Positions 1 through 51,982 of a stretch of 51,982 bases of DNA are shown piece by piece. Source of the DNA: Chiloscyllium plagiosum. Taxonomy: Eukaryota. Position numbers and translations under genes: made by a program. Where the stretch lies: positions 71,846,433-71,898,414 of the forward strand of contig NC_057718.1 of the NCBI RefSeq assembly GCF_004010195.1. The letters are read 5' to 3'. Below the pieces are notes generated by a model, which saw only the letters and a list, made by a program, of their open reading frames with translations, was not told where the DNA came from and did no database searches. How positions within the stretch are numbered: the first letter of the stretch is position 1; every line of letters starts with the position of its first letter.

Positions 1-320
1 TCAATACCTACCATTAGCTCTTTTCTATTCTCCCCCCTTCCCTTCTGAATCACAGAGCCAGGCTCAGTGCCAGAGACCTGGCCATGATAGTTGTTCCCTG
101 ATAGTCAAACCCACAACAGTATCCAAAACGGTATACCTATTATTAAGGGGAATGGCCAGAAGGGATCCCTGCACTGTCTGCCTGTTCTTTTTCTGTCCCC
201 TGACCTGTAACCCTTTCTCATGTACCAGGGGTGAAACTACCTCGCTACAGCTCCTATCTATTACCCCCGCCACCTCCCGAATGATCCGATGTTCATCCAG
301 CTCCAGCTCCAATTCCCTGA
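1..320 (-). mobile_element. CR1/HER1 LINE ORF1 fragment
   Basis: ORF 64..312 reads ELELDEHRIIRE...AIPLNNRYTVLDTV, the PLxNRY motif typical of vertebrate CR1 ORF1. Confidence 0.75.
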
Positions 321-399
321 AGCACTTTCCGCAGTTACCTACATCTACTCAGTCTATCCCTTTCAACATTCAATGAGAACACCTCTCTTAAATGCCATA

Positions 400-540
400 G
401 AGTGCTAAATGGATAGATAATTGGCAAATGAATTTCAATGCAGAGAAATGTGAGGTAATGCATTTTGGAAAAAGAAACATTGAGAGACAATAGCGGCTTA
501 CTTATACAACTTTGGGGGTAGAACAGGAGCAGAGGGTTCT
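400..540 (+). mobile_element. CR1 LINE RT C-terminal fragment
   Basis: tggcaaatgaatttcaatgcagagaaatgtgaggtaatgcattttgga = WQMNFNAEKCEVMHFG. Confidence 0.8.
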
Positions 541-555
541 CACATTTACATGCAT

Positions 556-684
556 TGAACTAACTCTACCGAAGCTGTTATCCCATCATGAAGTCACCTT
601 TCATAAACACGTGGAAAGTCCTTGATTCTGACACATCATCAGAGTCAGCATCCAAAATGTGAGAATCTGTGACACTCCTCTTAT
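556..684 (-). mobile_element. 3' half of a small Gypsy-type LTR (same family as 46056-46129)
   Basis: Reverse complement ends ...aaaggtgacttcatgatgggataacagcttcggtagagttagttca, aligning with aaagggtgacttggtgactcgggataccggcctctgtgcaattatttca at 46081-46129; it begins at ataagaggagtgtc. Confidence 0.65.
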
Positions 685-732
685 TTTTTTTCTCTCCCAC
701 ACTACCACCTAACTGCGGTAGTGCTTATATTT
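685..732 (-). mobile_element. Extreme 3' tail of the Tx1 element (stem-loop module plus A tail)
   Basis: Reverse complement taagcactaccgcagttaggtggtagtgtgggagagaaaaaaa matches the Tx1 tail module at ~41970, ~42055, ~43960 and ~45165. Confidence 0.8.
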
Positions 733-775
733 TGACAATCCTCTTTATTTTATCTGTGATGCAACTTTCAACGGA

Positions 776-1480
776 CTATATATCTGTTTTACAACATTCC
801 CAGAGCCTACCATTAAACGTGTAAGTCCTGCACTTATTTGTCTCACCAAAATGCAACACCTTGCATTTATCTAAACTAAACTCCATTTGCCACAACTTGA
901 CCCACTGGCACAACTGATCAAGATTTCTTTGTAATCTTAGATAACCTTCCTCACTTGCTACTATACCACCAATTTGGAAGTCATCTGCAACCTTACTAAC
1001 CATGGGTGGCACGGTGGCACAGTGGTTAGCACTGCTGCCTCACAGCGCCAGAGACCCGGGTTCAATTCCAGCCTCGGGTGACTGACTGTGTGGAGTTTGC
1101 ACATTCTCCCCGTGTCTGCGTGGGTTTCCTCCGGGTGCTCCGGTTTCCTCCCACAGTCCAAAGATGTGCAGGTCAGGTGAATTGGCCAGGCTAAATTGCC
1201 CATAGTGTTAGGTAAGGGGTAAACATAGGGGTATGGGTGGGTTGCGCTTCGGCGGGGCGGTGTGGACTTGTTGGGCCGAAGGGCCTGTTTCCACACTGTA
1301 ATCTAATCTAATCTAATCATAACTCCTATAATGTGAAAAGTTGTGGTTCCAACACTGACCCCTGTGGAACGCCACTAGTCACCAGCTGCCATCCTAAGAA
1401 AAACACCCTGTGTCTTCTACCAGTCAGCCAACCCTCTATCCACATCCGTAACTTGCCCGAACACAATGGGACACTCCTCT
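776..1480 (-). mobile_element. CR1 LINE RT fragment split by a SINE
   Basis: SGVPQGSVL at ~1340-1385, then ADDFQIGG...WQMEFSLDKCKVLHFG in 776..1002. Confidence 0.85.
1003..1317 (+). mobile_element. HE1-type tRNA-derived SINE
   Basis: tRNA-like head with A/B boxes (tggcacagtgg, ggttcaattcc), central core, CR1-like tail gggccgaagggcctgtttcc and (taatc)n. Confidence 0.9.
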
Positions 1481-1539
1481 TTTATTCTGTCAACCAGGGT
1501 TCCCTGACTGGACCAGATTACCATCAAGGAACTCATTTT

Positions 1540-1765
1540 TTTTAGATTACTTACAGTGAGGAAACAGGCCCTTCGGCCCAACAAGTCCACCCGGACCCAT
1601 TCCCCTACATTTACCCCTTCACCTAACACTATGGGCAATTTAGCATGGCCAAGCACCCGGAGGAAACCCACGCAGACACGGAGAGAATGTGCAATCTCCA
1701 CACAGTCAGTCGCCTGATGCCGGAATTGAACCCGGGTCTCTGGCACTGTGAGGCACTGTGCCACC
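1540..1765 (-). mobile_element. HE1-type SINE with internal deletions
   Basis: Reverse complement of the 1003-1317 SINE with two gaps. Confidence 0.85.
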
Positions 1766-1859
1766 TCATATTCTGAGATCCAGCTGGCTGACCTCATTAC
1801 AATCACGGCATGCATTATTCTCTGAAGGTAATTAGGCAATTTGAAACAGTTAAAAGTCT

Positions 1860-2470
1860 TATAGGATCCTTGGCTTTAGAAGTACTGGAATAGAGTATTA
1901 AAACGAGGAAGTGATGCTACATTTTTACAAATCATTGTCAGATCACATTTGGAGTGTGTGTCAGTTGTGGGCATCTTATTTAAAAAAGGTTTTTCAAAGA
2001 TTTCAAAAAGAGAGTTCAAAGGAGATTTTCTTGATTGATACCAGAAATGAGGGATTTTAAAAATAAGGAAAGGATAGAGAAACTAGGCTTATTCCTCTTA
2101 GAACAGAGAAGATTAAGACGTGACTTCATTGACATGTTCAAAATTACGAACAACGTAAAGAAGAATATTCTGTTTCCACTAGTTGGTATGTCACTAACTA
2201 GGGCTCACAATTTCATGATTTACAACAAGAACACTGGGAGTGAGATGAGGAGGAAGTTCTTTACTCAGAGAGTTGTTAAGATTTAGAATGTGCTTCCTGT
2301 GAGTGATGTGGGTTCCATGCAAGGTTTCAAAAGAGAGCTGGATTTATATTTGAAATTGATGAACTTAGAGGGCTATGGTGATAGGGCTGGAGTATGGGAC
2401 CAGCTGGGGGACTCTTTCAGGAACTGGTACAGACATGATGGGTCAAATGGCCTCCTTCTGTACTGAAAAT
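1860..2470 (+). mobile_element. Degenerate CR1 LINE 3' end
   Basis: LGLFLLEQRRLRRDFIDMFKI...RKFFTQRVV, followed by the tail gggtcaaatggcctccttctgtactg. Confidence 0.85.
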
Positions 2471-2479
2471 TCTTTGAAT

Positions 2480-3080
2480 ATTCAAGAGTCTAGCAAATAC
2501 AGGCCCAGTTTTTCAATCCCTCTTCATAGGACAGTGCTGCCATCCCAGGAACCAAAATTAGTTTCTCCAGTATAATCTTCTTACTAATACTAATTTCTTT
2601 CAACTCCTTATTCTCCATTTGGAACTCTGGTTCTGGGAGACTTCTATGTGTATTTTCCTCAGTCAAAACAGACTCTATCATTCCTCGATTCCCCATTCTA
2701 AACTAACTTGTCTCAGCCTGTAATGAACGCTAAACATTTTCTTTTTATGTACCATTGGAAGTGCTTACATTCTGTAATTATGTTTTTACTATATTGCTTT
2801 CATTTCTATTCTCCCTTTTTAAAATCTGTTTCTTGGCCTTCCTTTCCTGTATATTGAAAACTTCCACACTCTCAGTTTTACTGCTAGTTCTGGCAACTTT
2901 GTTGGCCTTTTCTTTTCATTTTATACAATTCCTAACTTCTTTTGTCAGCCATGGTTGGTTGACCTTTTTTATGTTTTTGCACCATTGAAAAATGTATAGT
3001 TGCTGAAAGCCAGGCAATAGCTGCCTATGTATAGTTATGCCTTTTGAATTTTTTTCTGAATCAACCTTAATCAATTTGTA
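2480..3080 (-). mobile_element. Degenerate CR1 ORF2 fragments
   Basis: Minus-strand remnants such as ELKEISISKKIILEKL, PGMAALSYEE and a KEPWLT-like motif. Confidence 0.6.
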
Positions 3081-3092
3081 ACCTCATGTTAC

Positions 3093-3395
3093 AAGGTGGC
3101 ATGGTGGCACAGTGGTTAGCACTGTTGCCTCACAGCGCCAGAGACCCGGGTTCAATTCCCGCCTCAGGCGACTGACTGTTGGAGTTTGCACATTCTCCCC
3201 GTGTCTGCATGGGTTTCCTCTGGGTGCTCCGGTTTCCTCCCACAGTCCAAAGATGTGCAGGTCAGGTGAATTGGCCATGCTAAATTGCCCCTAGTGTTAG
3301 GTATAGGGGTAAATGTAGGGGTATGGGTGGGTTGCGCTTCAGCGGGTCGGTGTGGATTTGTTGGGCCGAAAGGCCTGTTTCCACACTGTAATCTA
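3093..3395 (+). mobile_element. HE1-type SINE (first of a tandem pair)
   Basis: Full head-core-tail, nearly identical to 1003-1317. Confidence 0.9.
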
Positions 3396-3403
3396 AAAAA
3401 AAG

Positions 3404-3719
3404 TGGGCAGCACGGTGGCACAGTGGTTAGCACTGTTGCCTCACAGCACCAGAGACCTGGGTTCAATACCCACCTCAGGCGACTGTGTGGAGTTTGCACG
3501 TTCTTCCCGTGTCTGCGTGGGTTTCCTCCGGGTGCTCCGGTTTCCTCCCACAGCCCAAAAATGTGCAGGTAAGATGAATTGGCCATGCTAAATTGCCCGT
3601 AGTGTTAGGTGCAGGGGTAAATGTAGGGGAATGGGTCTGGGTGGGTTGTGCTTCGGCGGGTCGGTGTGGACTTGTTGGGCCGAAGGGCCTGTTTCCACAC
3701 TGTAAGTAATCTAATCTAA
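3404..3719 (+). mobile_element. HE1-type SINE (second of a tandem pair)
   Basis: Full head-core-tail ending taatctaatct. Confidence 0.9.
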
Positions 3720-3779
3720 GTCTTCATAATTTCCCTTATTCAAATTAAACACCTTTGCTTCAGAATGAACTACTTCTGG

Positions 3780-5305
3780 TGTAGGAAGGAGGGCCTCAGA
3801 TGTGTGAATCAGTGGGATATGTTTCAGGATGGTTGAGAACTGTATGGGAGGGATGAACCTGGATGGGCACCAATATCCTGACAGGGACGTTTGCTGATGT
3901 CACTGAGTCGGGTTTAAAATAGGATGGTAGGGAAATGGGAAACAGGTCAGCAAGTAAAGTGACCAAGGAGGAGTTAGAGATTAAGATCAGAGGAAGAACA
4001 GACAGGAAGTGGTTACTTAAAACAGTGGAACAGGCGGTCTGAGGAAGGGTCACTGGACCGAAAACATTAACTCTGATTTCAATCCACAGATACCGCCAGA
4101 CCTGCTGAGCTTCCCAGCAATTTCAATTTTTGTTTATGATTTTCAGCATCCACAGTTCTTTTGGATTTTATGTGAGAGAAATTGTGAGCTTAGTCAAACA
4201 GAAAAAGGAGGCATAAAGTAAGATTCAGGAAACTGAAGACAGAGCACATTGAAGAATATAAGAAAGCTGGAAAGAATTTAAACAAGCAGTGAGAAGGGCA
4301 AAATGGGCCATGAAATGTCCTTGGAAAACAGGATTAATGAAAATGCCAAAGTATTTTATATATATATATAAAGGAGCAAGAAGGTAGCTTTGGAAACGGT
4401 ACGTCCACTCAAGGACAAAGAAAGGAATTTATGCGTGGAGCCGGAATAAGTGGGTGAGTTCCTTAACAAATATCTCATTGGTATTCACAAAGCAGACAGA
4501 CATAGTGGATGGTGAGTCTTGCAAGGGCTATGCTTATATTCTAGGGTATGTCGATATAAAAAAAATGTTGGGTGTTTGGAAAAGCATCAACATAGATTAA
4601 CTCTATCCAACAATACTGAGGGAGGTGAGGAAGGAAATTGCTGAGATCTTGTACTAAATCTTGCATCCTGTTTAGTCACAGGTGAGGTCACAGAGAACTG
4701 AAGGATAACCAATATTATTCCTCTACTTCAGAAGGACAACAAGGAGAATCCATGAAATTACAGACCACTGATCCTTACATTTGTGAAATTATTAGCAAAG
4801 ATTCTTAGAGACAGGATTTACAGGAAAAATATGGACTTGTTAGGAATAGGCAGTATGGTTTTCGGGGAATTCATGTCTCACAAACATTTGAGGGAATGGC
4901 CAAGATAAGAGAAGGCAGACTGGTGGATGTAATCTACAGGAATTTAACAAGACCTTTGACCAGGTCGCTCATGGCAAGCCGTCACAAGAGGTGAAGTCAC
5001 ATGGGATCTGCAGTGAGCTGATCAGATGGACAAAGGATTGGCTCAGTCATGGAAGACAGAGAGTAGCAGTGTTTTTCTGAATGGAGATCTGTGATCAGTG
5101 GTGTTCTGCACAGATCAGTGTTGGAACCCATATTGTTAATAATATGTATGCTATAAATGATTTGGAATAGAAAGTAGGTGGTTTGAATAGGAAGTTTGCA
5201 GATGCCGCAAAGACTGGGCAAGACGTTGGTAGTGAGGATCATTTAATCCAGACAAATGTGAGGCAATGTATTTTGGAAGGTCTAATGCAGGTCATAAGTA
5301 TACAA
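3780..5305 (+). mobile_element. Degenerate CR1 LINE (end of ORF1 plus ORF2), interrupted by the Gypsy element and resuming at ~15605
   Basis: GTNILTGTFA (ORF1 end), then ENAKVFY, NYRPLILT, SGVLHRSVLEP, KFADAAK. Confidence 0.75.
4039..4170 (+). mobile_element. Penelope-type pseudo-LTR tail with hammerhead-like core
   Basis: CTGAGGA-agGGTCactgGACC-GAAA followed by ...gccagacctgctgagc...cagcatccacag, as in the tails at 20039 and 39910. Confidence 0.65.
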
Positions 5306-6607
5306 TGTTACAAGGTGAAGTTCAAACCCCTCTGTTAATTAAACCAAATATCCAGAAAAGCTCACCTTGCCTCGTAATCTGTTAAAGTATGAATAACAAA
5401 GAACTCCTAAATTCCACTGGTTAAAGAAAAATAACAATTTATTTTCTTAACTCTTAATAGTGAACACTAAACAACTATTCATAAACCCAAGCCCCCTTTT
5501 CTTAACTACTTACTATCTGACCCCAACTCCATTTAAAAAATGCTGTTCCAGTAATACTGATTAAACGTTACATGAATTTAATCTCAAGATCACACAGTCT
5601 CAGTCTTCTCTGTTGTCTTCAGTCTTCCAGTTACTGATCTTCCTGGGTCGTCTTCTTTCTTTTTTACAGTGAATATGTTTTACATGAAAAGATACCTTTG
5701 ATGAACGTGTTTTCTAACTTCTTTAAGAGCAAGATGTTTGATGGACCATCAGCTCTCCAGCTCTATATGAGTTGCTCACTGTTCCATGGCAGTTGCTCTC
5801 TACCAAATTTCAAAATGCCCAAGTTTTTCTACCACCCCATGAACAGTATACCTCCCCATGTGTTTTAAAAAATTCTCAAGGTCAGGTTCGTAGGAGAGTA
5901 GTCTGACACAGAACAAACGACCAAGAGGCGAGTCTGCTAGAATATGGGCATTTTATTCCCCGCAGCGTCGCCACAACGGGTCTGGCTTATACTCACTCTA
6001 CATGTTACCAAAACTGGGAGCCGTCAGTTCTCGTAGAGCGGTTGCCAACAACCCACGCTCGGCGGTTAAACGTAACCCCGGAGCAGACTCACCGAACTGG
6101 AGACTTTTCCAGCTGATATACTCTTTTCCAGATATAAACATTCATGTGAACAGCAGAGCAAGGCTAAAAAACACATTCCATTCTGGTTACATACAGATAA
6201 GAAGATTCACACGGGACTAAGCAACACCTCCATTCCGGTTAGATTCACACATGTATTGGGACATAATTTTTAACCGTTTCACCACATTCCACTGCTTGGA
6301 ATTTTACACCACACCATGACACATTAAATTATGATAATTTGATTGGCTTCAAAACAATGAAATTCTAATTCCATTGGGTTTTAGTATCCTGGGGCATAAT
6401 TTAAACTGATTGATGACATTTGAATTATTGACAAAATAGCAACCAAAACTCAGGTATTCATTTAACAGCCATTTGCTACATGTATCTATTATGAAACAGT
6501 TCATCTCCCAGCCTTTCTATTTGGATATCTGAACCTGCACTTTAAGTTTACTTCAAAATTCAGAAAACACTTGCTACTTTAAAGTGAACATACATGTTCA
6601 CTTTAAA
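5306..6607 (-). repeat. 3' LTR of the Gmr1-like element
   Basis: Colinear with 11562-12325 apart from the ~5840-6310 insert; abuts the PPT. Confidence 0.88.
5861..6286 (-). mobile_element. Probable solo LTR of another family inserted in the 3' LTR
   Basis: Absent from the 5' LTR; minus strand begins TGTGG and ends AACA, with TATAA (~5990) and AATAAA (~5955) in LTR order; CpG-rich; no clean TSD. Confidence 0.55.
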
Positions 6608-6619
6608 CCTCCCCCCTTT
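6608..6619 (-). promoter_or_regulatory. Polypurine tract
   Basis: Minus-strand aaaggggggagg immediately before the 3' LTR. Confidence 0.8.
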
Positions 6620-6789
6620 AGAAAAAGTGAACCATCATAATGAAAAGATAGTCTCTTTTTTTGTTCTAATTCATAATACCATTACCAAGAAATATATATG
6701 TCATTAACCTAGGTTATACCTTTCATGTTAATTCTGCGCAAATACATAACATTGGAATCAGTCAAATCGTAACGATACTTTTCCCTTTA

Positions 6790-8290
6790 AATCTGTGATA
6801 ATATATCTGCTATCACATTTTTACAACCAGCAACACATACAATTTGTAAATTAAAAGTCTGTAATGTAAGACTCCAACAAAATTGTCTCATATTTTTGCC
6901 TTTAAAGTTTCCAAAAATGTGAGAGGATTGTGGTCCATGTACACAAACGTCTCCAACACATTGTCACATAAGCATAAAATACTTTAAGGCCAGTAACAAA
7001 CTTAATACCACTTCTTGCATTTTGAGAAGATTTGTAGGTCAGGTTGAGGTTCTGGATATAGGTTTGCTCACTAAGCTGGAAGGTTCATTTCCAGATGTTT
7101 CATCATCCTACTAGGTAATATATCAATGGGCCTCCGGGCGAAGCACTGCTGATGATTCCGTCATTCTATTTATAATAAATATAATATAATAAAATATTAT
7201 AAATATAAATAAATAAATAGAATAAATACTCATAAATAGAAAGCAGGAATCATCAGCAGTGCTTCGCCCGGAGGCCCAATAAGATGTTACAGAGTTGTGT
7301 GACGAAATCTCTGGAAACAAATCTTCCAGCTCAGTGAGCAAATCTACATTAATACCTCTTTCTCAATGGTAGAATATTTTCTCTGATGGATGTTGAGTTT
7401 CTTTGAAAAGTAGCCAATTAGACGATCAATTCCATAATCATCTCCCTGAATCAATACAGCTCCAACCCCTATATCTCTGGTATCAATTGTAACTTCAAAA
7501 TGTTTCATTTTACTTGGGGTCAACCTTCCATGTCCCGAGAAAGTCATTTTTGCCTTCACAAATTCTGTTTTCTTTAAGTTTATTACCAATTTTGCTTATC
7601 ATAATCATGGCACTGCTAACTGTACCATGTGATCTTTCCATGACTCGCTAAAGATCACCACATCATCCAGATAAACTACACAATTTGTTAATCCAGCCAT
7701 AACTCTGTTCATGAGTCTCTGGAATGTGGCTGGTGTGTTCTTCATTCCAAAGAGTATCACTTTGAATTGATATAGCTCACTCGGGATTACAAATGCAGAA
7801 CCGTATTTCGCCTTCTCTGATAAATGGTACCTGCCAATAGCCATGCAGTAAGTCTAATTTTGTGATGTAAGTGGCTTGTCCAACCTTCTCTATACAATCC
7901 TCCAACCTTGGTATTGGCTATGCGATTTTGTTATAGCGTTGACCTTCTGATAGTCCACCTAAAATCGTTCAGTCTCATCAGGTTTGGGAACTAACATGAT
8001 CGGTAAACTCCACTCACTCTGACTCTGTTCAATGAAGTCTTTGTTGAGCATCACATCCACTTCCTTATGGACCTGTGTGGCATTGAAAGGATTAAGCCTA
8101 TAGGGGTGTTGTTTTATCAGAACAGTATTCCCTACTTCCACCTCATGCACAATTCCTGCATCTGTCCTCAATACTGCTGCAGCAAACCTTTCAACTCGGT
8201 TCTTTGCCCCTGAGACAGATAGCTCACTATCCCCTTCCTCAAGAACTTCCTCCTTTTTTAATGTATTTTGAGGCACATCAAAATCCACAC
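6790..8290 (-). pseudogene. Gypsy RT and RNase H remnants
   Basis: IKQHPYRLNP, WSLPIMLVPKPD, FGMKNTPATFQRLMN, VYLDDVVIFS, IGVGAVL, YFSKKL, YSTIEKE, NVIADILS. Confidence 0.92.
7026..7348. mobile_element. Head-to-head inverted Penelope-type pseudo-LTR inserted in Gypsy RNase H
   Basis: 33-bp perfect inverted repeat 7127-7159/7246-7278 with looser outer arms; decayed GAAGATGTTAC...GTGACGAAA core; ttaatacc occurs on both sides. Confidence 0.7.
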
Positions 8291-8419
8291 CATCTGGATT
8301 TCAGTCCTCCCTCTGCAAGGGAGTAACTAATACCTGTTTGTCTAGTTCCCTGTCTCTATTATAGCAAGATTTCAACTTTTGCCCGATATAGGTTTTTCCT
8401 ATCTGACATCTTTACCAGA

Positions 8420-9195
8420 GAGTTTACCTGACTCAATTTTTCTCAATTTGATAGGGACCGCTAATCCTGGCTTTGAAGGGATCTACTACCACTGGTAACA
8501 ATACTAGTATGTCTTCCCCAAAGGAAAACATTCAAATTTTAGAGCTTTTATCTGCTTCTTGCTTCATTCTATATGCTGTGCCCTCTTCATGTGCCATTTA
8601 GGTAATGCAACGACCTCATGTAACCTCTCCTTCACCTCAGATACATAAACCAAGTGTGAGATCTCTGGCTTCAGTCGTATCAATTTTTCGTTGATTAGTT
8701 TTAAAGGCCCTCTCACTTCATGTCCAAATATTAATTCAAAGGGAGTAAATTGAGTAGATTCATTTGGTGCATCTCTCATGACAAACAATATGAATCAGAC
8801 GACTTTTTCCCAATTATTCAAGTAATCCTGACACTACACTCTTAACATGGTCTTCAGGGTCTGATGCCACCTTTCCAAGGCTCCCTGTGATTCAGGATTG
8901 TAAGCACTTGATTTAAAGTGCTCTATGCCTAAACAATCCATGACTTCCTTAAACAGCCTAGCAGATCAGCCTTTGTCAGATAATCTCCATAGCAAGTAAA
9001 GAAATCTATCAACTCGTCCATCACCCTTTCTGGCTTAGTGTTCCATAATGGAATTGCCTCTGGAAATCTGGTAGACACATCCATTATGGTTAGCAAGTAC
9101 TGGTTCCCACTTTTAGTTTTAGGGAGGGGATCTGGTGCACTTTCACCTGGTGCACTTTCACCTATTTCTCCTCTACATTTACATGCCATTTTCAT
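8420..9195 (-). pseudogene. Gypsy integrase remnant located upstream of RT
   Basis: PLPKTKSGNQYLLTIMDVSTRFPEAIPL, FTPFELIFGHEVRGPL, and an SGPY motif at ~8455. Confidence 0.92.
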
Positions 9196-9607
9196 CCTAG
9201 GATTCTATCCTTAAGATGATAACCCTCGGAGAATACATTCTGATTCCTGTTCTGAGTAAAGCTTTGTAATAACTATCTTCTATTGTCTCATCTTCCTGTT
9301 GCAAGTCCATTAGACTTTCAGGACCTTCTACCTGTTCAGGTTTTTCCTGCACCATTACATCAAATAGGTGTCAGCTAACTGAACCTCAACTCCTTCATCT
9401 TTCTCTTTAGCTTTTCCTTCTTACTATAAGTTATGACAATGTGATATTGTTACTACACAGTCTGGAAAAATTCCAGGGTACTTTTCTTTTAACTCCTCAG
9501 TTCCCTGGTTTTCTATTGACTTCTCTACCACAAAGAGTGTTGCTCCCACTTTGGATCCTGTTGGGTCATTCTCAAGAACAAACTATATTCCTGGAACTGA
9601 TATGCTG

Positions 9608-9850
9608 TTAATCATTCCAACTGTTACTTCCCCAGTCTTGGTCTGGCTCTCCAACCTGATCTTGTACAGAGGAACTGCTAAATTTCTGTCCATCTATTCC
9701 ACAAATTATCACTCTCTTGGGTAACATATCAGTAAGAGTGCAAATTCTTTTATCTTTTATTATTAGAGACTGATTAGCTCCCATATCTCTCAAAATTGTA
9801 ACTCCTTTTCTTTCTCCCCATGTTCTACCTGAGTAAACTTTACCCATAGA
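9608..9850 (-). pseudogene. Aspartic protease remnant
   Basis: VTILRDMGANQSLI (degenerate D-T/S-G-A). Confidence 0.8.
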
Positions 9851-9989
9851 GGTGAAGTCTTCTTAGAGATCGGGCCCTGCCTAGGCTGTGCACTCTCCTG
9901 CAGCTCCTCAACTTTTCCTGGGTTTCCTTTACCATTCCACTAATCCCACTGGTTTAGTCTCTTTTACAACATCTTTTCCCATGGAACCT

Positions 9990-11390
9990 TTCTTCAACGA
10001 GCAACACTGTGACTTTACAGTTTCCCACCTTACCACAGCTGAAAGACCTGAGGCCATTCATATCCTTTTCCACCCTCTTGGGCTTCTTTTTTCACCTGTG
10101 GTAGACAATTACCTGTGTGCCCTACTCTTTGTTTTGTTCAGTGGGATCTCCCTTCTCTCAATTTCTATCCCTCACAGGATGACTTGCTTGCCGGAAACTA
10201 AATTTTGCCTTATGCACCAATGCATATTCATCTGCCATCTCTGCTGCTCTTCTCAAATCTTGACCTTGCTGTTCATCCACATGAATTCTTATGATCTTGG
10301 GAAGTGAGTTTTTAAACTCCTCCAGCAGAATAATCTCTCTTAGAACCTCATATGTCTTGTCTATTTTTAAGGCCCGCAGCCATCTATCAAAATTGCTATG
10401 TTTAATTCTTTCGAACTGAACATAAGACTGACCTGGTTCCTTCTTTATGTTTCTGAGGCGCTGTCTATACTCTTCTGGTACCAATTCATAAACACTTAAA
10501 ATAACCTGTTTCACATTGGCATAATCTCTTGACACATCTGACAGCACTGCAAATACCTCACTAGCTCTGCCTCCCAGCTTAGTCTGAACTAGCATTACAC
10601 ACAAGTTTTCTGGCCATTCCATCTGCCTAGCCAATTTTTCAAAGGAATTAAAGAAGGCTTTGACATCTTTCTCATCAAAATGTGGCAATGTTTTAACATA
10701 TTTATATACATCACTATCTTCTCCCTTCATCTTCATCCTGTTAACTTGACATTCCTGACTAATTTGCAACTTCTGAAGTTCAAATTCTCTCTCTCTTTCT
10801 TCTCTCTCTGTTTCTCTTTGCTCAACTAAGAACCTTCCCTCCCTTTCATTATGACTAGATTAGATTACCTACAGTGCAGAAACAGGCCCTTCAGCCCAAC
10901 AAGTCCACACCGAGCCTCCGAAGAGTAACCCGCCCACCCCCATTTCCCTCTGACTAATGCACCTAGCATTACGGGCAATTTAGCATGGCCAATTCACCTG
11001 ACCTACACACATTTGGACTGTGGGAGGAAACCCACGCAGACATGGGGAAAATGTGTAAACTCCACACAGACAGTCACCCGAGGCTGGAATCGAACCTGGT
11101 GCTGTGAGGCAGCAGTGCTAACCACTGAGCCACCGTGCTGCCCATTTAACTCCAGTTGCCTCATTTGCAATTTAAGTTTTTCTAACTCAACTGCACTTAT
11201 CTGTTTCTCTGATACACCTAAGTGCTTGATCGACTCCATTAAAATTTTAACCTTACTTTTGTCCCTGGTTAAACCCAATTCTAACCTATTTGCTAATTCT
11301 AAAATCCTCTGCCTTCCTAAATTTTCTTGGCAAATTTGGGAAGCATCTTTAAACCCCAGAACCTCTTTAGCAATGTTAATAGCCATCTCA
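9990..11390 (-). pseudogene. Gmr1-type gag with SCAN-like capsid region and CCHC knuckle remnant
   Basis: LPHFDEKDVKAFFNSFEK, YELVPEEYRQRLR, LREIILLEEFKNSLP, AAEMADEY; CFSCGKVG-like remnant at ~10030-10050. Confidence 0.88.
10855..11141 (-). mobile_element. HE1-type SINE inside gag
   Basis: Reverse-complement SINE head, core and tail. Confidence 0.88.
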
Positions 11391-11537
11391 CTCACTATTA
11401 ATTTAACCAACCACAAGTAACCGAAATTAAACAAATTTTCTCACCTAAGTTTAAATTTAAAGATCAAGGAAACTAATCGCAAAGTATTTAAATCTGGTGG
11501 GACCTTTCATATCCCAAATCTGTTCCAATCTGTCCAA

Positions 11538-11558
11538 ATCCTGGATGGCGAGCCCCCA
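11538..11558 (-). promoter_or_regulatory. Primer-binding site, tRNA-Pro-like
   Basis: Minus-strand TGGGGGCTCGccaTCCaGGAT, 3 nt after the LTR end, versus canonical PBS-Pro TGGGGGCTCGTCCGGGAT. Confidence 0.8.
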
Positions 11559-11561
11559 ATC

Positions 11562-12325
11562 TGTTATAACACAGAGGTCAAACCCCTCTATTAATTAAGC
11601 TAAACTCACAGAAAAGCTCGCCTCGCGATCCGTTAAAATAGTAGTGACAGAGAACTCCTAAATTCCACTGTTTAAAGAAAAATAACAATTTATTTCCTTA
11701 ACTCTAATAGTGAACACTAAACAACAACTATTCATAAATCCAAGCCCCTTTTCTTAACTACTTACTATCTGACCCCAACTCTATAAAAAAATATGTTGTT
11801 CCAATAACACACTTATTAACAGTATATCAATGTAATCACAAGATCACAACCTCTCCGTCTTCTCTGCTCTCTTCATTCTTTCAGCTGCTGATCTCCCTGG
11901 GTCATTATCTTTCTTTTTTACTGCAAGGATATTTTACATGAAAAGTTACTTTTGACGGACAGTGCTTTCTAATTTCTTTGAGAGCAAAATGTTAGATGGG
12001 CCGTCAATTCTCTGGCTCTGCTGTTCAATGGCAGTTGGTCTCTGCTCAATTTTCAAAATGCCTGCATATTTTATATGCCTCCCCGACCCCCGCATGACAC
12101 ATTAAATTCTTATAATTTGATTGGTTTCTGGGTGCCAAAATGGCAAAATTGAAATTCCGTTGGGTTTTAGTATCCTGTGTACAATTTAAATTGATTGGTT
12201 AAATTTGAATTATTTTGGAAACACCAACCAAAACTCAGATATCTATTTAACAGCCATTTGCTACATGTCTCTATTTTGGAACAGCTAGTCTCCCAGCCTT
12301 TCCATTTGGGCAGCTGAGCCTACAC
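11562..12325 (-). repeat. 5' LTR of the Gmr1-like element (its terminal ~25 bp displaced to 15575-15600)
   Basis: Colinear with the 3' LTR; tgaacatacatg recurs at 15575 and 6585. Confidence 0.85.
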
Positions 12326-12390
12326 TTTGGTAATGTGGTGACCTGAACTGTACGCAGCATTCCAGTTGTGGCTGAACCAAATCTTGTGGT

Positions 12391-15245
12391 ATGAAATGCA
12401 TCTACTTTAATGCAAGGAGTATAGTGTGTAAGGCAGATGAACTTAGGGCTTGGATTGGTGCCTGGGAGTATGACGTTATTGCAATCACAGAGACTTGGTT
12501 GAAGGAAGGGCATGATGATTGGCAATTAAATGTTCCAGGATATAGATGCTTCAGACAGGACAGGGAGGGCAGTAAAAGGTGGGGTGGAGTTGCATTGCTG
12601 GTCAAGGACGATATCACAGCTGTGCTAAAGGAGCACACTATGGAGGTCCTGGGTCGTGAGGCATTATGAGTGGAGCTGAGAAATATGAAGGATACAGTCA
12701 CACTGTTGGGGCTGTATTACAGGCCTCCCAACAGTGAGCGTGTGGTAGAAGAACAAATAGGTAAACAGATTACAGAAAGATGTAGAGGCAACAGGGTAGT
12801 GGTGATGGGAGATTTTAATTTTCCCAACATTGACTGGGATACACTTAACGTCAGAGGTCTGGATGGGGTAGAATTTGTAAGAAGCGTCTAGGAGAGTTTT
12901 CTAGAGCAGTATGTCAATAGTCTGATGAGGATGGGGCCATATTGGACCTGGTACTGGGGAACGAGCCCGGACAGGTGGTAGAAGTTGCGGTGGGGGATTT
13001 CTTTGGAACAGTGACCAAAATTCTGTAAGTTTTAGAATACTCGTAGATAAAGAAGAGAGTGGTCCTAAGGGAAGAGTACTAAACTGGGCCAAGGCCAATT
13101 ATATCAAAATTAGGCAGGAGCTCGGAAATGTGGATTGGACACAGCTATTTGAAGGGAAGTCCACTTTTGAGATGTGGGAGGCTTTCAAAGATAGGTTACT
13201 GGTAATGCAGGATAGGCATGTCCTATTGAAGGCAAAGGATAGAAAGGGCAAGATTCGTGAACCGTGGATGACAGGAGAAATTGTATGACCATCCAAGAGG
13301 AAAAGGAAAGCATACATAAGGTCTAGGCAGCTAAGAACAAAACGGGCCCTGGAAGAATATCGGAAGAGTAGGACAAGTCTTAAACGAGAAAACAAGTGGG
13401 CTAAAAGTGGTCATGAAATAGCTTGAGCAAGCAGAATTAAGGAGAATCCCAAAGCATTTTATTCTTATATAAGAAGCAATCGGGTACCTAGAGAAAGGAT
13501 TGGTCCACTAAAAGACAATGAAGGAAGGCTGTGTGCCGAACCTGAGAGAATGGGTGAGATTCTGAATGATTATTTTGCATCAGTGTTCACTGAGGAGAGG
13601 AACATGGTGAACCTTGAGATTAGAGATAGAAGTTTGATTAGTCTGGATCACGTTGACATAACTAGGGACATGTGTTGGGTAGGCTAGAGGTTATTAAGGT
13701 GGACAAATCCCCAGGACCAGATGGGATCTATCCCAGGTTGCTGAGAGAGGTGAGAGAGGGAATAGTTGGGGCCCTGACAGATATCTTTGTGGCATCCTTA
13801 AATACAGGTGAGGTGTCGGAGGACTAGAGGGTTGCTCATGTTGTCCCCCCTACAAGAAGGGTAGTAGGGATATTCCGGATAACTACAGACCAGCGAGCCT
13901 CTCGTGGGAAAGTTGCTGGAGAAGGTACTGAGGGATAGGATCTATTTATATTTAGAAAAGAATAGGCTTATCAGTGATAGGCAATATGGTTTTGTGCGGG
14001 GGAAATTGTGCCTTACCAACTTAATAGAGTTCTTTGAGGAAGTGGCCAAGTTGACAGATGAAGGAAGGGTTGATGATGTCATATACATGGACTTTAGTAC
14101 GGTGTTTGATAAGGTTCCCCATTATAGACTAATGGAGAAGGTGAAGTCATATGGTGTGCAGGGTGTTCTAGCTAGGTGGATAAAGAACTGGTTGAGCAAC
14201 AGGAGACAGAGAGTAGTAGTTGAAGGGAGTTTCTCGAAATGGAGAAAGGTGACCAGTGGTGTTCCACAGGGGTCGGTGTTGGAACCACTGTTGTTTGTAA
14301 TAATAATAAATAATCTGGAAGAGGGCACTGGTGGTATGATCAGCAAGTTTGCAGATGACACGCAGATTGGTGGACTAGCAGAAAACATAAGGGACTGTCA
14401 GAGAATACAGGAGGATATAGACTGGAGAGTTGGGCGGAAAAGTGGAAGATGGATTCAATCCAGACAAATGTGAGGTGACGCATTTAGTCAAGACTAATTC
14501 TAGACCGAATTATACAATGAACGGAAGAGCCTTGGGAAAAGTTAATGGGCAGAGAAATCTGGGAGTGCAGGTCCATTGTATCCTGAAGGATGCTTCACAG
14601 GTGGATACAGTGGTCAAGAAGGTATATAGTATGCTTGCCTTCATTGGATGGTGTATTGAGTATAAGAGCTGGCAAGTCATGTTAACATTGTACAATACAT
14701 TAGTTTGGCCACATTTAGAATACTGTATACAGTTCCGGTCGCCACATTACTAAAAGGGTGTGGACGCTTTGGAGAGGGTGCAGAGAAGGTTTACGAGGAT
14801 GTTGCCTGGTATGTATGGTGCTAGCTATGAAGAAAGGTTGAGTAGGTTAGTTTATTTTCATTAGAAAAAAGGAGATTGAGGGGGGGACCTGATCGAGGTT
14901 TATAAAATCATGAAGGGTATAGACAGGGTGGATAGAGACAAGCTTTTTCCCAGGGTGAAGGTTTCAATAACGAAAGGTCATGCTTTCAAGGTGAGAGGCG
15001 GGGATACATGCGGCATGTACTTCACACAGAGAGTGGTGGGCGTTTGGAATGTGTTGCCAGCAGAGGTGATAGAGGCAGGCACGGTAGATTCATTTAAGAT
15101 GCATCTGGATAAATGCATGAGTAGATGGGAAGTAGAGGGATACAGATGCTTAGGAATTGACCGACAGGTTTAGACAGTACATTTGGATCTGCTCAGGCGT
15201 GGAGGGCCAAAGGGCCTGTTCCTGGGCTGTAAGTTTTCTTTGTTC
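12391..15245 (+). mobile_element. CR1/HER1 LINE, nearly complete ORF2 (APE endonuclease + RT) with stops and frameshifts, plus 3' tail
   Basis: [64 protein letters not shown] and tail gggccaaagggcctgttcc. Confidence 0.95.
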
Positions 15246-15572
15246 TTATACAACTGTAACATGACCTGCCAACTCTTGTACTCAATACCCCATCCTGTAT
15301 GCCTTCTTGACCACTGTATTGACCTGCATTGCCAGCTTCAGGGTACAATGGACCTGAACACCCACATCTCTCTGTATATCAGTTTTCCCCAGGACTTTTC
15401 CATTTACTGTATAGTTCGCTCTTGAACTGGATCTTACCTCGCATTTCACCGGACTGAACTCTATCTGCCATTTCTCCACCCAACTCTCCAATCTGTCTAT
15501 ATTATGCTGTATTATTTGACAGTGCCCTTCACTATCTGCTATTCCACCAATCTTAGTGTCATCTGCAAACTT
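15246..15572 (-). mobile_element. Older CR1 RT fragment (continues at ~12330-12386; host of the 12391 LINE)
   Basis: KFADDTKIGG, WQIEFSPVKCEV, VVKKAY; its next segment lies at 12330-12386. Confidence 0.85.
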
Positions 15573-15604
15573 TCTGAACATACATGCTTTTGACTTCGTA
15601 ACAA

Positions 15605-17065
15605 TAGTATATGCCATTAACACAGAGAGGAATCTAGGCATACGGATCCAAAGTTGTCTGAAAATGGCAATACAAGTTGGTAAAGTGGCCAAGAAGGCAT
15701 ATGGCATTCTTGCCTTCATCAGTCAGGGCACAGAGTATAAAAATTGGCAAATTATGCTGCAGCTGTATAGAACTTTCGATAGGCCACATTTGGAATAATG
15801 TGTACAGTTTCGGTTGCCACACTAACAAAACGATGTGGAGGTTTTGCAGAGGGTACAGAAATTATTTATCAGAATATTGCCTGGTTTGGAGGATATCAGC
15901 AATGAGGAGAGATTGGAAAGGTTCGGCTTGTTTTCACCTGAACATCCAAGGTGCATACTTCAGGGAGGCTCACTGTGCTGCATCCTCACTGGTTCTTCCA
16001 AGATGGCAGAAGAATAGGAGTCCTAACCAGGAGCTCATCTGCTCCAATCACTTTTACCTCCTTTTCTTTCTTTTTTTTCTTTATTCTCATTCTTTAGCTT
16101 TTTATTCCCCTAGTCACCTTCTGCATGTCCGGAGCAGCACCAAAGCGTCACTCTGCAGTGAGGTGGCTCTCATGGCCAGGGAGCATGACAGTGGCTGGTG
16201 CCTGGCACGGACCCAGATGGCAGCCAGCAGCAAAGGATGACAGTGGCAGCCAGTCACAATGAAGCATCAGCCAGCGGCAATGGCAGCCAGCAATGAGGTG
16301 GCAGCAAAAGACGGCGGCTGCAGCAGTCAGTCATGAAGGATGGTGGCAGTTACGGTCAGTGGGGTACTGGTGGTCAGAGCAAAGTCTGGCATGCCTAATG
16401 GAGGTCAGCAGAGGCAGTTGGCGGCAAAGAGGGCTGGCCAGGATGGGCGCGTCTTAGCCCACCACGAGGGAAAGTGAGCACTCTTGGGAAAAGTCCAGCT
16501 TGGAGCATGGCAGACACACAGCTTAAGAAACGAATGTAATATTTGACATTTTAACTTTTTTTATACCAAGATGACTGCAATGCTGGACTTTTTAAACTTA
16601 TTTCTTTATTTTTCTACTCCTGTAACTAAGATTTTGTACTTAGGTACATTACACCTAAGGTGGCGCACTGTGTGGCGACAATGTACACTATTCACTGTAC
16701 GCGCACTTGACTACACATGACAATAAAATCTAAATCTTACATCGAATGCTGAGGGGTGATCTGAAAGAAGTTTATTGTGAGAGGCATGGATAAAATGGAT
16801 AGTCCTTTTCCCCAAAATGTCAATTACTGGGGGACAAAGATTTAATATAAAAAAAGTTTAAAGGAGATGTGAGGCAAGTTTTAAGTGCCTGGTTTGCTCT
16901 GCTGGAAGAAGTGGTAGAAGCAACATTTAGGAGGCAACTCAATCAAATAGGCAGAGAATACAGGGATATAGACAGTAGAGGCAAAAGGTCTTTTAGTTTA
17001 GAAAGATGTGTTATGTGTTGGTGCAGGCTTGGTTAACCGAAGGACCTTTTGCTGTGCTGTATTGT
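15605..17065 (+). mobile_element. CR1 3' portion, split by the 15952-16737 insert
   Basis: KKAYGILAFI, RPHLE, EERLERFGLFS, resuming gctgaggggtgatctg at ~16748; tail at ~17040. Confidence 0.85.
15952..16737 (+). mobile_element. Non-coding, non-autonomous retroposon with a Rex1-like 3' tail
   Basis: ttccaagatggc near the 5' end, (ggcagc)-rich body, end ttcactgtac...acacatgacaataaaatctaaatct; acatc(c/g)aa on both sides. Confidence 0.55.
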
Positions 17066-17296
17066 TGGTTGTTTTTCATACGTCACTTTCAAACACAATG
17101 TAAAATTGTACTGTGGTCACTCATCCTTAAACATTATTTTTCATCAAGATTAGCCATTTTTCACTCCATACTACATTTAAGATTGCATGTCTTCTAGTTG
17201 GTTCCTCAAGACACTGCTCTGGAAAGCCACCCCCAACACACTCTTGAAATTCACACTCCACAGCTTAAGGGTCAATTGATTTACTCAACCTATATT

Positions 17297-17430
17297 GGAA
17301 AAAGTGAGAACTGCAGATGCTGGAGTTCAGAGTCGAGAGTGTGGTGCTGGAAAAGCACAGCAGGTCAGGCAGCATCCGAGGAGCAGAAGAAACGTATCAG
17401 GCAAGAGCCCTTCATCAGGAATGAGGCTTA
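17297..17430 (-). mobile_element. Penelope-type tail with hammerhead-like core
   Basis: Minus-strand attcCTGATGAagggctcttgcctGATAcgt...ggatgctgcctgacctgctgtgcttttccagc. Confidence 0.75.
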
Positions 17431-17684
17431 CCCAGTCTATATGCAGATTGAAGTCACCCATAATAATTGTATTGCCTATACTAGATGCTTCTCTTACTCC
17501 TGATTAATGCTACACCACGACTAATATTTGATGGCCTATAAATATCTCTAACCAATGCCTGCTGCCCCTTGATGTTTCTGAGTTCCACTCAGATTCCACA
17601 TATTATTTGCTCGATTGGAAATCCTCCCTTACTGTTGTAACTGGCCCAATTCTTTAAGATCAGATTAGATTACTTTTTTTTTTA

Positions 17685-17995
17685 GATTAGATTACTTACA
17701 GTGTGGAAACAGGCCCTTCGGCCCAACAAGTCCACACCGCCCCGCCGAAGCGCAACCCACCCATACCCCTACATTTACCCCTTACCTAACACTACGGGCA
17801 ATTTAGCATGGCCAATTCACCTGACCTGCACATCTTTTGTGACTGTGGGAGGAAACCGGAGCACCCGGAGGAAACCCACGCAGACACGGGGAGAACGTGC
17901 AAACTCCACACAGTCAGTCGCCTGAGTCGGGAATTGAACCCGGGTCTCTGGCGCTGTGAGGCAGCAGTGCTAACCACTGTGCCACCATGCCGCCC
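17685..17995 (-). mobile_element. HE1-type SINE
   Basis: Full-length reverse-complement copy. Confidence 0.9.
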
Positions 17996-18379
17996 ATCAG
18001 TACAACTCTTCGTCATTTTCCTTATTGTTGATCCTGCCTAAACATCGAATAACTTTGAAAGTTCACTTTCCAGTCCTGGTCAGCATGCAGCCAAGTTTCT
18101 CTCATATAGATCACTCCCATGCATCTTTAATTGTGACTTTAGATCATCTACCTTGTTGGTCTTAACATTGTCTTTTTGACATTATTCCATTTTTGAAATA
18201 TATTTGATGCTCAGCTTTGTTTCTCCCATCATCTAGCTTCCCTAGATCTTTTAGACTTCTTGTTACCAACTTTATTTCCTTCAAATCTGGGTTATCTCTC
18301 AAGTTCCTGTCTTTCTGAAAAGCTAGTTAAAACTGACGCCTGGAAGCCTAACTTGAGGAGGGTCAACCCTCATTTGTCA

Positions 18380-18550
18380 AGACATTTATCAAGTTTGCAG
18401 ATGATATCAAGTTGAATGGGAGGGTGAACTGTGACAAGGTTGCAGAAATCCTCCAGCACGATCTTGACAGGTTGGGTGAGTGGGCAAATCAATGGTAGAT
18501 GCAGTATAATTTGGATAAATGTGAGATTATTCACAGTGGAAGCAAAAATG
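18380..18550 (+). mobile_element. CR1 RT fragment
   Basis: KFADDIKL...QYNLDKCEIIH. Confidence 0.75.
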
Positions 18551-18559
18551 CTTCGATGG

Positions 18560-18890
18560 TGAAGGTGTGTACTGTACTTTTAAGAGAGAGTGAATGCTGT
18601 TTTGCACTGAGAGCTTACAAGCACTTGTCATTTGACTAGCTAGCAGTCTCAGCGTGTACTGGAAAATTGAAAATATGTAACATTTGGCTGTGAAATAGAT
18701 ACCTGAGTGGGTTGCTCTTTTGACAATAATTCGAGTTTAACCAATCAGTTTAAATTATGCCCCAGGATACGTAAACCCAATCAAATTTGAATTTAGTTTT
18801 TGCCAACATCGAATCATTTGATATTTGGAGTGTAAACAAAGCGGACATTTTGAAAGTTAGACAGAGATTAACTACCATTGCGAAAGACAG
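18560..18890 (+). repeat. LTR fragment related to the Gmr1-like LTR
   Basis: caatcagtttaaattatgccccaggatac is the reverse complement of 6384-6412, and similarity extends into the flanks. Confidence 0.75.
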
Positions 18891-18894
18891 ATTT

Positions 18895-20130
18895 ACAGAT
18901 TTCTACTACAAACCCACCAGATCCTACAGCTACCTGGACTACACCTCCTCCCACCCCCCCCCCCCCATAAAAACGCTATCCCTTACTCCCAATTCCTCTG
19001 CCTCCACCACGTCTGCTGCCAGGTGGATCAATTCCACTCCAGAACATCCTAGATGGCCTCCTTCTTCAAGGACCACAATTTCCCCTTCCACACGGTCAAC
19101 AATCCCCTCCAGTGCATCTCCTCCACTTCCAGCACTTCTGCCCTTGAACCTCACCTCTCCAACCACAACGAGGACAGAACCTCCCTCGTCCTTACTTTCC
19201 TCCCCACCAACCTCCGGATGCATTGCATTATCCTCCACCATTTCTGCCACTGACAAACAGACCCCAACCATCAGAGATATATTTCCCTCCCACACCCACC
19301 TGCCTTCTATAGAGACCATTCCCTCCGTGACTTCCTTGTTAAGTCCACACTCCCTACCAACACACCCTCCACTCCCAGCACCTTCCCTTGCCAATGCAAG
19401 AGGTGTAAAACTTGTGCCCACACCTCCCCCTCACCTCCATCCAACACCCCAAAGGATCCTTCCACATCCAACAGAGATTTTCCTGTACCTTCACACACAT
19501 CATCTACAATGTCTGTTGCTCTCGATGTGGTCTCCTCTACATTGAGGAGACAGGATGCCAACCTGCAGAACGTTTCAGAGAACATCTCTGGGGCACACGC
19601 ACCACGGCTGAAGTCTCCAACTCCCCATGCCACCACATGCAAGTCCTGGGCCTCCTCCACGGCCAAATTCTAGTCTCCCGATGTCTGGAGGAAGTATGCC
19701 TCATGTTCCGCCTTGGGACCCTCTAACCACATGGGATCAATATCAATTTCACCAGATTCCTCATCTCTCCTCACTCCACCTTATCCCACATCCAACCCTC
19801 CAACTCGGCATCGCACTCTTGAACTGCCCTACCTGTCCATCTTCCTTTTCATCTATCCGCCCCACCCTCTGCTCCAACCTATCACCTTCACATCTACCCC
19901 TTACCTAACACTACTGGCAATTTAGCATGGCCAATTCACCTGACCTGCACATCTTTGAACTGTGGTAGGAAACCGGAGCACCCGGAGGAAACCCACGCAG
20001 ACACGGGGAGAATGTGCAAACTCCACACAGTCAGTCGCCTGATGAAGAGCTTATGCTTGAAATATCGACTCTCCTGTTCCTCGGATGTTGACTGACCGGT
20101 TGTGCTTTTCTACTACCACACTTTTTGGCT
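18895..20130 (+). mobile_element. Penelope-like element 3' part (RT thumb, GIY-YIG endonuclease, tail)
   Basis: TDFYYKPT..SYLDYTSSHP; QRFSCT...IIYNVCCSRCGLLYIEETG...ERFREH; CTGATGA core at 20039. Confidence 0.9.
19890..20042 (-). mobile_element. Internal SINE fragment embedded in the Penelope 3' region
   Basis: SINE core only, with no head or tail. Confidence 0.85.
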
Positions 20131-20899
20131 GTGTTCATAGGAATTTAGTTCTCATGAGTTCCTCAGCCCTGAATGTCCCAGAGAGACGCAAACAGTGAGG
20201 GTTAATACTAGAGGATGGCTAGGTAATAAGCATCGTGTGTGCTTGTGCCTGAGACAATGCATGAGTCTCAGGTCAAACCTGTAAAACCCAAATCACCAGC
20301 CTTAGAAAAGCAGCCCCTTTTCTCACACATTGGTCTATTTCCCCCTGTTCATTCTGTGGCCAGTCACTACTATTTTCTTCTCCATTTCAAACTTTCCATT
20401 TACTTCATGATGGAAGGTGACAGCTAGTGGTCTTCTGCCACAGGCTTTCGCCTTAGCCAAACACGCTTGAGTCCCCACACAGGTTTCAGAATTCCCCAGT
20501 CTTCATTCAAGCCGTCTAAACCTACCCTCATTCAACAAACGCCATCCCCATAGTTTCAGTGGGCAGACATCGTGTAACGACTGTGATACATCTCTCCAAA
20601 GACCCAACCGAACAACAACGGTTGAGGTCTCCCCTCACCCCTGACAGGTGACTATAGATGTCCACAACCTTCCAGTCTTCTCCTTAGATTGGCTCCTATG
20701 GGAGAAAAAGGACATAACATGACTGGCTCCCTGAAGAACAGAGGCACAGGCATCTTATGCAATGCCACCCCATCTGGACTGACCATGGTTGAAGCCCTAG
20801 AATGGAATGGAAGGATACTTTTGAGTAACTGTGCCAAGCTCACCTAACTGAAAGGTGCCTCCAAGGAGGTCACTGAGGAACACTCTGCTAAGACATTGA

Positions 20900-21650
20900 G
20901 ACAATGCTCACTGTTTCCTTCAGATTCAGTGTGTTTGGCTCGAAAACTGCTGGGACACAATATAACTGTGACAGTGATAGGCTGTACAACAGCCTTTATC
21001 TGAGTAATGTTGAATCATAAGTCTGGTTATGTGACTGTGCCAATTACCTCTGCAAGGTACGCATGTTGTAGGTAGCTGGTAAATGCCACTAAGAGAGCAA
21101 ACAAGTAGCCTCGGTAGCCTATTAGGAACTAAGGGGCAATCTGTGTGTGAAGCCACAAAATATTAAAAGAGTGCAAAATGAATACTTCCCTTCGGTCTTC
21201 ATTCTGGAAAAGGAGAACGTCATTGCCTCTGTACAGTAACAGAGGCAATGGGGAGCCAGGCACTGTTGGCTCGTGGCATACCCTGCTATGCAAGTTCATA
21301 TTTCCATTGCAAACTGCCAAAGTGCGGGTTTATGGAATGTCAGATGCTATTATTTATGGAGAAAGGGTTAAGTGGTTTGTGGCTGTGATTGTCTTCTGGG
21401 CTGAAGTTTGGTTGTGGGCAACACTGAAGTCATCCATCAGACATCTACTCTGGTTTCCAAGTTGAGTTTCCCAATGGCTAGTTTGTTGGGTGATTTTAGT
21501 AACATCAAAATTGGAATGCTAATGAGGAAGGTTGAGCCATCAACAAGGAACTTAATTAGCAAGTTGCTATTTTCAAGATCCAGCAAGACAATCTCAACTC
21601 CAGTATCATTGGACTTCCAGTCTAATTCTGCCACACATCTTGACATGGAA
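20900..21650 (-). pseudogene. Very old non-LTR RT remnant (CR1/L2-like)
   Basis: Weak but ordered motifs: GVEIVLLDL, then SRVCHEPTVPGSPLPLLLY (resembling SGVPQGTVLGPLLFLLY). Confidence 0.35.
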
Positions 21651-23220
21651 ATGCAAAATGGGGGTATGAGAAAGGACTTGCGAACAGCATTAGGGAGAAT
21701 CCGGAGATATTTTATTAGTACAGTAACAGGAAGAGGCTAACCAGGGAAAGTGTACAGCCTATTAGGAACTAAGGGGCAATCTGTGTGTGAAGCCACAAAA
21801 TATTAAAAGAGTGCAAAATGAATACTTCCCTTCGATCTTCATTCTGGAAAAGGAGAACGTACATATGGAATTCAGGAAAAATGAAAGGGAGGAACTTGCA
21901 CAGTTTGACATAGGAAATTGGAAGTTATTAGAGGGTCCAATGGGCTTAAACACAGACAAATTCCCTGGCTGGGTAAATTACATCCCAGGCTGCTGTGGGA
22001 AGCGAGGCAATAAATTTCAAGAGCTTTGACACTAATTTCTAATTCCTGTCTGGCCAATGAAAGTGCCAGAAGGCTGGAGGTTGGCTTAACATGGTTCCAC
22101 TCTTCAGGAAGGGTGACAGAGATGAACCAAAAAATTACAGACCAGTAAGTCTCACATCAGTGGGAGAGATTAAGAAGGTTTGTGCATGTGAAATGAGGGA
22201 TACTCGGCAAGACGGATCATAAAAAGGTTCAGAATAGGTAGACACAAAGGTAGAAGGCTGTTCGAGTGACTGGAGACTAGTATCCAAGAATCAATACTGG
22301 GACCGTATTGTTTGTTATATACATCAATTATATAGATAAAAACATGGGAAATATATTAAGCATGTTTGCAGAAGACACCAAGATTGGTGGGGTGAACAAG
22401 ACATTTGTAGGTTACAGGAACATACGGATGGGTTGGTCATATGGGCAGACCAGTGGCAGATAGTATGTAACCCTGATAAATGCACTTTGGAAGACGAAAC
22501 AAGATGAGAAAGTATTTAAAGAACACTGGTACATCAGAGGATCAGAGGGATCTTGGGGTAATTATTCACAGATCCCTGAATTCAGCAGAGCATGTGAATT
22601 AACAAGCCATATAGGACACTTGCTTTCATCAGTTGTAGCATTGATTACAAGAGCAAGGAGGTAATGTTGGAGTTGTACAGAGTGTTTCATAGGTCACAGT
22701 TGGAGTACAGTGCACTCATTACCAGAAGGATGCGATAGTATAGAGTAGGTTCACCAAGTTGTTGCCTGGGATGGAGCAACTGAGCTATAAGAAGAAACTA
22801 GATAGGTTTGCAATATTTCCTTTAGAGCAGAGAATTCTGCAGGAAGACTTGATTGAGGTCTATATGATTATGAGAGGTATAGACAGGGTGAGTAGGAAAC
22901 ATCTGTTTCCCCTTGACTGAAGGGTCAATTATGACGGAGCACAGTTTTTGGGAGAGAGGCAGGAGATTCAGAGGGAATTTGACAGAAAACATTTTCACTC
23001 AGAAGGTGGGGTGGGAATCTGAATGCACTACCTGGGAAGGTAGTGGAGGCTGTAAAACTTATAACTTTTAAAACATATTTGGATGAGCACTTGAAATATC
23101 CTAACATTCAAGGACATGGGACAAGTGCAGAAAATTGGGATTTGAGTGCCTTTAGTGATAGTTATTGTCAGTGCAGACTTGATGGACTGATGGGACTTTT
23201 CTTTGCTGTTTGACTGCTCA
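21650..23220 (+). mobile_element. Degenerate CR1 ORF2 and 3' tail
   Basis: NEYFPSIFILE, NYRPVSLTSV, FAEDTKIGG, and an F-T-Q-R-V-like motif near 22995. Confidence 0.85.
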
Positions 23221-23309
23221 CTACTCACATTTCCCTCAGACCCTTATAAGAATCCACCCAGTTAGACAGCACATTGCAAAGAGATATTAAAAGCAGACTT
23301 TAAGAGCTT

Positions 23310-23620
23310 CTAAGGGCTCAGTGGTTAGCACTGCTGCCTCACAAGCACCAGAAACCTGAGTTCGATTCCCACCAGTGTGGAATTTGCACATTCTCCCCCT
23401 GTCTGTATGAGTTTCCTCCAAGTGCTCCGGTTTGCTCCCGCATTCCAAAGATGTGCAGGTCAGGTGAACTGGCCATGCTAAATTGCCCATAGTGTTAAGT
23501 GCTTTATGTTGGGGAGAAATGTAGAGAAATGAGTCTGGGTGGGTTGGTGTAGATTTGTCTGGCCGAAGGGCCTATTTCCATACTGTAGGGAATCTAATCA
23601 AGTAGAGAATCCAATCTAAT
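23310..23620 (+). mobile_element. HE1-type SINE, diverged
   Basis: Head, core and tail recognisable. Confidence 0.85.
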
Positions 23621-24940
23621 CTACAAGTATATGAACAGAAAAAGATTAGTAAAAACAAATGTTGGTCTGAAACAGGAGATACGATAATGGAGAACAAGGA
23701 AGTGGAAGAGCAATGAAACGTCGGTCTGCCTTCTTAGAAAAAAAGCAAATTACTTCCGTGAAATGTTAAGCAAGCAAGGATTGTGGGTGTAATAACAAAA
23801 AATTAGTTCTGAAGAAATTAGTGGGATTGAAAACTGAAAAACCACTGGTGTTTGATATTACACAGCCCAGGGTATGAAATGAGTAGTAATGGATGCATTG
23901 TCTGTCATCTTTTGAAAAATCTATAGATTCTGAAGCAGTCATAGCTAGGAGAAAGGTGGCATATGTAATACCCCTATTTTGAAAAGGGATGGCGAGAGAA
24001 AATAGGGAATTCCAGACCAGTTAGTCTAACATCAGTACTGGTTAAAATGGTACAGTCTATTATAAGGGATGTCATATCAAAACACTTTGAAAATATCAAC
24101 AGGATTAGACAAAATCAATTTGGAAAAGTGAAACGAAATTTGATCAGGATGAGGGTGTCTTTTGAGGATGGATTTTCAGAAAGTGTTTGGTGAAGTCCCA
24201 CATAAAAGGTTATTGTGTAAAATTAAAGAACATAGTATTATAGGTAATATACTGGCATGGATTGAGAATTGGTTAGCAATACAGGTAACAGAATCATAAT
24301 GAAATGATCTTTTTTTGAAGTAGAAGGCAGTTACTAGTGAGAAATTGCAGTTCTTGGACCCCAGTTATTCACTATATACCAGTGATTTGGATGAGGGAAT
24401 TAAATGTAATATTTCCCATCTTTATGATGATTCAAAACTAAAAGGAATTGCAAGTGGTGAGATGTAGTAACTAGGCTTAAAGGTCACTCAGATAAGTTGA
24501 GTCGTTGGGTAAATACATGTCAAATGTATTTAACTTGGTTAAGTGTGAAGTTATCCATTTTGGTCAAAAAAAAGAATGGCACAGTAAATAATATATGGTC
24601 TTAGATTGGGAAATGTTTATATTCAAAGGGAGCTGTGTATACTTGTACACCAGTCACTGAAAGCAAGCATTCAGGTGTAGAAAACATTTAGGAAGGCAAC
24701 TAGCATGTTGGTCCTTGAATGCAGCAACAAGGATGACTTGCAGAAGCTGTACAGGGTTTTGGTGAGAATACACCTGGAGCATTGCGTGCAGTTTTGGTCT
24801 CCACCTCAAATATATTTTTGCCATAACAGGAGTTTAGCAGAGGTTCAGCAGGTGAATTCCTGGAATGACAGACTTGACATATGAGAAGAGACTGGGTCAA
24901 CTTTACTGACTGAAATTTAAAAGAATGAAAGCAGATCATT
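23620..24940 (+). mobile_element. Heavily decayed CR1 ORF2
   Basis: NSRPVSLTSV, DFQK...VPHKRL, LEHCVQFWSP remnants. Confidence 0.75.
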
Positions 24941-25350
24941 AGGATAAAAGATCTATTCTTGCTCCTATTTTCTATGAATTTATCTTGTGTTTGTCCACTT
25001 CTGTTGATGAACTGGCATCCAAGCTAACCTGCCAATCACATTCTTTGTTATAACGATTTCCCAGGCAAAGTTTCCCAATTCATTAGTTTTACACAGAATA
25101 TTCCAAAACCCCGGATGAGGAAGGATGAACTGTTTTCCTTCTTTATTCATCCATCCCTTGGATTGGTAGACCAAATTAACTTATGCTTTAAAGGTTCAAC
25201 AGATTGCCTTGAATTAACAAAACAAATGAGTTTATTCATTATTACAAGCAACAAGAAATACGAACACGTCACACATACAGATTAGAAATATGACATTAAT
25301 TGAAAAAGATAAAAGGACAAAGTTGTTTAAGTTATTCTCTGAATTATTAG

Positions 25351-25640
25351 TGGGCAGCACGGTGGCATAGTGGTTAGCACTGCTGCCTCACAGCGCCAGG
25401 CGACTGTCTGTGTGGAGTTTGCACGTTCTCCCCGTGTCTGCGTGGGTTTCCTCCGGGTGCTCCGGTTTCCTCCCACAGTCCAAAGATGTGCAGGTCAGGT
25501 GAATTGGCCATGCTAAATTGCCCATAGTATTAGGTAAGGGGTAAATGTAGGGGTATGCGTGGGTTGCGCTTCAGCGGGTCGGTGTGGACTTGTTGGGCCG
25601 AAGGGCCTGTTTCCACACTGTAATGTAATGTAATCTAATC
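25351..25640 (+). mobile_element. HE1-type SINE lacking the B-box segment
   Basis: cagcgccag is joined directly to gcgactgtctg. Confidence 0.9.
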
Positions 25641-26204
25641 TATTGAACAGCAAACAATTTAACATTGCAGTCATTTCAGTGGTGGCTACCAGTAATAATT
25701 ATATTTGTAGTTATACCGTCAATTTCACGAACCTTAGTTTTGTGGTTTGATTTAGATTCTGTGGTTCTGATTTCTTTTCACCATGATCAAATCCCAATCG
25801 TAACAGTCAATACCGCTTGCCATTACATTTCATCCCAGCTTCACCTTTTCTGTTCTGAGAAGAGCTTCCAGCATGTTCCTCTCTCCCATGGGGATGTGAA
25901 ATGGCTCCATTTCCTATTACTCTACCCATCACTATCCATTCCAATTGTTTGGGGATGAAAAGAAGAGGGTTCCTTCGAACAAGGGTTTGTGTATCAACTC
26001 AACTATCACTCATTGTGGGTGTCTACCTTGATCCAATTACTCTCTGTTCATTGAGATGTATTCTTATTAGGACGGGGATGGAGTTTTTAAACTCAAGAAG
26101 AATTATTTCACAAGCTTTTCTTAAGTGGCTCCAATCTTACGTGCTTGGTCAAAAGCAGAATGCTTAAGCCTCTCAAATTCCAAGTACATCTTTCGAATTA
26201 TATT

Positions 26205-26545
26205 TAGAATCCCTACAATGTGAAACAGGCCTTTTGGCCCAACACGTCCACAGTGACCCTCCGAACAGTAACCCACCCAGACCCATTCCTCTACCCTACA
26301 TTTACCCTTGACTAATGCACCTAACCTACACGTCCCTGAACACTTTGGGCAAGTTAGCGTGGCCAATTCACTTAACTTGCACATCTTTGGATTGTGCGAG
26401 GAAACTAGAGCACCCAGAGGAAACCCACGCAAACACAGGGAGAATATGCAAACTCCACACAGACAATCGCCCAAGGCTGGAATCGAACCCAGGTGCCTGG
26501 CACTGTGAGGCACCAGTGCTAATCACTGAGTTATCATGCCGCCTT
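26205..26545 (-). mobile_element. HE1-type SINE, diverged
   Basis: Reverse-complement head, core and tail. Confidence 0.88.
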
Positions 26546-27479
26546 GATCAGGCCATTTCCTGAGAGTACATAAATTTTGGCAAAACCCTTTCAGCACTAA
26601 CTGGTCTTCATTTAAGACAGTTTCTTTTACCGGCTTGTGGCACTTTTCTCAGGAAAGAGGGAGCAGACTTTGTTAGTTTTCCCCAAGAACTTACTTTGCA
26701 ATAAGGACTGGCCACTTTAGGCAAAACACTCAAAAGAGATAAACAAGCTTTTAACTCTGCCTCCTCAAAGCTCAGAATCAAATGAGCAAACCAAGTTGTC
26801 TCTGCCCTCAAGTAATATCCTAATGGGGACACTGTAGGGCTCCCATTCCAAAATTTAAGCTTTTTTCAAATTTCCTCTCCTGTTACTTTTTTCTGAAATT
26901 TTCTCCCTTCCCACTTCGTGCTTTCTTTTACTCATACCTTTCCTTCTTCTTGAAATTTTAATTTAGACTGTTCCAATTACAATCTTTCTAACACTACTCA
27001 ATCCAGTTCATCATCCTCAGTTTCCAACCGCAAACTATTGGCCACTCTTATTAAAATTCTGCGTTTCCTGGCTTTCGTGCAAATTTCTAATCCTAACAGC
27101 TCTGCGAAATCTTTTAACTGTTTGAGCAGCAGAGTATTTATATTCTCAAAAGTAACTCCTTTAGTTCTGCTAGGAACATGTTGATATCAAATGAAGACAT
27201 TTCTATTCTGTATCAAAGTACACTCTGGAAAACCTTTTGTAGTTTCTTCTTTTAGAAAACTGGTTTTAAAGTAAGAACTTACCCACCTTAGTTCCTTTGT
27301 TTCATCTGTGGGTTCAAATCATGGCAAGAGTCTCCAATTTGTTAAACTGAGGTCCCAACAAGGATCCCTAATTTGTTACAATTCCAGACAGAATACCACA
27401 AAATATAAAGTTCTCAAGTGAGAAGGGATGAACTGGCTCCCTTTCTTTATTCACCCTTTCCCTTGATTGATTTGATAGG

Positions 27480-28820
27480 AATTTACAGCATAGGAAGTGT
27501 GACTATTCAGGTCAACAAAAATCTGGCTACACTAATCTTATTTTTTAGCTCCTGGAGACTAGAAAATACAAGTGAATGTCTAAATACTGCTTAAATACAG
27601 TATTATAAGAGTCACTGAGTCAATCATTCTTTTAGGCAGTCAATTCCAGAGTGCCACAATTCTCTGGCTGAAACAATATCTCCTCAGCTCCTCTCTTAGC
27701 CTCCTGCCTTTCACCTTAAATTTACAATTCAGCTTATGGTCCACTGAACTAATGGAAAATCTATCCATTCTAGTTACACCTCCTATAATCACATTTTCCC
27801 TATAATGTGCTTTTAAAAAAACTGTACACAGTACTCCAGTTGTGGCCGAAACAAAATTTATTTAAAAAAAGCTCCAGCATAAGCTCCCTGTTATTGTATC
27901 CTATGTCTCAGCTAATAAAGCAAGTATGTCTCATGCCTTCTTAACCACCTTAACTAGCTATCTTGCTACCTTCAGGGATATTTGGATATGCACAACAGAG
28001 TTGCAATGATCTTCAGTTCTTTCCAGGATCCTACCATTCATAGTATAATACCTTGTTAGCCTTTCTCTTTTCTTGGTTGAATTCTATTTGCCACTGCTCT
28101 GCCCACCTGACCACTCATACATTTTATGGTTATCCTCCTCTTCACTATTTAGTACCTTAGCAACTTTTTAGTCAGCAAATTTCTTGATCATAATCCCTAC
28201 ATTTACATTTAGATTATTAACGTACACCACAAAATAGCAGTAGTCCCAGTACCAAGCCCTGTGAAACTCCTCTGGAAACAGAATTCCACTCACAGACACA
28301 TCCCTCTACCATGACTCTCTGCTTTCAGCCTCTCAGCCAATATTGGATACAATATGTCACTTCGCCCTTGAAACAAAACTTTTACTTTCTTGACCAATTA
28401 GGTCAACAGGCATGAGGACTCAGCTGAAAATGTGTTGCTGGAAAAGCGCAGCAGGTCAGGCAGCGTCCAGTGAACAGGAGAAATGTCGATTCTCCTGTTC
28501 CCTGGACGCTGCCTAACCTGCTGCGCTTTTCCAGCAACACATTTTCAGCTCTGATCTCCAGCATCTGCAGACCTCACTTTCTCCTCAAAGAGGCATGAGG
28601 AATCTGACCAAAAGCCATGTAAACCGCATCAACACTTGTGGTTACCTCCTCAAAAAACTGGATCAAATTTGTCAAACATGATCTTCCTTTGACAAATTCA
28701 AGATGATTATCCCTGATTAATTTGTGTTTTCCAAGTGCAGCTGTACTTTATCCCTCAGAATTTTCTTTGAACTTCCCCACCTCCGAGGTTAGACTGACTG
28801 GTGTATAATTTCCTGGTCGC
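27480..28820 (-). mobile_element. Decayed CR1 RT and 3' end
   Basis: Minus-strand G-VPQG-LVLG (~28250-28280) and LEYCVQF (~27825-27840) remnants; tail at ~27490. Confidence 0.7.
28419..28590. mobile_element. Fold-back Penelope-tail insertion with 11-bp TSD
   Basis: 61-bp arms 28422-28482/28490-28550 with 2 mismatches; aggcatgagga at 28408-28418 and 28591-28601. Confidence 0.88.
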
Positions 28821-28904
28821 TACAAGATTAATTTAGAAATGAATCCTTCCCTAATAGATACCTTTCTCAGAGACTTGAATGAACTTGTATTTTAGAATAG
28901 ATAA

Positions 28905-28990
28905 AATTGGAGCTGGACAAACATAGCAGATCAGACAGCATCAGAGAACCAAGAAAGACAATGTTTTGGGTCAGGTCCCTTCATCAGAAC
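28905..28990 (-). mobile_element. Diverged Penelope-type tail
   Basis: Minus-strand ttCTGATGAagggacctgacccAAAAcatt. Confidence 0.6.
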
Positions 28991-29059
28991 TAGATTAGAA
29001 GTAGCCAAATTAACGAGGCATGGGTTTATTGATTATTAAATACAGGAAGAATTAACGTG

Positions 29060-29088
29060 TCTCTCTCACTCACACACACACACACACA
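29060..29088 (+). repeat. (CT)n/(CA)n microsatellite
   Basis: tctctctcactcacacacacacacacaca. Confidence 0.9.
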
Positions 29089-30171
29089 GTTGAGCCATTC
29101 TTCGTTTTGCTGCAGAATTGATCAGAATCTGCATTTCTGATTCTTTTCAACAATTACATAATTCCAGCATTCATGGCGAAAGACAATGTTTTTCTGTCCT
29201 GTTTCCATTTGCTTGGATTGCAACATTCAGAGCAAGAGAGTGTCTTAACTTGCAACACAGGAATGACTAGGGAACCGTTCATCGACTGTAATCTTTATTG
29301 CATACCAATGTTCAAGTGAAGGCTGGTATACACGAGAGGATTCAGTTCCATTAGCACATTTCAGTTAAGCTGAAAATGATGTTTGAACTCCTATCCTTCT
29401 GAGTTCTTCAAAGGGAAAAAGACAAAATGTACCTGCAGTTTGAGACATCACCCTTAGAGGGTGACTATCTATTGAGCTGGAGGTTGTTAATATCTTGTTA
29501 TCTTTGCAGTCACAAACAATCATAGTTCCAGTCTGTTTTGACTTGATTTTTGCCCCATTTGAAGGGCTTTTGTTTGATGTTCCTTTCATATCCGTAAGGA
29601 TGACATTTTATGGGCCTCTCTCTCTCTAGATAACCACTTAATTTACACCAGCAGGCATTTCTGGCTGATCCAGTCCTCTTTTAAAAATACATTTTGGCAT
29701 TACAGTTTAAAAACATGCACATCTCTTTGGGATTCTGACCCACAGTCATGAAATCTTAACTCATTAAGATCACCTGTTTCCACCTACCTCAGCTTAGGCT
29801 ACTGAACCATTATCCTTCATGAGACTATGCTTTCCAAAGTAGAACCTCATCCAAATTTTTGATGCTCTTGCTTAATTCAAATTCAATTCCATTCACCCAT
29901 TCCCTTATGCCTTGAATTTAGGTTTCTCATCTGTCCCCTTGGAACCCTTTATGGCACTATCACTCCCTGAATCTTTTTGATCTCCTCCAATCCTGCAAAC
30001 CTCCAATCTTTCAATTGCTTTTTTAGTTCTTTAATTACCAGCAACATTGCTAGCAAGATGGCATAACTAAGAGAAAGAACTTGTAGATAAAAATGTTCCA
30101 CTTTTTGTGTCCTTTTTCATTTTAACAGAACTCAAATCATCAGACCTGTGAGTCCTGAGTAGTTTGCTTAC

Positions 30172-30316
30172 CTGGGCAATTTGGGGGATTTGCTAGCTCG
30201 AGATATCTTTGGAGATTTCTTGCCAATCCAGTCATCACTTAGTTCTACATCACTGGAGTCAGAACAATTACAACTATCAATCATTGTTGACATCAAATTG
30301 GTCCCATAGATTTCAT
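30172..30316 (-). CDS. TULP4: Internal coding exon (145 nt, phase 1 to phase 2) of tubby-related protein 4
   Basis: Acceptor ttttcttttcttgtatgtctttaccAG and donor CCCAG/GTAAGC; encodes (D)EIYGTNLMSTMIDSCNCSDSSDVELSDDWIGKKSPKISRASKSPKLP(R), matching from memory vertebrate TULP4 DEIYGNSLISTVIDSCNCSDSSDIELSDDW..KKSPKISRASKSPKLPR. Confidence 0.93.
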
Positions 30317-32199
30317 CTGGTAAAGACATACAAGAAAAGAAAATTACAACTTGTTCAAAAACATAACCTAAATGATTCAAAACTATTATAAAAAGGTCTG
30401 CAACAAAAGTCATGTTGATAATTTGTGTTAGTTTAAAATAGCACTCTGCCATCTAACAATTAATTGATTTAAAACAGGGAAGGCAAATGCCATGACAAGA
30501 AAACAAGATTGAATGAAAAGAGTAGAAACCTAGAAATATCTTAGTATGTGCTTTAAGCTCATTCAATAACCAGCTTTAACTGTTACAAGGGAAATAAAAA
30601 CATTACATACACTATTTTAAAACAAAGAAAACTAGAAGAAATTCTTAATGTTCTAATATCAAAAGTTACTTCTAGATTATAGCTGCACCAATGTTGTGTA
30701 CATGTAAAAATTAATTTCTCTTCAACATTTATCTGTGAGGACAAAAGTGTTTCTCAAGCAATAAACAAAATGGAAAATCAAACAGAAAAGAATACTACGC
30801 CATTAAATTGGTAAGGATTCTCTTCACCTCAAAGGAAAATACAGTTTTTGCCATAGTGCCAATTCATGCTCAAACAGAACAGCTAAAAAGCTATGCAAAC
30901 TTAGACCAGCAATTGGGAATATTAATTTTAGAACAATGAAACACTTGTGACTTTAAAAAGTCAATAAATACATTAACGCACTGTCTTAAATTAAATACTG
31001 CCTATAAGTTTATAAGTGGCAATATCAAATAAGCATATTTTATGTTTTCCTAATACTGATATGCACATAGTAATGAAAAGAAAATCAAATTTTATGGGCA
31101 GGGGTTGCTGAAGGCTGTGGGAACTTTGAGGCTCCAGTATCCAAGTGCAATATACAGAAGACACCTGGACAACAATTCACTCGCTGCAATATTCAATCCC
31201 TGGTAATCATCCACACCATCACCTACAGATGTCAAAGATGAGGCAAAAATTCATCAATTATGTTATAGCGAATTTGTGTTAATGAAATGTGTTATAGTAG
31301 AACAACCTGTACGTCTGACAGCTTTTCACCAGAGGCCTACAAAGGACAAGGACACAACAAAAAAAGATGAGTTGAGCCCCTTTACAAGCGCTAGACAGGT
31401 TTGCTGGTGTGAGCCAGTGTGGCCGTCAACCTTGGGGGCAGACTTGTTGGCCTTGTCAAGCTTTACCCCAAACACCATATATGCACTTGGGCAAAGAAAT
31501 GCCTTAGTTATGAAAGAGACAAGTTAAAGTAGAAGTCTGTACCAAGTAGAGCTTGGAGTAAGAAGTCTATCCTGCCAGATACATGCCTCATATATACATG
31601 CTGGATTCTTGAATACACATATTTCCCATTTTTGACTAACAATATTGTGCCCATGAATGTTTTTCTAGAGGGTTGGACATGCTAACGAATAAAAAACAGG
31701 AAGGTTTGAGAATATCAACCCATCTGAAAAGCAGAGAACTTAACAGCAAAAGCTTTAATCACTTTTTGGTTTTACCTCCAACTCATTTAAATACCCCCAC
31801 AGTGTTAAACATTCTAGGTAAGCATGAACATTTCCATCCAATTGTGTTTTACATGATATTTCCTCAACAAAACTAATACAATAAGTAGAGCATTTTGTTC
31901 TTAAGGGAGCAGTCACAAATAGAATCAGGGAGAAATTAGGATTCCCAGGAACCAAAGAGGTAATTATACTGAAACAGAATGGCAGAATTACTTTGAGGTC
32001 TGGCATTACAAGAAAATGAAATCAAAGCGACTTTGGACATTACCTGGCTTATTTAAAACTCATTTATGTGTTCATATCATAGAATCCCTACAGTGTGGAA
32101 ACAGGCCATTTGGCCCAAATTGATTTCAAGCTTTTGAAAGTACAAGCTTTTGAATGTGCAGAAAAAGTAGAATTTACTGGATATGATAATCAACAAATC

Positions 32200-33690
32200 T
32201 GATGTCTATGGTTGGGAAGTTATCGAAAAAAATTGAGCGACAGGATTAATCAACACTTGGAAAGGCAGGGATTGATCAGGGATAGTCAGAACAAATTTGT
32301 TAGACAATAGACAATAGGTGCAGGAGTAGGCCATTCTGCCCTTCAAGCCAGCACCACCATTCATTATGATCATCCTCAATCAGTATCCTGTTCCTGCCTT
32401 ATCCCCATAACCCTTAATTCCACTATCCTTAAGAGATCTATCCAACTCTTTCTTGAAAGTATCCAGAGACTTAGCCTCCACAGCCTTCTGGGGCAGAGCA
32501 TTCCACACACCCACCACTCTCTGGGTAAAGAAGAGGGAGATCCTGCCTGGCTAATTTGATTGAGTTGCTTGAAAAGCTCACTAAATACATTAATGAGGGT
32601 AGTGCCATTGATGTGGTTTATATGGACTTTAGCAAGGTCTTTGACAAAGTCCCACATGGAAGATTGGTCCAAAAGAAAAGGGCCCATGGGATCCAAGGCA
32701 AAAAGGCAAGCTGGATCCAAAATTGGATTGGAAGTAGGAGGAAAAGGTCCATGACTGGTGGTGTTCCACAGGGATCTGTACTAGGACCTCTGCTATTCGT
32801 GATATACATAAATGACAGAGATGGAAATGTAGATGAGTGGGTTAGTGAAGTTTACAGATAATACAGAGATTGGTGGAGTTGTGGATAGTGTAGAAGATTG
32901 TCAAAGCGTATATAAATCAGTTTCAGATATAGGCACAGAAATGGCAGATGGACGGGTAACAGTGATGTGCTGCACTTCGGGAGATCAAATGTATACAGTT
33001 AATGGCAGAACTCTGAACAACTTTGATGTTGTGCAGCAGGATCTTGGGGTTCAAGTCCATAGCTTCCTAAAAGTAGAAAGTGCATGGTATGCTTGGTAAA
33101 GAAGATGGTAAAGAACACATACATGACTTTATTGGTCAGTAAGTTAAACACAAGAATCGGGATGTCAGCCTACAGCTTTATAAGACTTTGGTTAGGCCAC
33201 ACTTAGTGTATTGCATTCAATTTTGGTCAGTACACTACAGGGAGAATGTAGAGACCTTGGAACGGGTGTAGAAGAAGTTTACCAGGATGCTGCCTGGATT
33301 AGAGCATATCAGCTATAATTAGAGGCTAGAAAAACTCAGGCTCTTTTATCTGGAGTGAATAAGGCTGAGGGGAGACTTGATAGCGGTTTATCAAATTATA
33401 AGATACATAGATAGAGTTGACCGTCAGAAACTTTTTCCAAGAGTTGAAATGTCTAAGGTGAGGGGGGAAAGTTCACAAGAGATGTGGCAGGGGTTTGGAA
33501 CATGCTAGAGACAGATACAATAGGGGCACTTAAGGCAATTTTAGATAAATACATCTAAATATGTGAGAAATGCAGGGACGTGGACCAAGCACAGGGAGAA
33601 GGGATTAGTTTTATTTGGAGTCACGTTTCGCACAACAACGTGGGCCAAAGGCCTGTTCCTGTGCTACACAGTTCTAAATTTCATGTTGTA
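32200..33690 (+). mobile_element. CR1 RT and 3' end, interrupted by a younger antisense CR1 tail
   Basis: [33 protein letters not shown]; tail at ~33640. Confidence 0.9.
32303..32530 (-). mobile_element. Short 5'-truncated CR1 3' end
   Basis: Minus-strand tttacccagagagtggtgggtgtgtggaatgc ... ggcctactcctgcacctattgtctattgtc. Confidence 0.88.
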
Positions 33691-34610
33691 AATGGTGATG
33701 GTGGAGGGCTTTTTTATGATTGGAAGCCTGTGACCAGCACTCACCCAAAGGGGTCAGTTACTTGGAATCCTTGCTGTTTGTTATTTATATTCATGTCTTG
33801 GATATGAATGTAGAAGATAATAATTAATAAGTTTGCAGATGACATGAAAACTGGTGATGTTGTTAATAGTGAGAAGGATGGTCTCAAGCTACAGTCTGAT
33901 ATTCATCAACTGGTACACTGACCAGCAATGGCAGATAGAATTTAATCCTGAACAGTGTGAGGTGATGCATTTTGTGATCACTTATAAAGGAAGGATATAC
34001 AAAATGAACTGCAGTACACCAGGGAGTACTGAGGAATAAATAGACTTTGGTGTACAGAGGAACCTCGATTACCTGGCATTCGATTAACCAATCGTCAGAT
34101 CATTCGAACAAGATCACAAGGTCCCGATGCGTGGCTAACTGTGTTATCTGGCATTGATTATCCAGCATTCAATTAATTGAATGAAATACTCCCCACCTTT
34201 GGGGAGTATTTCCTTAGGATAATCGAGGTTCCTCTGTATATGTCCTGAAGGTGTCAGCACAAGTGGACAGGATGATGAGGAAGGCATATGGGACATATGC
34301 CTTCCTTAGCAAGGGTGTAGAACATAGGAGGAAGGAACTCTTGTTACAACTTTATAAAATACTATTTAGGCCACAGATGGAATACGATGTGTAGTTCTGG
34401 TCATCATACTGTCAAAGGATGTTTTGCACTGGAGGGGGTACAGAGGAGATTCACCAGGATATTGCGGCTCAGTTATGAGGAGAGACTGCACAGTTTGGGT
34501 TTGTTTTCCTTTGAATAGAGGAGGCTGAGGAGGGTCTGATTAAGGCATAGAAAATTATGAGAAGCATAGATACAGTAGATCATGAAAATCTTTTTCCCTG
34601 CCCTATTTGT
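33690..34610 (+). mobile_element. CR1 RT fragment containing a MITE
   Basis: KFADDMKTG, WQIEFNPEQCEVMHF. Confidence 0.85.
34055..34236. mobile_element. pogo/Tigger-type MITE
   Basis: 17-bp perfect TIRs cagaggaacctcgatta / taatcgaggttcctctg, with TA on both sides. Confidence 0.92.
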
Positions 34611-34634
34611 CGAAGATCAGAGAGCATAAACACA

Positions 34635-35755
34635 GAAAATTAGGAGGTATGGGATACAGATAAATTTGGCTGTCTGGATACAGAATTGGCTGGCCGAAAG
34701 AAGACAGTAAGTGGTAGTGGATTGAAAGAATTCCACCTGGAGGTTGGTGACCAAGGGTGTCTCGCAGGGATCTGTTTTTGGGCCTCGGCTCTTCGTAGTT
34801 TTTATAAATGACTTGGATGGAGAAGTGGAAGGGTGGGTTAATAAGTTTGTTTATGACGCAGAGGTCAGTGGTGTTGTAGATAGTGTCAATGGCTGTTGCA
34901 GGCTACAACATGACATTGACAGAATGCAGAGCTGGGCTGAAAAGTTGCAGACGGAGTTCAACCTAGATAAATGCGAAGTGATTCATTTTGGAAGGTCAAA
35001 TTTGAAAGCTGAATACATGGTTAAAGACAGGATTCTTGGCAGTGTGGAGGAACAGCAGGATCTTGGGGTCCATATACATAGATCCCTCAAAGTTGCCATC
35101 CAAGTTGATAGGGTTGTTCAGAATGTGTATGGTGTTTTGGTTTTTATTAACATTTGTTTAAGAGCCACGAGGATTGAGTTTAAGAGCCATGAGGTTTTGT
35201 TGCACCTCTATAAAACCCTGGTTAGATCATACTTGGAATATTATGTCCAGTTCTGGTCGCCTCATTATAGGAAGAATTTAGATGCTTTAGAGAAGGTGCA
35301 GAGGAGATCTACCAGGATGCTGAATTGGAGGGCTTGTCTTCTGAACAGAGACTGAGTGAGCTCAGGTTTTACACACTGGAGAGGAGGAGGAACAAGAGGT
35401 GACTTGATAGAGTACATGGTGATGACAGGCTTAGATAGATAGCCAGAGACTTGTCCCCAGGGTAGAAATGGCTGTCATGAGGGGTCATAATTTTAGAGTG
35501 ATTGGAGGAAGGTATCGGGGAGATGTCAGAAGTAGTTTCTTTACACGGAGAGTGGCGGGGGCGTTGAATGCACTGCCAGCGGAAGTAGTAGACACAGAGA
35601 CATTAGGGACATTTAAGTGACTGTTAAACAAGCACATGGACAGCAGTAAATTGAGGGCTGTATAGGTTAGGTTGATCTTAGATTAAGATAAATGCTTGGC
35701 ATGACATGGTGGGCCGAAGGCCCTGTGCTGTGTTATACTGTTCAATGTTCTATAA
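34635..35755 (+). mobile_element. CR1 RT and 3' end
   Basis: ORF 34744..35355 GVSQGSVFGP...YLEYYVQFWSPHY; tail gggccgaaggccctgtgctg. Confidence 0.92.
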
Positions 35756-35831
35756 GTGGTTTAGAGGAGATGGAAAGAAACCTATTTTAATCCATTCACA
35801 GAAATATGGAAGGTGGTGGGGGCTGTGCACA

Positions 35832-36185
35832 GGGAGGTGATGGCCTTCTGATATTACCACTAGACTGTTAATCCAGAGACACCAGGAATATTCTGGGGAC
35901 CCAGGTTCAAATCTCACCATGGCAGATGTTGGAATTTGAATTCAATAAAAAAAGTCTGAAATTAAAAGTCTAATGACAACCATGAATCAATTGTTGGGAA
36001 AAATCCATCTGGTTCGTTAATTCCCTTTAGGGAAGGAAATTGCCATCCTTACTTGGTCTGGCCTACATGTGACTCCAGACCCACAGCAGTGTGGTTGACT
36101 CTTAACTGCCCTCTGGGCAATTAGGGATGGACAATAAATACTGGCTTGGCCAGCAACGCCCTCATCCAGGAATGAATTTTTAAAA
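35832..36185 (+). mobile_element. Second tRNA-derived SINE family
   Basis: Head with B box ggttcaaatctc; tail agggatggacaataaatactggcttggccagcaacgccctcatcc, distinct from HE1. Confidence 0.7.
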
Positions 36186-36214
36186 AGGCAGAGGAAGATG
36201 TTTAGCTGAAACAG

Positions 36215-36435
36215 CAGGCTTCCATTGTTTGTTGTGGTTCTGTTCGCCGAGCTGGAAGTTTTTGTTGCAAACATTTCGTCCCCTGGCTAGGCGACATCAT
36301 CAGTCTTTGATGTTTCCTCCGGTGTTTATAGTGGTCTGTCCCTGCCGCTTCCGGTTGTCAGTTTCAGCTGTCCGTTATAGTGGTTGGTATATTGGGTCCA
36401 GGTCGATGTGTTTGTTGATGGAGTTTGTGGATGCC
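36215..36435 (-). mobile_element. Penelope 3' end with hammerhead-like core
   Basis: ORF end STNSINKHIDLDPIYQPL; CTGATGAtgtcgcctagccaggggacGAAAtgtt at 36303-36271. Confidence 0.8.
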
Positions 36436-36499
36436 TAATCAGGTGATAGCCAGCCAAAATTGGCTGAGTAAACGCTCTTAAATGCATGGGAACACTATA

Positions 36500-38970
36500 G
36501 TACGAGTACTATAGATGGGTCAGTTTTGTCCAGTGTGTGCAGGAGGGCTTCCTGACACAGTATGTAGACAGGCCAACAAGAGGCGAAGCCACATTAGATT
36601 TGGTACTGGGTAATGAACCCGACCAGGTGTTAGACTTGGAAGTAAGTGAGCACTTTGGTGATAGCGATCACAATTCTGTTATGTTTATTTTAATGATAGA
36701 AAGGGTTAGGTGTATACCACTAGGCGAGAGCTACAGCTGGGGAAAAGGCAATTATGATGCGATTAGGCAAGATTTAGGAAGCATAGGATGGGGAAGGAAA
36801 CTGCAGGGGATGGGCACATTAGAAATGTGGAGCTTATTCAAGGAAAAACTCCTGTGTGTCCTAGATAAGTATGTACCTGTCAGGCAGGGAGGAAGCTGTA
36901 GAGCACAGGAACCGTGGTTTACGAAGGAAGTGGAATCTCTGGTCAAGAGGAAGAAGGCGGCTTATGTTAGGATGAGATGTGAAGGCTCAGTTAGGGAGCT
37001 TGAGGGTTACAAGGTAGCCAGGAAAGACCTGAAGAGAGAGCTCAGAAGAGCCAGGAGGAGACATGAGATGTTGTTGGCGGATAGGATCAGGGTAAACCCT
37101 AAGGCTTTCTGCAGGTATTTAAGGAATAAAAGAATGACAAGAGTAAGATTAGGGCTGAAAATGTGTTGCTGGAAAAGCGCAGCAGGTCAGGCAGCATCCA
37201 TGGAACAGGAGAATCGACGTTTCGGGCATAAGCTCTTCTTCAGGAAGATTAGGGCCAATCAAGGATAGTAGTGGGAAGTTGTGTGTGGAGACAGAGGAGA
37301 TAGGGGAAGCACTTAATGAATATTTTTCGATAGTATTCACTCTAGAAAATGACAATGTTGTTGAGGAGAATACTGAGATCCAGGCTACTAGACTAGGTGT
37401 GATTGAGGTTCACAAGGAAGAGGTATTAGAAATCCTGCAGAGTGAGCCGGATGGGATTTATCCTAGGACCCTCTGGGAAGCCAGAGAGGAGATTGCCGAG
37501 CCTTTAGCATTGATCTTTAAATCGTCATTGTCTACAGGAATAGTGCCAGAAGACTGGAGGACAGCAAATGTGGTTCCCCTGTTCAAGAAGGGAAGTAGAG
37601 ACAACCCAGGTAATTATAGACAAGTGAGCCTTACTTCAGTTGTTGGTAAAGTGTTGGAAAAGGTTATAAGAGATAGGATTTATAATCATCTAGAAAAGAA
37701 TAATTTGATTAGGAATAGTCGGCACAGTTTTGTGAAGGGTAGGTCGTGCCTCACAAACCTTATTGAGTTCTTTGAGAAGGTGACCAAAGAGATAGATGAG
37801 ACTAATCCGGTTGATGTGGTGTATATGGATTTCAGCAAGGCGTTCGATAAGGTAGGCTATTGTACAAAATGCGGAAGAATGGAATTGTGGGAGATATAGC
37901 GGTTGGATCAGTAATTGGCTTGCTGAAAGAAGACAGAGGGTGGTGGTTGATGGGAAATGTTCATCCTGGAGTCCAGTTACCAGTGGTGTACCGCAAGGAT
38001 CGGTGTTGGGACCACTGCTGTTTGTCATTTTTATAAACGACCTGGATGAGGGCGTAGAAGGGTGGGTTAGCAAATTTGCAGATGACACTAAGGTCGGTGG
38101 AGTTGTGGATAGTGATGAATGATGTTGTAGGTTACACAGAGAGACATAGATAAGCTGCATAGCTGGGCTGAGAGGTGGCAAATGGAGTTTAATGCAGACA
38201 AGTATGAGGTGATTCATTTTGATCGGAGTAACCGGAATGCAAAGTACTGGGCTAATGGTAAGATTCTTGGTACTGTAGATGAGCAGAGAGATCTTGGTGT
38301 CCAGGTACACAGATCCTTGAAAGTTGCCACCCAGGTTGACAGGGTTGTTAAGAAGGCATACAGCGTTTTAGTTTTTATTAATAGAGAGATCGAGTTCTGG
38401 AACCATGAGGTTATGCTACAGCTGTACAAAACTCTGGTGCGGCCGCACTTGGAGTATTCTGTACAGTTCTAGTCACCGCATTATAAGAAGGATGTGGAAA
38501 TTTTGGAAAGGGTGCATAGGAGATTTACTAGGATGTTTCCTGGTATGGAGGGAAGGTTTTACGAGGAAAGGCTGAGGGACTTGAGGCTGTTTTCGTTAGA
38601 GAGAAGAAGGTTGAGAGGTGACTTAATAGAGACATATAAGATAATCAGAGGGTTAGAAAGGTTGGACAGGTGGACCCCTTTTCCAAGTACGGTGACATGA
38701 GGATGAGGGAGCACAGCTTTAAATTGAGGGGTGATAGATATAGGACAGATGTCAGAGGTAGTTTCTTTACCCAGAGAGTAGTAAAGGTATGGAATGCTTT
38801 GCCTGCAATGGTAGTAGATCCGCCAACTTAAGTACATTTAAGTCGTCATTGGACAAGCATATGCACGTACATGGAACAGTGTAGGTTAGATGGGCTTCAG
38901 ATTGGTATGACAGGTCAGCGCAACATCGAGGGCCGAAGGGCCTGTACTGTGCTGTAATGTTCTAAGTTCC
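36500..38970 (+). mobile_element. 5'-truncated CR1/HER1 LINE ORF2 and tail
   Basis: [59 protein letters not shown]; tail gggccgaagggcctgtactg. Confidence 0.95.
37156..37244 (-). mobile_element. 89-bp Penelope-tail insertion with 11-bp TSD and intact-looking hammerhead core
   Basis: aagattagggc at 37145-37155 and 37245-37255; minus-strand cCTGAAGAagagcttatgcccGAAACGTCgattc. Confidence 0.9.
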
Positions 38971-39099
38971 TTTATTTTGTTTATTTCCTGGACTCTCCCT
39001 CCCACCCATGTAAAACAATAAATTCTTTGATGCTTGATGTGGACCTGGGTGTTGACTGATTCATTAGTCTTTCCACTCAACAGCTTGGCATAGCCAGCA

Positions 39100-40815
39100 G
39101 GATATGAGAAACATGGATCATTGATGGACAAAGATACTAGATTGCAGGATTACCATGCTTTTAAAGTAACCCATAACTCCAGTTTTTTCAGTGTCCCCTC
39201 ATGGTCTCATATCCAAACCTGAAAAAGGTCCACAGGGTATCAAAGGTTGTAGGTGTTGCAATTACAGAACATAGTCACAGGTTACTTATCGGCACACCTT
39301 GATTGAAAGGTAGGTTAGTTGGAAGGTTAGTTAACTCCGATAACTTTAAGTCACGCAAAATCTGCTGGCACACCACACTCTTCACTTTCATCCAAGGCCC
39401 CAAACAGTTCAGGTGAGACAGAGATTCACCTACCACTCATCCAACCTAGTTTACTGCATCAGGTGCTCCCAATATGGTCGTTTCTACATCGGGGAGACCA
39501 AACGTAAACTTCGGGAACGTTTTGCCAAGCATCACAGCCGGGCCTGCAGGGGCCGACTGGACCTCCCCGTCACTGTCCATTTTAATTCCCTTTCCTACTC
39601 CCTTTCTGACATAACCATCCTTAGCCTTCTCCACTGCCACAATGAACCACACCGCAAATTGGAGGAACAACACCTCATTTTCTGCCTGGACAGCCTACAG
39701 TCCAGAGGACTCAATATTGAGTTCTCCAATTTTAAATAACTTCCTTCCCATCCCCAACTCTCTTCAATTCCTCCTTGCCACCATCCAAATTAATTCCTCT
39801 CATTGATCAACCAGGTCATACCCTCTATCTGTCTTCACCTATCCCCACTTCATCACCCTGCCCCAGCCACCCGCTTTATCTGCAGCTCCCCCTACACCCA
39901 CCCCCACTCCAGAAGAAGGGTTACACCCGAAACATCAACTTCTCCACTTCCTGATGCTGCCTGGCTTGCTGTGTTCTTCCAGCCTCCTGCCAGTTTATTT
40001 TAGATTCCAGCATCTGCAGTTTTTTTTCTCTCTTTAACCTTATGTCAGGACAAAGTATGTTACAAACCATATACACCCCAGTGGATCTACTGAAAACTGA
40101 GATTCAGATTCTTGAAGGGTGTTGTCAAAGGCATCAAAAAGGCCAAAGGATCTATTATGAAAGGATAAATGAGTTAGGATAGCCGAAAGATGACAAATAC
40201 AATTACAGAAAACAAACTAGCAGAAAGGGAACCTCATCACAGTCTGGCAGAGATAGATTCAGACATAATAGGGGGAATTGCAGATGAACCCTACATGACC
40301 CAAATCTGACTTTACATGCAGATGGACATTCACTAACATTTTTCGACAGGCAGGACTATTGTAGATCACTGGGGGAGACAATGGCAAAACGGGGTTTAGA
40401 GGAAGCTTTTTTAGCCCTGATAGTGCAACTTCATAGGACTGACAGAAGCTTTAAAACTAGCACCGGGAAAGAGAATTAACTTTGACATACACAGCCAAAA
40501 TGCCTACACAATGACATAGAACAAGGGAATGTCACATGAAATATAAGAACATAATTCGAGTAATAGTAGAGGCAACACAATATCCTACAGAAATAGTAGT
40601 TATAAAAATAAGGCATATAGAAAAGTGGAGACAGAAGCAGAATGTAGGAGTATACAAGCAGACATAGTAACCAGAGAGGCACTGGAAACAGTGGTCCATA
40701 GGGCTATTAAAGTGACAACCATTGGTCCAGAAGAGATGAATATCGAAAAATTAAAGGCAGAGGTATGTACAAAGGAAAAACTAAGATGTCGACAGAATGG
40801 AGTGAAAAGAGAATG
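39100..40815 (+). pseudogene. Probable endogenous retrovirus pol relic (RT connection, RNase H), split by a Penelope fragment and possibly continuing after 46130
   Basis: IGLTEALKLAPGKRINFDIHSQNAY; EATQYPTEIVVIKI-AYRKVETEAECRSIQADIVTREA resembles retroviral RNase H (ELIALTEAL..GK.VNIYTDS; GN..AD..AK.A). Confidence 0.6.
39370..40030 (+). mobile_element. Penelope GIY-YIG fragment and tail
   Basis: RQRFTYHSSNLVYCIRCSQYGRFYIGETKRKLRERFAKH...GLNIEFSNFK; decayed core cagaagaagggttacacccgaaac at 39910. Confidence 0.92.
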
Positions 40816-41449
40816 TTGCTGTAGTGATGGAACCCGGTTGGCCTCATTGGCTATGAGGTCACTGATTGGGGTTGTTAACCTGGGCCAATCAGGAAAGCCC
40901 TGGTGACTAAAGTATCCAGGAGATTACGTTAGGGCCGGGGTGTCCTTGGAGAAGGAGCACGCGGTGTCCACCAACACCCTGGAGTTGTTCAGGGAGAGGT
41001 GGGCGCCGCAGGGAGTGGAGTGCATCATTTCTCCCTCCAACTCTATTTTGATTTAGTCCCTACCCTCCCCCTCACTGTTTTTGATCACACAGCACTGTCC
41101 TTTGATGTGAAGGGCAGTGTTTGTCACTGGCCACCCGGGTGTTTTCCTATCTTCCTGGTGGTGGAATTTGAATAAAGATTCGTGCACTTTTGTGTCTTTC
41201 ACTGTGTCTCACACCTGCGCACACACACACACTGGGTGCTAAAAAAAAAAGAAAAAAAAGAGAAAAAAAAAGTATCCAGGAGAATACGTTAGGGCCGGGG
41301 TGTCCTTGGAGAAGGAGCACGCGGTGTTGACCAACACCCTGGCATTGTTCAGGGAGTGGTGGGCGCCGCAGTGAGTGGAGTGCATCATTTCTCCCTCCAA
41401 TTCTATTTTGATTTAGTCCCTACCCTCCCCTTCACTGTTTTGATCACAC

Positions 41450-41567
41450 NNNNNNNNNNNNNNNNNNNNNNNNNNNNNNNNNNNNNNNNNNNNNNNNNNN
41501 NNNNNNNNNNNNNNNNNNNNNNNNNNNNNNNNNNNNNNNNNNNNNNNNNNNNNNNNNNNNNNNNNNN
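41450..41567. other. Assembly gap (118 N)
   Basis: Run of n. Confidence 1.
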
Positions 41568-44062
41568 AAAATAAAGAAAAAAGGAAAAAAAAAATTAAAA
41601 AATGAAAATAAAAAAAGAAAGAAAAAAAAAAGTATCCAGGAGATTACGTTAGGGCCGGGGTGTCCTTGGAGAAGGAGCACGCGGTGTCTACCAACACCCT
41701 GGAGTTGTTCAGGGAGAGGTGGGCGCCGCGGGGAGCCGCAAGCATTATTTCTCCCTCCAACTCTATTTGGATTTAGTCCCTACCCTCCCCTTCACTGTTT
41801 TGATCACACAGCATTGCCCTTTGATGTGAAGGGCAATGTTTGTCACTGGCCACCCAGGTGTTTTCCTATCTTCCTGGTGGTGGAATTTGAATAAAGATTT
41901 GTGCACCTTGTGTCTCTCAACTGTGTCTCACACCTACACACACACACCATGGGTGCTGGGGAAAAATAAGCACTACCGCGGTTAGGCGGTAGTGTGGGGG
42001 TTAAATAAAAAAAAGAAAAAATAAACAGGAGAATTGGGTGGTGGGAAAAAAATAAGCACTACCGCAGTTAGGCGGTAGTGTGGGGGTTAAAAAAGAAGGG
42101 GGAAAAAAAAGGAAAAAAAAAAGAAAAGAAAAATAAATAAACAGGGGATCATCATTTCTCCCTCCAATTCAAAAAAAATAATAAAAAAAAATAAAAAAAA
42201 AAGTATCCAGGAGATTACGTTAGGGCCGGGGTGTCCTTGGAGAAGGAGCACGCGGTGTCGACCAACACCCTGGAGTTGTTCAGGGAGAGGTGGGCGCCGC
42301 AGGGAGTGGAGTGCATTATTTCCACCTCCAACTCTATTTTGATTTAGTCCCTACCCTCCCATTCACACTCACCGCAGTTAGTCGGTAGTGTGGGGGTTTA
42401 ATGAAAGAAAGAAAAAAAAATAATAAACAGGACTGTTGATCACAAAAAAAAGTATCCAGGAGATTACGTTAGGGCCAGGGTGTCCTTGGAGAAGGAGCAC
42501 GCGGTGTCTACCAACACCCTGGAGTTGTTCAGGGAGAGGTGGGCGCCGCGGGGAGTGGAGTGCATTATTTCCACCTCCAACTCTATTTTGATTTAGTCCC
42601 TACCCTCCCCTTTACTGTTTTGATCACACAGCACTGCCTTTGATGTGAAGGGCAGTGTGTGTCACTGGCCACTCGGGTGTTTTACTATCTTCCTGGTGGT
42701 GGAAATTGAATAAAGATTCGTGCACTTTGTGTCTTTCACTGTGTCTCACATGTATACACACACACCATGGGTGCTGGGGGAAAAATAAGCACTACCGCAC
42801 TAAAAAAAGAAAAAGAAAAAAATAAACAGAAGTGTCAGTCCCTACCCTCCCCTTTACTGTTTTGATCACACAGCACTGCCTTTGATGTGAAGGGCAGTGT
42901 TTGTCACTGGCCACCCGGGTGTTTTCCTATCTTCCTGGTGGTAGAATTTGAATAAAGATTCGTGCACTTTGTGTCTTTCACTGTGTCTCACACGAATACA
43001 CACACACTATGGGTGCTGGGGAAAAAAATAAGCACTACCGCACTTAGATGGTAGTGTGGGGGTTAAATTATATAAAAAAATAAACAGGAGTGTCATTTCC
43101 CCCTCCAAAACGATAAACAGAAATGTCAGTCCCTACACTAAAAAAAAAGTATCCAGGAGATGGGCTGGACGCTGCCGCAGGACGTAGCGAGCAGGGCAGC
43201 GGTAGACGTCCGGTACGTGGACACCGCTATCCGACGCCTTAAAACGGCGGTGCTTGGACCCGACGTAGTCCACCAGTTGGAGGACGCTCAGGTGTGCGGT
43301 GGGACCCCGTCCGCACTCACCCCAGCCCCGACGGAATTTCACATTGGCCCCAAGGTCCCGTACTTCCCCCGGGAGCCTGTGCCCCACAACCTGAGCCGCC
43401 TCCGGAATTTTAATTTTGTTACCTTCCAGGGGGTAAAAAGGCGGGCCCTGTATAGATTACTGCTGCACACCGTCCACCTCTTCTCCCTCATCCACCGTCC
43501 GGACGGTGGGAGGGCAGGTCTGAAGACCTCCTCGTGGGTCTGCTCCTGGGCCTGGCCAAACTGGCCATCAACAGGTCGAGGCAGTGGGCCGTGGAGGGGG
43601 TCGTTAGGGCCGACTGCCTGTCCCTCTTCCGCGGTTACGTTACAGCCTGGGTGTCCTTGGAGAAGGAGCACGCAGTGTCCACCAACACCCTGGAGTTGTT
43701 CAGGGAGAGGAGGGCGCCGCAGGGAGTGGAGTGCATCATTTCTCCCTCCAATTCTATTTTGATTTAGTCCCTACCTTCCCCCTCACTGTTTTGATCACAC
43801 AGCACTGCCCTTTGATGTGAAGGGCAGTGTTTGTCACTGGCCACCCGGGTGTTGTCCTATCTTCCCGGTGGTGGAAATTGAATAAAGATTCGTGCACTTT
43901 GTGTCTTTCACTGTGTCTTACTCGTGCACACACACACACCATGGGTGCTGGGGAAAAAATAAGCACTACCGCGGTTAGGCGGTAGTGTGGGGGTTAAAAA
44001 AAAGAGATAAACAGCAATGTTAAAGGCACAGCTAAAGAAAATTAAAAAAAAGTATCCAGGAG

Positions 44063-44980
44063 ATGGGCTGGACGCTGCCGCAGGACATAGCGAGCAGGGC
44101 AGCGGTAGACGTCCGGTACGTGGCCACCGCCATCCGACGCCTTAAAACGGCGGTGCTCGGACCTGACGTAGTGCACCAGTTGGAGGATGCTCAGGTGTGT
44201 GGTGGGATCCCATCCGCGCTCACCCCAGCCCGGACGGTATTTCACATTGCCCCCAAGGTCCCACCACAAGGAGCCAGTGCCCCACAACCTGAGCCGCCTC
44301 CGGAATTTTAATTTTGTTCCCTTCCAGGGGGTAAAAAGGAGGGCCCTATACAGACTGTTGCTGCACACCGTCCACCTCTTCTCCCTCACCCACCGTCTGG
44401 ACACGCCTTGGCGTGCCCATTTGCCACCGGGTGGTGGGGATCTCCAGTGGAGGGCTCTCTACGCGGGAGTCCTCCCCCTTTCTCTCGGGGACCTAGGGTG
44501 GAGGGTGCTGCACGCAGCAGTACCCTGCAACCGCAGATTGCGGTGGTTCACGGACTCCCAGCCCAACTGCTTGTTCTGTGGCGCTGTGGAGTCCGTGGAG
44601 CATGTATATATTGGGTGTGGGCGTTTGCACTCCCTTTTTGATTTTCTGTAAGACCTCCTCCTCTGCTTTTGGTTGCACTTCAGTCCCACGCTCTTGATCT
44701 TTGGGCACCTGGTACGGAGGAGGGAGGGCAGGTCTGAAGACCTCCTCGTGGGTCTGCTCCTGGGCCTGGCCAAACTGGCCATCAACAGGTGCCAGCAGCG
44801 GATGTGGAGGGGGTCGTTAGGGCCGACTGCCTGCCCCTTTTCCGCGGTTACGTTCGGGCCCGGGTGTCCTTGGAGAAGGAGCACGCTGTGTCCACCAACA
44901 CCCTGGAGTTGTTCAGGGAGAGGTGGGCACCGCAGGGAGTGGAGTGCATTATTTCCCCCTCCAACTCTATTTTGATTTAG
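44063..44980 (+). pseudogene. Tx1 ORF2 C-terminal region with CCHC zinc knuckle
   Basis: DLGWRVLHAAVPCN...CLFCGAVESVEHVYIGC; frameshifted, with a stop at ~44650. Confidence 0.92.
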
Positions 44981-45265
44981 TTCCTACCTTCACTGTTTGA
45001 TCACACAGCACTGCCCTTTGATGTGAAGGGCAGTGCTTGTCACTGGCCACCCGGGTGATTCCTATCTTCCTGGTGGTGGAAATTGAATAAAGATTCGTGC
45101 ACCTTGTGTCTCTCACTGTGTCTCACACCTACACACACACACCATGGGTGCTGGGGAAAAATAAGCACTACCACAGTTAGGCGGTAGTGTGAGGGTTAAT
45201 TAAAAAAAAGAAAGAAAAAAGTGTTTGATCACACAGCATTGAGAAAAAAAAAGTATCCAGGAGAT

Positions 45266-46055
45266 AGCCTGGGCAGGTACCAGGACAAGCTGTCCTAGAG
45301 GTGGTCGAAAAGTGTCAGAGCAGCCGAGAGCCAGAAGACGCGTAGGGGCGGGTTGAGTTCCAGAAGGCTTGTGGGCTACCCTGCACGCTGTCGTCCCAGG
45401 GAAGGGGACGGGCTGTCCTAGAGGTGGCCGGAAGGTGTGCCAGGATAGCCCACTGGCCGGATGGCGCATCGGGGTGGGTGAGAGCCCAATGGTACGTAAG
45501 GACAGACCGCGAGCCAGAAGGCGGGTAGCCATCCTCAGCACTGTCACCCTGGGCAGGTACCGAGGCGGGCTGCCCCAGAGGTGGTCGAAAGGTGCTGAGG
45601 GTGGTTAGTGAAGCCGGAAGATGGGTAGGCCGTCCTGACCGCTGTCACCCCGGGTGGATACTGGGGCGGGCTGTCCTAGAGGTGGTCAAAAGGTGAGTCA
45701 GGGCGGACCGAGAACTGGAAGGGGCATGGGGTGGTCCAAGAGCTGGAAGGTACGTAGGGGCGGGCTGCCTTAGAGTGGTGGGAAGGTGGGAGGGAAAGAG
45801 GCTTACTAGGTCTGTATTGTATGCACTTTTTTTATGTAATTGGATTGTCCTTTTATGTACAAATGTCACTGTCACTGTCTTTTATATGTGAAACTGGGAT
45901 TTGAGATTTGTCCTCCTCTCCCTGTAAACTGGTTGAACGGCAGGGTTTGGGGCCTAACTTTGCTGCTCCTCTCCATTGTAAAATTCCTGTTGTATACAGC
46001 TGTAAATGTTAACTATTTTTTGTAAACTGTTTTGTAATTTGTTTAATAAAATATT
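45266..46055 (+). mobile_element. 3' part of a second non-LTR family (GC-rich internal repeats, T-rich 3' end) at the same target
   Basis: Four ggctgtcctagaggtggtc-type repeats; homologous to minus-strand 50680-51200; ends aataaaatatt before gtaaccaggagatg. Confidence 0.7.
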
Positions 46056-46571
46056 GTAACCAGGAGATGCACAAGTTAATAAAGGGTGACTTGGTGACTC
46101 GGGATACCGGCCTCTGTGCAATTATTTCACAATCGTTGCACCACATACAACCGCACGCCAATGTGGTATTGTCACCTGTGAAAATTGGAGGGAGTGTTAA
46201 TTAAGAACTTGATGATTCATAGAAAATGGGTGAGGATCTGCTACTTTTCTAGCATAACTGAGGAGAAAAGTTACCTATGGCATCAATGTTCTTTCTGATT
46301 AAATTACAGTTTAACGCCAGGAGAAATCTGCATTTCAAGGATCAGCCATGAATAAAACAAATATATTTCAATGCTACAGAAGATCGATATTTCCTTGCCA
46401 GCATAAGGAATTTCAAAGATGTTTCTTTTCAACAAAAATAGTAGAATCCTCAACAGGAGTTGCAAAAGACATGATCAACTTATAAATTTTGAAATTAAAT
46501 AGCTGCTTGTTGCTTTGAGAGAAGGTAAACATTCTTTTAATTTTAGATCATAATTTGAAGGAATTTATAAA

Positions 46572-46620
46572 ATAGAATAGCATAGAATAGAATAGAATAG
46601 AATAGAATAGAATAGAATGG
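46572..46620 (+). repeat. (TAGAA)n microsatellite
   Basis: About 9 units, similar to a reversed CR1 tail repeat. Confidence 0.9.
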
Positions 46621-47729
46621 AATTGGATAATATGTATAATTAGGATGCTAGTACACTAAAAAAAATGAAGTGGCTTGCATTTTGTACACTCATTTTTACA
46701 GGGTAACAGTTATTGCAAATGTTGTATAACCAGGAGATGAGAACCTCCTCAGATCAGGAGACTTACTTTGAGCTGGCTGGCCACAGCCATCATACTGTGA
46801 GGAGGGAGAAGAAGAGGCATTTTGACATCTGGTTTTCTTTTTTGTTGTTTTTTTTTGTTTGTTTTTGGGTTTCTTTTTTTCTTTTACTGGGCTGTAATCG
46901 GGTGCACGAGCAGGTATTACCATCATTGCTGCTGCTATTGCTCCTGCTGCAGCCTTGGCCTTGCCTACAGCTGAACACTGTTGCTGGTGCCTGTGGCTCA
47001 TCTCAACTGCTGCACTGCCTGAGGCCTGCCTCCACCATGCTGTCTGGGCCCCATCCATACCTGGGACCTGTGCTGTTTGGTGCCTGGAGCCTGCCTCCAC
47101 TGCTACTGCCAGGGACTCACCCAGATTAAGGGGCTGTTGCTGCTGCCTGAGGCCCATTCCCAATGCTGCTACCCGGGGCCCCACCTGGACCTGCTTCTGC
47201 CATTGCTTCTTGGGGCCTACTTCCACTGCTGCTGCCTGGGACTTGCCTTGGGGCCCCTTGGACATGGGATCGCTGCCACTGCTACCTGGAGCCTGTATCC
47301 ACCATTGCTGCATGGGACTTGCCTCTGCCCCCTCCCGAGACCTCCACTGCTGCTACCTGAGGCCTGCCTCCACTGCTGCCTGGGACTTGCCTTGGGCCTC
47401 TACCAAGACCTAAGACCACCACCGCTGCCACCTGAAGCCTGCCTTTACCACTGCTGCCTGAGACTTGCCTCGGGTCTCTCCCGGACAAAAACTGCTGCCT
47501 GAGGCCTGCCTCCACTGCTGCTGCTGCCTGAGGCCCCACCTGGACTTAAGACTGTAGCTGTTTCCTGGGGCCTGCCTCCACCACTGCTGGTTGGGACCGT
47601 GCAACACCAGAGACTGTTGCTGCTGTTGCCTGAGCCATCCACAAGAACATCCAGCAGCACAGCATGGTGAGTCCCAAGACCGCAGGCCCCAGCTGCAACC
47701 CCGACCTCCTTCAGGCACCTGACTGAACA

Positions 47730-48005
47730 TCTGCGGGTTAAGGCCTATCCCTACCTCAATATGACTATTGAGGCCTGCAGTAAGACCATGGCTAGTGTGG
47801 TTAGTCCGCTGGCCATTGTCGCTGCAGCCGGAATGTACGGGAAGGCCGTATTTTTCCTGAAGACCGAGCAGGCAGTGCACCTAACCGTGCAGAAAGGGCT
47901 CACTGTGGGTGGGACTTTCCTCCCCGTCGACGTACTGGAGGTCACAGCCCAGAGAGTTGTGATTTCCAACATCCCGCCCTTCATTACCAATGAGCTCCTT
48001 CGAGT
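47730..48005 (+). pseudogene. Tx1 ORF1 N-terminal remnant
   Basis: ACSKTMASVVSPLAIVAAAGMYGKAVFFLKTE...GLTVGGTFLPV...RVVISNIPPFITNELL. Confidence 0.88.
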
Positions 48006-48079
48006 TTATCCTCCCTTATCCTCCCAGTAAATATATATAGTTTTAACTATATTGGTAGTGGTTGCACAATACTGCTGAC

Positions 48080-49195
48080 ATGAAGACTACTATAGCCAGC
48101 CTCAACATGAATGGCAGCAGGGAGTCGCAGCGCAAATTCCAGACCTTCTTGGTCCTTCAGGACAAGAAGTATGCAGTGTGCTTCCTGTAAGAAACCCACA
48201 CCATCCCGGGAGACAAAGCCATCTTGCTCCTGGAGTGGCAAGGATCTCACCTGCAGATCTGGCAGGCTGGCCATCTGTTGGTCCCACATTTTCAGCCAGA
48301 GATCTTGGGGGTCTGGGAGCCTGCGCCAGGCCGTTTGCTTCACCTGACGGTTCGGCTGGGGGGGTGGGGGGGGGGGCGCGGTGGGGCAGTGCTTCAATTT
48401 GTGAACGTCTCCGCTCCCATAATCAGGCCGAGGCAAAACCACGTCTTTGGAAAAGTGTCTGTTCATCTCGCCTCATTTGACGAAGGCCAGTGCGTTGCCC
48501 TCGGGGGAGATTTTAATTGCATCCTCGAGGACAGGGTCCACAGCAGGGCCCGGTCTGGTTTGGCATCAGGGAGGAGGTTGGGGGATTTGGTCAAGTCCTT
48601 TGACTTGGTGGACAGCTGGCGGAATCTCCATCCTGACTCCATCACATTCACCTTCGTGAGGCCTGGTGTCAGACCCTCCAGAATTGACCGCCTGTAACAT
48701 TTTGAGAGCCTATGCCATGTTCTTTCCAGCAGCCTCCATGCAGCAGGTGCTGTGCAAGGACCATCAGCTGGTGTGGGCAGAAGTCTTTCCGTTCAGCGCC
48801 CAAATCTGGTCTGCATACTGGCACTTTAACAACCTGCTTCTGGAAGACGAGCAGTTCTGGGACTCGTTTCGTCGGTTCTGGGCCGGCTGGAGGAATAAGT
48901 GGGGAAGCTTCCCGTCCCTGAGGCTATGGTGTGACTTGGATAAGGCTCGCATCCTCATTTTCTAACAGGAGTTCGCGAGGGGACCAACGAAGAGGTGGAA
49001 ATCAAGGATTGAGGAGTTGGAGAGGGAAGTGTTTGATCTGGAGTCACGTCTCGGTCAGCCCAATCTGGACCTGGTCCGCCGGGGGTGGGGGGGGGGTGGT
49101 TACGAAGCAAAGAAGGCTACGCTCTGGGACCTGCAGCTCGTCGGGTTCTTAAGTGAGGTCGCGGATCCAGCTCCTCCAGGATCTGGACCGTGGCA
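48080..49195 (+). pseudogene. Tx1 ORF2 APE endonuclease remnant
   Basis: MKTTIASLNMNG, CFL*ETH, LGGDFNC, LVDSWRNLHP, SRIDRL, DHQLV, YWHFNNLLLED. Confidence 0.92.
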
Positions 49196-49530
49196 ATCAA
49201 AGGACCTGTTGCTCAGGTCTTTCCTTGGGTTAGTGAATTATTACAGTAAATTCATACATAACCTGGCCTCCATCTTGGCACCCCTACATTGACAAAGGGT
49301 AAGCCTTGGAAATGCTCACATAGCCAAGAAGTAGCCTTCAGGGAAGTAAAAAAGCAGATTTTGTTATATAAGGTGTTGACCCACTACAATCCAAAGTGAA
49401 AGGTAGTGGAGACATGCAAAGCCTCCTCATATAGTATTGCAGTGGTGTTGGCTCACCAGTGGGCCAATGGAGAGGAACAACCAATAGTATATGCTTCCCG
49501 GACTTTCGCTGGTCCCAAACGTAAAATATG
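49196..49530 (+). pseudogene. Gypsy pol fragment (RT connection / RNase H)
   Basis: LRSFLGLVNYYSKFIHNLASILAPLH; CKASSYSIAVVLAH...EQPIVYASRT. Confidence 0.9.
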
Positions 49531-49645
49531 TGCTGAAAATGTGTTGCTGGAAAAGCACAGCAGGTCAGGCAGCGTTCAAGGAGCAGGAGAATCGACATTT
49601 CGGGCATAAGCCCTTCTTCCTGAAGAAGGGCTCATGCCCGAAACT
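49531..49645. mobile_element. Penelope tail with a palindromic hammerhead-core junction
   Basis: tttcgggcataagcccttcttc / gaagaagggctcatgcccgaaa inverted repeat at 49598-49643. Confidence 0.85.
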
Positions 49646-49649
49646 GAAC

Positions 49650-50290
49650 TTCCTTCATCCACACACTTGATCATATTTTCAAAGACGACTAACAAATTTG
49701 TTAGGCATAATCTCCCTCTGACAAAACCATGCTGACTATTCCTAATTAACCCATGCCTTTCCAAGTGGGTATCAATTGCCTCCTCCAGAGAGGCATTAAA
49801 AATTTCTGTCAGTGCCCCTGCAATCTTCTATCTTGCTTCCCACAGCAACCTGGGATGCAATTCATCCAGGCTAGGGGATCTCTCTGTTTTCAAGCCTAAC
49901 AGAGTTCCTCAAACTGCAACATTTCTTGTGTCAAACTGTGCAGGTTTCTCATAGTTCCTTTGCCTGAATTGCAAACCTGTGTTCTCCTTTTCCAAAGTGA
50001 AGACTGAAAAGAAGTATTCAGTTAATACCCTCCAATATCCTGTAGGTTCACACAAAAGTTGGCCCATTGGGCCCTGTTCTTTCCCTGGTTAATCTCTTCC
50101 CTTTAGGTTACCTCCTGCACTTCCTGAGTTTCTGTAGGACTGCTGCTGAATTGTTGCCTTTGGACTTGCTAAAACTCCTTCCCTTCTTCCTTATCCAATC
50201 ATGAATTATCCAAGACAGCCAGAGTTCTCTAAGCCACATAGGACCTATACTCTTCCCAGCTCCTCTTTGAATTCTCCCCCACTGCACCAC
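49650..50290 (-). mobile_element. Decayed CR1 ORF2 fragment
   Basis: HGLIRNSQHGFVRGRLCLTNLL; EYFFSVFT. Confidence 0.85.
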
Positions 50291-50299
50291 TGTAGACTT

Positions 50300-50637
50300 A
50301 CCCACGTGAAGCTGTTCCTATTCAACTCGTCCATCCACTCATAGAGATAGAGTTCGTCTGTAAAGGTGCAGCAACTCGCACACACCAAAAAGTAAAACGT
50401 GCAAAATAAAAGTGCAGGCACTAGAAACCACAGTGCAAGGGTAAAGCCCTGCCACAAAATCAGCATAATTCTTTGTGAAAAGTAAACAAAAAGAAGAGTA
50501 ACACAGAGACTGCAACCAGCCAGTGAAACAACAGTTCCCGAGTGAGAACTGAAATACAACGGAAACACACTGACTGTGTGGTCAGCCAGCTTGGAATCAG
50601 TCACCTGAACTGAGAAGTTCTAAATCTCGTGCTTATA
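50300..50637 (-). mobile_element. 5' UTR fragment of a Tx1-like element beginning at the target motif
   Basis: Minus-strand tataagcacgagatttagaacttctcagttcagg...agctggctgaccac, similar to 46725-46795 and colinear with 51400-51660. Confidence 0.65.
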
Positions 50638-50644
50638 TTTATTT

Positions 50645-51785
50645 CTTTTTTTTTGAGGAACTGTAATCTCCTGGCTATTTTTCTTCTCAAACTATACAAA
50701 ATACAAGCAAACAATTAACAATGACAATAAATAGCAGTTTACGAGAAGGAAACCTGCCTCTTCGCCCCTTCATGCTCTCCGTCTGCACCATGCCCCTCCA
50801 GGCTCTCTGTCTGCCCTGACATACCTCCCAGCACCTCAAGGATAGCCCGTTCCATACCTCCCTCCCCCGGGACGACAGCGATCAGGATGGCTGACCCACC
50901 CACCAACCTCCCAGACCGCCCCTTTGCACCTTCTCGCCACCTCTCGGACAGCCTGTCCTGGTACCTTTCCGGGACAACAGTGCTGAGGACGGCCTACCCG
51001 CCTTCTGGCTTTCAGACCACCTCTACGCACCATCTTCTCTTGCCTATCTCAGCACACTGTGTGGCTCTTGGTCTGCCCTGACAGCTCTAGGACAGCTTTT
51101 CCTTCCTTCCTCGGGATGATGGCACTCAGGACAACCTACCCATCTTCTGGCTGTCAGGGCGACAAGCATTGGGATGGTCTATGAACCTTCTGGCTTATAG
51201 TAAGGCCTGTCAGACATATGGACACACAAGTGCAGGTGATCAGACTAATCATCAAAAAAAAACAGAGTCCACTCCCTAAGGGAGAATCCACACCCCAAGG
51301 CAGCAAATGCTCATCTCAGCACACACATAGATTTCCAATCTCTATGGAAGCCTGCTACATCCACAGGGGCTGAGGCTCACTCTTAGAAGAACAGTTCATT
51401 TGTAAAGATGCAATTGACTCTCAGGGGCTCAGTCCAAATACCAAAAAGTGAAACCATTTGCAAAAAAGAAAGTGCAGACACTAAAGACCACATTTCAAGG
51501 GCTAAGCACTGCCACAAAATCAGCGTAGTCCTTTCTCAAAAGAAAACAAAAAGAGTAAAATACAGGCTGTAACCAGCTGATGAAACAACAGTTCCCTGGT
51601 GAGAACTGTACCAACTGTAATATGCTGACTGTGTGGTCAGCTAGCTCAGAAATTAGTCCTCAAAAAGGAATGATAGGAACAAACTGGATGTGTAGATCAG
51701 CTAGTTCAGAAATCAGGTCCCAAAAATAACCCACAGTAATTCACTGGAGGTGGCCAGCTAGCTCGGAGTTAGTCGCCTGAACTAG
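50645..51785 (-). mobile_element. ~1.1-kb non-coding element (5' monomer repeats, GC-rich repeats, A tail), same family as 45266-46055
   Basis: gccagaaggcgggtag(g)cc(a/g)tcctcagcactgt shared with 45513-45545; 5' part colinear with 50380-50620. Confidence 0.65.
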
Positions 51786-51982
51786 AGTCATAGAGATGTA
51801 CAGCATGGAAACAAACCCGTCCATGCCGACCAGATATCCTAACCCAATCTAGTCCCACCTGCCAGCAACCGGCCCATATCCCTCCAAAGCCTTCCTATTC
51901 ATATACCCATCCAAATGCCTCTTAAATGTTGTAATTGTACCAGCCTCCACCACATCCTCTGGCAGCTCATTCCATACACATA
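51785..51982 (-). mobile_element. CR1 3' end, cut by the window edge
   Basis: Minus-strand gtatggaatgagctgccagagg...tgtttccatgctgtacatctctatgactct. Confidence 0.9.

Follow-up and report, generated by a model that had tools for sequence, protein, structure and literature searches.

The stretch of DNA considered here, called the window throughout, comprises 51,982 nt of Chiloscyllium plagiosum (NC_057718.1: 71,846,433-71,898,414, forward strand), and all coordinates below are positions within it. It is repeat-rich animal DNA, holding reverse transcriptase-bearing LINE relics, a SCAN-domain LTR-type element and GIY-YIG remnants. Close to its start, the minus strand carries a solo LTR broken up by several inserts, whose parts are listed here in the LTR's own direction:

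1811-1815, minus strand: upstream ATGCA copy of the LTR's 5-base duplication, matching 551-555
1765-1810, minus strand: LTR 5' half, part 1, with the TG start; weak alone, placed by colinearity and the ATGCA duplication
1539-1764, minus strand: SINE-like repeat inserted within the LTR 5' half, between ATATGAG (1771-1765) and AAATGAG (1538-1532)
1487-1538, minus strand: LTR 5' half, part 2, with a decayed CCAAT-like box at 1511-1502 (alignment of 1536-1474 to 40853-40922)
1470-1486, minus strand: first copy of the target motif, AATAAAAGAGGAGTGTC, lying at the LTR's TATA-like position (alignment to the main copy)
751-1469, minus strand: piece from the interior of an old CR1-type LINE, covering reverse transcriptase sequence, in the LTR's sense (colinear alignment to 37915-38335)
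about 1004-1316, antisense: SINE-like repeat interrupting the CR1 fragment
734-750, minus strand: target motif copy 2, AAATAAAGAGGATTGTC, with one G>T change; partly like the CR1 continuation too
692-733, minus strand: 5'-truncated Tx1-family 3' end of 42 bases, with a 10-pair hairpin at 699-724 (tail identity and fold)
684-691, minus strand: A8 run closing the inserted tail; the final A also belongs to the motif (sequence read)
671-685, minus strand: target motif copy 3, AATAAGAGGAGTGTC, the 3' duplication of the tail insertion (sequence read)
556-670, minus strand: LTR 3' half with the TTCA end (alignment of 613-556 to 46070-46129)
551-555, minus strand: downstream ATGCA of the 5-base duplication flanking the solo LTR, the same five bases as at 1811-1815

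Part of this had been noticed before. The sequence-only reading saw at 556-732 a Tx1 tail hairpin and A run followed by ATAAGAGGAGTGTC and the 3' half of a small LTR family, and sequence and alignment both bear it out: on the minus strand the tail (733-692) passes into the A run (691-684), ATAAGAGGAGTGTC (684-671) and then 115 bases of LTR (670-556). What it described is real, and incomplete, since the LTR 5' half lies at 1470-1810 and the locus runs on to 1815. Taken whole, the locus has the signature of a solo LTR, with TG at 1810, CA at 556, ATGCA on both sides, and CCAAT-like, TATA-like and AATAAA-type signals in order; a decayed polyadenylation-like signal is found near 605-597 in the 3' half. 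The motif, 15-17 bases long, occurs three times (1486-1470, 750-734 and 685-671), the CR1 fragment lying between the first two copies and the Tx1 tail between the last two.

The other inserts are of older or unrelated kinds. The fragment at 751-1469 has neither a CR1 3' tail nor an A run, but it is colinear with the LINE near 38 kb at 37915-38335 (scores 67 and 110, each reached by none of 1000 shuffles), an element whose RVT_1 domain lies at 37159-37896. The SINE-like insert at 1539-1764, of which similar copies are seen at 3095-3720 and 17690-17998, is unrelated to targeting. For the fragment and the repeats, the labels CR1 and SINE are names that we take to apply. Elsewhere in the window, a decayed LTR-type element occupies about 5300-12300 of the minus strand, whose first frame encodes a SCAN domain (E 2e-10) and which has long end repeats of its own, unrelated to the small LTR. 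A GIY-YIG remnant lies at 39350-39736 on the plus strand and a similar-looking C-rich stretch at about 18900-19800; both are presumably Penelope-like.

A second copy of the small LTR is split by a much larger array some 40 kb away, on the plus strand:

40820-40924, plus strand: LTR 5' half, with the local target AAAGTATCCAGGAGAT at its end (alignment)
40925-46056, plus strand: at least eight inserted units, each opened by AAAGTATCCAGGAGA (eight exact copies)
46057-46129, plus strand: last target copy, TAACCAGGAGAT, and the LTR 3' half with AATAAA and the TTCA end (sequence read)

This main copy has TG...CA ends, CCAAT and AATAAA, with no clear flanking duplication, and both LTR copies within the window are solo. 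Its own duplicated target is AAAGTATCCAGGAGA, closed by TAACCAGGAGAT. Seven of its units are of the same Tx1 family as the 733-692 tail, and the last is of a second, non-coding family. Motifs of the ATAAACAG type are also present, inside the units and after tails; since they occupy this position and are unlike the local target, they must have come in from donor loci which were stacks already. An N run at 41450-41567 makes the number of units a minimum. Between 40924 and 45249, the Tx1 3' region has one starting point common to five units and a second common to two more; units with a common start differ by several percent and end differently, often in an A run that comes too early and follows a piece of yet another copy that was carried in. 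Such shared starts, which are unexpected of independent truncations, may reflect donor stacks or local duplication.

That the two LTRs belong together follows from local alignment with shuffled controls, as blastn at word size 7 does not link them. In the 3' half, 613-556 matches 46070-46129 in 42 of 60 columns, with a score of 46 where the best of 1000 shuffles reached 36; among 2582 window segments it is the top match outside the main copy, and the next unrelated segment scores 28. In the 5' half, 1536-1474 matches 40853-40922 in 47 of 71 columns (0 of 1000 shuffles), and with the motif omitted it is still the top non-self match among 3445 segments (41 against 30). The outer piece at 1765-1810 is weak alone, its score of 21 against 40820-40858 being reached by 22 of 1000 shuffles. 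A lack of alignment between 556-684 and 46056-46129, named beforehand as a refutation, is thus not what is seen: the last 58 bases align, and the first 55-60 bases after the motif have no counterpart in the main copy; without inserts, the copy at 551-1815 measures 223 bases and the main copy 166. One further candidate was rejected: as an LTR 5' half, 46640-46724 scores 12 against the main copy, a value equalled by 958 of 1000 shuffles, and its score of 30 against the copy at 551-1815 rests on an A run in the SINE tail.

The two halves also fix where the insertions occurred. In the 5'-half alignment the duplicated targets of the two loci start within about one base of each other and end within 2-3 bases, so that independent insertions at one position and in one sense are seen at two loci, with junctions within 1-3 bases. 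The orientation had been called opposite; this holds for the chromosome strand, which alone differs, and not relative to the LTR, since the inserts run in the LTR's sense at both loci. A single shared ancestral insertion is excluded by LTR copies that are only 66-70% alike, of unequal lengths, with different inserts and different outer flanks. The earlier claim, that a diverged LTR copy was hit independently at the homologous position, is therefore upheld: both halves align, and the locus has its own AAAGAGG spelling of the motif. It is hardly conceivable that an LTR already holding a tail was simply multiplied, by LTR retrotransposition or segmental duplication. Such hitchhiking would explain why both loci hold one tail family in one sense, yet for these two loci it is contradicted by LTRs less alike (66-70%) than the tails within them (83-90%), and the inserts, truncation points, duplicated motifs and outer flanks all differ. 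As an internal control against a one-off tandem duplication, which is how it had been put forward, the locus does exclude the duplication, although one extra locus is weaker support for targeting than the read junctions described below.

The inserted tail belongs to an abundant family. Its 42 bases (733-692) are identical at 37-38 positions to four of the five main-array tails and at 35 to the fifth. The hairpin pattern is found at 700-723 with one mismatch and is one of six matches in the window, a number that none of 100 shuffles gave (mean 0.00); the tail hairpin folds into a 10-pair stem with z -5.6 (0 of 200 shuffles). Among viral contigs the pattern had no match, and among metagenome contigs none in two spellings. 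A 3' A tail, 5' truncation and target duplication, all traits of the Tx1 clade, are present in the family. Its coding end is continuous with the tail in the copy at 44064-45200, and this ORF2 end (44256-44959) is 46% identical to Xenopus Tx1 ORF2 (the UniRef YTX2 protein) over 125 residues, at E 3e-31. Against Polypterus LORF2, a fish L1-type ORF2, no similarity was seen, these being the two named references compared directly; a zf-RVT match is below the curated cut-off. Since the window holds neither reverse transcriptase nor endonuclease of the tail family, the clade placement rests on the ORF2-end similarity. The closest relative, P0001 (62%), contains no more of a reverse transcriptase than its end and, aligned over 99% of its length, shows 41% identity to Xenopus Tx1. 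A stretch at 48080-49055 matches Tx1 ORF2 residues 1-327 at 37-39% and cannot be tied to the family of the 733-692 tail. Judged by its ORF2 end, the abundant LINE family at both loci belongs to the Tx1 clade.

What follows the tail was then read from sequencing data, used in place of a logo of assembly flanks. The mapping reference was 42850-43165, a copy ending in the tail, an A-rich run and ATAAACAGGAGTGTC, and four of the 24 listed runs served as samples, namely raw reads and a contig set for organism A and a contig set each for organisms B and C; contig depths were not taken as copy numbers. Mean raw-read depth in organism A peaks at 5896 in the 3' UTR, falls to 3330 at the tail end and to 357 over TAAACAGGAGT, and is about 1, the single-copy level, in unique sequence beyond 43102. 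This difference points to hundreds of genomic copies in which tail, A run and motif are joined. About 357 of 3330 tail-covering reads continue into ATAAACAGGAG and about 150 reach GTGTCA, where chance would give about 0.1 read, and for the 14-base motif the excess over chance is more than thousandfold. The tail itself varies: C at 43049 is seen in 836 of 3337 raw reads in organism A, and in the contigs of B and C it accounts for about three quarters of the depth. With this C the hairpin stem is preserved through a G-U pair, and the hairpin variants (43043 and 43049) differ between organisms. The search pattern that had been suggested for the tail catches the minority variant in the best-matching organism.

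The motif is not tied to one end of the element. The 3' breakpoints in front of it vary (42933, 42976, 42989 and 43027, in one read of A and contigs of organism B), and so do the restarts behind it (42862, 42879, 42882, 42904, 42932, 42984 and 42998, across all three organisms), which makes it a target duplication and no part of the tail. Among the 12 joints listed of the 163 with letters between the pieces, 11 clearly involve the motif, and where two element pieces are joined, three of four carry it in letters that did not come from the reference and the fourth loosely; since the mapping reference contained the motif, these counts are biased towards it. Joints from 42991-42993 onto the motif were excluded, the letters between being not known and the reference diverging there. 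The read evidence covers tail-motif junctions; the LTR context beyond the motif comes from the two loci of the window alone. It is very improbable, then, that the motif is part of the element's own 3' end, gained by read-through from a master copy. The ATAAACAG copies of the main array, which came in with their units, are what such an origin would predict, but it is contradicted at 551-1815, where the motif, in a local spelling, flanks the tail left and right and also closes the LTR 5' half, and by reads in which the motif follows prematurely ended copies without the tail.

How strict the preference is can be judged only in part. Dominance of the motif behind the tail had been named as support for targeting. 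Reads that continue onto the motif make up at least 11% of tail reads, or 14% after a rough correction for read length; the true share may be higher, since clipping removes reads whose A runs differ (at 43067, 651 A-rich loose ends). For crocodilian families, a Tx1 family is counted as target-specific when one type of sequence makes up more than 20% of its flanks, and the present 11-14%, as a lower bound, falls short of that by this count (PMC4494074). It is possible, though less likely, that there is a weak preference in place of homing: an abundant and relaxed L1-like family that nicks many A-rich sites, for which the LTR TATA site is a self-renewing hot spot taking about a tenth of copies. 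The 11-14% share speaks for this, as do the local motifs, which differ at the two loci, their overlap consisting of position and AGGAG only. Against it stand the more than thousandfold excess of the 14-base motif, the fact that the share is a lower bound, and the motif's separating tandem pieces in three organisms. Between such a weak preference and true targeting the difference is one of degree only. On balance we hold, with a probability of roughly 0.8, that 551-1815 is a solo LTR whose TATA-like site was cut by the enzymes of an abundant LINE family of the Tx1 clade, and that this family prefers the motif genome-wide. In the main copy the site comes after CCAAT and before AATAAA, which suggests that it is a working TATA box.

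At the locus itself, the three motif copies read AAAGAGG or AAGAGG where the main array and the reads have AAACAGG, and this private spelling marks them as local duplicates. Two events would most likely explain them, namely insertion of the 42-base tail and capture of the tail-less CR1 fragment at the same cut. Copy 2 is the delicate point. CR1 copies continue with ...AGGGTTGTTAA, which is like AGGATTGTCAA of motif copy 2 in 9 of 11 bases and weighs against a separate duplication. It is thus possible, if the less probable course, that a composite RNA from a donor locus, made of CR1 fragment, motif-like stretch and Tx1 tail, was inserted once between copies 1 and 3; the insertion would still be targeted, with no tail-less capture, and the G>T change of copy 2 would be explained by the CR1 continuation. 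Standing in the way of this are the match between copies 2 and 1, which agree in 15 of 16 aligned bases and need a single gap, the local AAAGAGG spelling, and the first ten bases of copy 2, which have no match to CR1. The two-event reading is also in keeping with the reads, where copies without the hairpin end on the motif as well; these suggest relaxed RNA recognition, into which capture of a CR1 fragment would fit.

In target-primed reverse transcription, a nicked target strand primes synthesis on the RNA, and this general scheme underlies the steps proposed here by analogy with Tx1L. The ORF2 endonuclease would nick the lower strand at the start of AATAAA(C/G)AGGAG, and from the freed T-rich end the RNA would be reverse-transcribed, starting at its A tail. 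The site would be duplicated by another nick, 15-17 bases on, after GTGTC. Each duplication would then be a renewed target, so that inserts stack head to tail.

Whether an LTR is needed at all is a separate matter, on which the elements to the right of the main array bear. At 46727-49055 on the plus strand lies the 5' part of another Tx1-like element, with an endonuclease region 37-39% identical to that of Xenopus Tx1. It follows TAACCAGGAGA and is opened by TAACCAGGAGAT; no LTR 5' half was found in front of it, which counts against the reading preferred above. A non-coding family with internal repeats of about 101 bases is present at 50370-51805 (minus strand) and 45265-46056 (plus strand), the two places being 72% alike; two copies stand in tandem at 50.2-51.8 kb. 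It shares a leader with the element at 46739 (0 of 1000 shuffles) and ends on TA(A/G)CCAGGAGA, and is a candidate non-autonomous partner of a second Tx1 lineage. Since both the 46727 element, at which no LTR was detected, and the 50.7-kb non-coding family border TA(A/G)CCAGGAGA, the enzyme probably reads the motif, with the LTR supplying many copies of it. A loose A-type motif scan of the window is uninformative (36 sites against 32.5 in shuffles), whereas the stricter TA[ATG]CCAGGAGA gives 11 sites against 0.03. In viral contigs, the 15-base motif was found in 93 stretches, none of which matches LTR pieces or the tail beyond the pattern, and these were set aside as chance.

A bolder and rather doubtful extension would be that at least two Tx1 lineages in this animal group read a core-promoter motif, a TATA-like box with AGGAG, in variant spellings. 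The LTR promoter upstream would then transcribe promoter-less truncated stacks, to be copied onward as composites, and unrelated or even tail-less RNAs such as the CR1 fragment would be trapped at the same cut. The LINE would thereby both silence and exploit the promoter of a rival retrotransposon, its endonuclease being a promoter-specific nuclease kept across at least three species.

Aimed insertion of this kind has well-described precedents. In Xenopus laevis, the endonuclease of Tx1L nicks almost only its target in vitro (PMC1950540). The family at 551-1815 resembles Tx1L in an ORF2 end 46% identical to it and in inserting into another transposon, but the target of Tx1L is the DNA transposon Tx1D and not an LTR promoter region (PMC1950540). 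Among crocodilians, Tx1-9_AMi targets Harbinger, and the Tx1-Mar LINEs and SINEU-3 occupy fixed positions in Mariner-N4_AMi with a duplication of about 16 bases; tandem copies there sandwich a duplication and are read as sequential insertions, and other RNAs are moved in trans to the site (PMC4494074). The fixed position in another transposon, a duplication of similar length, the stacks separated by duplications and the probable use of the site by other RNAs are what Tx1-Mar and SINEU-3 have in common with the family studied here; they differ from it in having a DNA transposon as target and, for SINEU-3, 313 of 347 copies on target, far above the 11-14% found here (PMC4494074). Closest in choice of target are two crocodilian Tx1 families, Tx1-8_Crp and Tx1-4_AMi, for which a preference for LTR retrotransposons is reported (Kojima 2015, PMC4494074). 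They share LTR elements as targets with the family at 551-1815 and belong to another host lineage; the main text of that paper gives neither the LTR site nor a motif, and the TATA site may be in print already (PMC4494074). A literature search, to whose scope Repbase and most subscription journals did not belong, found no report of a Tx1 family at an LTR TATA site or of the motif.

Aimed Tx1 insertion is thus real here, but its principle has already been published for frog and crocodilian members of the group. The known Tx1 targets are extended by an exact motif where an LTR family presumably has its TATA box, and three organisms supply junctions in evidence. Should the preference prove strict, one more sequence-specific AP-type endonuclease would be available for comparing target changes, and one retroelement would be seen to disable or borrow another's promoter. 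Set beside the known systems, the locus at 551-1815 contributes mainly a clean anatomy of three duplications and the possible capture of a foreign RNA.

Follow-up and report, generated by a model that had tools for sequence, protein, structure and literature searches.

A Tx1-clade retrotransposon family that appears to stack head to tail at the putative TATA box of an LTR in Chiloscyllium plagiosum

How did one LTR in the genome of Chiloscyllium plagiosum come to hold eight retroposon units, each preceded by the same short motif? The LTR occupies positions 40820-46129 of the window, that is, of the whole 51,982-nucleotide stretch of DNA that was analyzed, and an earlier note on this DNA had proposed that Tx1 retrotransposons target a TATA-like site of the LTR and pile up there in tandem. 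The best explanation, to which we assign a probability of about 0.88 as a whole, is that a young, abundant Tx1 family inserts sequence-specifically and in one orientation at the TATA-box site of the LTR, and that renewed hits on the site stack the units head to tail.

The motif AAGTATCCAGGAGA is present without mismatches on the + strand at 40910, 41270, 41630, 42201, 42450, 43147, 44050 and 45251, all eight positions as previously reported; if as many as 2 mismatches are allowed, the count is 9, against a mean of 0.44 in 100 shuffles, none of which reached 9. The variant said to lead into the rest of the LTR was likewise found, as GTAACCAGGAGAT at 46056-46068, followed by GCACAAGTTAATAAAGGG and the LTR end TTTCA at 46129. 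The earlier note erred on the copy at 41270, where the next base is A, not T. In the 3.56-Gb assembly, the 15-mer AAGTATCCAGGAGAT has 17 exact occurrences, 7 of which are in the window array.

All parts of the array lie on the + strand. The 5' part of the LTR (U3; 40820-40909) starts with TGTAGTG and contains CCAAT at 40885-40889. It is followed by the first target copy, AAGTATCCAGGAGAT, in the putative TATA-box region (40910-40924), which includes a private variant, GTATCC, and aligns to ATATAACCAGGAGAT or GTAACCAGGAGA in other LTR copies. Unit 1 (40925-41269) is a 5'-truncated Tx1 3' end with an A-rich tail, starting with TACGTT at the equivalent of position 784 of unit 7. Each subsequent unit is headed by a target copy. 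Unit 2 (41270-41629) has the same Tx1 start and an A-rich tail, its body being split by an assembly gap of 118 N (41450-41567). Unit 3 (41630-42200) consists of Tx1 784-1149, a tail and two imported sub-units, each headed by a ATAAACAGG-type motif (42019 and 42136); unit 4 (42201-42449), in which an internal deletion joins Tx1 784-927 to 1102-1149, has a tail and one imported sub-unit (42422); and unit 5 (42450-43146) consists of Tx1 784-1111, a tail and imported sub-units at 42821, 43079 and 43112, with the stretch 42595-43044 forming a 242-bp repeat in 1.9 copies of 95% identity. A longer Tx1 3' part that starts with GGGCTGG and has a 310-bp internal deletion makes up unit 6 (43147-44049), along with a tail and one imported sub-unit (44006); the ORF fragment of this unit is 89% identical at the protein level to a long copy, L090. 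The seven positions given for imported sub-units are those of motifs of another type (ATAAACAG and similar) within the units. Unit 7 (44050-45250) is a 1.15-kb Tx1 3' part, comprising the ORF2 C-terminus with a putative zinc-binding motif and then the 3' UTR, with a tail; it shares ~90% DNA identity with L090.

The description of all units as Tx1 holds for units 1-7. The insert of the last unit (45251-46053) comes from a different, second poly(A) retroposon family; unit 8 (45251-46055) is a 5'-truncated member headed by a target copy and containing an internal 101-bp tandem repeat. The last target copy, GTAACCAGGAGAT (46056-46068), is the unmutated form of the subfamily of the window LTR, and four other loci (L011, L012, L023 and L024) read GTAACCAGGAGA at this site. 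The 3' part of the LTR (46069-46129) contains AATAAA at 46078-46083 and ends with TTTCA; the ~70 bp that follow the site in other LTR copies are absent from the window LTR. An Rfam search of 40500-46300 returned no RNA family and no recognized RNA-gene head. Sequencing runs of the same species share 0.41-0.49 of the sampled words and those of two other organisms 0.31-0.33; no RNA run was among those listed.

Judged by protein comparison, the inserts of units 1-7 belong to the Tx1 clade, as had been proposed, with an ORF2 predicted to start with an APE-type endonuclease. The enzyme encoded by L090, which belongs to the family of units 6-7, matches Exo_endo_phos (45.9 bits; cut-off, 24.5) and RVT_1 (126 bits). 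Its endonuclease part and residues 1-327 of Xenopus Tx1 ORF2 share 44% identity, and its reverse transcriptase region is 63% identical to YTX2_XENLA over 99% of the length (E = 3e-182). Over 809 amino acids, ORF2 shares 53% identity with YTX2_XENLA (803 bits), with lower scores for human L1 ORF2p (177 bits) and R2 (72 bits). In the window itself, zf-RVT scores 24.9 bits at 44172-44651, below its cut-off of 27.5. Copies of the element end in a poly(A) or A-rich tail, are often truncated at the 5' end and have a duplicated target site. The full-length 5' end was not reached by walking upstream through L089 (truncated), L090, L091 (broken by another insertion), L092-L109 and L110-L117, and a protein search for longer relatives of the window ORF gave one match only. 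An LTR-derived 5' head on Tx1, comparable to the snRNA heads of Keno-type elements, was considered and rejected, the local alignment between leader and LTR being at the shuffle level. ARAGORN and Rfam gave nothing for a tRNA-like piece in L077.

The host repeat belongs to an older family and is a real LTR, either of an LTR retrotransposon or of an endogenous retrovirus. Members of the family have the ends TGTAGTG...TTTCA; a primer-binding-site-like stretch after the LTR end is common to 9 loci, a purine-rich (polypurine) sequence before the LTR start is common to 4 loci plus L115, and an Integrase_H2C2 zinc domain (42.5 bits) was detected upstream of a 3' LTR. The 5' part of the window LTR matches more than 1100 first-look genome candidates at 82-90% identity. 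Because no second LTR was found in the window and the upstream flank is unrelated DNA, lacking the polypurine-tract region common to the family, the window LTR is considered a solo LTR. Uninterrupted LTR copies contain the site once each, as native LTR sequence (L032, for example, reads CCCTGGCTGACCAATATAACCAGGAGATTAGAATCTCCTCAGG), in agreement with the proposed target. The site coincides with the presumptive TATA box of the LTR and the bases directly after it: ATATAA starts 14 nt past a 16-nt CCAAT-box match (~25 nt past CCAAT itself) and roughly 80-90 nt before AATAAA, a position that marks it as a putative TATA box.

Occupancy of the site was estimated in 30 other LTR copies from 28 loci, picked by LTR similarity only; the LTR and Tx1 samples, non-random and small, were the 40 top scorers among 1146 to 2755 first-look candidates. 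A Tx1 fragment of the same family starts at the site in 13 of the 30 copies, with differing 5' truncation points, and the unit-8 family does so in 1; the LTR continues in 8, the site is duplicated around small inserts in 4, and 4 show other arrangements. Thus, 14/30 sampled copies are interrupted at the same base, the fraction that the earlier note had proposed to determine. In one 5' LTR (L040), the site is occupied by an older, diverged Tx1 copy. The sense orientation described for the window units extends to 22/22 loci holding both LTR and Tx1 matches. The 3 exact 15-mer copies examined among the 10 outside the window are all unoccupied, possibly because the 15-mer is insufficient by itself or because sites of this kind are too rare to have been hit. 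Some Tx1 copies (L089, L116 and L081) lie outside any recognizable LTR.

Such an array might instead result from a single insertion followed by DNA-level tandem duplication, through unequal crossing-over or slippage, in which case the 14-mer would be part of the duplicated unit and site specificity would be unneeded. We consider this unlikely as a general account. It fits the observations that units 1-5 all start with TACGTT and have GGGCC in common within their first 20 bases, that units 6-7 have another start in common, and that the junction of CAGGAGAT with TACGTTAG is clustered at other loci; but the array includes three classes of 5' junction and elements of two families, units 1-5 have tails and internal deletions of differing structure, the units are 89-98% identical and no closer mutually than to copies elsewhere, and other truncation points are found at the same site in the 14 occupied LTR copies. 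Against the favored explanation, a local clade of units 1-5 was not recovered with an identity matrix and FastTree, for which only one outside copy passed the filter. The single 5' junction common to units 1-5 is also unlike the prediction for independent insertion; it was found at 0/13 other LTR sites, yet the genome contains 41 further occurrences, frequently in clusters. Units 1-5 were probably amplified locally, and tandem duplication may account for part of their growth, not for the phenomenon.

The 3' flanks of Tx1 point to specific insertion. In 12 of 20 sampled flanks, the tail is followed by TAAACAGGAG or TAACCAGGAG (at most 1 mismatch), compared with 0/20 for reversed and 0.3/20 for shuffled controls, and the sequence next after the 20 3' ends is another Tx1 piece in 11 cases, the downstream part of the LTR in 5 and neither in 4. 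The stacking of Tx1 pieces is therefore general and extends beyond the window array, 16/20 flanks running into Tx1 or LTR sequence. Across 72 tail-preceded sites from 40 loci, conservation extends to about +12 (GGAGATT) and the sequence is random beyond. The site, ~13-17 bp long, can be written (AT)ATAA(A/C)CAGGAGAT(T). Kojima 2015 (PMC4494074) regards a family as target-specific, according to the text of that paper, if more than 20% of its flanks represent one repeat; the corresponding figure here is 16/20 flanks, and 14/30 LTR copies have the site occupied. We conclude that this Tx1 family is target-specific and that the 13-17 bp target duplication regenerates its site.

A less discriminating endonuclease, with a general L1-like taste for A/T-rich DNA and no recognition of CCAGGAG, would also be drawn to TATA boxes and poly(A) tails. 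The putative bottom-strand nick would indeed fall in the ATATAA stretch or at the border between tail and motif, and some insertions, such as L089, are at sites of only partial likeness. Such a taste is nonetheless a poor match to a 10-mer including CAGGAG after 12/20 tails versus 0.3/20 in shuffles, to one orientation at 22/22 loci, and to 5' junctions within a few bases past CCAGGAGA, and we think it still less probable than duplication. Least credible is the idea, named for the 5' terminus in the earlier note as a way in which its reading could fail, that the motif is the element's own 5' or 3' terminus, carried along and similar to the LTR by chance: although most 3' ends have the motif next and ATAAACAGGAG-type motifs travel inside composite units, this is already largely refuted, in that the motif is LTR sequence present in uninterrupted copies, the LTR passes unbroken into it at first junctions, the eight window copies carry the LTR-private variant and not the common ATAAAC form, and past about +12 either the LTR itself continues or another truncated unit begins.

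Under site-specific insertion, target-primed reverse transcription would begin where the bottom strand is nicked, within the TATA box or at its edge, and top-strand cleavage would lie ~13-17 bp downstream. Such staggered cuts would leave two copies of the site flanking each insertion, and because both can be hit again, units would accumulate head to tail. The solo LTR of the window may have been hit first by the second retroposon family, unit 8 being probably the first insertion; in L026 that family also occupies this LTR site, and in L019 and L050 the motif comes next after its 3' end. The left site copy would then have mutated from GTAACC to GTATCC, after which at least 7 further Tx1 units would have been added, each with the mutated copy at its borders. 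GTATCC, the private variant, is present 8 times in the array and the last copy retains GTAACC; therefore, the copies were made locally. The other-type motifs inside the units may have been brought in with the RNA: arrays elsewhere would be transcribed across several units, and the composite RNAs retrotransposed.

A more tentative extension, which we consider possible and rather doubtful, is that Tx1 lives off the putative Pol II promoter of the LTR. Inserted in sense ~10 bases past the TATA box, it would rely on CCAAT and TATA for its transcription, and read-through RNAs of stacks would be retrotransposed as composites, so that arrays seed arrays. The imported ATAAACAG-type motifs in the window units would then be a footprint of this process, as would a 3'UTR-like segment, variably truncated, that is fused upstream of the ORF1 leader in 8/8 long copies. 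Insertion may also disable the LTR, as the earlier note proposed. Use of the LTR promoter, if real, would be a clear case of a retroelement parasitizing the transcription signals of another.

These findings provide a well-documented cartilaginous-fish case of a LINE using another retroelement as a landing pad, with about half of the sampled LTR copies occupied and the site defined to the base. They offer a natural substrate of ~15 bp for studying how an APE-type endonuclease reads sequence, and they explain a class of disordered composite repeats, ones that annotation pipelines will take for satellites or new families.

The target class, which the earlier note presented as possibly undescribed, has a precedent: the text of Kojima 2015 (PMC4494074), the sole precedent found in the literature on shark Tx1 or a TATA-site target, reports Tx1 families with a preference for LTR retrotransposons, as well as tandem insertions with a TSD between them. 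The present family is thus not a new class but a new example of a habit known for Tx1 elements, a solid but unsurprising extension. The crocodilian families Tx1-8_Crp and Tx1-4_AMi likewise prefer LTR retrotransposons; they differ in host lineage, and the main text of PMC4494074 gives neither their position in the LTR element nor the site. In the Mariner-N4_AMi case of the same paper, Tx1-Mar LINEs and SINEU-3 similarly use a single position in a different transposon family and have a TSD of ~16 bp, and the text of the paper explains the tandem insertions by sequential insertion and discusses co-transcription from the target. There, the target is a DNA transposon and the partner a SINE with an snRNA head, whereas here an LTR is paired with a second poly(A) retroposon (unit 8) in which Rfam recognized no RNA-gene head. 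Tx1L of Xenopus laevis (YTX2_XENLA), the closest named protein, is collinear throughout ORF2; it is inserted into another transposon family, Tx1D (Kojima 2015, PMC4494074), a piggyBac-type DNA transposon in contrast to the LTR used here. R2 is cited in that paper as a LINE transcribed from the flanking sequence of its target. Finally, the target-specific Tx1 lineages Keno, Kibi and Koshi, and R2, likewise land in multicopy sequence that is dispensable; RNA genes or microsatellites serve them as targets, whereas the landing site of the family described here appears to be the core-promoter region for Pol II within the LTR of a retroelement.

The repeat that hosts the array is a real LTR. Each of its halves drew more than 1100 first-look candidates across the source assembly (3.56 Gb), and the 40 scored per half were 82 to 94% identical to it. 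Short uninterrupted copies measure ∼220 to 240 bp and run from TGTAGTG to TTTCA. A primer-binding-site-like leader after the LTR end is common to nine loci, a purine-rich stretch before the LTR start is common to four loci and L115, and an integrase zinc-binding domain was detected in an ORF upstream of a 3' LTR (42.5 bits versus a cut-off of 25.5). The window copy, which starts with TGTAGTG at 40820 (+), has neither of these flanks, and its partner LTR is absent from the window; it is therefore a solo LTR. CCAAT lies at 40885 (+) within it, and ATATAA starts 14 nt past the 16-nt CCAAT-box match and upstream of AATAAA, a position that points to ATATAA as the TATA box of the LTR. GTTGC occurs immediately before the LTR (40815-40819) and again 5 bp past its end, with CAATC between (46130-46139); the pair may represent the LTR's own target duplication plus five extra bases, or chance.

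The earlier note had described a 14-mer repeated along this LTR, and AAGTATCCAGGAGA was indeed located at all eight positions (40910, 41270, 41630, 42201, 42450, 43147, 44050, and 45251), every time on the forward strand, along with the variant GTAACCAGGAGAT at 46056, followed by the remainder of the LTR, which ends with TTTCA at 46129. With up to two mismatches allowed, AAGTATCCAGGAGA has nine matches in the window, compared with a mean of 0.44 in shuffled sequence (n = 100), where no shuffle reached nine. The motif is the LTR's own sequence, present a single time in each uninterrupted copy, for example, as CCCTGGCTGACCAATATAACCAGGAGATTAGAATCTCCTCAGG in the sampled locus L032. The exact number of units in the array, eight, is taken from an assembly that contains a gap (118 N, 41450-41567) inside unit 2. 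In the window, the LTR is missing ∼70 bp (TAGAATCTCCTCAG...GTGTACTG in other copies) right after the last target copy, at 46069, which may be characteristic of its subfamily or reflect a deletion accompanying the first insertion.

By sequence, units 1 to 7 are assigned to the Tx1 clade of LINEs, as fragments. All seven match one family, the 3' UTR of which yielded 2755 first-look candidates, with the 40 scored being 92 to 95% identical to unit 7. L090, a long member of this family, shows ∼90% DNA identity to units 6 and 7 and 89% protein identity to unit 6. Its coding sequence specifies an endonuclease of the APE type (Exo_endo_phos, 45.9 bits) as well as a reverse transcriptase (RVT_1, 126 bits); the zinc-binding motif of the window's Tx1 copy scores slightly under the Pfam cut-off. 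The reverse transcriptase region of L090 is 63% identical to the Xenopus "Transposon TX1 149 kDa protein" and 56 to 68% identical to sea-turtle proteins. The L090 protein is collinear with the Xenopus Tx1L ORF2, with 53% identity over 809 residues (44% in the endonuclease part), and scores 803 bits against Tx1L but only 177 bits against human L1 ORF2p. The identification of the inserts as Tx1 in the earlier note thus stands for units 1 to 7, the family protein of which is closer to Tx1L than to human L1 ORF2p, but not for unit 8 (45251-46055), which belongs to a different poly(A) retroposon family. That family occupies the same LTR site in another locus (L026), and in two more (L019 and L050) the motif comes after its 3' end.

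The insertion site was examined from the LTR side in 28 loci picked solely by likeness to the LTR 5' half, comprising 30 LTR copies with a CCAAT-box match. A Tx1 fragment begins at the site in 13 of the 30 copies and the unit-8 family in 1; the LTR continues uninterrupted past the site in 8, the site is duplicated around small inserts in 4, and the remaining 4 showed another outcome. The 5' ends of the Tx1 fragments vary between loci, starting after CCAGGAGA in five (L011, L012, L023, L028, and L035), after CCAGGAG in L033, and after GATTA in L020, and therefore reflect separate events at one place. Tx1 and the LTR point the same way in 22 of the 22 loci that hold both matches, in line with the sense orientation noted previously. 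In a 5' LTR at L040, this site holds an older Tx1 (41 to 58% protein identity), so the habit is old.

Short non-Tx1 inserts with the duplicated site on either side are present as well. Those in L017 and L034 are A-ended pieces of 45 to 55 nt, those in L031 and L037 are re-copied downstream segments of the LTR, and L015 contains near-empty units with an A-run. The insert in L077 resembles a tRNA 3' half by eye; neither ARAGORN nor Rfam gave a match to this piece. This assortment suggests that RNAs other than Tx1 are also copied into the site by the Tx1 machinery.

From the LINE side, 20 3' flanks were taken from the best-scoring Tx1 copies. The tail is followed by TAAACAGGAG or TAACCAGGAG (≤1 mismatch) in 12 of the 20, whereas reversed flanks gave 0 of 20 and shuffled ones 0.3 of 20; in this sample, the flanks of Tx1 copies elsewhere, which the earlier note had allowed might be random, are not. 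The next sequence after these 20 3' ends is a truncated Tx1 in 11 cases, the downstream part of the LTR in 5, and neither in 4. At the 72 sites preceded by a tail (40 loci), conservation continues beyond the 10-mer used for the search as far as about +12 (GGAGATT), where it is lost, and the T of ATATAA upstream is retained in about half. The target duplication would accordingly span 13 to 17 bp, with the bottom strand putatively nicked within or next to the TATA box. Counter to such specificity, some Tx1 copies lie outside any LTR (L089, L116, and L081), and the exact copies of the window's 15-mer checked in unrelated DNA were all empty (3 of 3, out of 10 outside the window).

The array also records something of its own history. 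All eight upstream copies of the site read GTATCC, versus GTAACC in the last copy, the form of the window LTR's subfamily (L011, L012, L023, and L024); the repeated 15-mer was therefore made on the spot rather than carried by the element. The alternative that the 14-mer is the element's own terminus fails, given that uninterrupted LTRs carry the site and that the GTATCC copies were locally made. In the simplest history, unit 8 would have inserted first, the left site copy would then have mutated, and subsequent insertions would have duplicated the mutated copy. Units 1 to 5 share the start TACGTT, equivalent to position 784 of unit 7, and units 6 and 7 start with GGGCTGG. Deletions are present in unit 6 (310 bp, internal) and, separately, in unit 4. 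Genome-wide, the junction of CAGGAGAT with TACGTTAG has 46 occurrences (control count, 0), of which 41 lie outside the window, often clustered, but it was found at 0 of 13 other LTR sites; its presence in five of the seven units therefore calls for local amplification. One possible route is that a resident unit was copied again from a transcript also containing the upstream site, its 5' end being set by homology, and unequal exchange is another; the units are no more similar to each other than to one copy elsewhere. Plain duplication of whole units is disfavored by the differing tails, the structure of which varies among the units of the array. Units 3 to 6 additionally contain seven common-type ATAAACAG motifs, and after each comes a short Tx1 piece with a tail. 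These motifs agree with the target site as it reads in a different LTR subfamily (L068, GATATAAACAGGAGTGTCAGAGG). They must have arrived with the RNA: stacks elsewhere would have been transcribed across units and the composite RNA then copied in.

In all eight long, ORF1-bearing Tx1 copies sampled (L110 to L117), a segment resembling the end of ORF2 and the 3' UTR of the same element precedes the ORF1 leader, with the same fusion point, no tail or target motif, and varying truncation places; it may stem from nesting of a master copy inside a second copy, or from a read-through template. Two of these copies, L112 and L115, belong to stacks that follow immediately upon the 5' half of an LTR. On Tx1 itself, no LTR-derived 5' head was found within the 5' sequence reached, which stops short of the full-length 5' end. 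Beyond the array, a related but distinct Tx1 subfamily is represented at 47671-49194 (+), with 79% DNA identity to L090 over 48010-49194 and an endonuclease ORF at 48191-48697 (+); the ORF1 end ahead of it (47671-48030) is unlike that of L090. Next to it, at 46700-47600, is a G+C-rich segment in which long, overlapping reading frames stay open on either strand and a 78-bp tandem repeat is present (47338-47479). Similar internal repeats occur in the Tx1 5' region of L108 and L109, so this segment may form the 5' region of the neighboring copy. Other retroelement ORFs, with reverse transcriptase-like and endonuclease-like frames, lie upstream of the LTR (34726-35355, 36501-37899, and 39350-39739); one resembles, by eye, a Penelope-like GIY-YIG motif, and the Tx1 copy in L091 is interrupted by a similar frame.

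Taken together, the view that units 1 to 7 represent a real Tx1 family with target specificity, for which the target site is newly defined, is well supported. Silencing of the LTR and borrowing of its promoter, both put forward in the earlier note, would be hypothetical consequences of insertion there. In the portions of the literature reached by a full-text search, no shark Tx1 with this LTR target and no TATA-box site was found. According to Kojima 2015 (PMC4494074), many Tx1 lineages are target specific, certain Tx1 families (Tx1-8_Crp and Tx1-4_AMi of crocodilians) prefer LTR retrotransposons, Tx1-Mar and SINEU-3 both target one site of a Mariner family, and sequential insertion is the source of tandem SINEU-3 copies "sandwiching a TSD." The family described here belongs to this already known kind of target-specific Tx1.

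What the first reader, a model, noticed from the sequence alone, without database searches (positions are those of the whole stretch)
42015..44045. Tails carry variant target sites from other loci: a serial record of earlier insertion sites
Seen: after A runs there are target variants unlike the local one: ataaacaggagaat (42021), ataaacaggggatc (42137), ataaacaggactg (42423), ataaacagaagtgtcag (42822), ataaacaggagtgtca (43080), ataaacagaaatgtcag (43113) and ataaacagcaatgtt (44007). Most are followed by a short piece of another Tx1 unit and then a new A run, 16-29 nt after the AATAAA/GATAAA in five cases. Inference: fusing the A tail to the LTR's ATAAA creates a poly(A) signal, so read-through transcripts capture the donor TSD plus the start of the next stacked element. 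Repeated rounds append an ordered pedigree of donor loci and show that donors also sat in tandem arrays.
Basis: partly seen in the sequence, partly recalled or inferred. Interest (0 to 1): 0.8.

Follow-up and report, generated by a model that had tools for sequence, protein, structure and literature searches.

The report
LINE tails record earlier landing sites
A jumping gene that piles up at one spot in another element's promoter carries, behind its tails, short pieces of spots elsewhere in the genome that are likely its earlier landing sites, so many copies hold a partial travel log; the AATAAA signal proposed to create the log does not predict where the pieces end.

Summary
The seven foreign target variants are at the stated places (7 in the array, 0 in the other 46.6 kb). 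The locus is a solo LTR split at its TATA-like box by a stack of Tx1-like LINE stubs. Six of seven appendages recur on other contigs with different lengths. Such appendages occur in about 60% of sampled loci, also at non-LTR sites, so they are neither consensus 3' UTR nor likely assembly chimeras. Two donor-to-progeny pairs were found: C24 to C14, through the window's 42137 appendage, and C34 to C11 (907 bp, 99.2%). Both donors are truncated stubs. The window's own seven donors were not found. Serial 3' read-through is therefore supported. The AATAAA mechanism is not: appendages end mostly 4-32 nt after any A run, and AATAAA adds nothing (14/52 vs 16/51; hold-out 7/24 vs 19/27). The log is only partly ordered. 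An added result: stacked units share their neighbour's exact 5' junction (25% vs 1.3% of pairs). The scan had already noted the LTR targeting on other DNA of this genome; my look-ups showed no note on the appendages. No reads were seen.

The parts
40820..40909 (+). 5' part of a solo LTR-like repeat (starts TG, CCAAT-like boxes), ends at the target
   Evidence: 1159 first-look candidates; other copies continue through a TATA-like box into the LTR 3' part
40910..40924 (+). local target-site copy 1 of 8 (others at 41270, 41630, 42201, 42450, 43147, 44050, 45251); a ninth, one letter different, at 46056-46068
40925..41240 (+). U1, 5'-truncated family A stub, cut short and A-tailed before the 3' stem-loop
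41285..41449 (+). U2, same 5' junction as U1, runs into the gap 41450-41567
41645..42002 (+). U3, same 5' junction, natural 3' end
42021..42088 (+). appendage A1: foreign target plus a 54-nt unit to the natural end; like junctions in L036, L038, L092, L192, L273, L277
42137..42170 (+). appendage A2: foreign target plus element piece; also on C7, C14, C15, C24
42216..42398 (+). U4, same 5' junction, internal jump at about 42366 to a short 3' end whose tail is shared with C9:17.6M, C11, C12, C34
42423..42443 (+). appendage A3; 6 matches in the genome, window included
42465..42801 (+). U5, same 5' junction, cut inside the stem-loop
42822..43064 (+). appendage A4: foreign target D plus unit U5b to the natural end
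43080..43106 (+). appendage A5, nested on U5b; only match in the genome at 0 mismatches
43113..43139 (+). appendage A6: second copy of target D with the same junction
43162..43995 (+). U6, shares its 5' junction with U7, internal deletion
43963..43986 (+). 3' stem-loop of family A (9-bp stem, 6-nt loop, predicted -18.5 kcal/mol for the 41-nt end)
44007..44033 (+). appendage A7: foreign target plus the first bases of what, in longer carriers, runs into the 5' leader of full-length elements; 8 matches at up to 1 mismatch
44065..45197 (+). U7, longest family A stub (end of ORF2, weak zf-RVT match E 3.2e-05, below the curated cut-off)
45266..46055 (+). 5'-truncated unit of a second family (B) at the same target
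46069..46129 (+). 3' part of the LTR-like repeat (ends CA); the middle part seen in other copies is missing

Best explanation
The appendages are target-site copies and neighbouring sequence that also stand at other loci of this genome, likely carried here by repeated 3' read-through (serial 3' transduction) of a Tx1-like LINE that stacks head to tail at an LTR's TATA-like box. Steps. (1) Shown: family A and a second family B insert at the LTR target and stack there between target copies. (2) Inferred: RNA runs through a unit's old A tail, the next target copy and on into the next unit or the flank. (3) Shown as a distribution: it ends mostly 4-32 nt past the old A run whether or not AATAAA is there. 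Inferred: the A-rich run itself, as a weak non-canonical signal or as a protein-bound barrier to 3' trimming, sets the end, which is then re-adenylated. (4) Inferred: target-primed reverse transcription from the new tail copies the donor's target and piece to a new site; each round can add one more. (5) Shown: new units take the exact 5' junction of a stacked neighbour. Inferred: the cDNA anneals to that neighbour, so its first tens of bases are copied with the target. (6) Inferred: truncated stubs are donors in trans, transcribed from the LTR promoter or from host read-through. The log is nested but lossy, because priming at an inner A run would erase entries, and template jumps or insertion into a carried target would reorder them.
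For: At least 4067 exact 3'-end motifs in the genome. Foreign target-like segments in 48 of 85 and 47 of 75 regions with arrays (automated, some misclassed). LTR-type target pieces inside insertions bounded by unrelated non-LTR target duplications: L128, L143, L092, L094. Donor pair 1: C24 has target aagaacaggaatgtc at its 5' LTR junction and 3' end; C14, whose own target differs, holds C24's upstream unit, tail, A2, C24's target and junction, with 3 mismatches over the about 160 nt from the stem-loop to the middle of the next unit. Donor pair 2: 907 bp at 99.2% from C34 inside a C11 unit, in the order A7, A run, C34 target, C34 flank. Same junction with different ends: A7 22-119 nt in 10 loci, A3 10-121 nt in 7, D 22-247 nt in 10 copies. 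Short ends: 51 of 77 (one search lists) and 37 of 51 premature ends up to 125 nt fall at 4-32 nt, against about 24% if uniform. Junction inheritance: same 5' start in 162 of 659 within-array pairs vs 531 of 41,772 between, 114 of 691 vs 874 of 38,630 in the hold-out; mismatch rises from 2.0% to 6.4% with distance from the junction against a flat 7% in controls; U1-U4 share a G found in 1 of 49 other copies. No leader or long ORF2 sequence at the C24 (3 kb) or C34 (6 kb) donors.
Against: No reads or RNA were seen, so read-through, the cleavage step and LTR-driven transcription are untested. No donor was found for A1-A7: the pattern matches all follow A runs, and LTRs with an A7-like target are empty or have other junctions. 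In C14 the unit after C24's target differs at 3 of 100 nt and has a different tail, so an intermediate or another allele is needed. The C34 piece in C11 ends in a direct join to a family B stub with no A tail, which is a template jump or DNA copying rather than plain transduction. After removing duplicates, a window chosen after the fact (19-32 nt) favoured AATAAA in the first set (12 of 33 vs 3 of 29, p=0.02); it reversed in the hold-out (6 of 24 vs 16 of 27). A runs in the sampled DNA are rare above 10 nt, so tail decay may have changed some junction hexamers. The hold-out regions were picked by similarity searches and not at random.
Confidence: 0.8

Rival explanations
1. One reading: A tail plus the target's ATAAA forms AATAAA, and canonical cleavage 15-30 nt downstream makes each appendage.
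For: All five cut appendages named in the finding end 16-29 nt after AATAAA or GATAAA. Post hoc 19-32 nt excess in set 1.
Against: No excess in the 10-30 nt window; reversed in the hold-out. AATAAA is no commoner at carried than at local junctions (57 of 146 vs 30 of 89, p=0.49). 12 of 52 AATAAA appendages end under 10 nt away. The element's own internal AATAAA gives no peak (rate ratio 1.17, p=0.66). A8 has none.
Confidence: 0.1
2. Template jumping: the reverse transcriptase copies an A run from one RNA, then jumps to the untailed 3' end of a read-through fragment, or jumps between A runs, so the pieces are shuffled among RNAs and their order is not a pedigree.
For: C11 joins the C34 read-through piece directly to a family B stub. 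The same appendage follows unrelated tails. A1, A3 and A7 are one cassette elsewhere but separate in the window. U4 has an internal jump. Fusions to extra templates are reported for R2 (PMC11371274, passages).
Against: Unit, tail, A2 and the next target are co-inherited from C24 to C14. A2 keeps the same end in separate loci (24 nt twice, 29 nt three times). It still needs read-through RNA holding donor targets.
Confidence: 0.25
3. DNA-level events (unequal crossing-over, tandem duplication, gene conversion between loci) built the stacks and moved the pieces.
For: Same-junction neighbours are more alike than random copies near the junction. Some loci show near-identical repeated blocks (L141). 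The 907-bp copy has no A tail.
Against: Similarity decays with distance from the junction and tails differ between neighbours. U6 and U7 share a junction but are about 86-88% identical. Carried pieces are sense, start at a target and end in new A runs at varied points, inside target-bounded units at non-homologous sites.
Confidence: 0.07
4. Assembly chimeras from short reads in A-rich repeats, or fixed parts of the consensus 3' UTR.
For: 101,977 contigs; a gap at 41450-41567; no read check was possible.
Against: The same junctions recur on separate contigs with small differences and different ends. Single insertions with clean duplications at unique sites carry them. Natural ends are followed by many different sequences, so no fixed UTR part.
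Confidence: 0.04

Closest known systems
Human L1 3' transduction lineages (AC002980, LRE3, RP); PMC4866827, passages read; PMC10883270, passages read
   Same: Read-through carries donor flank between two A tails and marks families of related copies; used to trace source elements.
   Different: About 15% of L1 insertions carry a transduction (PMC10883270) against about 60% of loci here. Here the carried piece is the element's own target plus the next stacked unit, two or more often stack, the two donors found are truncated stubs, and AATAAA does not set the end.
Crocodilian Tx1-8_Crp and Tx1-4_AMi (LTR-preferring Tx1) and tandem SINEU-3; Kojima 2015, PMC4494074, passages and section 15 read
   Same: Tx1-clade elements that prefer one site in another transposon, LTR retrotransposons included; sequential tandem insertions with a target copy between them.
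   Different: The passages read do not describe foreign target copies in tails, shared 5' junctions or donor stubs. Supplementary figures S3-S4 were not seen and may show such junctions.
Drosophila HeT-A tags; bioRxiv 10.1101/782904, passages read
   Same: Head-to-tail non-LTR arrays in which a transcript takes short sequence from a neighbour and leaves a record of it.
   Different: HeT-A tags are at the 5' end and come from the upstream neighbour's promoter; these are at the 3' end, hold a target duplication and move between chromosome-internal loci.
R2 'anneal' 5' junctions; PMC11371274, passages read
   Same: The cDNA 3' end anneals to homologous sequence at the target and gives a seamless, repeatable 5' junction.
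   Different: R2 anneals to upstream rDNA and has another endonuclease type; here the homology would be to the previously inserted unit downstream of the target.

Membership tests
Tx1 clade of non-LTR retrotransposons | ORF2 with APE endonuclease, RT and C-terminal zinc-binding region, closest to Tx1-type proteins | tested here: met
   An ORF2 piece of a family copy (L186) matches fish proteins with PF03372+PF00078+PF13966 at 36-50% identity; a member of one matched cluster is named 'transposon TX1 uncharacterized 149 kDa protein'. The window's own piece has a weak zf-RVT match.
Tx1 clade of non-LTR retrotransposons | Placement in the Tx1 clade by RT phylogeny | not tested
   No named Tx1 reference set was fetched; no tree was built.
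Tx1 clade of non-LTR retrotransposons | ORF1 with a CCHC zinc knuckle upstream of ORF2 | tested here: inconclusive
   L188 has an ORF1-like frame with a CX2CX4HX4C motif read from the sequence; Pfam gave no match; the frame is broken and a gap follows.
Tx1 clade of non-LTR retrotransposons | Target preference with short target duplications, 5' truncation and A-rich 3' end | tested here: met
   13 of 30 LTR target sites had an insert at the site; 26 of 55 arrays with a called duplication were at LTR sites (noisy), so it is a preference and not strict.
3' transduction (L1 type) | Donor's downstream sequence between two A tails inside the progeny's target duplication | tested here: met
   C24 to C14; LTR flank pieces between A runs in L131, L136, L168, L171, L173.
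3' transduction (L1 type) | Identifiable source locus | tested here: met
   Met for two other loci; not met for A1-A7 of the window; only a candidate for A8.
3' transduction (L1 type) | End set by a downstream canonical poly(A) signal (recalled feature) | tested here: not met
   So it works like L1 transduction but its end is set otherwise.
3' transduction (L1 type) | Read-through RNA exists | not tested
   No sequencing reads were seen here.
Gypsy LTR (the target) | LTR linked to a Gypsy gag-pol interior | not tested
   Only TG...CA ends, CCAAT and TATA-like boxes and an initiator-like motif at +29/+30 in 7 of 10 listed sites (one family, not independent; one of the 10 held an insert). 'Gypsy' comes from earlier scan notes.
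TENT4 mixed tailing | Untemplated G-rich interruptions added at RNA level | tested here: inconclusive
   New tails are 7.4% G, 5.8% T, 1.5% C, but A runs peak at 9 nt and are rare above 10 outside arrays too, so decay after insertion explains this as well.

The most novel reading that the evidence does not exclude
A self-seeding retrotransposon array system: LINE stubs borrow the LTR promoter, export whole stack segments that include fresh copies of their own target, those carried targets are hit again at the new site, and incoming copies dock by homology on the previous stub, helped by a piece of 3' UTR fixed at the 5' end of full-length masters. The result is a natural lineage tape over thousands of loci from which a locus-level family tree could be read.
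Probability: 0.35. Interest if true: 0.75.

Novelty: new variant of a known kind. Interest (0 to 1): 0.52.

Why it matters
Which copies of a LINE family are the sources, and whether truncated copies can be sources, is hard to see in most genomes. Here over half of the sampled loci carry donor tags, so a source-to-progeny network can be built from one assembly. The shared 5' junctions, with their mismatch gradient, give a natural read-out of how the 5' end is joined. The hexamer-independent ends point to a 3'-end pathway other than canonical polyadenylation. The parts (3' transduction, LTR-targeting Tx1, tandem stacking) are in print; this combination was not found in nine literature searches, which miss most subscription journals and Repbase Reports.

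Tried and rejected
Donor searches: A7, A5, D, A3, A2 found carriers but no locus with the junction directly at a 5' LTR; A1 was checked only in fetched loci. A8 gave one candidate, C13, but 17 of the 25 matching letters are element sequence and no unit stands upstream there. The local target was not seen after an A run in any locus fetched up. A 243-nt unique piece in L175 matched C20 and C99779 at 99% with no element within the 10 kb fetched on one side: a trans-copied host RNA piece, not a transduction. The AATAAA idea, which I first found attractive (same ATAAA as TATA box upstream and signal downstream), failed four tests; the 19-32 nt excess did not replicate. TENT4-type mixed tailing is not needed. 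Automated local/foreign calls are noisy: segments of L137, L005, L003, L010 and L013 were partly misclassed; one search dropped L137, L005, L003 and L013, lengths above 125 nt and duplicates; often took a junction-bearing string as the duplication. The middle of the outputs was cut from view (L147-L166 not read by eye). Szak 2003 and Macfarlane 2013 were not held; nothing of them was read. Pfam found nothing in three of four ORF pieces.

Full report
Setting. The window is G000:C9:71846433-71898414 of a 3.56-Gb assembly in 101,977 contigs. Earlier scan notes call it a shark; I did not test that. A short LTR-like repeat starts at 40820 and ends at 46129. It is split at its TATA-like box by a stack: eight copies of the local target (40910 to 45251) separate units U1-U7 of family A and one unit of family B, and a ninth copy with one change closes the stack at 46056. 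Family A is Tx1-like by protein similarity; no tree was built. Its 3' end is a predicted stem-loop followed by GTGGGGGTT and an A run. An exact 21-nt end motif occurs 4067 times.

Observation. All seven motifs are at the stated places and none is elsewhere in the window. Five are followed by a short piece and a new A run 16-29 nt after the hexamer; two lead into units with natural ends. An eighth appendage without AATAAA lies at 45221-45241, and U1 and U5 are cut short with no appendage.

Foreign and mobile. A7 has 8 matches, D (A4 and A6) 10, A3 6, A2 5, A5 1, the window included; A1-like junctions stood in 6 other fetched loci. The same junction ends at different points in different loci. 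In 60 position-ordered regions of C1 plus 27 best-hit loci, 48 of the 85 with arrays had a foreign segment; in 129 further regions, 47 of the 75 with arrays did. These calls are automated and include errors. Clear hand-read cases include single insertions at non-LTR sites whose tails hold LTR-type targets (L128, L143; L092, L094) and tails that hold target plus LTR flank (L131, L136, L168, L171, L173). This rules out a fixed 3' UTR and makes local assembly collapse unlikely. No reads were seen.

Donors. C24 (L241) has its own target at the 5' LTR junction and at the 3' end. One of its units carries A2, then an A run, then that target and junction. C14 (L240), with another target, holds the same unit, tail, A2, C24's target and junction: a nested record W, then C24, then C14. 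The unit after it differs at 3 of 100 nt and has another tail, so another allele or an intermediate is needed. C34 (L094) carries A3 and A7 before its own non-LTR target; C11 (L091) holds 907 bp at 99.2% that start in A7 and run through C34's target and flank, ending in a direct join to a family B stub. Neither donor shows a leader or long ORF2 sequence in the stretch fetched, so truncated stubs are likely donors in trans. Donors for A1-A7 themselves were not found; C13 is a weak candidate for A8.

The poly(A) signal. In set 1, 14 of 52 premature appendages after AATAAA and 16 of 51 after no signal end at 10-30 nt (p=0.67). Permuting lengths among 79 short appendages gave 23.6 expected against 22 observed, and 36 of the 79 have no AATAAA within 30 nt. 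The element's internal AATAAA gives 7 of 48 ends in its window, rate ratio 1.17. AATAAA is no commoner at carried junctions. A post hoc 19-32 nt window favoured AATAAA (12 of 33 vs 3 of 29), so I tested it on new loci, where it reversed (6 of 24 vs 16 of 27; for 10-30 nt, 7 of 24 vs 19 of 27). What does hold is that ends crowd just after the old A run: 51 of 77 and 37 of 51 ends up to 125 nt lie at 4-32 nt. From recall, A-rich stretches can act as weak signals and poly(A)-binding protein covers about 27 nt; either would fit, and neither was tested. New tails are short (median 16.5 nt) and interrupted, but long A runs are rare throughout the sampled DNA, so this says little on the enzyme.

Order of the record. 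It is nested in the two traced cases, but not a clean pedigree. A1, A3 and A7 form one cassette at C11, C12 and C34 and are spread over U3, U4 and U6 here. A4 and A6 bracket U5b and A5, which fits one donor stack or a later insertion into a carried target. D occurs with two sequence types of the element at a truncation hot spot, so it may have arisen more than once.

Shared 5' junctions. U1-U5 start at one base and U6-U7 at another, with different tails; U6 and U7 are only about 86-88% identical. Across loci 162 of 659 within-array pairs share the start against 531 of 41,772 between arrays, repeated at 114 of 691 against 874 of 38,630. Mismatch between such neighbours climbs from 2.0% in the first 10 nt to 6.4% at 161-320 nt, with controls at 6.7-7.6% (BLAST starts may take in a few target bases). 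U1-U4 share a base seen in 1 of 49 other copies. I infer that the cDNA anneals to the neighbour downstream of the nick so that its head is copied with the target, like the anneal junctions of R2 (PMC11371274, passages). Full-length copies start with an LTR-like leader, mostly behind a piece of their own 3' UTR, and an initiator-like motif lies 29-30 nt after the TATA-like box in 7 of 10 listed sites; promoter borrowing is a hypothesis.

Known relatives. L1 transduction lineages (PMC4866827 and PMC10883270, passages), LTR-preferring crocodilian Tx1 and tandem SINEU-3 (PMC4494074, passages and section 15; supplements not seen), HeT-A tags (10.1101/782904, passages). Eight earlier scan notes report the LTR targeting on other DNA of this genome; two further look-ups showed none on the appendages (8 of 54 fits listed in 69). 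Nine literature searches (listings only unless named above) did not show this combination.

Verdict. The feature is real and genome-wide. Serial read-through capture of donor targets is supported (0.8); the AATAAA step is not (0.1). New variant of a known kind; interest 0.52.

Noticed in passing
L188:6610-8000 (G000:C1:54.12M) and 19 other contexts: Full-length family A begins with a leader that resembles the LTR sequence just past the target. In 16 of 20 leader contexts a copy of the element's own 3' UTR (ending near position 996-1004 of U7) precedes the leader, with varied left ends that in several cases equal the local neighbour's junction; in 4 of 20 the leader follows the target through LTR-like sequence. 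It looks like a built-in docking repeat.
   Followed up: partly
window 45266-46055: A second family (B, 1290 first-look candidates) uses the same target, has AATAAA near its own end, often joins the target with no A tail, and sometimes carries a short ATAAACAGG appendage.
   Followed up: partly
window 46720-49300: An older, 73-82% identical relative of family A (5' leader, ORF1, part of ORF2) follows a second target-like LTR fragment at about 46727.
   Followed up: partly
window 670-733, minus strand: A short orphan family A 3' end with an A run and a target-like piece.
   Followed up: no
L175:3625-3875 (G000:C1:10.43M): A 243-nt host sequence, 99% identical to C20:3.41M and C99779, sits behind a foreign target inside a stack: host RNA is also copied to these targets and carried on.
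   Followed up: partly
L241 (G000:C24:35.25M); L169: A target unlike the one at the 5' LTR junction is repeated three or more times inside one stack with one junction: either a carried donor stack or re-use of a carried target.
   Followed up: no
L093:1670-2510: Part of an array is inverted.
   Followed up: no
window 10158-10859, minus strand: Open frame with a SCAN domain, E 2.1e-10.
   Followed up: no
sampled C1 regions: A runs peak at 9 nt in arrays and are rare above 10-11 nt in and outside arrays.
   Followed up: partly
L246 (G000:C35:20.37M): A 5' truncation lies 5 nt from that of U6/U7 at an unrelated LTR site; position 923 starts units in 16 arrays: truncation hot spots.
   Followed up: no
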